Assembly (NCBI GenBank): GCA_026023565.1
Contig: JAPETS010000033.1
Location: forward strand, 248,001-312,000
DNA from: Cirrosporium novae-zelandiae
Lineage: Eukaryota
Direction: 5' to 3'
Length of the DNA: 64,000 nt
Shown: positions 1 through 64,000 of the stretch, piece after piece
How positions within the stretch are numbered: position 1 is the stretch's first letter
Layout of the letters: every line of letters starts with the position of its first letter
The notes under the pieces: generated by a model
Database searches by the model: none
The model's input: only the letters and a program-made list of their open reading frames with translations
What the model was told of the DNA's origin: nothing
Made by a program: the position numbers and the translations under genes

Positions 1-1631
1 AAACTCGATCTACGCCCACTACCCGATGACGATTCCAAGTGAGAACCGCAAAATAATGGCAACATTAGGCCGTGAGTCGGACTATTCATACGAACCACCG
101 GCACCAATCCCTCCTCGCATCTTCTTGACGAGTTATACGGCTGCCAAGACGGTATTGGAGAATGGAGATGACTTCAAGGTTCTCTGGGGCGAGGCGATGG
201 GGTTCTGTATGGGGAAAGGAGGTTTGAATTTTATGTTAAGTGGGGATGGTTCGTTTTACAAGAAGCAGAGGGAGGTGATGGGAAAGGCGCTATATCAGGA
301 ACAGTGGCATAAACAAGTCAAGGAATTTTACGAGTCTACCACGTTGAAGTTGCTGCAGGAAAATGCATACCAGGTAGGGGATGGGATAAATATGGTTGAC
401 ATTACCAGAGAGTAAGTTTCCTTGAACTTCTAATCCGCAGTCGTCCTCCACTCCCTGAAATGCACCCCGACTAATTCATTAATTTCATCACTGCAGCATC
501 ATCAACATCGCCCACACCCACTTCGCAGCATCGGTATTCTCACTTCCCATGAAAACGGACACAAACCCACACGGAATTTACTCCCCCCATGAGCTCTACC
601 AGGTCCTCTCCCTAATTTTCGTCTGTGTATTCTTCGACATGGATCCAGCCAAATCCTTCCCGCTGCGCCAAGCCGCGCGCGCCGTGTCGCAGCAACTCGG
701 GAAGCTCGTTGAGGCCAACGTCAAAGCCGTGGATTGGGTGGGTGGCAAGGTGGCGGAAATGGTGGGGATTTGGGATAATGAGAAGACTCCGCTGAAGGAT
801 TATGGGAGTCACATGGTGAAGAGACTATTGGAGAGCGGGTTGAGCGCCGAGGAGGTAGCGTGGAGTCAGGTTTTGCCGACAGGGACTGCGATGGTGGCAA
901 ATCAGGCTCAAGTGGTTAGTTAATTCATATTTCCCATCCCCGCCACCATCCCTATCCTATCCTATACCATCCTATACTATCCACAACCACATCAGCTAAC
1001 ACCCCCTTGACAGTTCACCCAACTCATAGACTACTACCTCTCCCCCGCTGGCCAACAACACCTCCCGCACATCCGCATGCTCGCCCAAGACAACACCCCA
1101 GAATCCGATAATCTCCTCCTGCACTACGCCATGGAAGGAATCCGCCTCAACGGTACATTCGGCAGCTACCGCACCTCCCAAACCACGACCACCATAACCG
1201 ACTACGACGCCTCACCTACCCCCTCCCAAAACACCAACGCCCCCGACCCAATCTCCATAAAACCTTCCGACCGAATCTTCATCTCCTTCGTCAGCACCAA
1301 CCACAACCCGACCTTATTCCCCTCACCCGAAACCGTGCGTCTCGACCGGCCCCTGGACTCCTACATCCATTACGGCATCGGCCCGCACTCATGTCTCGGG
1401 GGCGCGGCGTCGCAGGTCGCGCTGACGGCTATGCTGAGGGTGATTGGCGGATTGAAGAATCTAAGGAGGGCGCCGGGCCCGGCGGGAGAGCTGAAGAAGA
1501 TTATGAGGCCGGGTGGGTTTTATGTTTATATGAGGGAGGACTGGGGTGGGTATTGGCCGTTTCCTACTAGTTTGAAGATTTGTTGGGATGGGGAGGTTAC
1601 GGGGGGTTCGGGGAAGGGGAGGGGGGTTTGA
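1..1631 (+). CDS. ppo: 3' part (P450 domain) of a Ppo/linoleate diol synthase-type heme dioxygenase-P450 fusion; 5' end lies outside the window; introns 412-496 and 915-1013
   Basis: Frame open from base 2 (NSIYAHYPMTIPSEN). Splicing joins VDITRD|IINIAHTHF and ANQAQV|FTQLIDYYL. Contains EGIRL (ExxR), PETVRLDRP and the heme-thiolate motif HYGIGPHSCLG. Confidence 0.88.
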
Positions 1632-4024
1632 TTTATTTTTTGGGGATATTTATCTTTTTGGTTTTGGGTTTTTTATTTCCTTTTTTGCTGGTTGGCTAGC
1701 TGGTCTGGCTGGCAGTTCAGTTCGTAACTGTTCATCAATAAGTGTAGTAACCAATCAATCAATCGAAATTGGAAGTCCTGGTTATGCCATACTATACCAT
1801 ACCAGTTAAAACAACTCCACTCCACTCTACTCTCACCCATTGTATAATCACTATTACAATACAATACAATACCCTAACGACCTACCTCCATCAAATGACC
1901 TCCTTTCTTAATTATATACCTACCTACCTAAGGTAGTCAGGCTTCTATCTACTCCTGCCTCCTAGAATTGAAATTGAAGATCAATTTTTTTTCCTCACTT
2001 CTGTATTCTATTATTCCTTTCCGAATATTATAATTAGTAAATAGCAATTAGCTAGTCTACTTACTTGATCATTATTACTATATTATACTTTCCTTAATCA
2101 ACAGTTCAACCGTCTCCAACTACCTACCTACTTACCCCTACTTACCTCTCTACTTACCTAAGCTATATCCTAACACTGGGTAGCGGACGCCTTCCCACGT
2201 CCCTTTCTTTGGCTTAGTTACCTACCTTGGTAAGAAAAGGGTAATTAATTAGTAAGAAATAGTGTTGCTGTTGTTATTGTTGTTGTTGTTAGTTTAGTTA
2301 GGTTCCCCTTCTTTTTTTTTCTTCTTCTAATAATGTAACTAATTGAAAAGGGCAAAAAGGGCAAATACTTATTTACTTACATAGTATCTATCAATTTTAA
2401 ACCTTTAGAGGTAATTAAGAATTAAGAAGTGGTGAATTTATTTCTAGCTCTAGCCCTGGTAATTTGGATTGTATTTTCGATTTCAGTTTCGGCTGTGGTA
2501 TTTACTCCCCTCCTCCTCCTCCTCCCTCCCCCAACATAAAATCCATAGCCATGGCCATCTTCATCTTCATCTTCATCTTGATTAACTAACCTTGAACCTT
2601 CAACCTTCAATCCAACCCAACACATACGTTTATGCCCCCTCTCATAAATTTCACCCATAAAGCCAAAGCCAAATTTATATTCAAGTTCGGATTCAAATCC
2701 AGGTTCAGGAATATATTGGATGAAATGTGGCTATTCTATCTAGCGTACTAGGGTGATAGGATGTTAGAATTGTTTACTGAGTTAAGGGAGCTTGGCAAAA
2801 GGAAAGAAGAGGAGCCTATCTAGATGGAAGTTGATGGGAGGGGTTTATCTATGGGGTTATGTGTATCCTATATCCGACATCTCATAATCCCTACCACCAC
2901 CACTAAAAAACCCCCTATCCACTTACCCAAAAAAAAAAACTGCTGTAAATAAATAAATCCTACCTCCCCTATCTAAGTCTATATAAAAATTAAATTTACG
3001 AAACTGAAACTAAAACTGAAACTGACAAAATCATAATTTTTGGATTGTATATATTTCGGGTAACTATGCCATGGTAACTAAATGCTTTACAGGACAGGTT
3101 ATATATAGTATTATTATATTTATTAGGTATTATATCTATATTATACGTCACATACTACACACGCACACACAATCTACTGTTACCCCTCCTCCCCCGCCCC
3201 CATCCACCTAACAACAGCCCACCAGTTCCTTCCTTTCCAATACCAACCAACGAGAAGCCTTGAATTACTAAAACATTTGCAAGGGTTTCCCTTCAACTAA
3301 GCTTATCTATATAATTATCCCCCGAATCCTCGAGAGCAGAAGAGTTACTATATCTAACCAACGAAACAAACGATGATGCATGTATGCATGCGCACTCCCT
3401 CACTCTCGTGACTCATAAGTGAGAACTATTAATCAATTATCAAATCTTGGGCGTATAGTACTGCACTTCGATCCGATACTCCGCTTTCACTCCACCCTAC
3501 TCTACTCATTGGATCTGCAAAGCCCGAGATCTTCACGGCCGGATGCATGCCATAAAGACCAGGTTGGGTTCGATATTCCCAAGAGCGCTAGATGATTGAT
3601 CACAGTGGTATGCATCAGTCTTCTTCTCCGAGGTCTTTTTCGCCTCCTGGCCGTGTGTGTGTAACATCATCTAACTAATTATGCTATTCGGGTGCATGCG
3701 TATCCGATCCGATGCATGGCACGGTTAGTAGCAAGTCCAGCCGCTCCCCGGGTAGTTCTCCGTCCAGTTTTGTTTTTTTGTCGCTATGTGTGTTCCTTGC
3801 CCTATTCTATCGTATGGCTCCCTTGCCAAGTAAATCATGGAAATGCCTGGTTGACGAGAATTAGCTACTGTATACCGAGGCTAGCGTGCACGGGCTATGT
3901 TTCCCTTTTCTTTTTTGAAGAATTTAGATAATTTGGGGATTGGTGAATATTGTCATCGACGTGAAAATGAAAATATTGGCTATTGCTTAGCTGGGACATG
4001 AATATGGCCAGGAATTGCTTCGGC

Positions 4025-5716
4025 TTAATGATATTTGCGACCAGCAGCGGCTCCGTTTGCCCTTAACTTTGCATCCCTACTCTGGCTGGATGAGGCGTCA
4101 AATGATGCGGACCTTAGGGCATTGAAGTTCTGTTCCGCTATCTTGGTTTGATGAAGCTGTAACATGACCGAGAGTGTCAACTTGACCGAATCCACCTCTT
4201 CCATAGCAGCCATTACATCCTTTCTTTTCCGCTGCCACTTCAGTGATCGAACAAGTTGGTGGCCAGGTTTGACTTTGAATCCCTCTAGGACGTACTGCAC
4301 TTCCTCTATTGCCATGTTGCTGTCTTGAAGGGCTTCCCTGCCCAAATTCTGCAGCTCCCCGGTAGGTATTGAGGTACGAATAACTTCAGCGGCTGTTTGA
4401 AGAAGTGCTGAATACTGCATTAGCCTTCTTGAGAGTAGCCGCAATTCCCGGGGTGCGTTGCGTACGCTACGGTAAATATCCATGATAGTGAAAGCGGTTA
4501 TTGCAGCTTGGTCAACTGATTGTATGATGCCGGCCGCATGTCCTAAGCTGTGTACAGCGTCGACCTCCTCAAATTCCAAACGTCTGGGAAACGTCTTATT
4601 GCTGGGAATACGTGATTTTTGAAAACTACTTCCTTGAGGGTCAGATGACTGTGGTTGTCCAGAAATGCCGTCATGGTTTTGATAATGGGCCTCTACAGTC
4701 TCTTCGCTGGGTCCATCTAGGAGGTGTTGGCGAGGCCTACCCACATTCTGGTTTATATATTCTCTTTCTTGCTCGGATAGTTCGTCCAAGTTGAATGAGC
4801 GCAGATATTCATTGATGTCGCCTGCTAGAGTGTTGTGGCTACTCTCCTCCGCTTCAGTCCCTTTCTCGCCCACCCTAGCTTCCTGTTGGCTTGGAAAAGG
4901 TTGCTCTGTCGAGTTGGTAGCAGATTGAAGAACCCGTTCTTCAGGCATTGAATGAGGCTGTGTACTAGATATGTTGATGCTAACGCCATTTGGTAGCGTA
5001 TGAATCCTTCCACCGCTCTGTAACGGTATATCCGGTCTCGCCAAGAGTCGCTCATACACGATATCAGTGAGATCATCAACCCTGTGAAAGATATCAATCC
5101 CACCAATTGGGTTGGGATCCCAATGGAGATAGCCCTGCATTCCATGTGTGCTTTGATATGCCGTTACTCTCGGAGCTAAACTCTGTGCTAGCCCTAGGAG
5201 GGGAGGTCTTGGTTGAGTGTGATTGCCCACAATTGACCTTGATCGTCAATTAGCATAGAACTCTGTAGCAACTATTCCGAACTACTACACTCACAGAATG
5301 CTAGTCTGTATCGCGATTTTGACAAAGTCAAGCTAGGTAGCAAGACTGCTCTTGAACTTGTCAAGATCATCAGCGGCCATGAAAGCCCATTGGACCTTTC
5401 TTGGAGCGCTACGAAAGTACCCGCGTCCAGAACCCTGGCCCATCGATTTCTCATATTGAGCGATAGTCTTTCGGAAGTTCTGGACGAATTCCTTGACGGT
5501 TGTTGAGTGCTTACTGATGCTCTTTCGAAACGACTCTGGAAGATTCGAAAGGTCGAGGCTTTGCAGCTCATTCATGACACAGAGGAAACCCTGATATTGC
5601 TGTTCCGCGAGCTGGAACTGGGATTTTGAGCCGCCTTCATCTTTCGACGACAAAATAACCTTCGAAGTGAACTCCGTAAATAACGCGGCATCTCCTAGCC
5701 CAAAGCCGAAACTCAT
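4025..5716 (-). pseudogene. Protein with two HeLo-like (fungal STAND N-terminal-type) domains; intron 5294-5238; one in-frame TAG at 5335-5333
   Basis: Starts MSFGFGLGDAALF...RKVQWAFM...DLDKFK; after the TAG the frame continues LDFVKIAIQTSIL and splices (GTGAGT...GCTAAT...AAG) in frame into the 401-aa ORF, whose C-terminal part has a second such domain (LGHAAGIIQ...YRSVRNAPREL...RSLKWQRKRKDV...KLTLSVML). Confidence 0.65.
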
Positions 5717-6830
5717 ATTCGATAGCAGGGCCAGCAACTGTTATGCCATTAAGTGATAATAGCTCCAACGATAATCTTCAACCGGATTCTGTAGAGGGAG
5801 TTTTGATGACAAGTGAGTCGATGTTCTGACAAGAGGTTAGGCACCCTAGCGCAGCGGTGTGCTCCGAGGCGGCTGAACTCCGGACATACTTGGCCGAAAC
5901 GTGATCGAATCAATGATAGTATATTACAACAACGATTAGGATAAAGCTCTTATAAGGCATAAATATAGGGGTATAGCCGATGTCGGCATTACTGCTAAGG
6001 TCTACCCAAGTAGAATCTAAGGTGCGGGGTCAGCATATTTCTCATAGATTTAATTCTACATCCTTACACAAAATAACATAGGTACTTGGTCAAAAGTACA
6101 TAATGCGGATCATGTAAAGACAACCATAGCCGAGTCACCTAACATTAAGCTGCCTTGTTATTAGTAGGCTTGGCCTTAGATCGAGGAATCATGCGTCTAT
6201 TCCAAAATGGTCGTAAAGTTCTCAAACTCAACAGAGCAACAAACAATCTAAGGAATTCTTAGCGACGGACCGTAACTCTATCTTAACGTGAACCTCACCA
6301 CTGCCGGATGTATGATTCTTTCATTGATTGAAACCAATCTAACAAATCACCAGACGAACAAATCTTCTGCGTATCACATAATATCAGCCCAAAGAGGCTC
6401 CACACCAAACCAATCCCCCCAAAGTTCCGAAAGCACAAACAGGAATCTCGTGGAGTTGTGACGGTTATTAGGATCTCTGCAGGGCTTAGACAACAGGTTA
6501 TCCTGTACAGCCAGCCCCATTTAGATAGCTCTGCTGTTGAGCTTCTTGGTTTAGACCTGAAGCTCTTATCCCCTCACAGTGGGATATTACTTGGATGTGA
6601 AACCAACGCCGAAATGAAGAAAAAAACCTTGACCAGCCTTAGTCGAAGCGAATTCATAAGACGTATAGTGTAGAATAGGTGACGGCTTAATCCGACTCCT
6701 ACTGTTCGAGAATCCAATGTGAAGATTCTCTGAACGGCCCTCCTGCTGTTGATGAATTGATGGAATTGGTGGGTCCGATGGGGCTAATGATGGATAAAAA
6801 CAACGTCTCCTGGGAACCAAGCAACATCCA

Positions 6831-9800
6831 TTACTGCAGACTATCGTCTCTCAAAAGGGCACCACCGGGTGAGTCTGCCGAGCCCGTTGACGTGCTATCA
6901 ATTTGCTTTTGAACCCGATGGTTGTTAATAACGTCCTCCAAGATTTTCCTAATCCTCGCCGGCTGGAAGCATCTTTTGATATCCCAGCATCCCAGGCTAT
7001 TGTTAATTTCTTCGTGTACAAGATCCGCTCTCGATTGTAGCTCCTTGCAGCCAGCGAGTTTCATATTGCGGTCGGCATAGGCTTCGGCCGCTCTTTTGAT
7101 CGAATCTTCCCACACAATGTCGCCCTGTGCATGTGCAAATGCTCGCTCCAGGATGAGGATGATGTCGCAGGAGCACCTGATTATCACTTTTGCTGTCGGG
7201 ACTGCTTCGAAAATGCCGCCTACGGCTCCGATAGCTGCACCAGGTCCAAATGTAAAAATGCCGCATAGCGTAGCAAGGCCTAGATTTAGTGTGTTTCGTG
7301 CCAAGGAACTCCACCAATTGATGTTTGACCAAACGATGTTGCGAATAATGGCATCTATAGCCTCAGGGCGAATTTTTTGGAACCCAAAACATCTGAGAGT
7401 TTCTGCACACACCGTAGTGGACATGGAGTATGTAGATATGGAACTTGGTATGGGGCTTGGGCTTATGGCGGCACTAACCGCATGGAAGTAGAGCCTCAGG
7501 GCTTCCGTGATCGCTTCATCAACTTTCAAGTCAACGTCACAACATTGCGCGGCAACACAGAATTGGCGGACTTCGTTATCATCGATGTACTTTAATGTCT
7601 TTCCCAAGAGATCTTTAATCGATGTAGGATCGTCTAGGATATTTGTCAGCACTGGTCAAACTCGCACGTCTGGTATAGTACCTTTTGAAGTGCATACTAT
7701 CGAGCTCGATCTGTGATTTCCAAGAGTTTGGAGCTTTTTGTTGATGCGTTGTTGATGTATTTTAAGCCCCTTGTTGGCTTCTTCCTTTATCCATGACTTT
7801 CGGGCTCTGTCGTCCTCAAAGGACATATTTTCGGCTGCATCTACTGCCTCTGCTCGGTGTAACTTGAGGACCTTGTCTTTCTTTGTCCCAACGATCACCA
7901 CCGGAGTATTGATCGCATACCTTGCAATTGTTTTGAAAATATCCTCGTCCGCCTTTTGTACAAGGCGTGTTTCATTTAGATCAACGCAGAACCTGGTCAA
8001 GAGGTTAGTACTGCTCAATAAATCTCTTGTTAGCTTACCAAATAGCATTTAATTGCTCTTTTGGATCTTTTTGGCCCGAACGGCTTCGGATGAAATTTTG
8101 TAATAGTATGACTTCTCTCCTGCTGCCACTCTCCAGTCCACGAGAATCATGAACCAGAAGACCTGGGTTCATATCTGTTTCGATGGCTTGGTTTATGTCA
8201 TGCTCTCCTCGCTCATTATCAGATTCTGTTGTCTTTGGGGTCTAGTTAGCACTTACGTGATGTAGGGGATAGATATTCGACTAACCAGATCTGGAACCCC
8301 AAAAACTAGGTTGATCAATGTTGATTTGCCTACTCCAGTCTTACCACAGACGAGAATTCGAAAAGACTCGGCTTTATCTTTTTGCAGTACTGAATGTACA
8401 TTCCAAGGCGCTAAGGGCTCCGAGTTTGCAATCTCATTGGTTTGAAAATCCTGCAAGTAGGGATAGTATTCTCGAAGTCTAGAACGAACAAAGTCTTTTC
8501 GCAAGTGCTCGTACGTGTCTAATATGAAGAAAATGGAAGGATGTATGATTGTGCCATTGGAAGCTGAATAAAGTATTAGTGTATTTTAGTCAGGAAAGCG
8601 CATCAAACCTACAAGATTCGCAATAACCCTTTAATTTGGTCATTTTAAACACTTCTCGGCGTTGTTGCCCCCGAAATCCATAGTTTCTTCCACGATTTAA
8701 TTGAATGGTATGAGATGCACCTGACTTTTCAGAGATGGTCTTTCTCAAATTACCATGACGATGTACTGCACGGAGATCATGCATTTCAGCAATGATACCG
8801 TTTTGATATTCAAATTTCCAAACGCCTTTCGATATATCCTTAGGATTGCACTGGGATGATCTATCGGCCTCTTGAAAAGCTAGCTTCCCCTCATTCAAGG
8901 CAACCAAATCAAGTGGATTGGTCATTTTAGATCTTTTGATTGGTTTGAACTCCAGCACAAGACCCGACTTCCTGCTTTCGATAAGCATCCACTGTAAAGG
9001 ATATAGGGAGAGTCCATCATGAGCAACGCCACCTCCAAGGTCTTTATGGGCACCAAAGAACCATGCCTGAATAATCCTATTTGGCGGCTCACTTGATGTG
9101 CTATCTTGAACGGAAACAAGTTCAGGGGAGAAATCAAGTCGATCTTCATGTATGGCTACCGCATGGCGAAAGGTTTCGATGGTATCATTGACGGATATAT
9201 CATAAAGTTTTTTATCGTCATAGGCTCTGACAGTATCAAAAGCACCAACAAATTTGATGCACGGAGGATCTCGAACCCGGAATGTGGAGCTAACACCAAA
9301 GTTAGCTAGAAGGCATACCGACTGCAGAAAGGGATAATAACAAGTGCTCATATATCTACTCAATCTCGTTAACATGGGATGTACAGTTGATTTGTAGAGT
9401 CTTACCGAGCCAGCCCGTTTCTCATCTTTGTCCTGCACCGCTCGATATAATTCAAGAGTCTTTTTATAAGCCTCGTCGAATTTAGAGTCCGTTAGGTGTT
9501 CTGCACGGAGAGCTCCCATGTGATGAAAAATGCCAGCAACGGCCCGAACAATATCTAGAATATTTGTCAACTGGCTTTGTCAAGAAGAAGTTGAAATAGT
9601 CCTTACAAGCACCGCGGCTATATCCGTACAGCCACAGCTCATCATCAGGACCAGTCAAGGTTTGGCAACAATACTATATAGGGTAAGCAATTTCGGACGT
9701 GAATGATCAGCTATAATATTACAGCCCACCTTGGTGATTTCCTTGATTCTGTTTGGAATATCTGTGGCCCAGATGGCGGAGCTGATCCTCTTCAGGCCTT

Positions 9801-10130
9801 CTTCACCAACGCCAGTACCAGGATCGTATTTTCTAATCTGGATGCAGTCTTCAGCCAATGAACACCCTCCAGAGATTGGGTGTTTATTGACCTGAATAAT
9901 CCGTCTCCCATCACTACTCTCGAATTTGCCATCTTTTGTAGTAGCGAATATTCGGAAAACGTTTGTTTGGTTACCCTTTGGGTCACCTTTATTTAGGGTT
10001 AGTTCTACAAGTAGTGTTTGGCCACAAGATGAACTGGGACATCCTAACCATCTGGGCCATCTGGATCGTGCCAAGTGCCGTCGACGCAGTAAATGAGTCG
10101 CTTGATCGTGACCTTAGGTGGGGATGGCAT
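6831..10130 (-). CDS. Multi-exon DUF2235 (Tle1-like alpha/beta-hydrolase) plus P-loop GTPase fusion with a C-terminal helical/hydrophobic region
   Basis: ATG at 10130 (MPSPPKVTIKRLIYCVDGTW). Hydrolase motifs TNVFR, GYSRGA, VGAFDTV, HAVAIHEDR, WFFGAHKDLGGG; then G1 GKTGVGKST, G3 HDSRG (exon about 8235-8040) and G4 TKKD. Not every exon junction was resolved. Confidence 0.8.
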
Positions 10131-10891
10131 TAGTTCAAAACGAGGATTTAAAGGTTGAATTTGGTACAGGCTCAATTGAGAGAAAAAAGAAAATAGCAGA
10201 AATGAAAATGGAATAGAAATAGCAGGTTACAGAGGAAGGGATATAGTTAAGCGAGACGGGTCTTGAAACCGGGAGATTGTAGAGAATGAAGGCATCTTGA
10301 CTATTGATATCATCCTTGATCGATGGTATAGAGAGGCGATTTGGGAGCAGTTCGATGAATTGCAGGACTAGCATGCCATGCTCTTTTTCATAGGTTGTCT
10401 ATTCCATGCATCTGGTAACTTACAATCGTCCATAAGTAGTGGCTGTGAGTACCTAGTGTTCCTATCAGTAAGTGCAGCATTTTAGGGCATCGCAGCCTAG
10501 CGGTCCAGCTGATAGTAGAAAAAACCAAGGATGTATGCTTTCACAGCCTCAGAGGTAGTCCACAGAAGTAACCAGGCTGGCTCCAACCAACTCAACCCCA
10601 CTACTTATGGGCTTCCACCTTAGACACTAACCGTTCGATAAGAATGCTTATAAAAGTATCCCAATAGACGTTAGCACCATAATTTCCAAGTCAGCGCAAC
10701 TTGGTGGATGGCTAACGGTTAGCTCTAGATACTAACCATCTTTACCAAGGGCAGTGAAAACGGACGACTCAATAATGGTTAAATGTTAGTAGCCATCAAA
10801 AGGCAGGGAAGTGATCAAACTAGGAATGCCGTCGAACGGGCTAGACAATAATATTAAGCAGGGGAGACCAAGTTGCTCAACCCAAAGCTGT

Positions 10892-11216
10892 TGTTAGGAT
10901 GAGGCAGATGAGAGGTATCTCAAGCCTCTCGGCGGCACTCAATTCCCTAGGCCTCCGCATAACCAGTATGAACCAGCTCCAGCTGACCGAAATGTCCAAA
11001 TAGGTTAACAGAACTAATAGAACCCCCATTCACTAGCATATGGTACTTGAGTCTAAAGCGGGACGTTTAGATAAGAGATGATCCAACAAGGGTCATGGCT
11101 GAGGGATCTGAGACACCTTTCGAGCAATATCAGGACTTCGAGAACATGGTAACTTCTAGGCCGTTCTCGGGCAGCCCGGTGCCAGCAAGGCTAAGCAGAT
11201 GATAAGCTGTGTAACA
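10892..11216. mobile_element. Possible degenerate solo LTR
   Basis: About 325 bp non-coding segment bounded by TGTTA...TAACA; no clear target-site duplication. Confidence 0.3.
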
Positions 11217-12347
11217 GCAAAGAAAGTATATAAAAATTATTATCCAAAGTGATGTGAAGGGGCTGTAACTACACCACACACATTAGTATTCCCCTGACCG
11301 AGAAACATGGAGTTTGAGAAGCAAAATTAAGCATTGAAGGGTCATATATTTACCTTTACCGTTTGATGTTAACAACCTGCAGTGGCTCTGGATTTCCCGT
11401 GAAGAGGTACTGTGTAGTTGAGATGAAGGATAAGCCTGACTATGGGTTGACTGCATTAATTGCACTAGCTCGCAGATCAATCTGTCGCATCATTACCTTA
11501 TCTATAGACGTCTTAGACGATCTAAGGCTTGATTAATTAAGCTTTATGTCTTATTTCTACCTCTGGAGCACACGGATAATATTGTTACTTTTATGCTGTT
11601 TTTATATTCTATTCCTTCGACTATTTACTTGGTGAAGAGAAGATATATTCAACCTTTTATTATCATTCTCAAGCCCTGACCCTATCTTCTTCCTAGAGTT
11701 TCCGCCTGACCCTTCTTCGCCAGTCTTACACATTTGAACTGGTTACCTTATTCTGACTCCCATCTCCCTTTGTGACTATGGTAGATGGTAGTGCGAGATT
11801 TCAAGGTTGGCCCTTGATGATCTTTGTGAAGAATTCTTGTGTTGGAGAAGGTATCAAGTTCTGAGACTTGGAAATAGCTGGAGCCTAAGGCGTCGATGAC
11901 GTAGGTAGGTTCTCGGATACTTTATATTCCGAGCCATCTTGGCTAAAACTCTGTATGGCCATCGAGATTCTATCCAAACGCTTTGGATCGAGATGTAAGT
12001 CACACGATTCGAGAGAACCCATTTAGCTTCCATAATCACCCCGATTAAGTACAAACTATGGACCAAAAGGTCCTCTCACGTTCAAATTCGGCAACATCAA
12101 TTCGCCCGTTTTGCTCATCCTGGATCCTGGACCGGATTTGCTTTCTTAAAGCCGATAGCTATGGTTGGAGAGGAGATAACTCCACAACTGACAACTAATC
12201 GCCATGATCTCTTATATACACCTAGAACTGCCTCAGTTCTGGTTTCCTATAATCTTCATTCCCTTTACACCAAACACTTCTATACCATATTGACTAAAGA
12301 AGAGGAGATAGACGTTGCATTCCTTTATATACATTCACCCCCTCACC

Positions 12348-13530
12348 ATGAACAGTCCAACAAGTTCAATCGATCAGAAAGCCCCAGAGACAGATAACTC
12401 TAGCACACCAGTGTCCATAGAATCACAGCTTCCAGCCGAAGATGCCTTTCCTAAAGGTTTGCAAACTCCCTTTCTCCTCTCACCACATGAAACCCACCGT
12501 TAACAACCAACCATGACGTCTAGCCTCTTTCACGGAGCCCATCACCACCAAAGAAGGCCACACCTTCCCCCAAACCATTGCACACCGCGGGTACAGAGCC
12601 CTCTACCCAGAAAATACCATGGCAGCCTTCAAAGCAGCCGTAGCGGCCGGCGCCCATGCCCTCGAAACCGATATCCACATCTCCTCGGACGACGTCATAG
12701 TAATCTCTCACGACGCAAACCTTAAACGGTGTTTCGGCCAAGACCAGAAAATAAAGGACTGTTCCTGGGCCTACCTCAGCGCACTGCGGACAATCAAACC
12801 GCCCCACGAGCCGATGCCGCGGCTGCTCGACCTCCTTGCCTACCTCGCTGACCCCACCACAAACCAAGCCATCTGGGTGCTTCTCGACATCAAGCCCGAC
12901 AACGACCCAGAAAAAACCATGCGTCTAATTGCCTCGACTATCGCATCCGTCCCCCCCACTACCAACGGCACCACACCCCCCTGGACCTCCCGCATCCTCC
13001 TCGGCCTTTGGACAACCTCCTTCCTCCCCGCAGCGCACGCCCACCTCCCCAACTTCCCAATAACCTACATCGGCTTCAGCCTCCCCTACGCCCGCAACTT
13101 CCTCAGCATCCCCAACGCATCCTTCAACCTCCTCCAAAAATCCCTCGTGGGTCCGTACGGTGCACGCTTCATGCGGGATGCGCGAGCACTAGGTCGCCGC
13201 ATTTTCGTGTGGACCGTGAACGAGGAGGTATGGATGGCGTGGGGGATACGGAAGGGAGTGGGCGGGGTCATCACAGACGAGGTGGAGAAGTTTTTGGATG
13301 TCTGTAAAAGGTGGGAAGATAATGACGGCGCTGGAAATGGAAACATTAAAACGAAGATGACGGCTAGGGACTTTATTTCGGTGCTGTGCTTCCAGCTCGC
13401 AGCTACGGTGTTGGGAATTGTTTTCTGGATCTGGTTCCGCGACGGGAAAGCGGATCGGAGATTCAGGAAGCGGGTTTTGATTGGGCAACCACAATCACAA
13501 CCACAATTGCAGGCGAAGGTGAAGAGTTAG
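12348..13530 (+). CDS. PGC1: Glycerophosphodiester phosphodiesterase (GDPD), PGC1-like, with C-terminal membrane anchor; intron 12457-12523
   Basis: Splicing gives IAHRGYRALYPENTMAAF; ETDIH, HD, LDIK, VWTVN and GVITD motifs; hydrophobic tail FISVLCFQLAATVLGIVFWIWF. Confidence 0.85.
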
Positions 13531-14538
13531 TGAACGGCGAAAAGATTCCCCCCCGTCTCTCTCTTCAAGTGTTTTTTTCAACGGAGTAAAAGGCGCCAGA
13601 AAGGTGACGAACGAACAAAGACACATTCTCATACATACAGAAACGAAAAAAAAAATAATGGGCCAAATAAAAGAGGTGAAAAGGTGAAAAATTCCCCTCT
13701 TATATAAACATAAACATATAAACCATGAGGAGGCGGGAGGTTTTTGATGTCGATATTTGATGACGACTTTACATATGAGCATGCATACATGCACTTAACG
13801 AATAAACGACATATACATCTGATGCACTTACACACTTTGCATACACACTTACCACTCACCCCCCTTCCTACCCCGAGGACGCTATCGATCTAACATGATG
13901 TTATTCAACAAACTCCATATGTCAAATACCCCCTCCCAAAAAACAATATTCGAATAAATCAATAAAACATACATATCCCATAGTATATAATTTATCCCCT
14001 TTTCCATATTTTTTGTTTGTTCACCTACTCCTTTCATATATGTACGTGTGAACCATAACATCTCATCCCTCATCATGTTAATAATGGAGTATTTTTAAAA
14101 ATCATCATCCATCATTGTGTAAATAAAAAACAATGAAAGTAAGAATAGAAAAAACAGTCTTGGGTCTGATCCTGACCCTAACCCGACTTGATGGATCTGA
14201 CTGGACTGGGGATCCAACGCCAATAGCTAACCATCAAAGCATCATCTCCGTTTGACTCCGTTGTCGTTTCGTGTGGTGAAATGGAACATAAATAAAAAAT
14301 ATAAATGTGTGGCTGTGCCTGCACATTTTACCCTCTTCACATCTCGCATGTCGTAATTTATTATTTTAATTATGCCATTCCTTTTCCTTCATCCTCTTTT
14401 TTTTAAGGCATGTTATGTTTGGAATGTTTCGATACCCACCTCACTCTCCCATCAAATTCGTTCAGCGAACACTCCTTCTTTACTAGCTCGTCTGTCCATT
14501 AGGTTCCCTCCTCTCCTTTTTCTTACACCTTTGGGTTA

Positions 14539-16162
14539 TTAATGTCCACTCGGAGCTCGCCGATCAACAATCCTTACAGTATCTCCCAGCACAGGTAGCG
14601 CATCCCTAAACTCGGGTCCTAAGCTCCAATTCTCCAAATTCCTTAGGTGTCGTTCGAATATAGGATTGATAATGGGATCTCCACTTCCATCTCCATTTCC
14701 TCCTATATCTGTCACCAACAAGGCGTCCGTAGGCTCATACGGCCAATTCAGGGACAACGTAGTTGTATAAGGGAGAAAAAAATTCTCAAAAGGGTGGTCG
14801 CGATAGCAGGAGACAAGACGATCTCGTAAAAGAGGCCAGGGGAGGTAATCGACCCAAATTGGATGGGGAACGAAAAGCTGTGACGCTCGTGGAGTCATCC
14901 AATGGGGAATTCGTTCGTAGTTTTCTCGTGTTGGGAAAATCTGCCAGCGCATAAGGACAAACATGGCGTACAGTACAGCTACTTGCTCGGGCAGCCCTGA
15001 TATTCCCGGAAATTTGGAAAGGATGTCTGTAAGGACCTTGGAAAGGGGGTGGGAGTAACTCGCGGAGGGTGTAGAAGGATTAAGCAGGCTCGAGACGGAG
15101 GGGTAGGCAGGCCCAACAACAGCAGAGGAGCCGAGACCATCGCGAGCCTGTTTTTGGCGGGCCTTGACAAAGTCCAGGAAAATAGAGTCAAGGATGCAGG
15201 TTGGTGGGATATTAGCCACCGGAGTGTTGTGAGGCTCAAGGTACGACGGAAGCTGAGCCCGGGGACCTGGGAAAGGTGGAATATTTGAGGATTGATGGAG
15301 ATCTAATGAAGGTTGTTGGAGAATTGTATCACCCAATTTGTTTATGCGAGAGGATGGAGAAAGGAGAAAATTAAAACCGAGACGTTCACCCGTCCCACCA
15401 AAGTCATGAGAATTGAGGACTTGACTCCGTTGTTGCTCAAAGGGATTCTGTGTCGGCCAGGATTTGGTATCAACTATCGGTTGTTTATGAGAGGGAGGCA
15501 CTGAACGGCAGAGAGCGCTAGCAGAGTGGGACGAGGGTGACGGAGAATCTAGTGGGATCGAGGATTGGTTGGAACAAGGCGTTGCACCAGAGAGGAGATT
15601 AGGGTCGTTAGGGAAAGGGTTATAGGAATTATATGGTCGGGTCTGATCGATATGTGAAGTTGGCTCTGGAATGGCCCCAGATGCTAGATCTAACAAACAA
15701 TTAGTTAATGTTAGATGAGGAAACTATATTCGTACCAGCTAGACTTTGTGCTCCAAGGATGGGCTGAATGATGCTCAAGACGGATGAGAGTCTTCTTCGA
15801 ATCTCATCATTCTCTTGTTGGATAGCATCCTTTTGTTGTAAGACGGCCTGCAATTCTCGATAGGGATCTTGAGATGTGAGCTCATCAATTCTCTTCTCCA
15901 ACGAAGCAATCTGCTGTTTTGTTCTTTCCCTAATGTTTCTCTGTGCTTCACGATCATTTTTCCTCTTCTTCGCTAATTGCTCGGGGGTAAGGCTAGCTAC
16001 CCCCCTCGAGGTTGTAGATGCATTCCTTCTTTTCTTTCCAGGCCCAGGGGTGCCGGAGGGCGATCTATCACCATTCACTGACGGAATACCATTGCTGTGA
16101 GAATCGAGGGAGATAGATTCAGAAGGGATAGAATAATGTAGGGCAGTAGGATCATCGGTCAT
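14539..16162 (-). CDS. bZIP transcription factor with C-terminal DUF3425-type domain; intron 15735-15690
   Basis: Basic region QLAKKRKNDREAQRNIRERTK plus leucine zipper; C-terminal PHPIWVDYLPWPLLRDRL...LSLNWPY...FERHLRNLENWSLG. Confidence 0.88.
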
Positions 16163-16724
16163 GTCGGTGGCCAGCCATTGACTGGCTAACGAGTGGTGAC
16201 GATTGTCCACCCAGCAAGCACCAGCAAACACCAAGCGGGCAATTAGACGGCAGGGGATAATTATGCAGTGTTCACCTGATGGTTGGTAACCGGTAAGATA
16301 AGAGCTAATCGGGGACACGAATCTGGGGAACTCGGAAGGTGGAAGTCAGTCAGATACAGGATTTCTGCATCTCACGAGTCATGAAAAGACGGCATTGTCA
16401 AGCTGGCAATGTCAGGATGCATTTTGTGGCGTGTTACTTTGGTCATTAGAAAAATGCGAGTATTCCTATTACTAAAAGATAAAGTCGGCATCTTTATGGA
16501 CAAATTCACCGATGATTGATTAGGTAATTAATTAAGTAATACAGTATCAAACAGAACAAACATCTAGCAATTGTTGTAACCAGGAACTGAAGCTATTCCA
16601 AACAGCTCAGATTGAAGGTATTGTTCACCAATTCTCTTCAGGTCAAGTTTCAGCCCTCCTCATATTTTCTCTCATTCTCTCCACCTCTGTATGGAGTATC
16701 ATAGATGACCTGAATTTCATTCAC

Positions 16725-19700
16725 ATGGCTCCAGCAGGAGAGTTGGGATATTTCCCACCATTGGATAAATGTTTTGAAGGAGATGATCGATTAATGTGAA
16801 TCCCCCAAATCTGCTGCGCCATGTTCCCAACGGCACTAACATGTTCACAGATCATGGAAAACTACTTTTGACATCCTATCCACCGCGGATCCTCACGCAC
16901 ACCAAGGAAATCCTGCCATTGACCGCCACCTCTCCGATAAATATACCCAGAGTATACTCGCGAAACCCTTTGACCTATTCAAAAAGCCGAGTGCAGAAAC
17001 AAAGTCAGCTTTTGAGACTAAGACCTCTGCCATAAACATCACCCCCTCCAAAAACGGTGAATATGATATAAAAGAAGTGAAGGAAGACGCTCAGTGGTTA
17101 AGCGGAGAACTGCAGATCGATGAGATATCCGCGCTTCGGATTGTAGTTCTAGAATGGCAAACTCGCGCCGAGTGTCGCCTGGCAAATGGGTTCTCAGAGG
17201 AAGAAACCGCCGCACTTCAAGATGCCCTCGGTAGTAGCAAGTTTGGAGCTTCTGTCCTTCGACCTTTGCGCGATACCAATTCCAAGGCCTCCAGTTCCGA
17301 AATAAGTAGAAGAGCGCGATTACGTACCATCTACCTCTCCGAGCGACTCTATGCGCTGAAAGTCAGCCAATATCTCCTCAATGCAGCGCTTTTTGGGGTG
17401 CCCATACAGGATGCATCAGCACCCCCGGGCGCGAAGGGTAAAGGCAAGACTAAAAAGACTTCATGGGTGGAACGGAATGGACAGCCAATACTTGAAGCAC
17501 AGCAAAACAAGCCGATATTTATAGCGGAATGCGTGGATGCCTGTGTTGCTCGGACCCAGCTTCTAGAGAGAGGCAGCCAGTGGCATGTGGATGATCCCAT
17601 AAGAGGAGAAGCTGAAGAAGTTTGGGGGAGAAATATGCTACTTGAACTAATTCATGTCATGCAAATAATGTTCCTGCATTTCGATGCATCCCCGAGGCTT
17701 CTTTCGACTGATACGGTTTTAAAATGGTTCAATCTCATGAATACCTGTGCATTTTTTGATGGCTTCGAGCCGGTGAGCCAGACCCTCCATAGAAATGCAC
17801 AATTGACTAACATAATAAGCAATTTCCCTCGCACGCAACTTTGTTGTTTCCACTGCAATCGATGATTGCTATTACCTCCCTTACTATTCTCAATCTTCCA
17901 CTTGCTTTGGATACGGTCGTTAATTATTCAACTCACCAAAAGGGGGTAGCAAGCCCTATAGCTCCGAATGGCTCGCGCCCCCTTTATACACCATACTTTC
18001 TTGACCGTGCAAATATTGGCAAGCTAGTTGAAATCTTCTTCGCCGCGGCAGAGCGCTCTTCTACTACAGCCGGTCCCGCTCTATTTGCGTTCAGTATAAT
18101 TCTCCAGAACATGCGAATGGTCGCAGAAGATAATAAACAAGCTCGAGAAGAAGAGGATCTACATATAGGCGATGAGTGGAGCAGTCCTTCTGATCATGAC
18201 TCCCTTGGGTCCTCCCCTGACGCCTCAAGACGGCAAGCACCCCATCGAAATTCTCTATCGTTACAGAGGACTTTGCCAGAGGAGATTCTTGAAATGGTCC
18301 AGAGTCATGACTCGGACATTGACGTTATTGAGGCCTTGGCCAGAGGTGCGGCTGACTTTTGCCGCGTCTTTGACGTTATCGCTGGTCTCGCCACTCGATT
18401 TTGTGATCGTTTCAATTCCGGTAACGGTGATGATACTGGATTGAGGATGCGCAAGAACCTCTTGTTGCTTATACGTGCTGGTCTAGATCTGATGGATTAT
18501 GTACCAGAAGTTCTGGCAGCTGTCCTCTCCATACTCTCAGGCTCCGAACCTTACCAAGATTCATACAACCACCCAACTGAAATCAATGCTTCTGATCCAA
18601 GGTTAATTTTTCTCAGAGACGATGTCCTGCTTGATAAGTTGTTAAAGATCGCCCAAACCCGTTTCCCGTACGAGGCTACTCCCTTTCTCAAGCTGTGTCG
18701 CGCTCTCGCCTCCTGCAGACTTGTCGATGATGAGTGTATGCCTCTTATAGGGTTGTTCCTAGAGCGACTGGAATTCTTTACTCAAGCCATACCGGTTGGA
18801 TATACTGATTATGAACCAGTACGAGAAATAGAAAATGCCAACCTGGTACACCTAACGGCAGATATCGATATGTTCCCCGGTAAGGCTTCTAGGCCCCCAA
18901 TGAGACTTCAGTCCGGCTCTCAGATGGCTTTGGTACCAAGTGCCCCTGAAAATTTCGATGAATTCAAACTAGAGGAGGGCACCCTTGGACAGGTCGTTTC
19001 AGAGTCGAAGCCTCTGGTCATCACATGGAAACATCAATATTCGTGTTTTAGATACCTAGGAAGATTTTTGGAACAGTACCTAGCAAATGGCTTTGTAACG
19101 AATGATAAAATACGTTTTGATGACCCTGAAGACGTTACGATTGAAATTATTGGTCTTCTGAGTACTATGCTCAAAACATCGGTTGATGCATCCACGAAAC
19201 AATCGGGTCCCTTTGGCTCAGTTATGGCTGCCCGGAAAATACTTGAAGATGCCAGCGATGGACTTGACCGAACAAGAGATGTGGTCTCGGTAATATTTGA
19301 TATTTTCGAGGCAACCATGCTTCGACCACAGCTACGTCCGGGAGATTCGCGGACTCTGGATTTGTTGGTCGTCTGCCTGAAATTTGTTCGTGCAGTAGTG
19401 CCAGTCGTTCCAGGAAGGGTCTGGCCATTTCTGTCAAGATGTAGTTTACTCGACATGGATGGTCGAGGTGGCAAGTTCAACACCATTGTTGCCTCTCTTG
19501 AGATTCCAACAGGCCGGTATGCGTTCTTAAGTAACTTTATCGGTCTTTATCAATCTTTGCTTGAAGATGCAATCACGTTTACTGTGTTACGCAACCCAAA
19601 GGTTAATGCTAGAGCCCGAAATGAGAGAATCGAAAGTGCTAGCACGGGAGCTCCTGTACATGTTATGGGTAAGATCCTAACCGCTCTAGAACAGATAAGT

Positions 19701-22511
19701 TTGAATGTTTTTGAAAGCATGCCCAACTGGAAGTTTTCAGATGCTGAGGAAAAATTAAGAATTACTTCCAATATCATCAGCATCTTTAAATCCATCTTAT
19801 ATTATGGATTCGGGGTTGATGATGAATCAGAGCCTGCGTCTAAAGTCAGCAGCGTGATAAATTCTGGTTCAGCACATGCTGTGGAGACTTTTCTTTCTAC
19901 ATCTCGAGTAGGATTACCAATCGATGTCCTTCTCCAGATCGTCCTCGAGAGTATCGACAACCCGAATTCTAGTCTCTTTGTTGAACCAACACGCCTATGG
20001 GTTTCGGAGGTTGCCTCCTCACTCGAATTGATTGAGTCGTTGATTAGAGTGCGGAAGCAATTCGATTTACCCTTCTCTCGGCTTGAATCGCAGCTATTCA
20101 AGGCTACACCTGTGCTGGTCCGCGTGTACGTAACGCATTATTCTTATCGATCTCTGGTGGCTAGCCTTCTTGAAGAGCTTGTAAGGAGTGTCGCAACTGT
20201 GGAAGGCAATCCTCCGTCGTTGCTGGGTCATCTTGGCCCTAAGACTGTCATGGATTTCCTAGAAGTTCTCTCCCATCTCGATAAACCAACAGAAGATGAA
20301 AGTTTACAAATTGGTATCTGGAATCTTCTTGCTGGGATAGTCTCTAGCCGTCAACGGTGGCTCTCTATTTGTTTGTTAACTGGAGTCACTCCTAAGCAAA
20401 GTATTGAGAAGAAGACAAATGATGCGAGTGAGATTGCCAAAAACAAGGCCCTTCTCACCATTGCTCTCGACGCTGTTGTTAGCAGCTCTAGCATGGATAG
20501 CCCCGTTCTCCCGGCTATGCTAGAATTTATATCATTAGCAGAAGAACACTGGCCATGGGCAATGACTGATCTTCACAAGCATCCAAAATTCTTGAATGCT
20601 ATATTGAATGACCTCGGTACAATGAAATCAATCAAACCTGGGAAAGACTTTGGAGCAGATGTTAAAAATGGTTATTCAACCAGAATCGCAGCCTTCTTTG
20701 CAGACATCCTAGCAACCTACATCCACCACTCAAGGTCACTTGGTGATACTTCCTTCGTTAAAAAGCTTTCCCCTCATCTCCAGCTCTTCGTGAATAATGG
20801 AGTAGCTGTCTCGGCATATAACACGTCGCTACATGCTAATCTTGCAAAGAATTTTGAGGCGAGGTTTCCAAACTACAAATTACATCAGTTCAAGCGTACT
20901 ATCAGTCAAAAAAAACCTCTCGGGAGGGACTTTTACTATGATATTCCCCTCATGAGCAAGGTGTTGAGTTTCGACCCCGCTTGGGAGGGTGCAAAAGGTC
21001 AAGGTTTTATGGAGGAGTTTGTCCGGGCCAATATCAATTTATCCGTGGTTGAAGCTCAAGTTGTAAGTATTCTTCCCGATCCGTCTATCGTTCTCGTTCT
21101 AACACTTTTGAAGAACCTTTTGCAAAGCTGGAAGTTCCTAGCAATAGAGCTTAGCTTCACGGTCCAGGAAAAAGAACTCCGAACGGGACTGTTTAAAGTG
21201 GCAAACGACTGTTTGGTATCCAATACGGAAAACAATCTCCCCGAAAAGTTCTTCCAGTCACTCCTCCTGACTAGAGCTGATCTTGCTTTGGCTCTCCTGC
21301 AGAGACTTGTCAAAATCAACGGAGATGAACCTGATGCTGCATCGCTTCTCTTTAATGCCTGGGATGCGGTCAGAGCATGCGGACCAAATTTCGAGCTCTC
21401 GTTTGACAACACTAACATGGACTATTACCGCTGCCTCCTTAAAATTCTCTTCCTAACTCTCCAATTTCAACTTGTGGACCAGACCAAAAAACTAGCACAG
21501 CTACAAAAGTCAACATCTACTTCCCGTGCCATTGTTCCCTCTACAGACTCCAACATCTCCAAAGTAATGCAAACAGTATTGGAAATTTTGACAATAGTCG
21601 TTGGGCAAGGTTTCCGCTCCTTGACAAGTATCCTACACGAAAGCCCACAAAAAGTCCTTCCTGCCGACTTCGCTCTCTTAACAGCAATCCTCCAAGTCTG
21701 TCTCCAGATGCCGAGAATCGAACTCATCTACTCGCCAGTTGTCATGCAACTCGTTGATAGTCGCATAGCGCGGTATGCCATTACATTGTTTTCATGGTCT
21801 GACCAGCTCGCTATTGATGGAGATCCCGTGTATGGTGAGCTTAGTATCTTGCTGTTATTGGCACTATCAACCGTGCCTATGATGGCGGAGCATCTCGCAG
21901 TAAGCGGTATCATCAGCCAAATTTCCGCCGCGAAGCTCATAACTATATACCGTCGAAATCCGGGACCAAAACCGTTCGACCAACAACCCCGTCTCTACGC
22001 CATTTGGGCCACTGGTGTGGTACCTTTATGTCTTAACCTCCTTCATGCTATTGGTGCGGGTTTGGCTGGTGAAATCGCAACATTCTTAAACGGTTTTCCG
22101 TCACAACTATCCCGTGCGGCCGAATCTTTCAATCCAGATGTCTCGCCCTCGGCTGATGCTCCGACTATGGGATGTGTCTCTCTAACAATGGTTTCAGAAG
22201 CACAAACTCTTGCACTAATATCTTTCATTCTCGATACCGTTAGGGCAGCGGGCCCAAGTGCAGGCATTGAACCCACACAAGTACCCGAATTAGCATGGGA
22301 CAAGGGAAGACTGAAGGAAGATATCGAAAACTTTCAGAGGGCAGGAAAGAGTATCAAGAGTAGGATATTACCTACCACTTCAAGGGAGGAAGCTTTATCG
22401 AGACAAAAAGCAAGGCATTTTGATACGGGGATGGAGAATCAATTGCAAGAAAAGGTCATGGAAGATTTAAAAGGCACGCTAGCCATTTTGGAGGGGGTGT
22501 CGGATGTGTGA
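16725..22511 (+). CDS. NUP188: Nucleoporin Nup188 (Nup184-like); introns 16796-16850, 17773-17819 and a probable in-frame intron 21063-21113
   Basis: About 1,880-aa helical protein starting MAPAGELGYFPPLDKCF...SWK...FETKTSAINITP...IKEVKEDAQWLS...IDEISALRIVVLEWQ; also RFPYE and SLHANLAKNFE...LGRDFYYD blocks typical of fungal Nup188. Confidence 0.85.
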
Positions 22512-23072
22512 TTGAAAGTGGTTTGATTAGAAAAGCACGAAGGAGCATTCATGGCATGGATATATACCAAACTTTCTCGGAGTTCCTCGATTCTTTATAT
22601 GGGCATGGTTGATTAAATGCCAGGACAGACTTTGATCTAATGGTCTTTACTGAAGGAAGGCTTGGCAGGTGGAACATTTTGTATCATTGGACTTCTAATC
22701 CACGGTCTCGGGTGCAGTTTTCATCCAGAGAGATATAGACGACTATTCGAGTGATGATTTGCGATTACATGGCTTTTCCCAGCCAAGATACCATGCTATC
22801 TATATTTATTGACATGTATCACACACATTCTCTACCATCCCTATGGTTGATTTTTCACAGGAATCTCACGTTACTAACATAGTCGACTAGTTTTCACAGC
22901 ACAGTACAGTACACGAGCAAACAGCTTACCTAGGAATTTTATAGATTCCGTCCTTCTTCTTGAGTATATCCTATCCTTAATAAAAAAAAATTCTTTGCCA
23001 AACAAAAAACACCCAAAATTCCACACAAATATTCATTCAATTCCATATTTATATATATATATGCCTATTAAA

Positions 23073-25031
23073 TTATAATCTAGAAGAAGAAGAAGAAGCT
23101 CTAGCAATCATAATCCGTGACTCACCACCACCACCACCACCACCACTACTATCTACTTCCCGTTTAGCCCTTTCCCTAATAACCTTTCTTAAAATCTTGC
23201 CCGAAGGGGTTTTGGGGATATTATCCACAAATACGATACCACCTGTGATTTGTTTCGTTTTTGAGACTTTTTCGGACATGAATTTTATGATGGATTGTGC
23301 TGCTGCTGCTGTTGTTTCTGTTTTTGTTTTTGCCTTGTTGTGTTCTTCTTCTCCTTTTAGAACTATATAGGCTCGGGGATATTCTTCTCCGTTTCTGTTT
23401 GAAACTTGTTAGTACTACTGCTGTACTGTACTGTACACCACTCCAGCTCCCCCTCCCTTAGTAGAGTAGCTTGCAGACTTGCTTACATTGTTACACCAAC
23501 TACAGCAGCATCCGCCACGGCATGGTTTTCCAGTAAAACTGCCTCCAATTCTGCCGGGGCCACTTGGTTCCCTTTCACCTTTATTAATTCCTACTTTCAT
23601 GGTTAGCTCTCTCGATCCGATCCCCCCAAAAAAATATTTCAAAGGTAACAACTCTCTCTCTCTCCATACCTTTTTTCTATCCACAATATGGAACTTTCCA
23701 TCCTCATCTACCACCGCAATGTCGCCGCTCTTCAACCACCCATCCTTTGTAAGTGTTTCCCTTGTCGCTTCGGGGTTTCTCCAGTAGCCTTTCATCACAT
23801 TGGGGCCTCGCATCCACAGCTCCCCCCTCTGCCCCCTCCCTAACTCTGTCTTTCCGTCATCGTCCATAATCTTGGCCTCGCAATTCGGGTTCAACTCCCC
23901 CACCGCACTCCCCTTTGCAATTTCATCGGGATGCCACCCCATCAGTGAACACGTGCATTCCGTCATGCCGTATCCCTGCCTCACGTTGATTTTCCCTTTC
24001 TCCCACAGGCTTTCAAACTCCTCGCATACCTCCCCGCTCAGGGGTGCGGCTCCACTTCCAACCTTCTCCACGCTGGACAGATCGAACTTTCTCACGATTG
24101 GGTGTTTTGCCAGGGCCACCGCGATCGGCGGGACCAGAGTCAGCTCTGTGATCCGATACTTCTGTATGTATTCCAACATCTTCAGGAAATCAAATTTCGG
24201 CATGATATATACGGGGATCTGCCTCATTGTGGCATTGGCAATGAATATCGTCTGCGCCATCGCGTGATACATGGGCAGGAAACATATCCACCGTAAATGC
24301 TTGTTTCGTGCTTCGCAGTTGGGATCCCCCGTGCTGTGATAGACCATCTGGCAGGTATTCGCAATGTAATTCCGATGAGTGATTTCCACGCCTTTGGGCT
24401 TGCCCGTGGTGCCACTGGAATAATTCAACGCCAGAGTCCTATTGGCATCTCCTCTCGTCTTGAATTCCTCCCATCGGAACCTCTCCCCATCTTCCACACT
24501 TGCGATTAATTCACCCCAATACCGACACCCTCTCCACTCTTCCCTTTCGCTCCCACCATCATTTGTTGGCCCATCAAACACCCCATCATCAAAAACAAAC
24601 ACATTCCCCTTCCCCAATCCCACCATCTCCGCAGCCTGAATCCCCGTTTCCAAACTCCCCTTGGAACAAATCAACCATCTAGCCCCACTATCCCCCAACT
24701 GCGACGCCAGTTCCCTGCTCGTATACCCAGGATTTGCACCCGTGAACACGCCCCCCGCCATCACGATCCCCATAAATGCTACGGGGAAGAACAAATTGTT
24801 GCCCGAGAATAACAGAACGCGGTCACCGGGCTCGAGGCCAGACATCTGCATCCCGGCTGCGAAGCGCTTGCTCCATAATCTGAAGTCTGCGGTGGAGAGC
24901 ACGTGGGTGTGAGGGCGGTTGGCGTCGATGAATTTGGGGGTTGTGGGGAGAGGGTGAGTTGGAGATGTGAAGAGGTAGGAGGGAAGGGAGGTATCGGGGA
25001 TCGAAATCGTCCAACGGGATTTGAGGGGCAT
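23073..25031 (-). CDS. 4-coumarate/phenylacetyl-CoA ligase-like AMP-binding enzyme with PTS1; introns 23669-23591 and 23486-23395
   Basis: YSSGTTGKPKG, QGYGMTE, GELWMRGPNVMKGY, GWLKSGD, spliced DRKK|ELIKVKGNQVAPAELE, IPKTPSGKILR; ends -SRL*. Confidence 0.92.
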
Positions 25032-25386
25032 AGTTGGTGGGTTAGGCTGGGTAATAGTAAAGGGTGAGTGAGTGAGTGAGTGAGCGGAGCGAGCCAGCCA
25101 GCATAAAATAAAGTAGAATGTCCCCTCTTGTTATCTCAATATTTTCCCTCTCTCTCACTCTGTAGGGTATCTATTCTCCTCAATTTAACCCCGCAGATTT
25201 TCACCCTGCCCCCACCTCCAATCCAAGTTTCTTCCCCCCTCCCAAAAAAAAAAGACGGCTATCTGATTCAGCAACGAAAACAATAAAACGGAAGCAACGG
25301 CAACGAACAAACAAATTTTCTTCCACTCACTCACTCAATTGCTCTGATTAATTACCTAGCTATCCGTCCAGGACCTCGGAAGTTCC

Positions 25387-25423
25387 AAGTCCCAAGTCCC
25401 AAGTCCCAAGTCCCAAGTCCCAA
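25387..25423. repeat. Heptamer tandem repeat (AAGTCCC)x5
   Basis: Directly visible upstream of the 4CL-like gene. Confidence 0.9.
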
Positions 25424-27831
25424 AACCTCGGGGGTTCAAATACAACGTCAGTTCACGTCAAACAAGTCAAAGAGACCTTTCTCGCACACAAACACACACA
25501 CACACATATGTACTATACGTCAATTAATACTTTGAACCAACAACCCCATGTACGTGCGCTGCGTGCGTGCGGGTACGGGGTGCCGAAGGCGGGTGGAGTT
25601 CGGTAAACAATAAATTAAAATTAATTAAATGATGTTTGTTTCGTTTGTTGGTTCGTTTATCGTATGCAGATCCGGGGTATTGGGGTCAGCGAATGTTTTG
25701 ATTAAACTTAATTTATATTCATTACTTTCACGAACAAAAAAATGTCAACGCATGGGTGGGTAATTAGGTGATTGTATTCTTGAAAAAAAATGGAATTTTG
25801 ATTGTTTTGTTTCGTTTTTCTTGGTTATATATTTAGGTATGGACTATGTACGTGTATATTTATGCGTAATTTTGTGTATTGTGCGTTTAGGATTCGGTAA
25901 TTTATTAATTCTAATTAATAGATACCTAGGCAGATAGATAGATGTACTGTACTGTATTATATAATTACCTAGGGCCTAGTCAAAGGATACAGTGATCCAA
26001 AAAGGTAGGTTCGGGTTTAGGTTCAAATGCCGAAACGGCAGTTCTTTTAGATACGTACCTAGGTAGGTAGCTTGATTGTTCCTGTACGTATCGTATCGTA
26101 TCTGTTCTCCGCGTTCCTTATCAACAATAACCGATGCGTAGTAGTGCCTTTTACTTGTAGATCCCAAGTCAAACGCCACTCTCTCCTCTGCCCCTCCCCG
26201 CCTCAGCCCTTAAAAAAAAGTGGGGTCGATCGAACCGAGGATTGTTATTGTTGTTACCGTCTGTTTCCTGTAATTTACTAATTACAGAAGTACCCCGGTA
26301 GTTCTACTTGGAGATATGTAATTGCCGAGGCTCCTCGGTATAAATATGGGTGGGTAATGAGCCGAGAAAAGTATGGTAGGGTACTTGCCTAGGTGGGTAG
26401 GGTACTTGCCTAGATGGGTAGGTACCTAGGTAGGTAAACAGTTGCTGTACCTAACTGAAGCGGGTTAGGTTATATGTTTGCGTAGTTTGCGTAGTTTGCT
26501 TAAGGATTTATATAGCCCCTCAGCGGGTTGCAAACTTAGAAACTACAACATACGCCCTTTACTGAAATTGCACATTGCACCTAGTTGTATACCATGGACC
26601 TAGTTAGAAATTCAAGGAATAACCCTCCTTTGCACTACACATAGTGGCTTTTCTCTTGAGGCTCAACATTTGTTCATCCAAAAAATCGACGCCCGATTTT
26701 GCCTGATTCTGCCCGAAAATATTTATCTAGCCTATCATAACTTTTACATGACACCTGCGAGCGGCACCATTTGTGAACAATCTAGAGGATACACAAGAAT
26801 CAATCCTGGCTAAGATACCAGATATCCTCTTAACCCACAACATTCAAGACTTTGCTTATCCGCATTTTCATATCAATCCCACTTAACTCCATCAAAACCT
26901 ATACCACTCGATACCTACCGATCTATCTACTTCTAATACCTCACTCTAAGCCCCTCTCTCCAACAATCCCTGTTAGGAATTCTGACTTGGTCAGCTACCA
27001 GCTCTACCATGATGAAAGAAAGCCTTTGTATTTTATCTATGACCCAACAACTTACGGGCAATCATATCGTGATTTATGAAAAGGCAGAAAGTCCCTATGC
27101 ATTCCACCACCACGCAATCTAGATCCATGACGGATGTTAATGAAATTCTCATTCCCTCTGGGCATTGAGTAGCTTAATTTGCGAGGTAGAATTGGCCCGC
27201 GTTTGATGGGAGCCACGATTATTTTCAAGGCTTTGAGGTTTATTTTTCTCAGAAGCCAAGGTGGTGGTCTCATAGCTGACCACTAGCACCTTGAGGTTAA
27301 ACCATTGTTATCGTGCCCCAGTTTGGGGTGTCTCGATGAGGCTGAGGAATATGTCAAGCATGATGGTGGGGTTGCATGTGGCAGCAGTGCGCAGGAATTG
27401 CTCCGCCTTGGTGACGATGAAGGATTTCTGCTGCCCTCTAGCATGAGCTACAGCAAGTTCAGCCTCTCTGTTAGCATATGCGAACATTTCACACTCACAG
27501 CAGCGACTTTATCTGGGTTCATAGGCATAATGGTAGGGTTCATTTGCAGTGCTTGACGGACGACATAACGGAGAAGATCTTCGAGCCCTTGTATTGGTTT
27601 TGTGAGTTCTGTTGGTCCAAGGGTCCATGTTTAAAAGCATGCGATCCCTCCGTTGGACTAACCAGACTGTCTACCTGCAATACTTGAACTCCTATCACCT
27701 GCTCATCATCAATTCCCCCATTCGACCTTCAAAATCTTTTGCCCCAAACAGCTTTCTCGATAATCTTACCTCGTCTAAATGTCATCAAAGGGTAGATATT
27801 TCACTTTATCGAATCCAAAGAACTTACGCTC

Positions 27832-28350
27832 ATGAAGGCCTTATTATTAGAGCCTACAGAAATTAAGACCGCCCCTCCAACTTGTCAAAGCGAGGATCCT
27901 CTTCCAAAGAGCTCCTGTACCATGGTAGCTATTATCTCGGCCGTCGCTCCTCGTACGTAACGTCAATACAGTGTTAAATTAAATTATTACTGACACGATC
28001 ATCTATCTAATCTAGCCAGCAATGATGAACACCTCGCCCTTCCTTTGAGCACAAATAGCAGCGATAAACACCTTACCCCTTCCTTGAGCGCAAGTGGCAC
28101 TGTTTCGGTTCAAAGCAATCTCAATCAAGCTTCTGAGAATGCTTCCCAGTTCAATGCACCGGTCTCGAAAGACTCTGTCTGCTATTCAGCTTTTCGTGAG
28201 ATCAAAGCTACAGAAAACAGCGCTAAGGGAAGCTCCCTTCAGCTCAATAGCTTTTGTTCAGACGCAAATGGGGTTGCCACCATCATGAACGCCAAGGTCG
28301 CCAACGCCACCAGCCATGTCATACGGCATCCTCCTAGCCAAGGACCTTAG
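27832..28350 (+). CDS. Small protein (about 151 aa), or the surviving 3' end of a decayed gene, with a paired amyloid-like motif; intron 27953-28015
   Basis: GTACGT...CTGAC...TAG intron joins MKALLLEP...AVAP to SNDEHL...; carries NQASENASQFNAPV and NSAKGSSLQLNSFC. Upstream sequence (about 27420-27830) looks coding but is interrupted by stops. Confidence 0.55.
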
Positions 28351-29296
28351 GCCCTTCTTTAGTGCTAGTTATTTTGCTTGTGGGAAACCCTTTGCACTGG
28401 ACACCAACGTTTGATTGAGATGGTGAAGGAGTTACATAACAGGAGGGGAAGGTGTTGCAGGGAGTTGGTCACTCCCAGTCACGTCTTAGCAAGAAATAAT
28501 CAACTGATTGTCACCTTTATCAAAAGGGTGGTCTACTTACTGTCACTACTATCTTGAAATCCCATCTACCAAATGAAAGCCTTTCTTAGTATTTTCGTGT
28601 GTTTTATTAATAGCTACTCAGATACTCGAGTAGTTATGATGATATCTGGTTTGACGTTAGTAGGCCCAACATGCGGGAAGTAAAGTTCTTATTAGACAGT
28701 TTTTCCGTGGGTTTGTCACAACACTTAGCATACGGTCATTGAACGTAACAATCCACGTGGAGTAAATATTCACCTTGTTTATCTTATAGCATTGGGGGAA
28801 CTCTTATTCTCAGAGGATTATGGCTTTAGAAAGACAGCCACTTTTAGTAAAATTATAGGTAGGCGTGGTAATTCAACGCGTTTATAACTGTTTCAAAAAC
28901 TTTTATTTCAAGTTCTTCCAGACCTTGATTGCCCAAGGTTGATTTTGGTCTATCACATGTGTGTATATATATATATAGTATATATACTTAGGATGTTGCT
29001 GCAGTAGATACCTGCTTAGTATATTTTTGATTTCTTTTGGATTAGATAAAGGATTAATAGATAAAATCACGCGGAGATAAAATAAAGTGTTGTGAATCGG
29101 GTGTAAAAATCTTTCCGCACTCCGCACGGCCTAGGATAAGGGCTTTATCTAGGTGTAACTTGATGTGGGTTGTATTTAGTTAATGATCTAAAGTCTAAGG
29201 TAGAGAGCTCACTTTATAAGGTGAGCCTTAGGGCATATGCCCTCGCAGCCTAGCCTAATAGGGAACCGTAATACTCTAATTAATAATTAAAATTTG

Positions 29297-29389
29297 GGTC
29301 GGTCTATCAAAAAATTTGGTCTGGTTGGTTAAGGTCTATAGACTGTCTATGGTAGACCGTTTATTTGGTCCGGTCTATTGCCAACACTA
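29297..29389. mobile_element. Terminal fragment of a TAGACC/GGTCTA-repeat DNA transposon family
   Basis: Ends ...GGTCCGGTCTATTGCCAACACTA, nearly the same as the end at 36237; subterminal GGTCT repeats. Confidence 0.6.
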
Positions 29390-30296
29390 TAATAACAATG
29401 GCACTGGGGCCCTCCTAAGCAGCTAGGAGGAGGAGCGTAATTTATGTATCGTTTGTCTGCAAGCATCAGGATGGCCGTAGTGTCTGGTAATGGTGACTTT
29501 TTTCAACACTGAACACTAGTGAATACCCGACACTTGCGGCTACCCTAGCAAGCACAGACCCCTCGCGGGGTATATATACATACTCGAGTAGCCTTGGGCT
29601 AGAAATCTTCATGCTTTTACAACTCATAAATCCTGCCCCAATAGCACTATTTCCCTAATAGGATAATATACTACACTTTTAGAAGTTAAGTCTTATCGAA
29701 CATAACAGAGCTGATATATATATGCACTGTAACATGAGCTGATTAGTCTTTTTTCTAATAAAGGCAAGTGATCTGTAATGCGTTGGCTTTGCATGAAGCT
29801 TGTATAGAAACGAGGCGTAAAATTCACGCCATAAATTAAGACAGAAACGATGAGTAATGCCCTATACTGCCCATCAATGCCGCTCGTTGGTAGAGGTGTC
29901 ATGTAAAGATTATAATACCACAGTCAGGGAAGGGAATAGACCACACCAGACCGGTCTGAAGGTGATTATTGTTGCGGGAACTTTATTATTGCAGCAACCG
30001 TCGTGAACATCCTTACTGCCGATTTGTGCCGTCCCAACATGAGGTTATTATGTTAAAGCGGAATCAGGCATAAAGCTTTTAATACATAATATTGAACCTT
30101 ATCATTAGATCAATAAACCTGTCAGCCTTACTCACCTGGTTATACGTTGTCAGAACAGTTATAACCAAAAAGTATTATATCCGAAAGCCTCATTTCTATC
30201 TTAGTAAATTGCTTTCGTCTTTGGCACATATTCATTATCAATTTGCCCTTTTATTATCCTTCCTCTTCTCGTGCAACTTAAAATATACTAAGATTT

Positions 30297-31268
30297 ATGG
30301 TGAATTCATTGGAATCTAATATAAATAAAAATCTCACTAACAATATATTCTAGTCCGGTCTCGAAGTTCTTGGGGCTGCTTCTGCTGCGTTAGCCTTATT
30401 AGAATCAGCGTTGCGCATTATCGGGCACGTTCGCAAGGCTTATCGACGCCAAAAAAACTTTACAACAGTCCTTGATCGCCACAATCATGAACTTAAGGAC
30501 ATAAAGACCATTATCGCAGTAACTGAACATGAAAAGGCGCTAAGAACAGAAGCTGTTACTTCTGAATTGATTAAAATCAAAGCTATTGGACAGAGGCTGG
30601 TAGATCATCTAAATACTTTGGCACCACAGGATAAAAGAATTATGCGTCAATTTACCGATCAGTTAATAAATGGGTCAAAAAATGAAACCATACTAGCCAA
30701 TGTTATGGATGAACTCTCTCGCGCAAAGTCCAACCTTAGTCTGTATATTCAAGTTGCCAATGTTGGGTTGACATGCACTGTTGAGGGTATCTTCATCGTG
30801 AACGCCATAGCTGTTAGCCGAATCGACAGTCTCGTTCAGCAAATACTTGGTCAAGGACAAGGACTTGAAATTGCTGAATTTCTTAGAGACCGATCTTTTC
30901 AAAGTATGTTTCACAATCTAATATCTTTAAAAAAAAACTGACAATGAATAGATGATAATATAGTGACCCTGACCGACGCCGATATGAAATCTTTCTGTGA
31001 TAGAGTGGCAGCTATTACTAGCGATCTAAACGCTTCTGCAAGCTCTTCAACCGACGCAAACCTCGATACCTCGCGGACCGTTCTGAATAATTCGACGGAA
31101 GGCCAAGCTTTACAGATCAATGGTGCAGTTGGGGAGAAAGGTTGGTGGGAGGTTAAGCACCTCACGATCAAGGACAATAAAGCTATTGAGGAGAGTATAC
31201 AGATTAATCATGGAATCTCTATGGATGTATTCAATCGTTTATTGGGCTCTAGAGCTGTGTCGATCTAG
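30297..31268 (+). CDS. HeLo/SesA-like N-terminal domain plus C-terminal two-repeat amyloid-like motif (about 289 aa); ATG-only first exon, introns 30300-30353 and 30904-30951
   Basis: Spliced start MSGLEVLGAASAALALLESALRIIGHV (hydrophobic first helix), helical domain, S/T linker, then NNSTEGQALQINGAV and DNKAIEESIQINHGI. Both introns are canonical and keep the frame. Confidence 0.8.
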
Positions 31269-31488
31269 AGATGGTTCTTTGGAATGATTGTCTTGGCATC
31301 AGGGTTGGGAATGGACCAGACCGTCGGTCCCATAGGCCGCGCGAAACATGGAAAAGGTTGTACATCTTGATTCACAATATATTATTTAATCTTCACGTGA
31401 TTTTATTTAATCAATTATCTAATCTATAATCTAATCTAAATAAAATGAAAAATATAATTCCATTAGTAGTATCCTAAGTACTTAGGTA

Positions 31489-31692
31489 TCTCCTAAACTG
31501 GCTTCCCATGTCACACGCTTGCAGGGGGGGTAATGCTGAAAGGTTTATTGGTTCAATGATAAGATCTTAAGGCTCAATGGTATTCATCAAAGAACTTGAT
31601 GCCTGACCCAGCCTGGAAATGGTTATCTGACTTATTATAATCCTTACATAACACCCCTACAAGCGTGCGACATTGGAAGCCAGTTTAAGAGA
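31489..31692 (+). mobile_element. MITE of about 204 bp, copy 1 (Tc1/mariner-like, TA target)
   Basis: Terminal inverted repeats of about 35 bp: TCTCCTAAACTGGCTTCCCATGTCACACGCTTGCAG / CTACAAGCGTGCGACATTGGAAGCCAGTTTAAGAGA; preceded by TA. Confidence 0.8.
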
Positions 31693-31894
31693 TGATAGCC
31701 TTTCTGACTTATTAACGCAGGTGGCGTAAGGCTAACAGTTTGATTGTCAAAGAGATTTACGAAGACTTCAAGGATGCGCGTTCGTGTCTCGCTTGCTGCT
31801 TTAAAGGCTCTTGGATAAAAGCCTCACCCAAGTTTTATATATTTGCCCTTGAAATTTTTAGCATTGGCCCCGAAGTTTTTAATATTTTCTATTA

Positions 31895-32090
31895 TCTCCT
31901 AAACTGGTTTTCCATATCATACGCTTGTAGGTGTATCATATAAGAATTATAATAGTTCGGATAATTATTTCCAGGCAGAATCAGCTATCAAGTTTTTTGA
32001 TAAATAAAATTGAGCCTCAAAAATTTATTATTGGACCAATAAACCTTTCAGTATAGACTACAAGCGTGTGACATAAACCAGTTTAGGAGA
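31895..32090 (-). mobile_element. MITE of about 196 bp, copy 2, inverted relative to copy 1
   Basis: TA|TCTCCTAAACTGG...CCAGTTTAGGAGA|TA; its reverse complement aligns with copy 1 over the whole length. Confidence 0.82.
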
Positions 32091-32107
32091 TAGTTTAGCA
32101 ACGATAT

Positions 32108-32260
32108 TGTTACGGTCCCCTATTATATTCCCGATCGAGTTAGACTGCTAGGGCATATACCTGAGCACCATTTCGATAACTTGAGCTCCCCACCCTAGGT
32201 TCCTAGACCTCAGTCATCAATATCCACACCAGCTATACCCCTATCTTAGGCGTTGTAACA
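32108..32260. mobile_element. Probable short or internally deleted solo LTR
   Basis: Bounded by TGTTAC...GTAACA; flanks GATAT and AACAT differ only by transitions, so a decayed 5-bp target-site duplication is possible. Confidence 0.45.
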
Positions 32261-32281
32261 AACATATAGACAATAAAATAA

Positions 32282-32343
32282 ATCATTATCATCATTATCA
32301 TTATTATTATTATTATCATTATTATCATTATTATCATTATCAT
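32282..32343. repeat. (ATC/ATT)n microsatellite
   Basis: Directly visible. Confidence 0.9.
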
Positions 32344-32441
32344 AAATCTATAACCTCTCCTTCACTGCCCTAATCAAACATAGGAACGGAATCTAAAACT
32401 TACCACAAGCACGACACACCTGGTACCATGTAAAGGTGGGC

Positions 32442-33274
32442 TTAGTCGCGTCCTAGGGGGAAGGAATAACTGTGTCCTGGGCGGAAAGGATACCCATATC
32501 TTGGAGAAAAAGGACAACCATATCCTGGTGGATATGGATAGTTATATCCTGGGGGATAGGGATAGTTATATCCTGGGGGATAGGGATATCCTGGGGGATA
32601 GTTATATCCTGGGGGATAGGGATATCCTGGGGGATAGTTATATCCTGGGGGATAGGGATAGTTATGTCCTGGAGGATAGGCATAGCCGGGTCCTGGAGGG
32701 TATGTAGACATGCTCATGTTCTGGGGGATAAGTGTCGGAGGCCTTTCTACCGAGAGGCCGTTCACCTGGGAGCTTTGCCCCCCCGCCACGTTGTTTCGAC
32801 TCTCGATGCTAATAGAAGGTAGAACGGACGTTTGGTCATTGTAAATTATTCCATTGATCTGGGTAGCCGTTCCATAAGCGTGATTACGAGTAGATACAAT
32901 GCTGCCAGCAAAACTTATATTCGGTTGAGGGGTGGTAAATTGCTCATCGTTCACTAGATTGGATATTAGTATTAGTAACGGTTTAGTTTCATAAGATGTA
33001 CTGAAAGTGGTTACATACCAGGCATCTGGCTCGTGGTAGTATCCGGACTCGCAACATCAGGATCTTCGGTAAGGGTCGCTGGAGATTGGAGCTCGGATCG
33101 AGGACTGGAAGTGGCCGTCTCGATTTTCGCGATAGTTTGACCATCGGTATAGGGTACCAGATATTGGGATTTGCTTGAAGAGTCGAGAATAGGTATCTCG
33201 GTTGTCACGGTACTATCATCCTCGGTACGGGGTACTGAAATTTGGAGTTTGTTTGGAGGATCAGGGCTTGGCAT
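32442..33274 (-). CDS. About 255-aa low-complexity protein: S/T/P-rich N-terminus, paired amyloid-like motif, C-terminal YPPG repeats; intron 33018-32954
   Basis: GTATGT...CTAAT...TAG intron joins ...TTTSQMP to VNDEQF... in frame; contains RNHAYGTATQINGII and RNNVAGGQSSQVNGLS, then seven PPGY repeats. Confidence 0.75.
32520..32702 (-). repeat. Coding minisatellite encoding (YPPGY[N/P]) repeats
   Basis: Recurring TATCCTGGGGGATAG units on the plus strand. Confidence 0.9.
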
Positions 33275-33823
33275 CTCGATTGTCGTGACGAGGATTTGTA
33301 ATTCAAAACTTTGAACGGTTTAGACTATATTCAAGAATATAAAATACTAGTTGATGACACCTTAGTGAGGCAAGACCATTAAGAGGAGAGATTTTTGATA
33401 GTAGAATATTTAAGATGCGGACTAGCTAGGGGTATATATTGGAGGGTCGGCTCATAAAGTATCACTACAAAGTACTGTACTGTGCAAAATCCTTCTAATC
33501 CTAGGTAAGGCTGGTGGGAAGTGTTAGCCCTAGGCAGCCGAATAACACTCGAGTATGTTCTTATGATCATACTTTCATTAGCTTGTGCGACATAATAATG
33601 ATATATTAACGATATACCAACCTATAGAATTTCAATATCAACAAGTCCTACAAGTACTTTAACGGGAAAGCTTAATTTATGAAAACAGCGCCCAGTACTA
33701 AGGCAGGATATTAAGCCTAACGCCCTATTCTAACAACGTAAATCGGGCTCTTTCAAGTCATGAGTTCAAATTCTTCAAGGGATATTCCGGCTCACGTAGT
33801 GACGCCCTATAGGGACTTGGCAT

Positions 33824-36237
33824 CAGGGAAGAGAATGAACCAGACCAAATAGACGGTCTAACCACGATCGACTAGACCGACCAGACCTTCATTTCCCAAG
33901 GTCTATTTAGTCTATGTCTATCATGTAGATATATAATATTAGAATGTTTAGGATACTAATAGAATTATACATAGTCAATCCTAGAATAATTGTTAGCTTG
34001 CCCTATTTTGACAGAGGTCTTAGCTGTCTGCATTTTAACTGCTCCCCCTACAATTTTCTATATAACTACCCTGGAATTTTGTATGTGAACCTCCTGTATC
34101 TATAACAGCCTGATATCTCTTTCCTATATAAGTAGTTGTGAAATAGGGGTAAACCATTTTTCCGCGTTCCGCACCAACTAGACTAAACCTCTCCGTCTAT
34201 AGACTAACTGAACATGCTTGCCCAGCATCATCCTCAAAAAATCTTTTCTCATTGACATCGACGGTTCGTTTATCAAGCCATATAGAAACGAATATTTTCT
34301 AAATACTATCACTTCAATTCTTGATAAACTTGTAAAAACTACACGCATTCAAAAATTCTCTGACGAATTTTACATGATGAAAAAGCAGGGATGGCTAGAA
34401 CTGAAGAGGATTTTTCTACAATTATCAGGGCACAATAAGAAGCACTGACAAGCATCTAATCATTAGGGCGTTCTCAATCACGCAGAATTCGTATACCAGT
34501 TCTTCAAAGCCTTGCTAGGAGTTGGGGCACACTCCATGAAGCAAAGTTCTTGAACTATACCGAACCCGCCAAATGGTAGAAGCTGTCTCTACTCTATACG
34601 CCTATATAATCAAGCCTCTTCATCAGTCTTTCAAATGGTACAATAGAAGTCCAGCGGTGAGATTGTTCGCTGCTGTCTACAGCCCTTCGAACTCAATTAC
34701 AAGGATACAGTCGAAAAAATAAGGAAGCGCATCGATGATATGGTCAACCTCACTAGTATAGCAGCGAAAGCAGAAAAGAGAGATATTCATAGGGAAGTAT
34801 GTATGGAACGGACTGAGAATGCTCCTGCGACTACCGATATTATGAATGTATTTCTGAGCGAAATCTCAAAGCAACACAACGACCATCAGAGGCAAAATAT
34901 AATCTTAGAACGATTGATCCACCAATTTGACGAACTTGTGAAAGATGCAATGAGTTGATTATTTTTATTTATTGGCTTTCTTCTCCCGACCTTGCCACAA
35001 GAATAGAACCCTAACAGCTGAATAGTCACCAATTCTATCAATAATAAGGTCGACAATAAGAGATCAGCAGACTAAATTCTAGATCCACAGGTGCAGGATA
35101 GCCCCATAATGTGACAAAGAGGACGAGAGCTTCTCGATCGATTTCTGTTCTTTCTTCGTGGATGGACAGGAGACGCAGTATCTGTCCTAAGCACCTATTA
35201 CTTCCTGCTTGACCTGGGCCATGCCATTGCGATACTCAATCCATGAGCGGGTGAAGCAACTGGAACAATACCTATGGGCTTCATTAGAACTAGCCGACGC
35301 TCAAGTGAATCTGTGGTTAGTCGAGGCACAATTCAATAGGTTGAAAGCCTTAAAGGAAGACAGCGAAAGAGAGGGACCAGACAGACCAGATGGGTCCCCC
35401 TCGGTCTGATCCGTCTATGAAAATTGAAAGCTCGGTCTAGTCGGTTAGACTGACTACACCCTCAAGGAAATAATATTTTTGGAACGAGAGCCTAGTTTTC
35501 TGCAGTCTAAAGGTTCACCGAAATTGCAGCACAGACCCCTTCTTTTCTTTTTTTCAAGTATGTATCAGCTTTCAGAGACAAGATAAGAATTTACCCCAAG
35601 ATTTGAGACCAAAGAAATCTGGCAGCTATCCGTATTGAGGAGCGTTTAATCATTCTTCATCCGGACTATCGCGTTGGTCTGCAAGCTAGGACTGACAATA
35701 TTCGACCGTCGTTGCAAGAGTTAAGAATGGGATTCTTATATATCTAAGCTTTATGTAGTTGCAAAGAATTGGGGCACGTCAATCAGATTCAATTTTTGCA
35801 GTGGAATAAATATTTTATTCATAGATATATGTCGTAACCTGCAGGACCATGGAAGAGGCATGAATCAGACTATTTATTACCTTTAAAGGCCTTCAAATCT
35901 AAAGCCTAGGTACTATAGACATGCGGTAGACACACACCGTCACAAGGGCTTTAAATCTCAACACTAGACTGTCTCAAAAGCAAGATTTCTTTCAGTGAAT
36001 ATCCTCTAAATGTACAGTACTCGGCCATCATCAAATTCCCTACGACTCTACGGGAGAGATTAGAATAATGATTTAGCCAAGCTAAAGAATGGTTGATAAT
36101 ACTGAAGTACTTGATTACTTAACTGGTTATCTGGAATAATTCGTATTTATATAGACCAAATAGACCTTGGACAATCAAGGTCTGGTCGGTCTAAGGTCTA
36201 TAGACCGTCTATTTGGCCCAGTCTATTGCCAACACTG
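33824..36237. mobile_element. Possible non-autonomous TIR element (hAT-like ends) about 2.4 kb long
   Basis: 33824-33920 and 36151-36237 are inverted repeats (AGACCAAATAGACGGTCTA...AGACCGACCAGACCTT...CCAAGGTCTATTT); ends CAGGG.../...CACTG. No target-site duplication found. Confidence 0.5.
34467..34958 (+). pseudogene. Frameshifted fragment resembling the N-terminal helical domain found upstream of NACHT in fungal NLR/STAND proteins
   Basis: Across three frameshifts it reads GVLNHAEFVYQFFKALLGVG / LHEAKF / ELYRTRQMVEAVSTLYAYIIKPLHQSFKWYNRSPAVRLFAAV / LQPFELNYKDTVEKIRKRIDDMVNLTSIAAKAEKRDIH. No P-loop seen downstream. Confidence 0.6.
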
Positions 36238-38194
36238 AGATCTATGGATGGATGGAGAAGATGTATGGAATATCTTTGATCAGGTGGGTGCCCCTTCCTG
36301 ATCTATATATATAGCACCGGGAGCTAGATCGTGTTGGAGATTGACATGTTGAACCGTCGCCGGGTGAAGCTGATGATACATGTCGTAGTCTACCATATAA
36401 TTGGAATTGAGCTAGACACAGCAGTTCTTATAGTTAAACCTTGTTTTTCTAACATCTCCTTCTTCAAATTAAAGGTAGCAAAATCTTAAGAGATAATAAG
36501 GGCAGGGGGTGTTATTGGTACAAGTACCTCCGAAGAGTTATGAGGCTAGGTAACACGGAATGTGTGATTTTTGCGGTAGAAAACACCCGTTAAAGGCCCA
36601 GGAGTAGTATTTTAGATCTTGAATGGGGTTGCCGCAGACTGTAAATGGCCATTCAGAGCACTTGTACGCACGGGTGTGTTAGATGTGGTTCCTCTCGAGA
36701 ATATATGCTCAGCCTCTCCGAATTCTGAACCGTATATGTCGTCTGGACATACTCAAGCATTGTCGTGATAAAGTCCTGAAAACCCTGGCTCTTTACTCTC
36801 TGAGACTTGGTGAAGAACTATTCGATAAGTGATACAGTTGTTTGTATGGTGAATGGAATATCTGAGATATCTTCTACCTAGAAAATGGGGCAGGAGCAGA
36901 GGCTACAAGATCTTTGAGGTCTTTGCGGAAATTTCTAGGCAAGATCTTCAACTTTTCGGACATAGGGCGAGCCTGTTCGGCGTCCTGAACTAGGCCCTAG
37001 GAGTAGACGCGGGGGGGGGGGCTTCTCAAGCTGAAACTTCATCATCTGGCAGTACCTTCTGCGACTGTAGTTCTTGTAACCCACAAAGGCTGCAGTTTCC
37101 TGACACTGACGGTATTATTTCAAGCAAGAAGTTGGAAATTTGCCTCTGAGAGTGGTGCGGCTTGTGTCGCCTGCAAAATAGCTGTGGTATATCGACGTGA
37201 CAACTCAACATGGCATGATCTTGACAATGTTCTTTAGTCCACGGATATGATGTATCTCCAATTCTATGAATCTCACTGCCACCCATATCATCATCAAAAC
37301 TATCCTTTAAACTCAGACCCAGAATCGGACTCGTTCTGTACACCATCCTGTTGATGGAGAGATTCGCAGCAAATTACCTGATCAATCGTCAACCACTTTT
37401 ACTAAAGATTCTAATTATTTCTTCCATCTTTCACCTCATCGTTATAGTTCTTACGCACCGCAATACCTCTCAAATCCTATAGCCCGTTAAGTAGGATTTC
37501 GTTTTCCTTCTTCAAGTTGACTGGTTTTTTGGGATAGTAGTGAGGAATCAAGTTGATTGCCCGTAGTAGATGGTGGATATGATGTCAATCCTGTTACTGT
37601 GAGAGGACACTCCGAGAGGACACTGGGGTTATGTTCATGTCCCATGTATATGATGAGGCAGCAAAATAAAATCTGTCACGACTGCACATGAGATAAACTA
37701 GCAAGTCTGTATCACACGAATCTGAGAACCATCAAGACTGGTTAATCCTTAATAGGTATCTCAAATGAAAGCTGAAATTGTGAAGCCAACTCCCATTCCC
37801 GTTCAAAGCAACCAACAAAAGCTGCATATTGTCGAGGTACTTAGTACCTCCCAGAATTATTCGGGCATATCAACGTAAATAGGGGTGTCAGTTGTAGGTA
37901 TTACTCGAGTATAACCGGTATTTTTAGTTTCGTTACTCTTGCCCTTTTTTATAAAAGCTTCATCTCTGCAAATCAGCGAAATATAGCTCTAGCTAGATTT
38001 AGGGATCCACAGCCCCTTGTTTCTCTGATTAATTCAGGGATCGACCCTAGTTCCTGAAACCCCCAGTGTGCTCGGCCCACACCAAAGTCTTGCCCCACAA
38101 TAATCAACGTCATCATTTCTAACGTGACAATTCGCGACACCAAAACGCGAGGTTCGGATGTCCTGGATACTCGGCGCAGACAAAACTGCTCGTT

Positions 38195-38887
38195 ATGGCT
38201 CGGAAGCGTAAAGCCCAAGAAGAGCACGGCGAGACCTCCGCATCGTCTCCCAAACGCAATGCCAGTGGAAAGAAAGAATCCCAATCGCCAAATCACCATG
38301 ACTTCGACCCGTACCCAGTTTCTAAAGCCTATCGCTTCATCGAGCCCGGCCCTGTGCTGCTAGTCACAACAGGGTCGCTGGCTGACTCGACGCACAACGT
38401 CATGACTATCGGATTCCATATGGTGATACAGCATGAGTCGCCTCCTCTAATCGGCATCTCGCTTGGCCCGTGGGACGCATCCTTTGCCGCCCTCAAAAAA
38501 CAGCGTGAGTGCGTGCTTGCCGTACCATCTGTCGAGATGGCTGGTGTAGTTGTTGATGTCGGGAATTGCTCCGCCGACGACGACGACGAGACCAGCAAAT
38601 GGGAGCGCTTTGGGCTAGATGCACTCCCGGCTGGGAGGGTTAAAGCGCCGCTGGTGGGAGGCCCTCACGTCATTGCGAACATCGAGTGTGTGGTTGAGGA
38701 CACGAAGATGGTCAGCAAATACTCGATGTGGGTTCTGAAGCCTGTGAAGGCGTGGATCAACCCGGACAAAATTCCTGGGGAAGGCGGGAAGATGTTTCAT
38801 CATCGTGGCGATGGTACGTTCGTGGTCGATGGGGACATTTTGGATTTGAAGGACAGAATGGTCAAATGGCAGGAGTTCCAAGATTGA
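38195..38887 (+). CDS. Flavin reductase-like FMN-binding protein (DIM6/NTAB/flavoredoxin family), intronless
   Basis: YRFIEPGPVLLVTT, HNVMTIGFH, ECVLAVP, VGNCS, KWERFGL, VKAPLV...ANIECVV, FHHRGDGTF. Confidence 0.85.
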   Translation: MARKRKAQEEHGETSASSPKRNASGKKESQSPNHHDFDPYPVSKAYRFIEPGPVLLVTTGSLADSTHNVMTIGFHMVIQHESPPLIGISLGPWDASFAALKKQRECVLAVPSVEMAGVVVDVGNCSADDDDETSKWERFGLDALPAGRVKAPLVGGPHVIANIECVVEDTKMVSKYSMWVLKPVKAWINPDKIPGEGGKMFHHRGDGTFVVDGDILDLKDRMVKWQEFQD

Positions 38888-39369
38888 TCATATTTTGTTT
38901 TCGCTGGGTCTAACGACTCTATAGCACCGACTACTTAAGCTCATAACGCTGGTGCTCCATGTTAGGACAGCTGATTTCTGATACTCTACTTAACCCCCTC
39001 TTATAGTTGGGTCTAATGAAGTAATTCAATTGCTGCTTAGCTTCTTGAGCTCTATAAGAGATGCCTTAAGTGGCATCCTAGGCTTTAGAGTTGTGCAAAA
39101 ATCACCAACTAGAAGCGGGGTTGCCGTCTTGGTGGTGGGCATCAATATCTAAGCGGTTGTACTTCTTTAGAAATATCGATTCCAATGGTAGCGTATTTCT
39201 CTTTAGAAGCTCCTGACACAAAATGCCATCCGAATAGGACCCCTGGGGTCGTGTATAGTCTAGGTATAGCCACATCCCCAGTAAGGGAGTCTATATGAAG
39301 ATCGAAAAGATCATTTGGGGAGAGCTTGGAGCAACACAGAAGAGCAATGATGGGTATATGAGAGACATC

Positions 39370-40440
39370 GCCTATACTTGTCTAGACAACATCCTGCAGT
39401 CTATCTCTTTGCGTAAAGAACAGTGACATCGGCAACGCGAGACGGGAGGAGGGCATGGCAGGTAAATGACCCAACTTTGGGAGAGGTGCAATTTCGAAGA
39501 ATTCAAACAACAAGTATCGTGGATAACAGCACTTATTCTGGTCATATCTCTGTTTGACTGTACCGAACCAATCAAAATATATATTAATCACTTTCGAATG
39601 TCACAAGAGTGGGATATTGCTCCCTCGCCGAAGAATTTTATTAGTGCGGTGGAGAGTATTTTGTTCAAAGATAATTATCTGTCAACAGGGGTTTTCGTTA
39701 CAGACATCCTAGATTTTGCACTCTGGATCATCGGTCACGATGCCCATGACGATCTTGACAGGGGGGCCTGGGTTACTTCTTCGGCCAAAGGCCAGGTTAT
39801 CTATCCAGTGCTTCTTGAATCTGGGATTCTCGTGGACCATGGGTTGCTTAGACTTGGAGGTGGTCCGGGGCGTCTTATTCACAGTGGAACAGAATATTCG
39901 AAGGTCAACGCTTACGACCAGGAGGAGAATGGGAGGCTATATCCCGACCTAACCTTATGGTTGGCATTTTATCCTGCAGAACCTGTGTTATAGCCTAAGA
40001 ATCTATTGAAAGATAAGGAGGAGCCTGACCTACGAATACTATGGCAAGCTATTGAAAAAGAGACCGAACTGCAGATAGCCTTCGGCGTCATGCCGGGCTG
40101 CATGATCTTCAATCCTCTACATGTTCTAGGGACTGCCGTAGAGAGTATATTCGCCCCATACTGCGCACACGAAAGCAACAGACCACTAGATTTTGTTGAT
40201 GAAGAAGCGTACTATATCACACCCTTTTGGTTATCTCAATCGTTAGTCTTAAGCTTAGGCTCTACCAAAATGCTGGCAAGGAACATAGGTAAGGAGGGTG
40301 TCATTGCCGTTGCGGGTAACCATGCGTTAAGATTTCACTCGTTGGTCAGCAATGTGCCGACTGTTGTGAGGATGAATGCGTGCCTAGGTTGTTGTTTAGA
40401 TCTTTGTCTCGAGGCCAAGTATCCTTATGTTGTTTGCTAA
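39370..40440 (+). pseudogene. Decayed gene for an uncharacterised fungal protein (3' part); in-frame TAG at 39991-39993
   Basis: ORFs 39466-39993 and 40006-40440 are in the same frame, separated by one TAG; Cys-rich end VRMNACLGCCLDLC...VVC; the 5' part is frameshifted or missing. Confidence 0.55.
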
Positions 40441-42264
40441 TTTAGTCAATTTTAGTTAGCCAGGAATGAGATGCGAAGAAAGCAAATAACAGGTAGTTAA
40501 TACTTCTAGCCAAATACCTTGACCTTTTGTCTCTGTCCAACTGTATTAGATTTCACTCAATGAGACACGACTACTTGCCTTCCCGCTTACTCTACAATTT
40601 TTCGAATCCCCTCATCACTTACCAATTTTCTTTCAATGCATTTAATCATCATTATTATTATAATCAACATCATTCATAGCAACTCAATCTCGGGCCACAG
40701 CCACCCACCATAGGTAAGTAAATATCCTGAAACATATAAAGAAATTTTGCGGAAAGGGGGAGGGAATTGATTGATTGATTCATTCCATTCTAAACTAGCA
40801 ATCCTAGATGAAATTAGTCTTCAGCATATGAATTCGCGGAGTGTAGAGAGAGAGGCCTACTACGCTAGAAGCCCGATTCTTCAAACCCCTCTTTCTTCTC
40901 CTCCTAGATGGATAGTAGCCATAGCTTCAAGCTTCTCTACCTCCCTCCCTCTCTCTCGAAGGGTTCTTATGGGGCTAATAAGACATTGCACCCTACCCCA
41001 ATCGGAACTGCTTAGCTTGAATACCAGTTCTCTTCCACCCCCTCCCCCGGAGACCGCAACCGCACGTCCTACATTATGAAATAAATAAGTGATTAGCGAT
41101 TGGGGGGGGGGGGGGCCTGATATTTATTAGGAAGCTTGATGGATGGATGGATGGGTCTGCTAAAAGGTGAGGATTTATTTACTTATTTTCGTGGGGGGAG
41201 AGTGAGAAGTATGAGATGGGTAGATAAGCATGCTCGTTGGCGGGGGAGGAAGTTATTGTTGTTAACATGGACATGGATAGGGCCAGTATATGTAACTATA
41301 GACCTTAGGAATTATTTTGGTAGGGTTTCAGGAGAGGTTGGAATTCAAGCATGAATTCTCGTTAATGCTCATTCTCCTCGGGATATCAATTCGACGGCTA
41401 ATCTAACTTACTATTAGAATACATGCAATACATGCATAGATATCTGGAGATGGAGTTGGGTAGAATGGGGGTAGGGTGCACCTAGAGGATAAGTCACTGG
41501 TCTCCTGACAGGAAGCGTTCAGCTTGTAGTCGTTTCTATTATTCGGACCCCTCTCAGATCTCAGCATTATCTGCTGTGCTATTCCTTCAGAATACCTGAG
41601 CATTCTTCACTGGCTAGGAGGATTTCCTTGTTGCTATGGGGTATTTAGAATTTCATTCAAAATATATCACCTAGGTCGTAGATTCATATCTCAGCAGCTC
41701 TATGACAAGTCTGATTAGGAATCCTAGAGCTTGAGGGATATATATTTTCTGATCCCATGCATTTAAACCTAGTTGACGTACGACTTCCAATGCAATAACG
41801 TCACCTTTTGGGAAGAGTGGTAACGAGTGGAATATATTATTCGGCGTAGCATAGGCCATTGTATTCTTCCTCATCAGACTAATCAACATTTCAAAATATA
41901 ATTGGTGATTCGATACCATTCTTTGAGTGTAAATGCATTGGGTTCAACGTAAGAAATTGCTTTCTTCATGGGGAAGTTAATGGTCAAAGGATATTTTGTG
42001 AAATTAACATTTAAAAAGTCAAGTCATGTCAGTATCATAATTGATCTTTGCATTTATACGGACTAATTAATTAGTCCTAGCTATGGAATCTGAAACTGAA
42101 TGCTTTCTAGGGTTGAGGGATTGATAGCTCGTCCTCGACCTCACTTTTGGCCGAGCTTATGTAGGGCAATAGTTAAGCGAAATCCACGCACACAAATGAT
42201 TTTCATTCCTCAACCTTTCTTCCCTCAGCTTGGACAATACTAACCATCAGGTCAATCCTTCAAG

Positions 42265-43399
42265 ATGGTGAGTTACCTCGCATTGCTATTGTCTTGATGA
42301 ATTGTTTGAGTCGCCATAAAACATGTACACCCAGTTCCAGGGTTGAGAGTCCTTGCAAGATGCTTCGGTGGAAATCTGAAGCGCAGAATTGCTGACTCGG
42401 GGATTTTCGTAGCCTTTCACCAAATCTGTCAAGAGCAGCGCTTACTACAGCCGCTATCAAACCAAATACAAGGTGAGTTATCCATCCAAGTGTGGAATTT
42501 GAATCTTAAAGCTAACTTCTCTTCAGCGCCGTAGGCAAGGAAAGGTATGAAGATATCGAATCTCGTTGACAGTGATACTAATCGAATAAAAGACCGACTA
42601 CTACGCTCGAAAGAAGCTTATTACTCAAGCTAAGAACAAGTACAACTCTCCCAAGTACCGCCTCGTTGTTCGCTTCACCAACCGTGATATCATCTGCCAA
42701 ATCGTCACCTCCGAGCTCACCGGTGACAAGATCTTTTGTTCTGCCTACTCTCATGAACTTAAGCGATATGGCATCACCCATGGGCTTACCAACTGGGCTG
42801 CTGCCTATGCCACCGGCCTCTTGATTGCACGTCGTGCTTTGAAGAAACTTGGTTTGGATGAGGATTTCGAGGGTGTTCCGGAACCGGATGGCGAATTCAC
42901 TGTTACCGAAGAGTCGGAAGACCGTCGCCCATTCAAGTGCTTCCTCGACGTTGGTCTTGCTCGTACCTCCACGGGTGCCCGTGTTTTCGGTGCCATGAAG
43001 GGTGCTTCTGACGGTGGCATCTATATCCCTCACTCCGAGAACCGATTCCCCGGCTTCGATATGGAAACCGAGGAACTCGACGCTGAGACTCTTCGCAAGT
43101 ACATCTTCGGCGGACACGTCGCTGAGTATATGGAAACTTTGGCCGATGATGATGAGGAACGATACAAGTCCCAATTCCAGGGCTACATTGATGATGATAT
43201 TGAGGCAGATGGTTTGGAGGATCTCTACACCGAGGCTCACAAGGCCATTCGGGAAGATCCTGTGAAGAAGGATGATGAAGCCAGTACCAAGAGTAAGGAA
43301 GAGTGGAAGGCAGAGACCAAGAAGCACATGCAAGTCAAGCTCACCAAGGAGGAGAAACAGAAGCGTGTGCAATCCAAGATTGCAGAACTCAAGGCTTGA
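42265..43399 (+). CDS. RPL5: 60S ribosomal protein L5 (uL18); introns 42268-42412, 42473-42526, 42545-42592
   Basis: Spliced [57 protein letters not shown]; also [25 protein letters not shown]. Confidence 0.98.
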
Positions 43400-44529
43400 G
43401 GTTGGTGTTGTCGGGTTGGATGGTTTCTTTGTGTCTCAAAGCTCTCCCATTGACGAATATGATGTCATGGAGATGGCCAGGACCGGAGACAGAGGGGACA
43501 CAAATTTCTAGCTTACGAATTAATGCTAGATGATAGAAATTCAATAAATTCAATAAATTCAATCAAGATGAAATAACGATGATCTAATGTATTATATGCA
43601 AATTTGAAAAGCGAATAAAAAGAATAAAAAATCAAATCAAATCAAAAACTTGTTAACAGACAGAGCTTGGTGGGCCCTGGCGGTGTACCCCGAATAACCG
43701 GGTAATTGACCGGCCCCGTCCACCATGAATGATGCATTAAAGGCTGATTGAATCATGTTGATCCAACGGTTACTGACATTGGAAAATTACTGTGTAACTG
43801 ATGTGAGAAAGAACTGGATGGTTCGAATATATATTTCGATGAGATTGCATTGTTCAGCATGCTTACTGTTGGTACAGTTCCTTCAAGCGATATTTAACTT
43901 TATGACAATACCTGAATTGGGTTTGTAGTGCCCTGGACCTTATGCCGGAACAAGGACTTCAATCAACATCTTCCAGCACCGGCTTTCTTGTTTAACCAAT
44001 AAAGACCCTGTCATCCCATCTTGCCGCATCTTGTTCAGCAGAAACTTTCCTCCACCTCAGCCATCGCTGCCATTGATGCCAAGGCTGAGCTGATCTGTCC
44101 TGTCCGTAGTCATCATCATTCCCAGGTTCTTAGAAAAAAAACCCCCCAACCAACAACCCCGACACCTATACTTGACGTACCATCGGCATATTCGTACAGT
44201 CTTATACAATCCGTACATATGCCAAATTCAAAATTGAATTAAGAAGATAACATTCGTCCAACGTCAACCTTCTTTGATCGATTAGTAAAGTGGTCGAAGA
44301 GAAAGGATTGACCGCCCACGATGCATTTATCTTGAAAGCCGTAAAATGGCTCCGTTTGGGCTGCATTCAATATTGTATTAGCAAAACCCCGCCTTCTCAC
44401 GAGGGAATCGCCTCCGTCCATAGTCGCATTGGCCCAACCCCAGATTGTTGTCCCCATTAAATCTTCCTCCCTTGATAGAAATCTTCAGACTCGGTGTATT
44501 TCCCCTACTCATCTTCCGCCATCTTCAAC

Positions 44530-47500
44530 ATGGAGGGAGTTCAAGGTGTCGACGTGAGCTGGCTACATCATTCTTGCAAAGGTACGTTGTCGGCTTCAGC
44601 TACCATTTTCAATCCAATTGCCTCCCCGAGTGAAAATCAATCATAGCAAGCGTCGCGAGATTGATCTCTTTATAGACCATACCCAACGACCACACACTTC
44701 TATAGAGGCCGTCCCACGCAGCGACTCTCCATCTCCTCGTCTAGAACCGAACCATAAAGAACCCGCAACATCCCCCACACCTTCTCCCCTTGCGAGTCCG
44801 CCATTAGTTGCTTCTCCTCCAAACGGAGCCGCTTCGCCACCGCCGCAACCGACTGCCAATTCAAGACCCCATCCTATAACTCGTACAAATTCCGATCGAC
44901 CCCCAAATACAAACTCCAAACCAAAGTCCATGTCAAGGAGGAACTCATGGATTTCAAGCATCAGTCAGAGATTCTCATCCACGCCAGCACCTCGCCCGCA
45001 GAACCCAGCCACAGATCATTCAAACAATCAAAAATCACAGACAAAGAATACCTCACCCCCGGACCCGAATGTAAATCCCTTTGGAGCAGCAGTCTCTCCA
45101 GCTGTCCACCAGGAAGAGAAAAAGGAAACCGCTTCTTCCCAACAACAACCTGCAAAATCCCATCCAGGCTTCTTTCAGTCTGCCTTCCGAAGGCTATCCT
45201 CTTCTGGGGTGGGAGGATTAGGTCGATCAGCTAGCACTGGATCGGTTTGCACTCGAAAGGTGATGAATGTCGACCCATACCGTGATCGTTGCAAGGTTGC
45301 AGATTTGGAATCCGCAAAATTACGAAGAGTCGCATTTTGCGTGGACGTGGAAATTGCGAGTACACCGCGGTACCCAGCTGAAGAGGAAGCACCCCAACCT
45401 CCACCTGAACGGCGGCCAAGCCTCGAAGCGCTCGAACATGCCGTAGAGATCAAGAAGAAGAAAAGTGCAGAACAAAAAAGAAAGGGTGAAGGCGAAGCTC
45501 TGAAACACCCCGAAGAGGTTGCCAAGTCAAAAGAACAGAATGGTGTTGTCAAGGGTGAGACGCTGACTAAAGAGGAATCTGAACGAAACCAGAGTCAGGT
45601 TGAGATAGACATGGAAGCCTTGAAAAGGAAGAGGGAAAAGAAGAAGCAGAATGAAGGCGCCCGGAAAGAAAGAAGGGAACGAAGGCGAAGACTAGCAGAA
45701 GCCAATGGAACGGTTCCTTTGGAGTTGACTTTGGAACTGGACAGTAGCAGTTCATCAAGTCCGTCCGGAACGGCTACGCCTAATGCTCAAGATAAGCCAA
45801 CTACAGACCCCTTGAGAATATATCGAAGATGTTGCCAGCTTCGAGAAACCCCAGTACTAAAAAAGATTGTGGAAGAAGTCACCGCCCCATCTTCAGTCCT
45901 CGCAGAAGCACCAGGGACAGTAGGCTGTCTTAACCTCAGTAATTATACCATTAAGCTAAATGACTGTATCACTATGGGCGACTGGCTTGCTGTTGTTCCA
46001 GTAAGGAAACTGATTCTCGATAACTGCGGCCTTACGGATGAAGCCATACGAATTATACTGGCAGCTTTGCTCGCCGTCAAAACTATGGAGCAAGCACGGC
46101 ATAACAAAACTCTAGCAAAGAAAAAGGGAACTGAAAGCGAAGACGCTGAAGAAGAAAAGTTGGGAGTGGTTGAAACCTTGTCACTCAAAAATAACCCAAA
46201 AATTGGCCCTGAAGGTTGGCGATACATTGCCTTTTTCATCTACATGTCGCGAACGCTCAAGGCTATCGACTTGTCCGGGATACCTTTTCCTCAACCTCCT
46301 TCTAATCCTTCGCATGGACCTGGCCATCTCATGCGAACAATGAGCGGACACCAGGTACCCCCTTGTTTGATGTCCATTTTTTCAAAGGCTTTAGGTGAAA
46401 GACTGGCATGGAATCAGCTCGAACAGCTTGTTATAGGAGAATGCAATCTGTCTGCCGAGTGTATTGGAAAAATAGCGGATGGGGCGATACAGTGTAAATT
46501 ACGCAGGCTTGGTCTTGCAAATAATCACTTGGATCATAAAGGGTTGGAACATGTTGCCCGATACGTGGCTGCAGGTTACTGTGAGGGCTTGGATCTAGGT
46601 GGTAATGACATACCGCAAAATTTGCCCACCTTGATAGATGTTTTACATGAAGACAGCTCTCTGGTTGCTCTCAGTCTTGCGGAATGCAACTTATCGCAGG
46701 GTTCGCTTTTACCACTGTTTCCCGCCCTCATGAAGTTACCCAATATTCGTTTCCTCGACCTCTCGCATAATCGAAATCTATTCGCAACACAACCTGATGC
46801 TTTAAGCCTCCTCCGAAAATATCTTCCTCTCATGCCTTCCTTGAAACGAATTCATCTTCACGATGTGGATATGTCCCCCGACCATGCAATTGCGCTTGCA
46901 GAGATATTGCCTGAATGTGGGGGTCTCTGCCATATTGGTCTCCTAGAGAACAAAGCCTTGGTGGCTCTGGCTGATGCTAAAGATGAAGCAAGCCAAGAGG
47001 AAGCATGTGCGCTTTATGCGTCACTGATGGTCGCCGTCAGAGTCTCGAACAGTATCATATGCATTGATATCGAGGTACCCAGTCAGGAATCCAGTGAAAT
47101 TGTCAAGGCTTTGGCCAAACAGTTGGTGGCATACTCGCTACGCAACCTTGAGCGTGCTACTCTTGCTGAAAGTTGGATGAATCTTCCACATGCAGGCGAC
47201 AATTTCCCGCTACCAAAGGAAGTCGAAGTTCCAGATGTCCTACTTCATCTAATTGGTCCTGCTGATGGCACAGATGCTTCCAGCGAAGATGAACTTGCTC
47301 CGGATGATGACTATGTCATTGGAGGCACTGGCGTTGTTAAAGCGCTCGGTATATGCCTAGGATCGGCTCATAACCATAGCAGACGCCCATCTCGGGACGG
47401 TACTCCAACTGGTAGCGGAACCATCACACCGAGAAACCCCTTGTCATCAGTGGCAAGAGGTAGAGCAAGAGATGTGTCGAAAGACTTGCTAGGAAGCGCG

Positions 47501-48272
47501 CGAAAAATCAGAAGTCGGATTCAGATTGCGCTAGTTCGAGAAGACAGAGCAGGAAATGATCTCAACTACAGTGAGTCCAAGCAGTATCTGGCTAGATGAT
47601 TGTTAATCTGAACATGGCCTGTTAGGACGGTTACAATTCCTGGATTCTACGTTGAAACGTATAATCGAAAGATTTGAGGATGAATATCCAGAGACTCGTA
47701 TACCCGATCCGCTTGACGTGCCGGGCATTGCTCCCGACTCCGTCTCCGATCATGGTTCTTCGGAAGATACGTCACTTAACTCTGGAAAGAAGTCCGAAGA
47801 CGCTGCTGGCGGATCCCCAATGTTCCACGAGGATGATGAAGGCATGATTATACATCCTCTTTCCCGTCGTAATTCGGATGTGTCGATTGCCTCACGGGCT
47901 TTGACCACGGAAGAAGGTCAAATGCATCGATTTGGACAGAAGATGCGGCGGGATATACTTCGTCCACAGATGCATGATCATCTTCACGGTACCACCGGGG
48001 ATGAGGAGGATCTCCTTCATATAGCTGCATTACGAGAGAGACTTGAAACTCTTTCGGGAGCGGAGATTCGATCCATGGTTGACAAAGATGGGGTTAAGGG
48101 AGTATTAACGCAGCTCGGTGCGACAGTTGAAGAGTTGATCACTTTGAAGAAAGAAGATCCAGCAGGGCTCGAGAAGTTGAAAGCAGCACAACTAACAGCT
48201 TTATTAAACATTGGCACGTCGAACAAAGCTAATGGGGATGATGAATCGGCTGCCGAGGATATCACGACCTAA
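44530..48272 (+). CDS. MHP1: Mhp1/Gip3-like RNI-type leucine-rich-repeat protein; introns 44582-44675 and 47571-47625
   Basis: Start MEGVQGVDVSWLHHS; RVxF-type motif LRRVAFCVDVEIA; IYRRCCQLRETP; LRRs (LSLKNNPKI, LDLGGNDI, LDLSHN); spliced YRRLQFLDSTLKRIIERFEDEYPE. Confidence 0.8.
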
Positions 48273-49291
48273 TGATATTTCTGGGATGGTGTACAGGATT
48301 GGGATATTATTAGGGACCTAAGATGTGAAATATATGGGTTGCTCTGTATTAATACCGGTTTCCTGGTGGCAAAGATTGCCTGGAGGTTCTTCGATTGTTT
48401 CATTAGATTGCAAAATCGTGGGTTACTCGTGGAAACTTTGCCAGATTTGTTTTCAAGGAGTCCTTGCGTTTGTTTCTCGGTTGATGATTGCACTTTAGCG
48501 ATGCTCTGGTCAAGTTTCATGGTAAGCCTTGTTTCGTTTTGATTTCTTTTTTGGCGGAAGGCGCTCCGTGAATGGGGTGATATTTACTCAACAATTGAAA
48601 TATTTTGAAGTATTCGACATTAATAATCCTGTTGATTACCTTTTGGAACTGTAAGTTGAATGGTGCCAACAGTAGAGGGTGATGAAACGGATGAACAAGC
48701 TAATGAGGGGAAGATGGAAGGTCAGCTTCTATCACTTACCTAGGTAGCCAGGAACACCCTACAGCAGGTTTCCGATATCCTATCATCTTGCCGACGGCTA
48801 CGTGCATTGTACAGAGATAGCTGTTTGACATTTTTCTACATTGGTACTAGCTACCCCGTACTTGAGAGAAACGATACCTTTATGCAATTCTCACATGATC
48901 TTTATATTCTTCCAATATGGTTAGCATCAGAAAAGCATGAAAATGTCTGGTTAGGGAAGTGCTTCAGAGCCACCGAACAAAGTTATCCTCAGACTTCAAG
49001 ATACCTTGGCTTTTCTTTGTGGAAACGGCTGCTCACATTTAAACCAGGGCATGTGAATTTTTCATGTCAAGTGGTACAGATAACCAACATCAGAAAACCT
49101 CCCCTCCATCTTTATCCACATTTGACATAAACCTCCTTCATTCAACCTGCCTTCTCTCCACCTGGACTTCCATCGGGACCCACATTGAGAAGCATTCTAT
49201 AACATCACCGTCAATTCATTTCAACTGCGATTGAACCATTCAATCGCTCTTCCTACCTCACATTTATGTCTTCTTTACAAATCTAAACGTC

Positions 49292-51243
49292 ATGGCACCT
49301 CCCAAAACCTTAACAGGGATTCTTGGTAGGCCTCTGGAGGCTAGGGATCTAGCACTAGTAGCAAATCTAGCTACTGCCAATACTGGACGAACGAATTGTG
49401 ATGGCACTTCATGTGAGTTCTCTATACCTTCTCGCCTCTCACCTTCTTAAAGTGAAATGATCAGGAAACTAACTTGGAGATCTATAGTTACTTGCAGCAC
49501 AGGGACCTGCTACACCGGGAAAAACGGATTCATAGGATGTTGCACGGCGTAGGTACTTTCATCTTACCTTTATTCATATCCTCGGAGTGAGATCAAGTGG
49601 ACTTGGATTTTAGGGTCATATTCAAGCATCATGAACCTCGTTTTGATTGTGAAGGCTTCCTACCAACTTCGTTCAGAGTCCTGGGTTATATTCATTAACT
49701 ATATTTTGCCTATAGTCCCAGCTGCGCTCCTCGCACGACATGCCTTGAATATACCGATTATCCCACCACTACTTGTCATCCTGATACCGGCGGTTGTCTT
49801 ACCTGTTCTGCAAATTCTGCTCCCCTCTGCGGAACCATTACCAATGAACTCATGAATCAATATTTCTTATACTGTAGCGATACTGTTCCATTTGCCAGTC
49901 AAATCGTGACCTATTCAAACAACTTTATGGGTTCAGTAGCAGGAGCCCCATCTCCAGCTGAGGCCACTGTTACAGCCGAATCACAGATTACTGTGCCTGC
50001 GACATCTACCGTTGACTCATCCAGCGTTAGTTCATCTACTTTGGCAAGTCCCGTAACTACATATTCATCGCCAAGCTCCTTCGAAGACTCGCCCACTTCT
50101 GGATTCTCAACTAAATCCGTGACATCACCAAGCTCGTTGAAGGAAATGAGTTCTTCAATCATATCCGCAACTCCAATCTCAACCATATCAGAAAGCACAA
50201 CCTTCGCCCAAAACAACTCCACAACTCGAAATTCCACCAATCTATCAAATGGGGCCGTCGCTGGCATAACCGTCGGAGCCACAATATCCATGATTACACT
50301 TTTTGCTGTCCTCCTCTTCCTTTACATCCGCCACAAGCGCAAACCCAACCACCTCAAACGAACCGGGAGTTTCTCTTTCACTCGTCGTCCCCTCAAGTCC
50401 AAATTTAAAGAAGACTTTCAACGATCGAGTGTGGGGTCGGCCTGGGATAATGAAGCAAATGCTAGCGGGAGTGTCAGAGCACCGGTACCACTATGTATCG
50501 AGACAGATCCTGGAAATAACCAGAGCCTCGGGGGCGCTTCAACGCTCGTTTCCCCGACCTCCTACGCCAACACTCCAAATAAGGATCCGCCATGGAGTCC
50601 CACATCTATTACCTCGCATTCTCATTCCCATCCAACAAGTCCAGAACTCCACGATCAACCTCTTCCCTCAATCCAAGAAAGCGGAAACGAGAGACTAGCA
50701 GCAGGGGATAATCCAGGTTTGATTCCGAGATCTTTCTCCGGTCGATCATGGGTTACAAGAGGAACCGCTAATAGGATGGATGGAAATAACAATGGCAATG
50801 GAGTTGAAGGTCTGGCCGAAGCTCCAGGTTGTACACCAAATTCTGCTGATATGCGACCATACACTGCACCGGCTTCACTCTGCGGTATTACCACCACTAC
50901 TACTGCATTTACGTCTGACGCGGATGTTCGGAGTCCTACATCACCTATCAGCTACCCCACACAACAAACAAACCATGAACTCCCCACGCAAAACCAGGCC
51001 CAGACTCAGACATTCGACCATGAACTTCCCACAAGTAGCACACCAACACCCAATACCAATACCAATACTAGCACTACCAACAACACTACCAATAACAGCA
51101 CGCCTATCACAACACCAAGTACAACCGAGCCCGGAAATACAATTGCAGATAGACCAACTGGATCAAGACTATCAGCCTCGGGAATAGGACCAGGATATAT
51201 GAGTGCGGAAACGGCTTTGGCTGGTGGATGGAAAAATGACTAA
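49292..51243 (+). CDS. Single-pass membrane protein with Cys-rich N-terminus and S/T-rich stalk (Mid2/sensor-like architecture); two 5' introns
   Basis: Exons give ...CSTGTCYTGKNGFIGCC...PSCAPRTTCLEY...GGCLTC; S/T-rich region; TM segment GAVAGITVGATISMITLFAVLLFLYI followed by RHKRK; disordered tail. Confidence 0.7.
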
Positions 51244-54200
51244 CGACGGAGGTTAGGAGCTTAAGGAGAGGGAATGAACATGAAAGGGAAATGGGGGAAG
51301 CAGAAAAAAAATCCTGTGTATTATATAAAACAAGGCTATGAGATCGATCGTGATTGCTTTTCTATCTCTTTTTTTTTCAAGCAGGTGGCTGCATTTGTAT
51401 GTACGATAGTGAGCGATGAGTGATGGAGATACCCCCTATTCGTGACGATAGTGATAGATACAGATGAATGATAGGATGTATAACAGGAATAGTTTATCCC
51501 TTCCCCATTTCTAGGGGATTCAGAAGACCACGCAAATAGATGGAAGGAGAACAGGGAATAGACATCACCACCACCACCATCATCATGATTCAGTTATTTC
51601 TGACGGATGATATCAACCAGCCCAACAATCCGACACCATATGCATATTCCATCCATTTTTCCCCGCTGAGGCGAATCTCCGGTCCGAAAAAAAAAAGTAA
51701 ATAATATGGAACGCACAACGTGTACAATGATAGGAGGATGGCGGGATTTGCTTGTTAGATGCATACAGTTACGAGAGCGCAAACAAATTATAGACCCTAG
51801 GGCAGGTAACTTGTGCGCCTCTCACCTACCCGGATAAACTGCTCCTGCTGGGCTCTTCAGCTCGGTATCCATCTATCCATACATACATCAGTAGACTTGT
51901 CCCATCCCGCCTGAGTAAGCCTACGGCCAAGTCTTATAACTTCATGTATCCATTGCAGTTCCATAAACTCTTTATGGTTATTTTTTTTTTCATTCGGGAC
52001 TTGATTGGCATATTTATTGGGCTTGAAGAGAATAGTGCGGTGGGGGAGGGAGGAGAGAGTGGGGCCGGTGGAGCTTTGCTAGAGATAGACATGGAGGTTG
52101 TGGTCTTGATGGAGACTGAAGGATTTGAGAGCGAGATCTGGGGATATGGTTAGTTGGTTTGCTAGAACTTGAGAGAAAAGAACGAGGACGAGGGATGGGA
52201 TAGGATGGGACAGCATAGATGAGGGATTTATACAGATATAGATATATATTAACTAGCTGTATATGAGTGATACTGACCAAGTTTGACGGCTTGATGAAAT
52301 ATAACAATGACGGCGGTGGTGGTGGTATGTTTACACCATCTAGTTAGCTTGTCTCGTCAGCTATCCAATAAACATCCGTCCTAAATATCAAAATTCCAAG
52401 AACATTAAGGGTTCTCTTTCTTTCTTTCAAATGCATTGTTCTGCTGCTCTGTTGAATCTCGCGGAAAGATACTTTGAAAAGGAAAACAAAACCAAAACTC
52501 AAGCTGCCCCAACCTCTCTGCCACGCCTCTGCCACGCGCAGAATGCGTGGGCGCGCCTTGTCTCGAAGATAAGATAACCAACTTTTCCCACGTTTTACAT
52601 GCCAAAATTACCCGCAGGCACCTAGTTGAGCCTAAGCCCCAAAAGCCCTATCGGCAAGCTCCTCCCTCCCCATCATCTCATCCATCATCATCCCCCCCTT
52701 GGCAATCCACGACGGCAATTCATCAGCGGCCCTTCTCTTAGGGCAGAAAACAACTAGCGCGTCGGAGTAATTACCTGGTCATTGGACACAATTAACCCGA
52801 CCACGGTTTTACAAAGCCTGGATGGAAATTGAACAAACTGCGTGATTCACTTACATACAATTGAACGGTGAATGGATGAATGATGGGATCAGATGATTTA
52901 ACTAGAAAATGCTAGGAATTGAACTGACAAGAAACTACTGGGTAAAATTGATTAGTTCAGCAACAACCTGGGTGAATTTTCTTGAAAAAAAAAAGGGTCC
53001 TTTCTCGAAACCCAGACCACCTAATTCCATAATCAACTTAGTACTCGAGTATGACAGGACAAGTGAAGGATGATGAGCAATGTAAATCTCCCATTTAGTT
53101 AATCAAGCCATTCCCTTACCTCTTCTCTCCCTGTCAGTTTAATTGATTAAGCAGCAGTGGCCGTTTCAGAGAACGAACTTAAAAAAAGGAGGAGGGTCTT
53201 TTTATCCTTTATCTTTGTATAGAAGGTAGGAAACCTACGAAAGTACAGTACATGGGTTCATTTTTACCATGATTGGTTGGCTCTAGAAGTTTTTTATGTT
53301 TGGCTTTTTCCGTCCATGTTTCCATCTTTGGCATCGTATTTTTTGCTTCTACAATATATGTTGGTTGGTTTCTTTTATGCACTACACTGGAGGTGGTGTT
53401 GATCGGCATAGAGTGGATGTAGAGGAAGCTGATGAATGAGGTTTCAGTTTCCATGAATGGTAAGTTACAGAGATGGCTAATTAGTTGATTGTGTATTGTA
53501 TCGTGTATTGGATAGTGTATTCTATTGTGTAATTGTTGTCTAAGAACCGCTGGCGCTTGGATAACCGCATGACAGGCAGACTGACAGGCCAGAAACCTTA
53601 TCGAACACGACTATTTACTTATAATAGTAAGCGAACAACTTGAAGATGCATTGTATCCATTGTATCACTTGCCAATATGAATTTTTGGCATTGAAACATG
53701 TTGATCTTTGTATGTACTTGAAGCCTTTCCTGATTGTTGTGCGCTGACGGCAGTTGCTTCTAGCTTGGTTGGATTTACACATGGAACACCTTTATCCTGT
53801 CAATCCATTTCACCTTGGACCAATGTCAACATTCCATCAAGCAAGATACTGGGAACAAGTGTCTAAAAACGAGTATGCAGAAATTGCGTAACTTGCTTGG
53901 CCCCTTGGGTTAAGACGGCTTCATGGCACCCGCTGTCTTGCCGTGGCTTGATGAGGGTCCAGCTTTACCATACACAGCAATGACAAGAAAATGCCAATCC
54001 CACAATGGCAAAATGTACGTGACGTTTCCTTTCCATCTGGCACATGCCCGTTAGCCTTCCCGATCATTATCCTTGGGTCCCGGTGTCAAAAAATGGATCG
54101 AAAAAAGATCTGCAGGATTCGGAAATGTCAGAGAGGAAATAGATGGTAAGTTAATGGTAATGGTCTTTGGGTCTAATCTGTGGCTAGGTAAAGTGGAATG

Positions 54201-55756
54201 AAATGGCGGGCGGAGCCTCCATCCAAATTTTAGCTTTGAAAATTCAAAAAAGCAACAACGAGCTTGATTTGGTTAATCCTCCATTTAGGATTCGACCAAA
54301 CACCCTTCTTGTTCTAGTTATAAGTAGGGGAAAAGCCATGAACCCACAAAAAAAATAACAAGCCGGAGTTTTGACAACTAATAACGCGATGATGGCGGCC
54401 ATCCACCAAGGCGTGACGAAAAAATAATAAAGAAAAAGGTTCATTCGCAAGAGTCTCTTCGTGTTTTTCTCCAAGGTCCCACAGTCAAATCTTGGTTTAG
54501 TGACAGAAGGGGCTTTTGGATGATTTGAGTTTTTCTAATCTCCACGGGTAGAACCGGGCGGGTCGTTTCACCCCTCAAAAGGATAATCTGGGCTACTTTG
54601 AAAGGAACTATAGCTGCACTGTACATGGTAAAAGAGGGATATAAAGTACGATTAGTATGCTCTATGGGAGCTGTGTAAGATATTTCCTAATTAACTCTAG
54701 ATCTCGGTCGTTTATCCGCTTAAACGCTCAGCTTAACCCGATCTGGTTGCACGTAAGCGCAACCGCCTGCTCGTTACCTGCATCCGTAACCCTTATCCGT
54801 AACAAGAAAGGAAATGCATTTAGATCCCGAATCCTATTTTCCTTCTATCCAGCATTTGTTAAAACTTCCGAAACTCAACCCGTTATTAAGGTTTTGATGG
54901 ATCTGTACTTGTCGATATCGTTCTGTAGGAATAAAGCAAGTTATATAACAGGTTTCTTATCTGAGTTTATTTTTACGGCAAAGGCTCGAAAGGGACTAGA
55001 CCATACATCCATCCTTCCGGTATTTACGAAACTATACCTATTTAAAATACCAAATCGTCAGCCTCATCGTCTAATGTGACAATACTATTCCACTTCCGCG
55101 TAACTGGTATTGACTGGGAATCCTGGTACCAGCTTAGAGATGAAATTCTCTGGTATCAAATCCTCAGAGATTTGAACCAGTCGAGCTTAACTCATAATCG
55201 ATTATGCAAAAATCAAGGAAGATATGTCAACTTGAGCTGTAATAGACCAGAAGGTTAGCCTGTTCCAAACCTTCGAACGAGTCGGGTCGATACAAGCATT
55301 TTCTACTCTCATCCTTCAACCCTAGAAGTCCTTGCGTGGAACTACGCTGGTAGTGGCGAAGGTTGATCCGCGGTTAGCTCAGATAGTTCAAACAATCTAC
55401 AACTCTTGCCCAATCCACCTGTGCCTTAGTGTTATTTTCCCAAATTCCGCTTTGTTCGTTTCCTGATCTCGACGGCAATGCATCTTCAAGTTCGCACACA
55501 TCCTTGACCTTTTTCTCAACGGTCTAAGATTCTTAGAATTGAACAGGCCTTTTCTCTCTTGTCTTTGTTTTTTATCAAAGGGGACAATCGTCTGTCGTCT
55601 CCCTTGATTTGTTAACCCCGTTGTTTATGCTTCCAAAAGCTCTTTTCGAAGACTCATTGCCATGAGTGTGTCACAGTCTTTCGTCCATCCTTTGTGTTAT
55701 CTTTTGTTGTTCCTTCTCTCCTTCTGAGACCTTGACGGCAAAATAGTCTGACGAAG

Positions 55757-57257
55757 ATGACTGAAACTCCGGAAAGCATGCAACGGTCTGGGATCGTTGT
55801 GACCGCCGTTGCTACCCTATTTGTGATTTTACGATTTATTGCTCGAGGAACTCAAAAAGTCTCATACGGCCCAGATGATTATATCTTGTTGGTTGCTTTG
55901 GCATTCTGTCTTACATGTCTGGGAGTATATCTAGGAAGTAATTGTTTACCAGTTTCCAAGCGGTGAAATTTGACTGATGATGATAGTGATTCATTTCGGG
56001 TTGGGAAAGCACTCTGCAGACTTGACAGCTGAAGCGAATATGAGGATGCTCAAGGTATGCCCAACTATATAAAAAAATCGAAATCTACTCACATCGGGAT
56101 CGCAAGCTGCTTTACGGGTACGAGATTATATACATCATTTCGATAGCGATTATCAAATTCTCCATCCTCATCATGTACTATCGTATTTTCCCCCTGCCAA
56201 CATTACGGAAAGGTCTCTTGGCGATTGGAGTCGTTGTTGTAGCGTGGATGATTTCAATTACCGCTGCCGCCGTATTCCAATGCACGCCCATCAACAGAAT
56301 ATGGGACGGTTCGGTTTCTGGAAGCTGCATCAACATCAAAGCCTTGTTCATAGGGAACGGTGTTCCCAATTTCACAACCGACATTGTTATTTTATCGCTA
56401 CCGATACCCAGTCTCTGGAGACTCCAAGCTAGCTTGGTTCAACGGCTTTCGATTATTGGAATTTTTCTTCTGGGTAGTTTGTAAGGAATCCTCCCCCTTT
56501 TCATTTCCGCCCCCACCACTAACAATTTTGTGCTACAGCGTCGTTTTCGCGAGCGTCTACCGCTTTGTCTGTTTTCTAGATTTCTCCGCTCTCGATGTAG
56601 CCCGTAAGTTTTCTCTCCCCATCAAAAAACAATATAGTCTCCCACATAAATTCCCACATAATCCCCAAACCCTAACCCCCCAAAAACTAACCCCCCACCC
56701 CCTCAGGAACAATCGCAACCCCCGTCCTCTGGACCCAAGTAGAAATTTCCGTCGGCATAATCTCCGCCTGCCTCCCCACCCTCCGCCCCCTCTTCCGCCT
56801 CGTCTCCACCCAGTTCAGTTCCCAAAACAAATCCTACCAACAAACCCAATCCGTCCTGCCCCTGGGGGGACTCTCCCATTCCCACAAATCTACTACCGGC
56901 TGTCACAACCATAACCATTCCCACAATCACAGCTATACGCAAACAGGACATTATTACCAGTGTGAAGATGATTCGGAGTTGAGACCGGGGTATGATAAGG
57001 TGGAGAGTAAGGTTAAGGTTGAGAGTAAGGTGAGGGGGGGGAGGAGTGGAGGGAAGAAGGGGGGGAAAGGGGGGGATGGGGATAGTAGTGATGGGGATAG
57101 CGATGAGGCGCCCCTGCGGCCCGGGGAGATTGTGGTACAGAGGGAGTTGAGGTGGGAGGAAGAAGGGGGGAGTGGAAGTGGAACTGGGAGCCATCAGGAG
57201 GAGGGGGATAGTACTAAGGGGGGCAGTAGTGTTAAGGGGGGGGTGGTAGGGTTGTGA
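55757..57257 (+). CDS. PTH11-like (fungal rhodopsin-domain) integral membrane protein without CFEM, multi-intron
   Basis: LRFIAR...YGPDDY, HFGLGKH, IKFSILIMYYRIFP, FQCTPI...W...GSCIN, TDIVILSLPIP, and last exon WTQVEISVGIISACLPTLRPLF. Confidence 0.88.
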
Positions 57258-58346
57258 TTTTTCGATTGGTGGATGGCCTGTGGGCTGGGTGGTCATTTTT
57301 GTATATAGGAGACCCCGGCCGGTTCGGTAGTAAACCCCAAGAGGGTTATTTCTCGCATAGAGAGATATAATATATACGCCGACTAATTGATTGATTCATT
57401 TTCGGAAAAAAATTTTGTCCCTAATACCTACCTACCTGATTGATGGTTGTGGATATTGATCAATTACAGATTCAGGATCCCAGCATTTCAGCATTCAGCA
57501 TTCAGCATATTATTATATACGTATGTCCCCTTATCCAGACTTATTTCCATAATTTCTAATGATTTTCTTATATATATATACAAAGAAAGAAAGAGAAGGA
57601 TCGATTGATTAAAATTGATTCATTCATTCTCAGTTTTTTTTCGTCTCTGGTTAGCTTAGTTGCTAGGTTCTTATGATGATGATGGTTGTTGTTGGTCCGA
57701 ATAAACTGAATCAATCAATCAATCTAATTACAGAACTCAGGATATTATATATGGTATATCCTATCCTATATCCTTACTATCCAGACTTCGTTCGTTCCTT
57801 CCTTCCGAGGGTCTCACGTAGAGCATAAGGTAGACTGAATTGGATAGATAGATTCATGATTTAGCATTCAGCGTTCAGGGGTATATTTATATCTTGTATA
57901 TTTTAAATCCTTATCCTTATCCTAACTACAGTTGCTCTGGACGTGTATCCCCGAGTTTCTCTCTCATAGAAAAAGAGAAAGAGAAAGAGAAAGAGAGAAA
58001 CCGATTAACGGGATTTATTCTCAATTTTTTCTTTCATACGTCATTTTCGCCTTCACAGCGTTCATCTTCACCCGCCACTATTTAAAGGAGATCGCGGTTA
58101 TATGTACACAGCTAACAGCCAAGCCATTTAATCCTCCACATTCAATGACACATCATCTACATACAACAACTTCGAAAGCCCCACAGCAACCCCTCCTCCT
58201 TGGAAGATTCAGGAGATGTGAGGCCAATGGAGGTTGTCTAAATGAGAGTTCAGTATCCGAATGAAGGGATTCGAAGATACATTTTCGGTGTTCACTACGT
58301 ATATACCCACCTACCTATGTACCTCCGGAAAGCGGTCGTCTTTCTA

Positions 58347-58641
58347 TGTGACCTGCGACAGAGTCATTGACCGACCACCTCCCTGGAGTTTTACTCCGCT
58401 ATGCTTTTGATCAATAGGCCAGGGATATCCCTCGTATCGAGAGGGGTTCCTTGGCCTCCTGCTGCCTCACTTCCGGGAATGCCCTTATGACTTGGTGCTT
58501 AGCCTATAGTGACTGTGTGGTCCTCCTCCTAGGGCTAAGTCGCGTAGCTATATATTCTTTGAACAATAGCCTAGTCACCTCCAAGACTCCTTCCCCCGAT
58601 CTTTGTGATTGCTTGCTTGAAATTCTAGCATAACCGTGACA
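58347..58641. mobile_element. Possible degenerate solo LTR
   Basis: About 295 bp, TGTGAC...CCGTGACA, with an internal TATATA; its right end (reverse complement TGTCACGGTTAT) resembles TGTGACGGTTAT at about 6457. Confidence 0.35.
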
Positions 58642-58992
58642 TGCTGCCTCATTGTGTCCCTATGTACCTACTAGGTTGCGGTCTCTAGAACCATTCTGAC
58701 TCCCTAGAGTTCGATATCAAAGGCCTCTTTATTATCTATCACCTAGATGGGCCTTTCTCGTTACCCATTACCCCCGGGGTTTCTAGGGTATTCTTCTATA
58801 CTGCCTCTGCCTCCGATCCTTCAAATCTTAAGACATGATCCGTCAGACCAGTCAATATATGTGTTCATAGGACAACGTTAATGCTTCAAAGTATGATTGA
58901 TTCCTCCGGTGAGATGAGCAATCTCTCTGGGGAAGTCTCCTTATACTTGCTAGAGTAGTATATGTTCTACTCTATAAGCAGGATCAATCCAC

Positions 58993-59097
58993 CAGCGTTG
59001 TTGAGAGGCTGGCCCAATAGATGGTCTATACCTTAGACTGACTATAGACCTTAGACCGATAGACTAAGGGGGTCGGTCTGGTCTATCGACAACGGTG
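58993..59097. mobile_element. About 105-bp MITE-like member of the TAGACC-repeat family
   Basis: Imperfect terminal inverted repeats CAGCGTTGTTGAGAGG / GTCTATCGACAACGGTG with internal TAGACC repeats. Confidence 0.55.
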
Positions 59098-60633
59098 GGG
59101 TTCACCGCTCCTTAAGCCAGTCAGTTGGCCAGCGAGATCTTATCCCATCGCCCCCCTTCATGGCCCTTTCCCCTAAAGCTCTTCCTCCATCCACTCCTCT
59201 AATCCCACCCCCCCACCTCCATCTCCCGCCCCACACCCTTACCAACAAAAATATAGAAAACAGAATTAATCCATATATCCCTCAAAGAACTCAGCCCCCA
59301 TAGCATCTCTACACTACACTTACGTCAAGAAAGGTCTGTCTTGGTCACGATGAGATTCTTTAGCTCATATAGAAAGGATAGATACGATATTGGCATTGTG
59401 TTATATTGACAATAACAATACCCTGTCGAGAGCTTCCCTCTTACAGCATATATGGAGCATCATAGTAATATACTATACAAATAGAGGGTTCCAAGGTCAT
59501 CGATAGCCGAAAAAAAATGGAACTATATAGAAAGCCATCATATCAGAAATTTGCCAGATTTGTGAATTTTATGAACGGGTGAAGATGTAATAATCTAGAC
59601 CCTTTTCATGAAATCTAGTCTTTATTAAACTATTAGTTAAGAGCCGACAGAAGCTCACCAAGTACTAGTTGATGTGTTCGATGCATGCTTAATGAGAAGA
59701 ACGATTCTAGTGCTCGGGATATAGTCGGCTGTTGCTTCTCCAAGTCATTAAAGTTGAAGCAGTAATAGGCGATTGCTCGGGTATACTAGCCAGGCTCAAC
59801 AACTTAAATTTATCTTTCCACATCTAGGGATTCCATACAGCCAAATTATTGATTTTCTAGCTCAAATGCACTTTGCTTTTGATCAACCATGTACCAGTCT
59901 CAGATTGTCGTTTCTGCATGCCGCAGCATGGTTGAGAGATGATCTGGAGGCAATAACCGACAATAGATCCTGGTGCGCTGTTCATCTGATTTCTCATCAG
60001 CTGGAACATTCGGGAAAGAATGTGATGGGGATCCATCTACCTGTTTTCTTGAGTACCGATGTTTTGAATATCTAATGTAAACTAGCAGCGCACTGACTTT
60101 GGTCCACAGCCTCGGTAGTTCTTCAACCTTGCCTTGTTGCACCATTGTTGCAATAATTGTGCGACCCCAGAGTCACTAAAGAAAGGAACGGCTAAGCCAT
60201 ACAAACAACTAACTTCTAACTTGATATGTCGGCAAGGATCGTTTACGAGATACAATGACCATTCAGTTCTGACCAACTAGATGGTGCGATCTAGAACCCC
60301 TAACTGCTGCAATAATATCGCCCCTAGCATGCAGCCCTACAGATGACATTCAGTACGAATCAGATATCCAGCTACCAGATACCTCGGTGGTTGGATACTA
60401 AGAAGCCTGTCAAACCCAGGGATAGAATATGGCTATAAGAAGAGGGGAAGAGGTTGTTGACAGGAGTTCTAGTAGTCAGGCAGATTTGCAGTTTTGGCTC
60501 TCTTTATTAGTCCTCTCTCTGACAGGAAGTTTCTTACCCCACTTCAAGAATTGAACACATTCACATCTAGTGAAGAAAATCAGGAATCCTCCTCTACTTA
60601 GTATCTTAGAAGCGCTTTGAAATTAGACATACT

Positions 60634-63013
60634 ATGTGTGGACTTAACGCATTTTTGAGCTACGGGCAGCCCGACGGAAGCTCATTCGAAGCCAATTCAA
60701 CTGGTCCAAATGATGTAGAAGAAGCTGTTGACGCTGGTTTAGACATCATTGAACATCGTGGCCCAGATGCACGTGGCAAGTGGATTAGTGCTGACCATCG
60801 AGTCGGTATGTTCTATTCATCCCTAATACATCATGTCTAGAAAGATGATACTAAACTGGAATCAAATCATAGGTCTCGGACATGTTCGTCTCTCGATTGT
60901 CGACCTCAGCCCCGATGGCAACCAGCCGTTCCATGACAACGACAATGGCATTCATGCTGTGGTCAATGGAGAGCTCTATGAGTATGAAAAGCACCGAGCG
61001 GAGCTAGAAAAAGACTATACATTCCAGGGGAACAGTGACTGTGAGATTGTCATTGCTCTATATAAAAAGTATAGTATCTCATTTGTCTCTCGACTGAGAG
61101 GAGAGTTTGCATTTGTAATTTGGGATGAGAAGCGACAACTATTCTTCGCCGCGCGAGACCGATATGGAATCAAGCCTCTCTATTATACGAGGATCAACAA
61201 TCAAATTTTGGTTGCGTCGGAAATGAAGTGTTTCTTACCTTTCGGGTGGAAGCCGGAATGGTGCCTCCAATCATTGAAAGAAACTTCATGGATGTTCCAC
61301 TCTGGAACAATCTTCAAGGAAGTTTATAAGGTTAGCACACTGACAGATCCGAAAATGAGTAATTGGATATAATATTGTTGATCCGTAATATGTGTTAATT
61401 GATGTTTCTTAGGTCATGCCTGGTCACTATTTACTCAGCAAGGGATTCGGTGCAATGGAGGAGAAACCCTACTGGGATCTCGATTACCCGGACAAGGTAG
61501 GAACTCTTACAGAAGTTACCCAAGTCGAATTCAAGTTGACAAATTCAAAGAGAGAGGTAGAGACAAGATCAGAGGAAGAAATGATCCTTGGAGTTAGAGA
61601 GCGCCTCCTTGATGCAGTACGGTTACGCATGCGAGCAGATGTACCCTTGGGGATATATCTCAGTGGGGGAATTGATTCCTCTGCCATTGCAGGCATGGTG
61701 ACTCATTTGATTAAACAAGGGGTAGAAGCCGGAAGTGACAAATCTGGAGACATCTCACATATCAAATGCTTCAATATTCAATTTGAAAAAGATAGCGGGG
61801 TAGATGAGTCTGGTCAGTCCCTACCTCTTCTCACAGATATAATAACGCTATATTGATCTTGAATGAAGATGTTGCGAGACGTACTGCGGAGTTTCTCGGT
61901 CTTGACTTCTGTACCGTTTACATGGACGAAGAAACCATAGCCTCGAGGATTGAGGCTGCGGTTTGGCACAGCGAAACACTTTGTCCGGGTAGCAATGGAC
62001 CTGGAAGACTGGCTGTCTCTGAGCTGGCCCGCTCCAAGGGGCTTAGAGTCATTCTTACAGGTAGGTGACCAACCTCTTCTTGTCATGGTTATTGTGGGAC
62101 GGACTTTCGCAGTGAAAGATTTCCTAAGAACAAAAATTAACTTTGTCTCCTTTTCTCCACAGGTGAAGGATCCGACGAGCATTTCGCGGGTTACGACTAT
62201 TTCCTCCCTGAAAGGCTTCGAGAGCCTGATCCTGCTTGGCCATATTTGCCTTTTTCCGACGACGATCTGCGCAAGGCTTTGTCAGTCAAGGACGAGAAAA
62301 GTTTATTTGGACAAGCGGCTTCAACAGAGCCTCACACCGTTAATCGCATGCTGAACAACTCAGCCATAGCCAGCGGACTTTCTAGGTACACTCCAGCTCC
62401 ATTCGCGCCTTGGACGAATTCTTTGCTTACGAGTACGACCGATATCGCGTTTGCCGAGGGACTGGACGGCATGGTCCGCGAAAAAATTGCAAATAAATGG
62501 CATCCCCTCCATACCGCAGAGTACACCTGGGCCAAGTCCATTCTCCCTAACGTAATACTACGATACCTTGCGGATGGTCTTGATATGGTCTATCAAGTTG
62601 AAAGTCGGCCACCATTCTTGGATCACTACTTCACCGAATATGCAAACAATCTACCGCCAAGCTTAAAGATTAAGTATGTTCCTGAAACTGGACGCTTTCA
62701 CGAGAAGTACATTCTCCGAGAAGCTGTTAAGCCATTCATCACCGAAGAGGTTTACAGACGCAAGAAACAGCCGTTTAAAGGTCCAGCAAAGTATGCGCGT
62801 AATGGACCAATACACAACCTTTTAATAAGACTCATCACAGAAGAGAATGTTAATCAGCTGGGTTTTATAGATTGGCTTGATGTACAAACCATAATGCATA
62901 AGGCATTCCAGGAATATGATGGTCCATCTGTCAGACAGGCCATGTCTGTTGCACAATTTATTATTCTTGCACAACGATTCGGGGTCGAAAAACCTTTTTG
63001 TATGAGAAACTGA
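60634..63013 (+). CDS. Asparagine synthetase (glutamine-hydrolysing)-like amidotransferase, AsnB-type, multi-intron
   Basis: N-terminal MCG (Ntn nucleophile Cys), HRGPD, GHVRLSIVD, NGELY, RDRYGIKPL, LSGGIDSS, spliced TGEGSDE, VESRPPFLD, EKYILREA, RRKKQPF. Confidence 0.92.
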
Positions 63014-63705
63014 ATGGCGGGGCAGGATAGGGACTTGACAAAGTTAAGTCAGGGAATACGTGAAAGGAAATCACGTGGATAATGTGATCCAACATCACGT
63101 GGGGTGACTGTATGATCTGGAGGTCATACGGATAAGAGACAGATCATTACATCAGACAGATCAATGAGGAATTGATTGACCTAGGAATGACTATAAACAA
63201 CCTCCTCCATAATTCAGGACCTATGTAGTCAATTCAATTCATTGGTTTCAATAGCAGCCAATTGAACGAAGGTAATGCCTATAGGGCTTGTTGAGTTACG
63301 AGGTCTAGAATGAGAGGAAGATTGACTAGTAGTAACAATATTTGTCTTGACTTGAGTGTTGTGTTCTTTTAGTTAGGCTACAGTAATTTGTTGGAGGTGA
63401 AAAATATTACTCTGGCGTCTTGGCACTCCTTAGCCCATGGTTCTTACAACTCAACAGGGCTCACCTTGAGCAAAGCACCTCATATCTCACGTTGCATCCT
63501 CCCTTCTGTTGATTACTGGGAAACCTCTTACAACTAGGGCCTACCTAGCTCGGAACCCTAAGTTATTCAACACTTAGTTCGATGTCATGTCATAATGATT
63601 GAATTGTTAAGCAAAGGTAAAAAGCGATAGTCCCTTCCGTCACACTCATTTTGGCAATGAGATGCTAATGTTATCGCGTTATAGCTATATCTCTATGGTT
63701 ATTGC

Positions 63706-64000
63706 CTAGCCCTTGAACTCTCTCTGCCCCTTTAATGCCTGAGCCAATTGTTCTGGATACCACCTCCGCCCAACATCTGGATGACTTGTTAACCGCGCCG
63801 TAAAAATTCCCATTCCGGGACTCTGTAGGTGGTATTTGGCGAAAAATGCCTCCGCATCCGATTTCACTTTCTCATCCTTGACTAGATCTCTAATATGCGT
63901 GGGGAGCTTCAAGGACAACAAGTCTTCGTGGGTCAGATCTAGCTTCAACGTTTGAAACACTGGATAAGAAAACCGCGGTCCGAGCGGGTCTCCATTCGCA
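63706..64000 (-). CDS. 3' end of a probable 2OG-Fe(II) oxygenase (IPNS-like family); runs off the window
   Basis: Frame open to the window edge: GPRFSYPVFQ (RxS motif) and a RLTSHPDVGRRWYP tail. Confidence 0.6.
   Translation of the reverse strand, partial: ANGDPLGPRFSYPVFQTLKLDLTHEDLLSLKLPTHIRDLVKDEKVKSDAEAFFAKYHLQSPGMGIFTARLTSHPDVGRRWYPEQLAQALKGQREFKG

What the first reader, a model, noticed from the sequence alone, without database searches (positions are those of the whole stretch)
27832..33274. Three adjacent unrelated genes share one paired HET-s-like amyloid motif: candidate amyloid-signalling cluster
Seen in sequence: six copies of one motif, two per gene, all with N-x7-Q-hydrophobic-N. 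Gene 27832-28350 has NQASENASQFNAPV and NSAKGSSLQLNSFC (Q-to-Q spacing 31 aa). Gene 30297-31268 has NSTEGQALQINGAV and NKAIEESIQINHGI (29 aa). Gene 33274-32442 has NHAYGTATQINGII and NVAGGQSSQVNGLS (31 aa). Consensus N-x-[AT]-x-[GE]-x-[AS]-x-Q-[IVFL]-N-[GASH]. Outside the motif the proteins show no similarity, and standard annotation would call them hypothetical. Established: HET-s/HET-S and related HRAM proteins use two pseudo-repeats to form a beta-solenoid, and genes sharing a motif (e.g. het-S and nwd2) are clustered. Inference: these three proteins co-assemble through a shared motif. The arrangement is unusual because every partner has two repeats and none is an intact NLR with a single N-terminal repeat.
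Basis: partly seen in the sequence, partly recalled or inferred. Interest (0 to 1): 0.9.

Follow-up and report, generated by a model that had tools for sequence, protein, structure and literature searches.

The report
Cell-death amyloid gene with two truncated copies
A fungal locus holds one cell-death protein that is probably switched on by amyloid templating, flanked by two cut-down copies that keep only the amyloid-forming tail; the kind of system is known, but effector-less copies beside it were not described in the papers read.

Summary
The six motif copies are real and not chance: they are the only six matches in the 64-kb window, against 0.89 expected.

The three genes are not unrelated. 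All three share one homologous last exon. A profile built from 117 outside proteins finds genes 1, 2 and 3 at E 8e-8, 1e-33 and 9e-7.

Gene 2 (KAI9730889.1, Cirrosporium novae-zelandiae) has a HeLo-like/MLKL-like helical domain followed by a two-rung C-terminal amyloid domain. AlphaFold2 gives pLDDT 89. It belongs to a Pezizomycotina family of at least 202 clusters.

In other genomes this gene lies head-to-head with a NACHT NLR that carries one copy of the same motif at its N-terminus. The motif is therefore a canonical NLR-to-executioner amyloid signalling motif. It does not fit the published HRAM1-5, PP or sigma signatures.

Genes 1 and 3 keep the motif-defining residues but have no effector domain. 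No cognate NLR lies in the window.

Whether genes 1 and 3 are expressed, or co-assemble with gene 2, is untested. They may be modulators or decaying relics. I rate this a new variant of a known kind, of moderate interest.

The parts
27832..27952 (+). Gene 1, exon 1. No known domain.
   Evidence: Sequence read; P0018; accession; no Pfam hit.
27953..28015 (+). Gene 1 intron (GTACGT ... CTGAC ... TAG), phase 1.
   Evidence: The splice reproduces P0018 exactly.
28016..28350 (+). Gene 1, exon 2: the amyloid-domain exon, with repeats at 28123-28164 and 28216-28257 spaced 31 aa apart. It lacks the family's G-E-D-x-W turn and C-terminal helix.
   Evidence: The family profile that excludes the window's own proteins gives E 8e-8 and 28.7 bits, covering both repeats. 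It matches the family consensus at 9 of 12 highly conserved columns and 3 of 28 others.
30297..30299 (+). Gene 2, exon 1 (the ATG only), followed by intron 30300-30353 (GTGAAT ... ACTAAC ... TAG).
   Evidence: The splice gives P0001.
30354..30903 (+). Gene 2, exon 2: HeLo-like / MLKL-like helical domain, residues 2 to about 184.
   Evidence: Family N-domain HMM, E 1e-73. ESM Atlas nearest clusters are PF17111/PF17107, score 0.95. AlphaFold2 helices 2-30, 35-60, 67-90 and 97-134. VIA-align to MLKL 6ux8_A gives Z 11.4, rmsd 2.8 over 124 aa.
30952..31268 (+). Gene 2, exon 3 (after the phase-1 intron 30904-30951): linker plus amyloid domain, with repeats at 31089-31130 and 31176-31217 spaced 29 aa apart, then a C-terminal helix.
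   Evidence: Family C-terminal profile, E 1e-33. AlphaFold2 strands 225-229/232-233/238-240/244 and 254-258/261-262/267-269/273, each pair offset by +29.
33019..33274 (-). Gene 3, exon 1: Ser/Thr/Pro/Asp-rich, no known domain.
   Evidence: no Pfam hit.
32954..33018 (-). Gene 3 intron (GTATGT ... TACTAAT ... TAG), phase 1.
32442..32953 (-). Gene 3, exon 2: amyloid-domain exon, with repeats at 32844-32885 and 32751-32792 spaced 31 aa apart, followed by a Pro/Gly/Tyr-rich tandem-repeat tail (about 32445-32717).
   Evidence: Family profile E 9e-7, 25.1 bits, covering both repeats. It matches 9 of 12 conserved columns and 9 of 28 others. Tandem repeats of period 18/36 lie at 32496-32699.
34540..34955 (+). 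Fragmentary DUF7708 coding relic in two frames. It is a neighbour and not shown to be part of the system.
   Evidence: Pfam PF24809: 43.7 bits at 34540-34719 and 22.2 bits at 34647-34955. No NACHT was found downstream.

Best explanation
Gene 2 is a HET-S/HELLF-type cell-death executioner. It has an N-terminal HeLo-like (MLKL-like) helical bundle and a C-terminal prion-forming domain made of two pseudo-repeats, h-x-h-x-x-N-x-[AT]-x3-[AS]-h-Q-h-N.

Inferred mechanism, by analogy with NWD2/HET-S and FNT1/HELLF: an activated NLR that carries one copy of the motif oligomerises and forms an amyloid template. The template converts the gene 2 tail into a two-rung beta-solenoid. This releases the helical domain, which damages the membrane.

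Shown here:
- the domain architecture of gene 2;
- the size of its family;
- NLR partners with a single N-terminal motif copy in other genomes.

Genes 1 and 3 arose by partial duplication of the last (amyloid-domain) exon of such a gene and acquired unrelated, disordered 5' exons. They keep the residues that define both repeats but have no killing domain. If they are expressed, the most likely consequence is that the same template can recruit them, so they would act as non-toxic co-aggregating modulators (decoy/cap or amplifier, like the HeLo-inactive HET-s form). This last step is inference only.

The cognate NLR is not in this 64-kb window. It may lie elsewhere in the genome or may be lost.
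For: Motif.
- Six of six window-wide matches fall in these three genes, against 0.89 expected.

Gene 2.
- It is identical to the 289-aa P0001 / KAI9730889.1.
- Five homologues were found, and the three full-length ones keep the double motif.
- AlphaFold2 with 40 sequences gives pLDDT 89.3 and pTM 0.74, with a helical bundle and two sets of four short strands offset by exactly 29 residues.
- For residues 1-200, the ESM Atlas nearest clusters all carry PF17111/PF17107, score 0.95 with 189 of 256 shared features.
- VIA-align matches to death-executing helical bundles: MLKL 6ux8_A Z 11.4, 4btf_A Z 11.1, NRG1.1 CC-R Z 10.5, MLA13 Z 10.1, Rx-CC Z 10.0, AtMLKL3 Z 9.1.

Family.
- A double-motif profile finds 202 representative proteins at E<=1e-3 and 101 at E<=1e-10 among 1.84 billion.
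- Named members come from Aspergillus, Botrytis, Fusarium poae, Verticillium, Madurella and Pyrenochaeta.

NLR link.
- In L003/L004 the homologous gene is head-to-head with an ORF carrying NPHP3_N/NACHT (E 1e-38), DUF7069, GPIID_WHD and DUF7104 repeats. Residues 9-20 after its Met form one motif copy.
- L001 shows the same arrangement, but both genes are broken by in-frame stops.
- That makes 2 of 2 distinct loci in which a partner was seen. L003 and L004 are near-identical. L007 has 937 bp of upstream flank with no motif copy. The other three loci have little or no upstream flank.
- Nine of the 120 best relatives of that NLR carry a single N-terminal copy, including proteins of Zopfia rhizophila and Corynespora cassiicola.

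Genes 1 and 3.
- The family C-terminal profile, built without the window's own proteins, gives E 8e-8 and 9e-7 across both repeats. The next ORF scores 5.6 bits.
- The intron lies at the same place and in the same phase as in gene 2.
- Matches to the family consensus are concentrated at conserved columns: 9 of 12 versus 3 of 28 for gene 1, and 9 of 12 versus 9 of 28 for gene 3.
- The reading frames stay open for 118 and 204 codons.
- The family's N-domain HMM finds nothing upstream of either gene.
Against: N-terminal domain of gene 2.
- No Pfam family reaches its cut-off for gene 2 or for any of 36 family members scanned. PF17111 is sub-threshold in 4 and SesA in 1.
- Foldseek gives no match at E<=1e-3.
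- The VIA-align Z values tie with generic helical bundles (top row Z 11.5). The tool warns that helical models reach Z 13-14 without being related.

Missing trigger.
- No NLR with the motif lies in the window, so the trigger for this locus is unknown. The rest of the genome could not be searched.

Genes 1 and 3.
- There is no evidence of transcription.
- Gene 3 has no matching record in the protein collection.
- Both have lost the family's nearly invariant G and W after repeat 1 and the C-terminal helix.
- Their 31-aa repeat spacing occurs in only 1 of 111 family pairs.
- No clear effector-less relative was recognised elsewhere. Most short database hits look like last exons called on their own.
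- The counts at conserved columns lean towards the profile, because the alignment was made to that profile.
- The surrounding DNA is rich in short dispersed and inverted repeats, has RIP-like dinucleotide bias, and holds a decayed DUF7708 gene. This fits a locus where genes decay.
Confidence: 0.6

Rival explanations
1. Only gene 2 is functional. Genes 1 and 3 are non-functional leftovers of partial duplications of the amyloid-domain exon in a repeat-rich, decaying immune-type locus. Their open frames and upstream 'exons' are fortuitous or recent.
For: - Neither has an effector domain, and no relic of one is found.
- Both have lost the conserved G/W turn and the C-terminal helix.
- Their repeat spacing is atypical (31 aa; 1 of 111 family pairs).
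- Gene 3 has no matching record in the protein collection.
- No effector-less relatives were recognised among the 150 best family hits.
- A neighbouring DUF7708 gene is fragmentary.
- Dispersed and inverted repeats and RIP-like indices are seen in the intergenic DNA.
- A related locus, L001, shows that this gene pair does decay.
Against: - Both exons stay open (118 and 204 codons) even though divergence is so deep that they are only 30% identical to each other and 20-27% identical to gene 2.
- The real pseudogene in L001 is riddled with stops.
- The N, A, Q and N positions of both repeats survive in both genes while other columns have drifted.
- Both have canonical splice signals, and gene 1 is in the source annotation.
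- RIP-like indices are not raised inside genes 1 and 2.
Confidence: 0.33
2. Genes 1 and 3 are not passive. They replace the missing NLR as nucleators. Their repeats are low in charge and rich in S/T/G/N/Q, like NLR-side copies that must stack on themselves. Gene 3's Pro/Gly/Tyr-rich tail could drive self-association that seeds the fold and triggers gene 2.
For: - In an 18-aa window, gene 3's repeats hold 1 and 2 charged residues and 10 and 12 S/H/T/G/N/Q residues. NLR-side copies average 1.33 and 10.8 (n=9). Family repeat 2 averages 3.42 and 7.35 (n=113).
- The HRAM paper explains low charge in NLR copies by homotypic stacking (PMC4518210, section 3).
- No NLR with the motif lies in the window.
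- P/Q/Y-rich tails after the amyloid domain recur in family members P0105, P0119 and P0141.
Against: - This rests on composition only, from two repeats.
- Gene 1's second repeat has 3 charged residues.
- The family members with such tails still have the HeLo-like domain.
- There is no precedent in the papers read and no expression data.
Confidence: 0.05
3. The shared motif is a chance or compositional resemblance in low-complexity ORFs.
For: Pairwise BLASTP of gene 2 against genes 1 and 3 is weak on its own (E 0.066 and 0.023).
Against: - Six matches against 0.89 expected, all paired at 29-31 aa.
- An independent family profile gives E 8e-8 and 9e-7, against 5.6 bits for the next ORF.
- The intron position and phase are shared.
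Confidence: 0.02

Closest known systems
HET-S/NWD2 and HELLF/FNT1 of Podospora anserina (HRAM amyloid signalling; Daskalov et al. 2015, PMC4518210; bioRxiv 10.1101/2020.07.06.188508)
   Same: - A protein of about 290 aa with an N-terminal HeLo/HeLo-like killing domain and a C-terminal domain of two pseudo-repeats separated by a short loop.
- Two in-register rungs of four short strands each are predicted.
- In related loci an adjacent NLR carries one N-terminal copy that is low in charge and rich in S/H.
   Different: - The sequence signature differs. No register gives the invariant Gly19, the Lys/Arg15 or the full hydrophobic pattern in both repeats.
- There is no PF11558 hit, and no profile match to any solved HET-s or HELLF chain at E<=10.
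- At this locus the NLR is absent and two effector-less copies of the amyloid exon are present.
Three-gene amyloid clusters: sesA/sesB/het-eN (sigma motif, Nectria) and HELLP/SBP/PNT1 (PP motif, Chaetomium), as described in PMC5485727 and PMC7885112
   Same: Three neighbouring genes share one amyloid motif, and one of them encodes a HeLo-like executioner.
   Different: - In those clusters the three proteins are an NLR and two different effectors (pore-former and lipase), each with one motif copy.
- Here there is no NLR and no second effector domain.
- Every protein here has two copies, and the sharing comes from duplication of one exon.
- The PP core G-h-Q-h-G is not met (here [AS]-h-Q-h-N), and there are no Ses_B or NACHT_sigma Pfam hits.
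HET-s, the HeLo-inactive prion allele of het-S (role recalled from the literature; summarised in the abstract and introduction of PMC4518210)
   Same: A protein that can adopt and propagate the amyloid fold without killing by itself. This is the closest functional analogy for an effector-less carrier of the domain.
   Different: HET-s keeps a full, though inactive, HeLo domain and is an allele of the executioner. Genes 1 and 3 lack the domain altogether and sit beside the executioner as separate genes.
MLKL four-helix bundle and plant CC / CC-R domains
   Same: Best fold-level matches to the gene 2 N-domain: Z 9.1-11.4, rmsd 2.2-3.1 over 99-124 aa.
   Different: No sequence-level relation was detected, and the Z values are not above those of unrelated helical bundles.

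Membership tests
HET-S/HELLF-type amyloid-controlled executioners (HeLo or HeLo-like domain plus C-terminal prion-forming domain) | N-terminal HeLo / HeLo-like / SesA domain (Pfam PF14479, PF17111, PF17107) | tested here: inconclusive
   - No Pfam hit for gene 2, even at E<=10.
- None of 36 family members reaches a curated cut-off; PF17111 is sub-threshold in 4 and SesA in 1.
- ESM Atlas nearest clusters all carry PF17111/PF17107, score 0.95.
- Two UniRef names read 'Fungal N-terminal domain-containing protein'.
- Fold matches to MLKL and CC domains reach Z 9-11.4 but tie with generic bundles.
HET-S/HELLF-type amyloid-controlled executioners | Two C-terminal pseudo-repeats that can stack in register | tested here: met
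   Repeats lie 29 aa apart. This spacing is conserved in 84 of 111 family pairs. AlphaFold2 strands are offset by +29, with block pLDDT 79-94. This is a prediction only; no fibril data exist.
HET-S/HELLF-type amyloid-controlled executioners | Adjacent NLR with a single N-terminal copy of the same motif | tested here: not met
   In this window there is no NACHT/NB-ARC hit (47 of the 109 ORFs of 90 aa or more were scanned, plus 88 flank ORFs). There is no seventh motif copy, and tblastn with the L003 NLR gives a best E of 4.1. The feature is met in related loci L003/L004 and L001 and in 9 of 120 NLR relatives. The published survey found an adjacent NLR for only 98 of 155 such genes (PMC4518210, section 3).
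HET-S/HELLF-type amyloid-controlled executioners | Amyloid/prion formation and membrane-targeted killing | not testable with these tools
   Needs fibril assays and in vivo prion and cell-death assays.
HRAM (HET-s-related amyloid motifs, HRAM1-5) | Invariant Gly at position 19 of a 21-aa repeat | tested here: not met
   Seventeen registers were scanned over 101 family repeat pairs. In repeat 2, Gly never exceeds 15% at position 19. In repeat 1 it reaches 88% only in a register that fails the other features. In the best overall register it is 4% and 2%.
HRAM (HRAM1-5) | Hydrophobic residues at positions 5, 8, 10, 16 and 18; Lys/Arg at 15; N/Q/H at 3 | tested here: inconclusive
   In the best register (conserved Asn taken as position 3), positions 3, 5, 10 and 16 fit (46-100%). 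Position 8 (12-16%), position 18 (12% and 56%) and Lys/Arg15 (0-1%) do not. The published logos and sequence lists are in figures and supplements that could not be read.
HRAM (HRAM1-5) | Match to Pfam PF11558 (HET-s_218-289) or to solved HET-s / HELLF amyloid-domain sequences | tested here: not met
   No PF11558 hit at E<=10. The double-motif profile against PDB sequences gives no HET-s or HELLF chain at E<=10. Only about 25% of published HRAMs hit PF11558 (PMC4518210), so this alone does not exclude HRAM membership.
PP motif / RHIM | Single pseudo-palindromic copy with the core G-h-Q-h-G | tested here: not met
   The core here is [AS]-h-Q-h-N (A 88% / S 60% before the core, N 88% after it), and the motif is doubled. 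The PP core is as given in PMC7885112.
sigma motif | Pfam Ses_B (PF17046) or NACHT_sigma (PF17106) match | tested here: not met
   No such hit at E<=10 for any of the three genes' ORFs. The accession PF17106 is recalled, not taken from a call.

The most novel reading that the evidence does not exclude
Effector-less, two-repeat amyloid-domain proteins are a functional, undescribed class of component in fungal amyloid signalling. Encoded beside the executioner, they would either seed it without an NLR or buffer it as natural caps or decoys. For the seeding role, gene 3 has uncharged repeats that resemble NLR-side copies, plus a self-associating Pro/Gly/Tyr tail. The motif itself (N-x-[AT]-x3-[AS]-h-Q-h-N, doubled) would then be a sixth, unclassified branch of beta-solenoid signalling motifs, spread across Pezizomycotina.
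Probability: 0.12. Interest if true: 0.8.

Novelty: new variant of a known kind. Interest (0 to 1): 0.45.

Why it matters
Amyloid templating from an NLR to a pore-forming executioner is the fungal counterpart of necroptosis signalling. Only a handful of motif families have been described.

This locus points to a widespread family (at least 202 clusters at 50% identity) with three features:
- its helical domain escapes Pfam thresholds;
- its motif does not fit the published HRAM, PP or sigma signatures;
- it has the canonical NLR partner in other genomes.

The locus also offers a natural experiment: two neighbouring genes that keep only the amyloid domain. If they are expressed, they would show how such pathways are tuned, seeded or silenced without a receptor. 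That bears on cross-seeding barriers and on how prion-like alleles such as het-s arise. If they are relics, the locus is an ordinary example of birth-and-death turnover at a fungal immune locus.

Tried and rejected
- Whole-genome search: no genome is held for this window, so a cognate NLR elsewhere in the assembly could not be sought. The search with the L003 NLR returned no Cirrosporium protein among its 120 listed hits, out of 3783. This says little.
- Expression: no RNA holder was listed for 27800-33300. No reads were laid.
- Complex prediction of the gene 2 tail with the gene 3 motif region: no verdict, scores 0.19 and 0.18 against a mark of 0.34. This is no evidence either way.
- Gene 3 homologue search (residues 1-115): 13 candidates, none significant. 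ESM Atlas for gene 3 exon 2: no usable hit.
- Profile of the gene 2 family against PDB sequences: only a de novo helical protein. Double-motif profile against PDB sequences: only chance-level hits. HET-S HeLo was not among the 50 VIA-align rows, which is an absence only.
- Idea that genes 1 and 3 hide decayed HeLo-like exons: rejected. The N-domain HMM finds only gene 2.
- Idea that genes 1 and 3 are each other's closest relatives (a local inverted duplication): not supported. Each is about as close to other family members (best E 1e-5 and 1e-4) as to the other (E 9e-5). The DNA similarity near the intron end is mostly splice and branch-point consensus.
- Idea that a decayed NLR lies between the genes: no tblastn or Pfam trace.
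- Earlier findings of this scan: nothing for this genome or sequence.
- Literature: full-text searches for the motif strings found nothing relevant. Searches on amyloid signalling motifs and HELLF/HRAM5 led to the papers cited, and none of the parts read describes this signature or effector-less carriers. The motif may be catalogued there.
- First alignment for the metagenome scan was too diverse. A narrower one was used.

Full report
**Observation**

The window is fungal. Gene 2's product is identical to NCBI KAI9730889.1, and gene 1's to KAI9730888.1. Both are 'MAG: hypothetical protein' of Cirrosporium novae-zelandiae (Xylobotryomycetes), on a 341,651-bp contig.

Shuffles give a mean of 0.89 and a maximum of 3 in 100. 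The copies are paired at 31, 29 and 31 residues.

The splice models hold.
- Gene 2 (ATG 30297-30299; exons 30354-30903 and 30952-31268) reproduces the 289-aa database protein letter for letter.
- Gene 1's intron (27953-28015) is the one used in the database protein, which starts at the inner ATG 27922.
- Gene 3 (33274-33019 and 32953-32442) has canonical signals, but no matching protein was found in the collection.

**What gene 2 is**

Pfam gives nothing for any of the three genes, even at E<=10. Other lines of evidence are more informative.
- Five homologues (43-53% identity) were found. The three full-length ones keep the double motif at the C-terminus.
- With 40 family sequences, AlphaFold2 gives a confident model (pLDDT 89.3, pTM 0.74). 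It has long helices at 2-30, 35-60, 67-90 and 97-134.
- After a low-confidence linker the model has two sets of short strands, at 225-229/232-233/238-240/244 and at 254-258/261-262/267-269/273. Each strand of the second set lies 29 residues after its partner. A terminal helix follows. This is the strand pattern expected of a two-rung solenoid. I had no coordinates to inspect.
- For the N-domain, the ESM Atlas nearest clusters all carry PF17111 (PigL_N; I recall its former name as Helo_like_N) or PF17107 SesA, at score 0.95.
- Four of 36 family members give sub-threshold PF17111 hits and one a sub-threshold SesA hit.
- Foldseek finds nothing at E<=1e-3.
- VIA-align lists MLKL (Z 11.4 and 11.1), NRG1.1 CC-R (10.5), MLA13 (10.1), Rx-CC (10.0) and AtMLKL3 (9.1). 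Generic bundles score the same, so this is consistent but not discriminating.

**The motif family and its NLR partner**

A profile of the two-repeat region (A3) finds 202 representative proteins at E<=1e-3 and 101 at E<=1e-10 in 1.84 billion.

Among the 150 listed, one (P0091) is a bacterial cadherin-type adhesin and a false positive. About a third are 230-360 aa with the motif at the C-terminus. Most of the 54-190-aa hits begin where the last exon of the long form begins, so I read them as exons called on their own, not as small proteins.

Named members come from Aspergillus, Botrytis, Fusarium poae, Verticillium, Madurella and Pyrenochaeta.

A metagenome scan gave seven loci.
- In L003 and L004, which are near-identical, the homologue lies head-to-head with an ORF carrying NPHP3_N/NACHT (E 1e-38), DUF7069, GPIID_WHD and DUF7104 repeats. 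Nine residues after that ORF's Met there is one copy of the same motif.
- L001 has the same pair, with both genes broken by in-frame stops.
- L007 has 937 bp of upstream flank and no motif copy there. The remaining three loci have little or no upstream flank.
- Among the 120 best relatives of that NLR, nine have a single N-terminal copy, including proteins of Zopfia rhizophila and Corynespora cassiicola.

This is the defining genomic signature of fungal amyloid signalling, as described for HET-S/NWD2 and the HRAMs (PMC4518210, section 3).

**Is it an HRAM?**

The architecture agrees with HRAMs: two repeats, a short loop, an aromatic residue after repeat 1, and an NLR copy that is low in charge. 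The sequence signature does not agree.

I scanned 17 registers over 101 family repeat pairs. None gives the 'perfectly conserved' Gly19 in repeat 2 (at most 15%). The best register takes the conserved Asn as position 3. It fits positions 3, 5, 10 and 16, but fails positions 8, 15, 18 and 19.

HRAM5's hallmarks (QxFG, QG(QI); bioRxiv 10.1101/2020.07.06.188508, passages) and the PP core G-h-Q-h-G (PMC7885112, passages) are not present. PF11558 and the solved HET-s and HELLF chains are not hit.

I could not see the published logos or supplementary sequence sets. The motif may therefore be catalogued there, for example among the unassigned NLR34/NLR40 classes of PMC9815663 (section 19). That study started from Pfam-annotated effectors and from clustered NLR N-termini. 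A family whose effector domain escapes Pfam thresholds could be missed that way. This is inference.

**Genes 1 and 3**

They are not unrelated to gene 2. A profile built from 117 outside proteins, without the window's own two proteins, finds gene 1's exon at E 8e-8 and gene 3's at E 9e-7. Each match is one domain spanning both repeats. The next ORF in the window scores 5.6 bits. The hit list behind that profile came from a search that included genes 1 and 3, which is a mild circularity.

In all three genes the domain begins just after a phase-1 intron. Gene 1 and gene 3 also align with each other upstream of the repeats (E 9e-5). Gene 1 aligns with family member P0092 from the start of the exon. 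They are about as close to other family members as to each other, so I cannot say they are a local inverted duplicate pair.

Neither has a HeLo-like exon or a relic of one. Their 5' exons are short or disordered and hit nothing.

They keep the Asn, Ala, Gln and Asn of both repeats: 9 of 12 highly conserved columns. At other columns they match the consensus at 3 of 28 (gene 1) and 9 of 28 (gene 3). They have lost the conserved Gly and Trp after repeat 1 and the terminal helix. Their 31-aa spacing is rare in the family (1 of 111 pairs).

Gene 3 ends in a Pro/Gly/Tyr-rich tandem array. P/Q/Y-rich tails also follow the domain in family members P0105, P0119 and P0141, which do have the helical domain.

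**Surroundings**

No NACHT or NB-ARC domain was found. I scanned 47 of the 109 ORFs of 90 aa or more; the overlapping shorter ones were left out. I also scanned 88 ORFs of 45 aa or more in the flanks. There is no seventh motif copy and no tblastn trace of the L003-type NLR (best E 4.1).

A fragmentary DUF7708 gene lies at 34540-34955. The intergenic DNA holds a 166-nt inverted repeat and several dispersed short repeats. It shows RIP-like dinucleotide ratios at 26-27 kb and 28.35-30.3 kb, but not inside genes 1 and 2.

**Mechanism and rivals**

Shown:
- the architecture of gene 2;
- the breadth of its family;
- the NLR partnership elsewhere;
- the homology of the three amyloid exons.

Inferred: templating by an NLR copy converts gene 2's tail and releases a membrane-damaging domain. 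This is by analogy with HET-S and HELLF (abstract of PMC4518210; passages of the HELLF preprint).

For genes 1 and 3 I favour effector-less carriers that the same template could recruit, acting as a decoy, cap or amplifier. This is only slightly more likely than their being decaying relics (0.33). The evidence that separates the two readings is thin: open frames across deep divergence, and retention of the motif-defining residues.

A bolder reading has them seed gene 2 in place of an NLR. It rests on gene 3's uncharged repeats, which resemble NLR-side copies, and on its repeat tail. I give this reading 0.05 in its narrow form.

**Verdict**

The system is a new variant of a known kind. It combines an apparently unclassified two-repeat motif family that has canonical NLR partners elsewhere with, at this locus, two effector-less copies and no NLR. 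Interest is moderate at 0.45. It would rise sharply if genes 1 and 3 prove to be expressed and to cross-seed gene 2.

Noticed in passing
window 34540-34955 (+): Fragments of a DUF7708 domain (PF24809) lie in two overlapping frames, with no NACHT or other domain downstream. From recall, this domain is mostly found at the N-terminus of fungal NLR-type proteins. It looks like a decayed gene next to gene 3.
   Followed up: partly
window 31533-31698 / 31889-32054; also 29353-29388, 36201-36236, 33823-33915, 36151-36238, 28918-28945, 29917-29947, 31292-31322, 33816-33846: A 166-nt inverted repeat (80% complementary, 190 nt apart) lies between genes 2 and 3. Several short dispersed direct and inverted repeats flank the three genes. 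They look like MITE-like or transposon relics.
   Followed up: no
window 26001-27000 and 28351-30296: The TpA/ApT ratio is 1.13-1.36 and (CpA+TpG)/(ApC+GpT) is 0.85-1.02, the direction expected of repeat-induced point mutation. Genes 1 and 2 and housekeeping genes show 0.5-0.9 and 1.3-1.4.
   Followed up: partly
window 4028-5245 (-) and 8593-9579 (-): A 406-aa ORF has a sub-threshold PF17111 (HeLo-like type) hit at E 0.0011. A neighbouring ORF has a T6SS_Tle1-like/DUF2235 lipase-type domain at E 2.7e-25. This may be a second cell-death or immune-type gene pair about 20 kb away. Neither carries the motif.
   Followed up: no
L001 74-493 (-) and 974-1882 (+): A metagenome locus holds the same executioner/NLR pair, but both genes are interrupted by several in-frame stops. 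It is a pseudogenised copy of the system.
   Followed up: partly
database proteins P0022, P0032, P0029, P0105, P0119, P0141, P0154: Variants of the family. P0022 has three repeats. P0032 (and probably P0029) has ankyrin repeats in front of the double motif. P0105, P0119 and P0141 have a P/Q/Y-rich tail after it. P0154 is 998 aa, with the motif at 219-273 and a long unannotated extension.
   Followed up: partly
database proteins P0003 and P0162: A gene 2 homologue (HeLo-like exon only) and an NLR with an N-terminal motif copy are both recorded from a Logan contig of 7892 bp. This may be a third independent adjacent pair. Whether it is the same contig was not checked.
   Followed up: no
window 32282-32344: An (ATT/ATC)n microsatellite, about 9 copies of a 6-9-nt unit, lies just downstream of gene 3.
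   Followed up: no
window 44558-47596 (+): A 1013-codon open frame has no Pfam hit at E<=0.01.
   Followed up: no

Follow-up and report, generated by a model that had tools for sequence, protein, structure and literature searches.

Within the window, a 64,000-nucleotide (nt) stretch of the genome of Cirrosporium novae-zelandiae, lies a three-exon gene for a 289-amino-acid (aa) protein with an N-terminal helical bundle and two C-terminal repeats, which we refer to as the effector gene. Two smaller genes on either side carry the same repeats, and the remnant of an NLR-type gene lies nearby. The features are as follows.

30297..30299, plus strand: exon 1 of the effector gene, the ATG only (splice model of the window; the junction is spliced in the homologue copy L007)
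30300..30353, plus strand: intron 1, 54 nt, phase 0, GTGAAT..CTAAC..TAG, branch site CTAAC at 30337
30354..30903, plus strand: exon 2, residues 2–184
30904..30951, plus strand: intron 2, 48 nt, phase 1, GTATGT..CTGAC..TAG, branch site CTGAC at 30938
30952..31268, plus strand: exon 3, residues 185–289 and stop
30357..30440, plus strand: helix 1, residues 3–30 (6–24 hydrophobic), presumed to insert into membranes (AlphaFold2 (AF2) and family hydropathy; role by analogy with HET-S, PMC4518210, PMC12881547)
30357..30755, plus strand: predicted four-helix bundle, residues 3–135, of remote HeLo-like/SesA/MLKL type (several lines, each weak alone)
30756..30998, plus strand: conserved alpha/beta extension, residues 136–200, with QVANVGLT and GLxIA blocks, spanning intron 2 (family alignment, AF2)
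31011..31067, plus strand: variable Ser/Thr-rich linker, about residues 205–223 (alignment gaps, AF2)
31068..31130, plus strand: repeat r1, residues 224–244, with N231, T233, A237, Q239, N241 and G242
31155..31217, plus strand: repeat r2, residues 253–273, with N260, A262, S266, Q268, N270 and H271
31221..31262, plus strand: C-terminal amphipathic helix, residues 275–288 (AF2, family alignment, C-terminal model)
27832..28350, plus strand: flanking gene A, 121 or 151 aa, predicted intron 27953–28015, repeats at 28102–28164 and 28195–28257 (HMM E = 2.3e-6; predicted open spliced model)
32442..33274, minus strand: flanking gene C, a 255-aa low-complexity protein with a PPGYNYP-type tail, predicted intron 33018–32954, repeats at 32906–32844 and 32813–32751 (HMM E = 3.2e-6; predicted open spliced model)
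34540..34958, plus strand: broken NLR-type remnant, DUF7708 over two frames with stops around, no NACHT and no repeat

Both introns of the effector gene have CTRAC branch sites and TAG acceptors, and their excision leaves an 870-nt frame whose 289-aa product is residue for residue the public gene call P0001 (hypothetical protein, Cirrosporium novae-zelandiae). The splice model and this identical gene call bear out the preliminary description, which had removed two canonical introns to reach a 289-aa protein; the protein starts with MSGLEVLGAASAALALLESAL, as had been claimed. The gene had further been called hidden, which is right for an intron-blind open reading frame (ORF) track. The ATG at 30297 directly abuts the GT donor, and exon 2 offers TTG at Leu21 as its first common start codon and Met98 as its first ATG, so such a track splits the gene and drops the first helix, as described. 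Public annotation did not miss the gene, because the public gene call is identical. We checked 11 related loci, comprising L004, L007 and a single representative of each near-identical group. The ATG|GT arrangement recurs in eight of them, 54–85 nt ahead of where the match begins; in the other three, L007 is a spliced copy, the first exon of L017 has two codons and L005 has no clear start. L007 equals L008 minus three GT..AG introns, plus one base change, and two of these introns sit at the intron positions of the effector gene. The gene is real, three-exon and intact, and the splice reading is confirmed.

A profile built from five relatives matched 679 clusters (50% identity) at E ≤ 0.001 and 119 at 1e-30, with many end-to-end matches among the best 150 of the 679. 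After most short fragments and three long fusions were left out, 109 of 152 proteins were aligned, 70 of which cover the C terminus, 63 of them gap-free; many of the remaining relatives end near intron 2 and are probably unspliced gene calls. The family is nearly invisible to Pfam. One relative, P0082 (651 aa), possibly a fusion or the product of wrongly joined gene calls, has the bundle and a shortened repeat region followed by TPR-like repeats. A weak, word-limited search for long proteins sharing residues 220–289 found none at E ≤ 10 among 48 candidates.

AF2 modelled the full protein at pLDDT 89 and pTM 0.67, with helices at 3–30, 35–60, 67–90 and 97–135, followed by a mixed extension as far as 216, a pair of beta rungs and a terminal helix. 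The helical domain of about 190 aa that had been proposed thus stands as a helical bundle at 3–135, but its remainder is predicted instead as a mixed alpha/beta extension to about 216. Hydropathy and AF2 agree on the hydrophobic N-terminal helix: residues 6–24 are the joint most hydrophobic 19-mer of the protein (Kyte–Doolittle 1.74), and the first helix falls within the top 5% of its own protein's windows in 74 of 80 relatives. Its hydropathy compares with a family mean of 1.44 and reaches at least 1.6 in only 30 of the 80. The Ser-rich linker is present but short and variable, with gaps in 30–64% of 70 rows at 205–215 and pLDDT below 50 at 217–221.

Compared by VIA-align with 48,161 chains, the bundle matched Rx-CC (Z 11.6, rmsd 2.5, 106 aligned), along with MLKL (Z 11.1, rmsd 2.7, 124 aligned; and Z 10.9, rmsd 2.3, 99 aligned) and the other plant chains Sw-5b (Z 11.1), NRG1.1 (10.2) and MLA13 (9.8), all below 13, the value that VIA-align calls common for helical bundles. 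The suggested comparison with MLKL-type four-helix bundles found the predicted topology, at a level that unrelated bundles also reach, IncA, dynactin and HIP1R scoring level with MLKL. The MLKL four-helix bundle and the plant CC and CC-R domains share this topology with the effector (Z 9.8–11.6), whereas identity is 8–14% and the effector has no attached kinase or NB-ARC. The HET-S HeLo domain was not among the listed VIA-align matches of the bundle, an absence that does not exclude likeness. Foldseek returned no match at E ≤ 0.001 for either the bundle model or the C-terminal model, and a PDB sequence search with the family profile returned designed or coiled-coil helices only.

By profile, the proposed HeLo, HeLo-like or SesA assignment held only at the level of remote HeLo-like/SesA similarity. 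P0001 alone had no HeLo, PigL_N or SesA Pfam match at E ≤ 1, and HeLo (PF14479) matched none of the 109 family members at E ≤ 0.01 and none of P0001–P0005 at E ≤ 1. HeLo-like PF17111 matched 9 of the 109 at E ≤ 0.01 (best 2.9e-4) and SesA (PF17107) matched 6 (best 4.8e-5); the nearest neighbours in Atlas were PF17111 clusters (0.95–0.96), and hhalign to two PF17111 members gave E 0.006 and 0.017 (probability only 6% and 3%) versus 0.45 for an unrelated control. Both the four-helix bundle and the hydrophobic extreme N-terminal helix are present, as in the HeLo/HELL/MLKL superfamily. In combination, these lines support a remote HeLo-like/SesA domain at the N terminus; none of them would do so alone.

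The C-terminal two-repeat motif of the preliminary description is borne out, and r1 and r2 co-vary in register. They have in common the consensus hydrophobic-x-x-N-x-[TA]-x-[DG]-x-[AS]-x-[QM]-x-N, and its asparagines are conserved in the 70 rows (N231 90%, N260 91%, N241 80%, N270 79%), as are Trp249 in the r1–r2 loop (84%) and the C-terminal helix. The loop has 8 aa, and the repeats are spaced by 29 in 40 of 63 ungapped rows and by 26–32 in all 63. Charge correlation at offset 29 averages −0.33, versus −0.11 to +0.05 at ten other offsets, and repeat positions 6, 7, 9, 11 and 12 are charge-anticorrelated (permutation p 0.0005–0.02), statistics that ignore phylogeny. Among the 25 highest-ranking MI-APC pairs, eight fall in register, against a background of 18 in 1,711 pairs, in an alignment that is shared with AF2 and again with phylogeny ignored. 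The published charge positions of the HRAM motif, 6, 7, 11 and 12 (PMC4518210), are among those that co-vary in register.

The layout is that of HRAMs, with two C-terminal pseudo-repeats of about 21 aa and a loop within the HRAM range of 6–18 aa (PMC4518210). Numbered as an HRAM, the repeat conforms at positions 5, 10 and 14 and in its charge pattern, but carries Asn8, Gln/Met16 and Asn18. Hydrophobic residues are retained at position 5 (59 of 63 in r1, 60 in r2) and, with Thr allowed, at position 10 (57 and 58), but fail at positions 8 (3 and 2), 16 (23 and 22) and 18 (8 and 9). Gly19, described as perfectly conserved in HRAMs (PMC4518210), occurs in 31 of 63 r1 and 3 of 63 r2 sequences, the effector itself having G242 in r1 and H271 in r2, and the basic residue of HRAM position 15 is absent, residues 238 and 267 being mostly L, V, I or T. 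A string search of the 155-row HRAM table of PMC4518210 found no QIN, QVN, QLN, QFN or MIN, and MVN only in another register, while the control QLGN occurred 13 times; N8, Q16 and N18 each occur singly among the published HRAM rows examined. Judged by its sequence, the repeat would work like an HRAM, to which it is probably related, yet it fails the stated criteria of HRAM1–5. PP, RHIM and BASS3 were rejected, as these are single-copy G-hydrophobic-Q-hydrophobic-G motifs whereas here an [AS]-x-Q-hydrophobic-N core is doubled, and PUASM (NLR32; FxGxGxQxxGxGxF, with a PNP_UDP effector) was rejected by pattern.

The AF2 monomer forms a two-rung beta-solenoid with pLDDT 80–97 over 221–289, and the C-terminal region modelled alone from nine sequences, one of them from the neighbouring gene at L006, also forms two rungs (pLDDT 78). 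Searched against the 48,161 chains, this C-terminal model had the HELLF fibril 6EKA as its sole match at Z ≥ 2, a weak one (Z 2.2, rmsd 5.9, 49 aligned); HET-s fibrils were not among its listed matches, which does not exclude likeness. In an ESMFold2 trimer of residues 222–289, run with no alignment, r2 stacks on r1 in register and head-to-tail, with contacts 260–231, 268–239, 270–241 and 257–228 (score 0.59 versus 0.00 for the best control, run agreement at least 86%, pLDDT at least 64). In calibration, 21 of 30 true microbial pairs passed this mark and none of 23 microbial monomers did; for eukaryotes the figures were 17 of 29 pairs and 0 of 30 monomers. Of the eukaryotic pairs that lack a solved relative, only 1 of 7 passed, so the pass may stem from the model's memory of HET-s-type fibrils.

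We searched the 31.4-Mb genome assembly for further carriers of the repeat. A C-terminal family HMM matched the frames 27994–28350 (plus strand) and 32442–33056 (minus strand), which belong to genes A and C; the next match had E 0.3, and ten shuffles gave nothing below 0.026. Each of the two genes has two repeats, 31 residues apart, and all six repeats of the effector, gene A and gene C keep N8/Q16/N18. A strict DNA pattern gave five genome matches, four of them within the 4.8-kb cluster, against four genome-wide for its reversed control; the fifth (L020; an 88-aa frame with one copy) was treated as chance, and a looser pattern was at chance level (90 matches versus 71 for the control). Own-genome searches with P0001 and its C terminus found the effector gene only, and a search for homologues of gene C found only Pro/Tyr-rich look-alikes. 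An inverted duplication of genes A and C was rejected at the DNA level, as blastn of the region shows no mutual match. The target genome has 74 NACHT-type matches, none of them in the window and none with a loose-pattern match up to 3 kb upstream; the C-terminal HMM found no repeat in the 30 of these 74 loci that were scanned with 1.5-kb flanks, and the N terminus of the NLR at L004 (see below) had no match in the genome in a search without positive control.

The repeat also recurs beside the effector in relatives, for which 17 metagenome loci fall into 10 groups. A motif-bearing neighbour lies upstream of the effector in 7 of the 10; of the others, L005 has 4.4 kb of upstream sequence and no copy, and L009 and L017 are too short (less than 0.5 kb upstream). 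Single neighbour copies had E values of 0.0003–0.008, with none below 0.1 in ten shuffles. At L004 the neighbour is an adjacent, divergent NACHT-WD40 NLR whose N terminus is one repeat copy; L003, 90% identical to L004, has an NLR that carries stops, so the NLR link comes from this one lineage. At L006 another frame (224–511, plus strand), which encodes two repeats plus a helix, lies 0.7 kb upstream of the effector, in position and direction like gene A. In five groups (L008, L010–12, L013–16, L018 and L019) a single copy stands just before a retropepsin-like frame without the D-T/S-G catalytic motif, a likeness suggested by Atlas (0.93 for L013, a tentative match close to the tool's threshold). 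An open frame joins the repeat exon to the retropepsin-like exon at three of five loci (L008, L010 and L018, not L013 or L019), and a stricter one-intron joining test was passed by one of four. Next to the cluster, three of these groups share a conserved divergent gene (L013:7231–8277, L010:2602–3333 and L018:5387–6214, all minus strand) that encodes another retropepsin-like region, similar when aligned by eye. The region ends in F-Y-x-V...D-V-x-L-G, a low-complexity tail follows it, and the gene has no Pfam match. The five retropepsin-linked groups are related (63–71% DNA identity where aligned), so they may represent one inherited arrangement. The spliced contig L007 (1–1862, corresponding to L008:704–2738) runs from the last part of the retropepsin-like frame through the complete effector frame, an intron between the two having been removed, and is possibly a two-gene transcript or overlapping transcripts assembled together.

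Among known systems, HELLF of Podospora anserina (HeLo-like domain plus two HRAM5 repeats, 6EKA, with the NLR FNT1) is closest in layout together with HET-S. It shares with the effector a HeLo-like bundle, two C-terminal pseudo-repeats, Gln16 and a similar size, whereas the effector lacks the HRAM5 sub-motifs QxFG (positions 1–4) and QG(QI) (16–18) (bioRxiv 2020.07.06.188508) and has N8, N18, Tyr/His in place of Gly19 in r2 across the family, and the conserved loop Trp. HET-S/NWD2 (HeLo PF14479 plus HRAM1 PF11558) resembles the family in its r1-plus-r2 effector with in-register charge complementarity, and its arrangement with an adjacent NACHT-WD40 NLR bearing one N-terminal copy is the one seen at L004; such an NLR adjoins 98 of 155 HRAM effectors (PMC4518210). 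By contrast, PF14479 and PF11558 match 0 of 109 members, the core of the target is polar and that of HET-S hydrophobic, the spacing is 29 rather than 36, and HET-S has its NLR partner whereas none with the repeat was found in the target genome. The NLR copy at L004 has His3 and Asn8, as HRAM3-like repeats have His3 and in some rows Asn8, and one published HRAM r0 matches it over the eight residues GNRADGKS (PMC4518210). The family departs from HRAM3-like repeats in Q-hydrophobic-N at positions 16–18, which is not in the 155-row table of that source, and in Arg at r1 position 3 (86%). Three-gene sigma/PP clusters likewise have several clustered genes with one motif and a HeLo-like or SesA effector, but in those clusters the motif is single-copy and a lipase serves as third partner, whereas the partners here are double-repeat low-complexity or retropepsin-like frames. 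The sigma cluster comprises sesA, sesB and an NLR, and the PP cluster comprises HELLP, which carries the PP motif, SBP and PNT1. The preliminary description had compared the layout to HET-S and HELLP; the likeness holds for HET-S, as for HELLF, both with two repeats, and does not hold for HELLP, as PP motifs are single-copy (PMC4518210).

We consider it probable, from predicted structure, covariation and genomic context, that the protein is an amyloid-gated cell-death effector, a pore former of the HET-S/HELLF kind with a divergent HET-s-related repeat. By analogy with HET-S and HELLF (PMC4518210, PMC12881547, bioRxiv 2020.07.06.188508), its C terminus would be unfolded at rest. Seeded by the repeat of a partner, the C terminus would then fold into a two-rung beta-solenoid whose Asn/Gln core is polar, and monomers would stack r2 on r1; as in HET-S and HELLF, the bundle would refold and release helix 1, permeabilising the membrane and causing death. 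In the family the seed would be the single copy on the adjacent NACHT-WD40 NLR or, apparently, on the retropepsin-like protein. In the target genome, the double-repeat products of genes A and C are the only seed candidates found; they may serve as seeds, relays or decoys. We infer, as did the preliminary description, that the protein could be the executor of the cluster; no motif-bearing NLR was found in the target genome, and the NLR-type gene close by survives only as a broken remnant.

That remnant, 3.3 kb away, split over two frames and without NACHT, bears on a reading that concerns the trigger and is compatible, indeed overlapping, with an amyloid-gated effector: the design would be intact but orphaned, its receptor lost in the target genome and the cluster decaying, so that the gene is rarely or never triggered. 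The failure to find an NLR with the repeat in the target genome, the dispersed inverted repeats around the effector gene and the stops in the L003 NLR all fit. We nonetheless regard orphaning as somewhat doubtful, because the effector and genes A and C have open spliced frames, all six repeats keep N8/Q16/N18, the HMM covered 30 of the 74 NACHT loci plus 1.5 kb on either side, and parts of the genome may be missing from the assembly. It is very improbable that the spliced protein is an artefact of chance splice signals. Although no transcript of the effector gene itself was seen, the public gene call is identical, the profile reaches 679 clusters at E ≤ 0.001 with many end-to-end matches among the best 150, and both introns are removed in L007.

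Two further alternatives keep the gene and change what its product does. The C terminus could be a soluble two-rung beta-solenoid capped by a helix, which binds its partner one to one by beta-augmentation and forms no propagating amyloid; the confident monomer fold over 221–289 (pLDDT 80–97), the conservation of Trp249 (84% of 70) and of the C-terminal helix, the poor geometric fit to HELLF (rmsd 5.9) and the loss of the HRAM hydrophobic core and Gly19 would all suit such a protein. We judge it unlikely: in the trimer model the monomers stack head-to-tail despite the helix, published HRAM rows also show what looks like a short helical tail behind r2 (PMC4518210), and the single rung of the partners is unlikely to fold alone. 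The other alternative is a protein that forms amyloid but is non-lytic: a prion or scaffold like HET-s, in which the bundle either signals or has been disarmed and makes no pores. HET-s itself is a natural variant without toxicity (PMC12881547), the hydrophobicity of helix 1 is moderate (at least 1.6 in only 30 of 80 relatives), and the conserved 136–200 extension, which is not part of the MLKL match, suggests some other function. However, helix 1 of the target is above the family mean (1.74 versus 1.44), with no Pro or extra charge in 6–17, and a non-lytic effector is unlikely.

The overall layout of an amyloid-gated effector, a HeLo-like bundle plus two repeats, is already known; the switch sequence and the partner genes differ. 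In the literature searched, which covered few subscription papers and included bioRxiv 2020.01.06.895854, PMC12261475 and PMC13506858, we found no paper on this repeat motif or on retropepsin partners. PMC9815663 gives no effector for NLR34 and NLR40 and a single-copy motif on PNP_UDP for NLR12. Within that literature, and judged against the HRAM, PP and PUASM motifs, the repeat class and its non-NLR carriers may be new. The repeat breaks stated HRAM rules yet keeps register and covariation, and so could show directly how much polarity the HET-s fold accepts in its core; it also lets cross-seeding with HET-s or HELLF be asked. Fungal amyloid signalling has four described motif families and is nearly always started by an NLR. 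We tentatively raise the possibility that the family is a further HET-s-related signalling amyloid class, distinguished by its Asn/Gln core and the lack of a terminal Gly, much of which would be triggered without an NLR, through seeds on catalytically dead retropepsin-like proteins with one copy or, in the target genome, on small prion-only proteins with two. On this NLR-free account, the seed-bearing protease-like protein would probably make up a decoy sensor together with the other pseudo-protease, the one encoded by the divergent gene. If true, NLR-free seed carriers would be a type of fungal amyloid-signalling receptor not found in the literature searched, and non-NLR carriers would suggest that amyloid-gated death has further inputs.

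Around the cluster, at 26697–36238, lie scattered short repeats, both direct and inverted, that resemble small transposon remnants, for example 31487–31698 with 31889–32092 (78%) and 33845–33915 with 36151–36216 (81%). Dinucleotide indices do not suggest RIP in the effector gene (gene B) or the NLR remnant. The Pro-Gly-Tyr tail of gene C is coded by 18/24-nt tandem repeats (32440–32730), and an ATT/ATC microsatellite lies at 32282–32344. Elsewhere in the window, a 406-aa frame at 4025–5245 (minus strand) resembles a HeLo-like bundle in its C-terminal third, the family N-domain HMM giving only E 0.37. It is adjoined by a frame at 6831–7655 (minus strand) for an apparently helical protein and by a frame at 8590–10113 (minus strand) that we take to be like a DUF2235-type alpha/beta hydrolase; the three are perhaps a second defence-type cluster. 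The other genes presumably include a large nucleoporin-like gene (16840–22511), an AMP-dependent ligase (23073–25130), ribosomal protein L5 (38123–38887) and an asparagine synthetase-like gene (42590–43399), and a flavin reductase-like gene (PF01613) lies at 60827–63013. Two contigs of the genome assembly (G000), C35 and C47, gave matches at identical coordinates, which suggests a duplicated contig in the assembly.

Follow-up and report, generated by a model that had tools for sequence, protein, structure and literature searches.

A two-exon gene in the 64,000-nucleotide window of fungal DNA that we analysed (all coordinates are positions in this window) encodes a non-globular protein of ~255 residues which, judged from its sequence, carries two pseudo-repeats of the same motif family as the C-terminus of the adjacent effector. 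The protein ends in a tail with seven PPGY copies, which by its repeat structure is a recently amplified low-complexity appendage derived from a minisatellite. We propose that this lineage-restricted protein may act as a modulator in the amyloid network of the effector, more probably as a buffer, cap or decoy than as a trigger, and we put the probability of this reading at roughly 40%.

Gene structure and coding potential

The gene lies on the minus strand, from an ATG at 33274 to a TAA stop codon at 32444-32442, in one metagenome-assembled fungal genome, where it is unannotated. It is composed as follows:

33019..33274, minus strand: exon 1, beginning with the ATG at 33274 (85 codons plus 1 nt)
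32954..33018, minus strand: phase 1 intron, 65 nt long, with GTATGT, TACTAAT as branch site, and TAG
32442..32953, minus strand: exon 2, encoding a linker, the amyloid-type pseudo-repeats r1 and r2, and the Y/P/G tail up to the stop codon

In type and size, the intron matches the effector intron used in the annotated protein P0003 and resembles the 63-nt intron of a small paralogue described below. Since the first in-frame ATG of the exon 2 reading frame, at 32717, lies past the motif, the motif would be translated only with the intron spliced out. Codon usage in exon 1 scored 0.189 bits/codon in the predicted frame, the best of the six and above the maximum of 0.177 among 2000 null windows. 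The non-repeat part of exon 2 also scored best in the predicted frame (0.103, with a null 99th percentile of 0.038 over 2000 windows). The tail scored -0.011 in the predicted frame versus 0.167 in another one, and the repeat stretch is open in several further frames.

Together with the absence of the gene from protein collections (phmmer gave no self-match), these additional open frames would be compatible with a chance reading frame that matches the motif by accident and corresponds to no gene. We consider this highly improbable given the in-frame intron, the coding scores above the null, the two motif domains at family spacing and the collinear paralogue, both of the latter with the E-values reported below.

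A motif pair shared with the neighbouring effector

The pseudo-repeats and the effector have the following positions:

32841..32906, minus strand: pseudo-repeat r1, in a 22-aa register, core N-H-A-Y-G-T-A-T-Q-I-N-G
32748..32813, minus strand: pseudo-repeat r2, core N-V-A-G-G-Q-S-S-Q-V-N-G
30297..31268, plus strand: effector of 289 aa, exons 30297-30299, 30354-30906 and 30952-31268

The effector, whose 3' end lies 1.2 kb from that of the PPGY-tail gene, has a predicted helical bundle at its N-terminus and the same motif as a pair at its C-terminus. A motif profile built from 23 instances, all from outside the window, was run on the 2023 six-frame reading frames of at least 20 aa in the window. 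It matched three of them, each with two domains: the effector (E 2.9e-18), the small paralogue (7.1e-5) and the PPGY-tail frame (7.7e-5), with the next frame only at E 2.7. The paired motif that the earlier note had described is thus borne out by a profile made from independent sequences, which shows it to be common to this protein and the effector. The spacing between r1 and r2 is 30 residues, compared with 29 in the effector and 31 in the small gene, and all eight conserved motif positions are kept in both pseudo-repeats.

Using class profiles, which assigned 23 of 23 instances correctly in a leave-one-out trial, r1 was found to be nearest to the receptor-side class (r0 21.8 bits versus 7.3 for r1 and 7.2 for r2) and r2 to the r2 class of effectors (18.1 bits versus 6.0 for r0 and 5.5 for r1). 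In alignments with the adjacent effector, both pseudo-repeats scored 27, with 8 of 22 residues identical in each case. Receptor-side motifs at four related loci scored 22-33 against their own neighbouring effectors (6-7 of 22 identical), so that the likeness lies in the same range as that of receptor-effector pairs and supports a motif tie with the effector; as a measure of cognate specificity, such a comparison lacks power, the true neighbour pairs ranking 6th to 10th of 11. A complex prediction for effector residues 222-289 and the motif region scored 0.14 versus a mark of 0.34.

The motif regions gave no Pfam match at E <= 0.01, and none to HET-s_218-289. The HRAM signature comprises G at 19, hydrophobic residues at 5, 8, 10, 16 and 18, and a basic residue at 15 (PMC4518210); the placement of the core Q-[IV]-N-G on the published numbering (the HRAM1-5 signature) is ambiguous.

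Protein architecture

Three repeat modules make up the whole protein, and the middle one is the two-rung motif region. It spans approximately residues 102-154 of 255 and is internal, with ~100 residues flanking it on either side. The earlier note had described a protein with no evident globular domain and with an S/T/P/acidic N-terminus, and both observations held: Pfam returned no family, an AlphaFold2 model of exon 2 reached a pLDDT of only 48 and a pTM of 0.16, showing no more than weak strands over r1, and the 85 N-terminal residues include 13 S, 13 T, 12 P, 8 D and 5 E. The exon 1 product contains about three degenerate 26-aa repeats. Its self-alignment at an offset of 26 scored 49, versus 28.8 +/- 5.7 (mean) for shuffled sequences, 2 of 500 of which reached that value.

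The ESM Atlas gave no usable match for the protein. Its translation, inspected by eye, contains no hydrophobic, membrane-anchor-like segment, and Pfam detected no arrestin fold. A secreted or cell-wall protein was ruled out, the N-terminus not being hydrophobic.

The effector, the small paralogue and the surrounding window

The ESM Atlas neighbours of the effector were PF17111 (HeLo-like N) clusters at 0.94-0.96; its two top clusters (0.97) share no common Pfam family. VIA-align placed it near Rx-CC (Z 11.6), MLKL (Z 11.0) and NRG1 CC-R (Z 10.3), all below the caution level of 13 for helical bundles. The effector had no Pfam match, PF17111 included, at E <= 1 and no Foldseek match in the PDB at E <= 1e-3, and a sequence profile search of the PDB returned a de novo protein as its sole result.

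On the other side of the effector lies the only detectable homologue of the PPGY-tail protein:

27922..28350, plus strand: small paralogue of ~121 aa (exon 1 27922-27952, intron 27953-28015, exon 2 28016-28350)

This paralogue has the motif pair and neither the N-terminal repeats nor the PY tail. It aligns collinearly with the non-repeat part of exon 2 of the PPGY-tail gene (BLASTP E 3e-5, 22 of 78 residues identical), and in both genes the motif exon follows a phase 1 intron and starts with N-D-E. The three motif regions have no DNA repeats in common, which indicates that they are not recent copies of one another.

Among 32 scanned reading frames (of the 50 of at least 130 aa in the window), none had a NACHT or NB-ARC domain, and thus no NLR was found. 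The ~13 kb around the PPGY-tail gene hold few genes, together with decayed fragments, MITE-like inverted repeats and a weak DUF7708 fragment.

Homologues and related loci

A phmmer search of 1.84 billion protein representatives with the PPGY-tail protein gave seven matches at E <= 1e-3, all of low complexity and without the motif (when compared with the motif profile, the best of them reached E 18). A word-index search with exon 2, covering 2199 candidates that were 92-296 aa long, yielded no match at E <= 0.01. Neither the protein representatives nor 17 related effector loci contained an orthologue, and none of these loci encodes a motif protein with a PY tail; when all of their reading frames were compared with the window by tblastn, the effector alone was matched. 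In these searches, the paralogue in the window is thus the sole homologue.

The related loci do place the effector in a context. In one of them (L002), an effector homologue (50% identity) is arranged head-to-head with a receptor-like gene that encodes one motif copy at its start, followed by an NPHP3_N P-loop domain (2e-8) and WD40 repeats (2e-121), which places the effector family in canonical signalling. At nine further loci (L006, L008-L014 and L016), falling into four groups, the effector family is accompanied by a non-NLR protein with a single motif. A conserved domain of ~110 aa, which follows the single motif in related loci, corresponds to no Pfam family and no named homologue; it has no counterpart in the window, where the best match reached E 0.16. 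L008 also encodes a CYSTM protein (PF12734, 1.6e-6) with a Y/P/G/Q-rich N-terminus.

The PPGY tail and its minisatellite

The tail and its repeat core are located as follows:

32445..32717, minus strand: Y/P/G-rich tail of 91 aa (29 P, 23 Y, 14 G)
32559..32660, unstranded: perfect minisatellite core, period 36, 2.8 copies, 100% matches

The seven PPGY copies claimed in the earlier note were counted exactly in the assembly (within 32520-32651, over 44 residues), and their origin in a minisatellite was confirmed by Tandem Repeats Finder, which reported periods of 18 and 36 nt with degenerate flanks. Short-read contigs of the sole DNA run cover the perfect core in pieces of 31-50 nt, and the copy number comes from the assembly alone. 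The perfection of the core points to recent amplification or homogenisation. At the edges, where non-synonymous changes are numerous, the units have degenerated to PPGP, PPGH, SPRY, RPGH and PLGR, and the PPxY motif is gone.

Two other identities for such a tail were considered and rejected. The type-1 binding motif of ALG-2 is PPYP, with YP a few residues on. The tail contains no PPYP, every PP in it preceding G, and it was accordingly set aside as an ALG-2 or penta-EF-hand-binding region of the kind found in annexin A7/A11 and ALIX. A CYSTM protein was discarded because the PPGY-tail protein has no Cys-rich end.

It is doubtful, if still a serious candidate, that the gene is a by-product with no current function, in which the motif exon, once duplicated, picked up a new 5' exon together with a slipping minisatellite, and has been drifting since or is already dead. 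Such an origin would account for an orphan missing from protein collections, for a perfect repeat core with altered edges and for tail codon usage that favours another frame; the gene-poor surroundings with their decayed fragments and inverted repeats likewise suggest that the gene may be drifting. Against this stand a reading frame unbroken over 255 codons with a canonical intron, the intact motif positions in both pseudo-repeats and the codon score of the non-repeat parts above the null. In addition, the paralogue is intact too at only 28% identity, which argues that both copies have been retained for long.

The earlier note had suggested a possible ubiquitin-ligase adaptor. In this reading, the motif would join the effector fibril, the seven PPGY copies would recruit the WW domains of Rsp5/HulA, and the amyloid would be ubiquitinated and so cleared or tuned. 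The array is indeed dense, with seven consensus PPxY motifs in 44 residues. In Smad3, PPGY has been proven to bind WW domains, and the YGXPPXG repeats of PAWP/WBP2NL overlap PY motifs (PMC7140179). In animals, amyloid signalling through RHIM is restrained by ubiquitination, and activated RIPK3 recruits an E3 ligase (PMC13506858). On the other side, PPxY has disappeared from the older units at the edges of this minisatellite array, and comparable tandem PY runs occur in other low-complexity reading frames (e.g. three PPVY copies in one at locus L011). The protein has neither of the two features sought above, an arrestin fold or a membrane anchor. In agreement with the earlier note, which knew of no such partner in described fungal amyloid-signalling systems, none of the amyloid-signalling papers listed by a full-text search mentioned PPxY or Rsp5. 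Known Rsp5/Nedd4 adaptors have one to three PY motifs each.

That note had asked whether homologues keep both motif and tail, and had taken a tail absent from homologues as evidence against its reading. The answer is divided: the sole homologue keeps the motif and is tail-less, the core is 100% identical, the edges are devoid of PPxY, and no orthologue is available to show conservation of the PY motifs. The structural part of that reading (a non-globular protein, a shared motif and a PPxY array) stands, and the support for the Rsp5 function goes no further than the consensus match. Recruitment of Rsp5 by the tail is possible on this basis, and an adaptor role as a whole appears unlikely to us. 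The alternative in the same note, a tail that would act as a condensate-forming nucleator, is equally hypothetical.

Proposed role in the amyloid network of the effector

We infer that the motif pair would form amyloid and co-polymerise with the C-terminal repeats of the effector, by which the protein would enter the effector's amyloid network. Since it has no executioner domain of any kind, its role there would be that of a modulator, more probably a buffer, cap or decoy that holds back accidental templating than a trigger. Contact between full-length HELLF and its motif region in the free prion form causes cell death (10.1101/2020.07.06.188508); by analogy, a copy that is encoded in cis and could nucleate freely would be lethal to its own cell. 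Precedents for restraint exist in animals, namely Pirk and viral RHIM decoy amyloids (PMC13506858). Most likely, the tail would set solubility and valency and, from its place directly after r2, sterically obstruct the growing fibril; a WW-domain ligase may bind to it in addition.

The opposite direction of effect was also weighed. Here the Tyr-rich tail would cluster by condensation or multivalent binding, the r0-like repeats would nucleate the fold, and the effector would be templated, the protein thus replacing an NLR. The frequent pairing of the effector family with non-NLR one-motif proteins at the nine related loci agrees with such a trigger, and the receptor-side class of r1 and the lack of an NLR in the window fit it at least as well as they fit a buffer. 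Nevertheless, proline makes up 32% of the tail, a different input would be required for the tail-less paralogue, and a constitutive nucleator next to its own executioner would be hazardous. Moreover, the HELLF, RHIM and PUASM motifs did not form foci when GFP or RFP was fused to their C-terminal side (PMC9815663), an observation that we also count in favour of the restraint reading. We judge a non-NLR trigger to be rather improbable.

The modulator reading has its own difficulties. The motif pair is internal, whereas it is terminal in all described systems, and the codon usage of the tail scores higher in another frame than in the predicted one.

Comparison with known systems

The closest parallels are HET-S/NWD2 and HELLF/FNT1 of Podospora anserina, in which two pseudo-repeats of ~21 aa likewise form the templated region (PMC4518210, 10.1101/2020.07.06.188508). 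As in those systems, the motif family is also found on a putative HeLo-like executioner next door and, at the related locus with the head-to-head pair, at the N-terminus of a P-loop/WD40 receptor. Unlike their components, the PPGY-tail protein lacks both a HeLo domain and any NLR portion, there is no NLR in the window, and the motif pair has low-complexity regions on both sides.

More than two neighbouring genes with one amyloid motif are also known from the sigma (SESA/SESB/HET-eN) and PP (HELLP/SBP/PNT1) clusters (PMC5485727). The additional member in those clusters is a lipase that serves as a second effector, and they include an NLR; here, in contrast, there are two extra partners, both without an effector domain. 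Non-executioners that carry the amyloid motif of a pathway and modulate its signalling are represented by Drosophila Pirk and the herpesvirus RHIM proteins. These differ (PMC13506858) in being animal or viral, in using the RHIM motif, in having no PPxY array and in not lying beside the executioner.

The tail shares its tetrapeptide with the Smad3 linker, and its Y/G/P repeats overlap PY motifs as in PAWP/WBP2NL (PMC7140179). PY proteins of the Nedd4/Rsp5 pathway carry their motifs, mostly one to three, in otherwise folded or conserved proteins, whereas here there are seven and they are encoded by a minisatellite. Small fungal proteins of the CYSTM type have a similar Y/P/G/Q-rich composition; the PPGY-tail protein differs from them in lacking the Cys-rich membrane module and in having its tail C-terminal to an amyloid motif.

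As far as our literature search reached, the described fungal amyloid-signalling clusters consist of receptors and effectors. A more speculative and, in our estimate, unlikely extension is that the window reveals a class of components that are neither: two paralogues consisting mainly of the motif would flank a putative HeLo-like killer with no NLR, and one of them would have gained a multivalent PPxY/tyrosine tail through which the amyloid state could be linked to ubiquitination of the Rsp5 type, or which could cluster and so nucleate the fold. If true, fungi would have their own equivalent of the control of RHIM necrosomes by ubiquitin and condensates. Should the motif-only proteins be expressed and become part of the fibril, such a pathway would have its first intrinsic modulators known from fungi, comparable to Pirk and the viral RHIM decoys in animals. 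With a PPxY array joined to the motif by nature, the protein would also offer a handle for asking if functional amyloids are kept in check by ubiquitin ligases outside animals as well.

Gene structure and coding potential

The PY gene, which joins an amyloid-type motif pair to a PPGY-repeat tail, was resolved on the minus strand into two exons whose outer boundaries (33274-32442) agree exactly with the earlier note; the product has ~255 residues. A second two-exon gene with the same motif pair, referred to here as the paralogue, lies at 27922-28350 on the plus strand (product ~121 residues).

Features of the PY gene and its paralogue, in window coordinates
33274-33019, minus strand: PY gene exon 1; ATG at 33274, 85 codons plus one base
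33018-32954, minus strand: PY gene intron; 65 nt, with GTATGT, a TACTAAT branch site and TAG
32953-32442, minus strand: PY gene exon 2; ends in TAA at 32444-32442
32906-32841, minus strand: first pseudo-repeat of the PY-gene motif pair (r1)
32813-32748, minus strand: second pseudo-repeat of the PY-gene motif pair (r2)
32559-32660: minisatellite core; central 102 nt, 100% identical at period 36
27922-27952, plus strand: paralogue exon 1
27953-28015, plus strand: paralogue intron; 63 nt, phase-1
28016-28350, plus strand: paralogue exon 2

The exon-2 ORF of the PY gene has no in-frame ATG upstream of the motif, so the motif is translated only via the 33018-32954 splice; this intron has the type and size of the one used by the annotated effector protein. 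Codon usage was scored after training on ten confident window ORFs, with 2000 windows as the null. Exon 1 reached 0.189 bits per codon in the predicted frame, above all null windows (maximum 0.177), and the non-repeat part of exon 2 scored 0.103 against a 99th percentile of 0.038; for both, the predicted frame was the best of six. The tail scored -0.011 in frame versus 0.167 in another frame, so that only its continuity with the motif ORF marks it as coding. The PY gene is a gene with coding potential, and it is highly improbable that the locus is not a gene.

The first 85 residues of the protein (S 13, T 13, P 12, D 8, E 5) are built of roughly three degenerate repeats of 26 residues, with a self-alignment score of 49 versus 28.8 +/- 5.7 for shuffles (2 of 500 reach 49). 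The Pfam scan matched no family, AlphaFold2 gave a pLDDT of 48 and a pTM of 0.16, and the ESM Atlas returned no usable match. Together with the motif pair and repeat array described below, these results bear out the architecture proposed in the earlier note: an S/T/P/acidic N-terminus, a paired motif and seven minisatellite-encoded PPGY copies, with no globular domain.

The motif pair and its relatives in the window

The pseudo-repeats of the PY protein are spaced 30 residues apart. A profile of 23 motif instances, all from related loci or proteins outside the window, was searched against 2023 six-frame window ORFs of at least 20 aa. It matched exon 3 of the effector, the neighbouring putative HeLo-like cell-death gene (E 2.9e-18), ORF 27994-28347 of the paralogue (7.1e-5) and the PY ORF (7.7e-5), each with two domains; the next best ORF had an E of 2.7. 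A regular expression, written after the sites had been seen, found the same six window sites and no others. On sequence similarity, the PY-gene motif belongs to the effector's family as a predicted two-rung motif.

Class profiles of the single receptor-side motif (r0, five instances), effector r1 (nine) and effector r2 (nine) classified 23/23 instances correctly in leave-one-out. The PY-gene r1 was classed as r0 (21.8 bits versus 7.3 and 7.2) and its r2 as r2 (18.1 bits versus 6.0 and 5.5). Compared with the adjacent effector, both PY-gene repeats score 27 with 8/22 identical, a similarity in the range seen between true receptor-side motifs and the effectors beside them (22-33, 6-7/22). True pairs reach no better than ranks 6 to 10 of 11 in this comparison, which therefore has no power to show cognate specificity.

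The paralogue's motif exon is collinear with the non-repeat exon 2 of the PY gene (BLASTP E 3e-5, 22/78 identical). A phase-1 intron precedes the motif exon in both genes and in the effector, and this exon starts with N-D-E in the PY gene and paralogue and N-D-N in the effector. No DNA repeats are common to the three motif regions, which are therefore not recent copies. The paralogue, which does not appear in protein searches and with the PY gene flanks the effector, lacks both the N-terminal repeats and the PY tail and ends 31 ordinary residues after r2. As far as sequence comparison can tell, it is an ancient, tail-less paralogue.

A word-index search with exon 2 of the PY gene found no match among 2199 candidates, and phmmer against 1.84 billion representatives gave seven matches at E <= 1e-3, all low-complexity and none with the motif; the lack of a self-hit shows that the protein collections do not contain the PY gene. 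Among the 17 related loci, no double-motif ORF carries such a tail; eight of these loci (L001, L002, L006, L008, L009, L011, L014, L016) cover 1.2 kb or more of sequence downstream of the effector homologue, the position of the PY gene in the window. Orthologues keeping both motif and PY tail, which the earlier note had looked to, did not emerge from these searches of protein collections and related loci.

The effector and related loci

At 30297-31268 on the plus strand, the effector shares 99% identity, across 184 compared residues, with an annotated hypothetical protein from a metagenome-assembled genome of Cirrosporium novae-zelandiae, an ascomycete of the class Xylobotryomycetes; one metagenome-assembled genome forms the evidence base for the locus. 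Its N-terminal domain, not recognised by Pfam, is predicted to be a helical bundle (pLDDT 67-87 over residues 1-90). ESM Atlas neighbours include PF17111 (HeLo-like N) clusters at 0.94-0.96, and the two top clusters (0.97) have no common Pfam family. Among the top matches of an exhaustive structure comparison were Rx-CC (Z 11.6), MLKL (Z 11.0, two entries) and NRG1 CC-R (Z 10.3), all below the caution level of 13 for helical bundles.

An alignment of effector homologues, used to scan metagenomes, yielded the 17 related loci. In L002, a homologue of 50% identity and a second gene are arranged head-to-head; the second gene starts with one motif copy, followed by an NPHP3_N P-loop region (2e-8) and WD40 repeats (2e-121). 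The effector family therefore takes part in the canonical receptor-effector layout. In nine loci of four groups (L006, L008-L014, L016), a small non-NLR gene directly upstream of the effector homologue opens with one copy of the motif (L006 275-1052; L008 3780-4592, also L009 and L010; L011 8707-9501, also L012-L014; L016 6690-7504). Where the flank was covered, an intron and a conserved domain of ~110 residues follow; the domain has no Pfam family or named homologue, by eye recalls an inactive retropepsin-like fold, and was not found in the window. These products look like non-NLR receptor-side partners. L017 has one further single motif copy on the opposite strand.

No NACHT or NB-ARC match was found in the 32 ORFs scanned of the 50 window ORFs of at least 130 aa. 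The r0-like r1 and the NLR-less locus argue against the PY protein restraining the effector, the role favoured below, and fit a non-NLR trigger at least as well; overall, we consider such a trigger very unlikely.

Other elements were noted in the window. Between effector and PY gene lies a 166-nt inverted repeat (31533-31698 / 31889-32054, 80% complementary) that looks like a MITE-type element, with shorter related pieces at 29863-29917 and 30098-30136. The stretch 33900-38000 is full of stop codons and may be a decayed gene, especially at 34540-34958 (plus strand), where a weak DUF7708 match (E 1.4e-4, below the Pfam cut-off) accompanies overlapping ORFs in two frames. A weak PF17111 match (4025-5245, minus strand, E 1.1e-3) lies ~25 kb away, and a Tle1-like/DUF2235 hydrolase ORF (6831-9579, minus strand, 2.7e-25) stands beside a P-loop (GKTGVGKST) at ~8345; neither has the amyloid motif. 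A 1013-aa open frame (44558-47599, plus strand) matched no Pfam family, with sub-threshold LRR hints only.

The PPGY tail

The 91 residues after the motif pair (P 29, Y 23, G 14) are encoded by a minisatellite of period 18/36 and contain exactly seven PPGY copies, a count as assembled, the contigs of the single DNA run breaking in the perfect repeat; the run is otherwise free of differences from the window. In the edge units, which have accumulated many non-synonymous changes, PPxY is no longer present; they read PPGP, PPGH, SPRY, RPGH and PLGR. The minisatellite is still turning over. A drifting by-product is an unlikely reading of the PY gene. A second simple repeat (32285-32343, period 9, ATTATCATT, 6 copies) lies ~100 nt past the stop codon.

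The earlier note had proposed that the tail could recruit Rsp5. PPGY can be a ligand of a Nedd4-family WW domain, and YGXPPXG repeats overlap PY motifs in PAWP/WBP2NL (PMC7140179); recruitment would thus be chemically plausible. Against a selected adaptor function stand the tail-less paralogue, with no orthologue to compare, and an array with a perfect core and older edge units lacking PPxY. Tandem PY runs also arise in other low-complexity ORFs: the 182 kb of window and loci hold three runs of at least two [PL]PxY, namely the seven copies of the PY tail, three in an L011 repeat unrelated to it, and a pair that is probably due to chance. The L011 run, three tandem PPVY copies, lies in a Y/P-rich low-complexity ORF (2796-2873, plus strand), and L008 has a Y/P-rich low-complexity CYSTM protein (13391-13849, plus strand; PF12734, 1.6e-6). 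Both are near effector homologues, lack the amyloid motif and show the ease with which PPxY-like runs arise; small fungal proteins such as the latter often contain Y/P/G/Q-rich regions. A full-text search found no mention of PPxY or Rsp5 in the amyloid-signalling papers it listed. The earlier proposal is partly supported: its structural part stands, the function it suggested is weakened by the tail-less paralogue, and we regard an Rsp5 adaptor as distinctly unlikely.

Proposed role

We tentatively read the PY protein as an amyloid-network modulator with a low-complexity tail (probability roughly 0.4). Its motif region would co-polymerise with the effector C-terminus, and the favoured outcome would be restraint of the effector as a buffer, cap or decoy, the 32%-proline tail directly after r2 hindering nucleation or stacking. 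Restraint is favoured by analogy with three precedents from the literature. When the HELLF motif region in its free prion form meets full-length HELLF, the result is cell death (10.1101/2020.07.06.188508); a freely nucleating copy encoded next to its own executioner would therefore kill the cell. Foci formation by the HELLF, RHIM and PUASM motifs was blocked by GFP or RFP fused on their C-terminal side (PMC9815663), and the PY tail should act likewise. Pirk and viral RHIM proteins are motif-bearing negative regulators or decoys in animals (PMC13506858).

Comparison with known systems

In its architecture and context, the motif region resembles the HET-s/HELLF class. Its core, Q-[IV]-N-G, did not fit unambiguously onto the HRAM1-5 signature published in PMC4518210, and the Pfam HET-s model did not match the region. 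Described systems have a terminal motif and an adjacent NLR, whereas the PY protein lacks the former and its window the latter. We would class the PY gene as part of a fungal amyloid-signalling variant in which two paralogous proteins without an effector or receptor domain, one of them with a PPxY-rich tail, flank the executioner.
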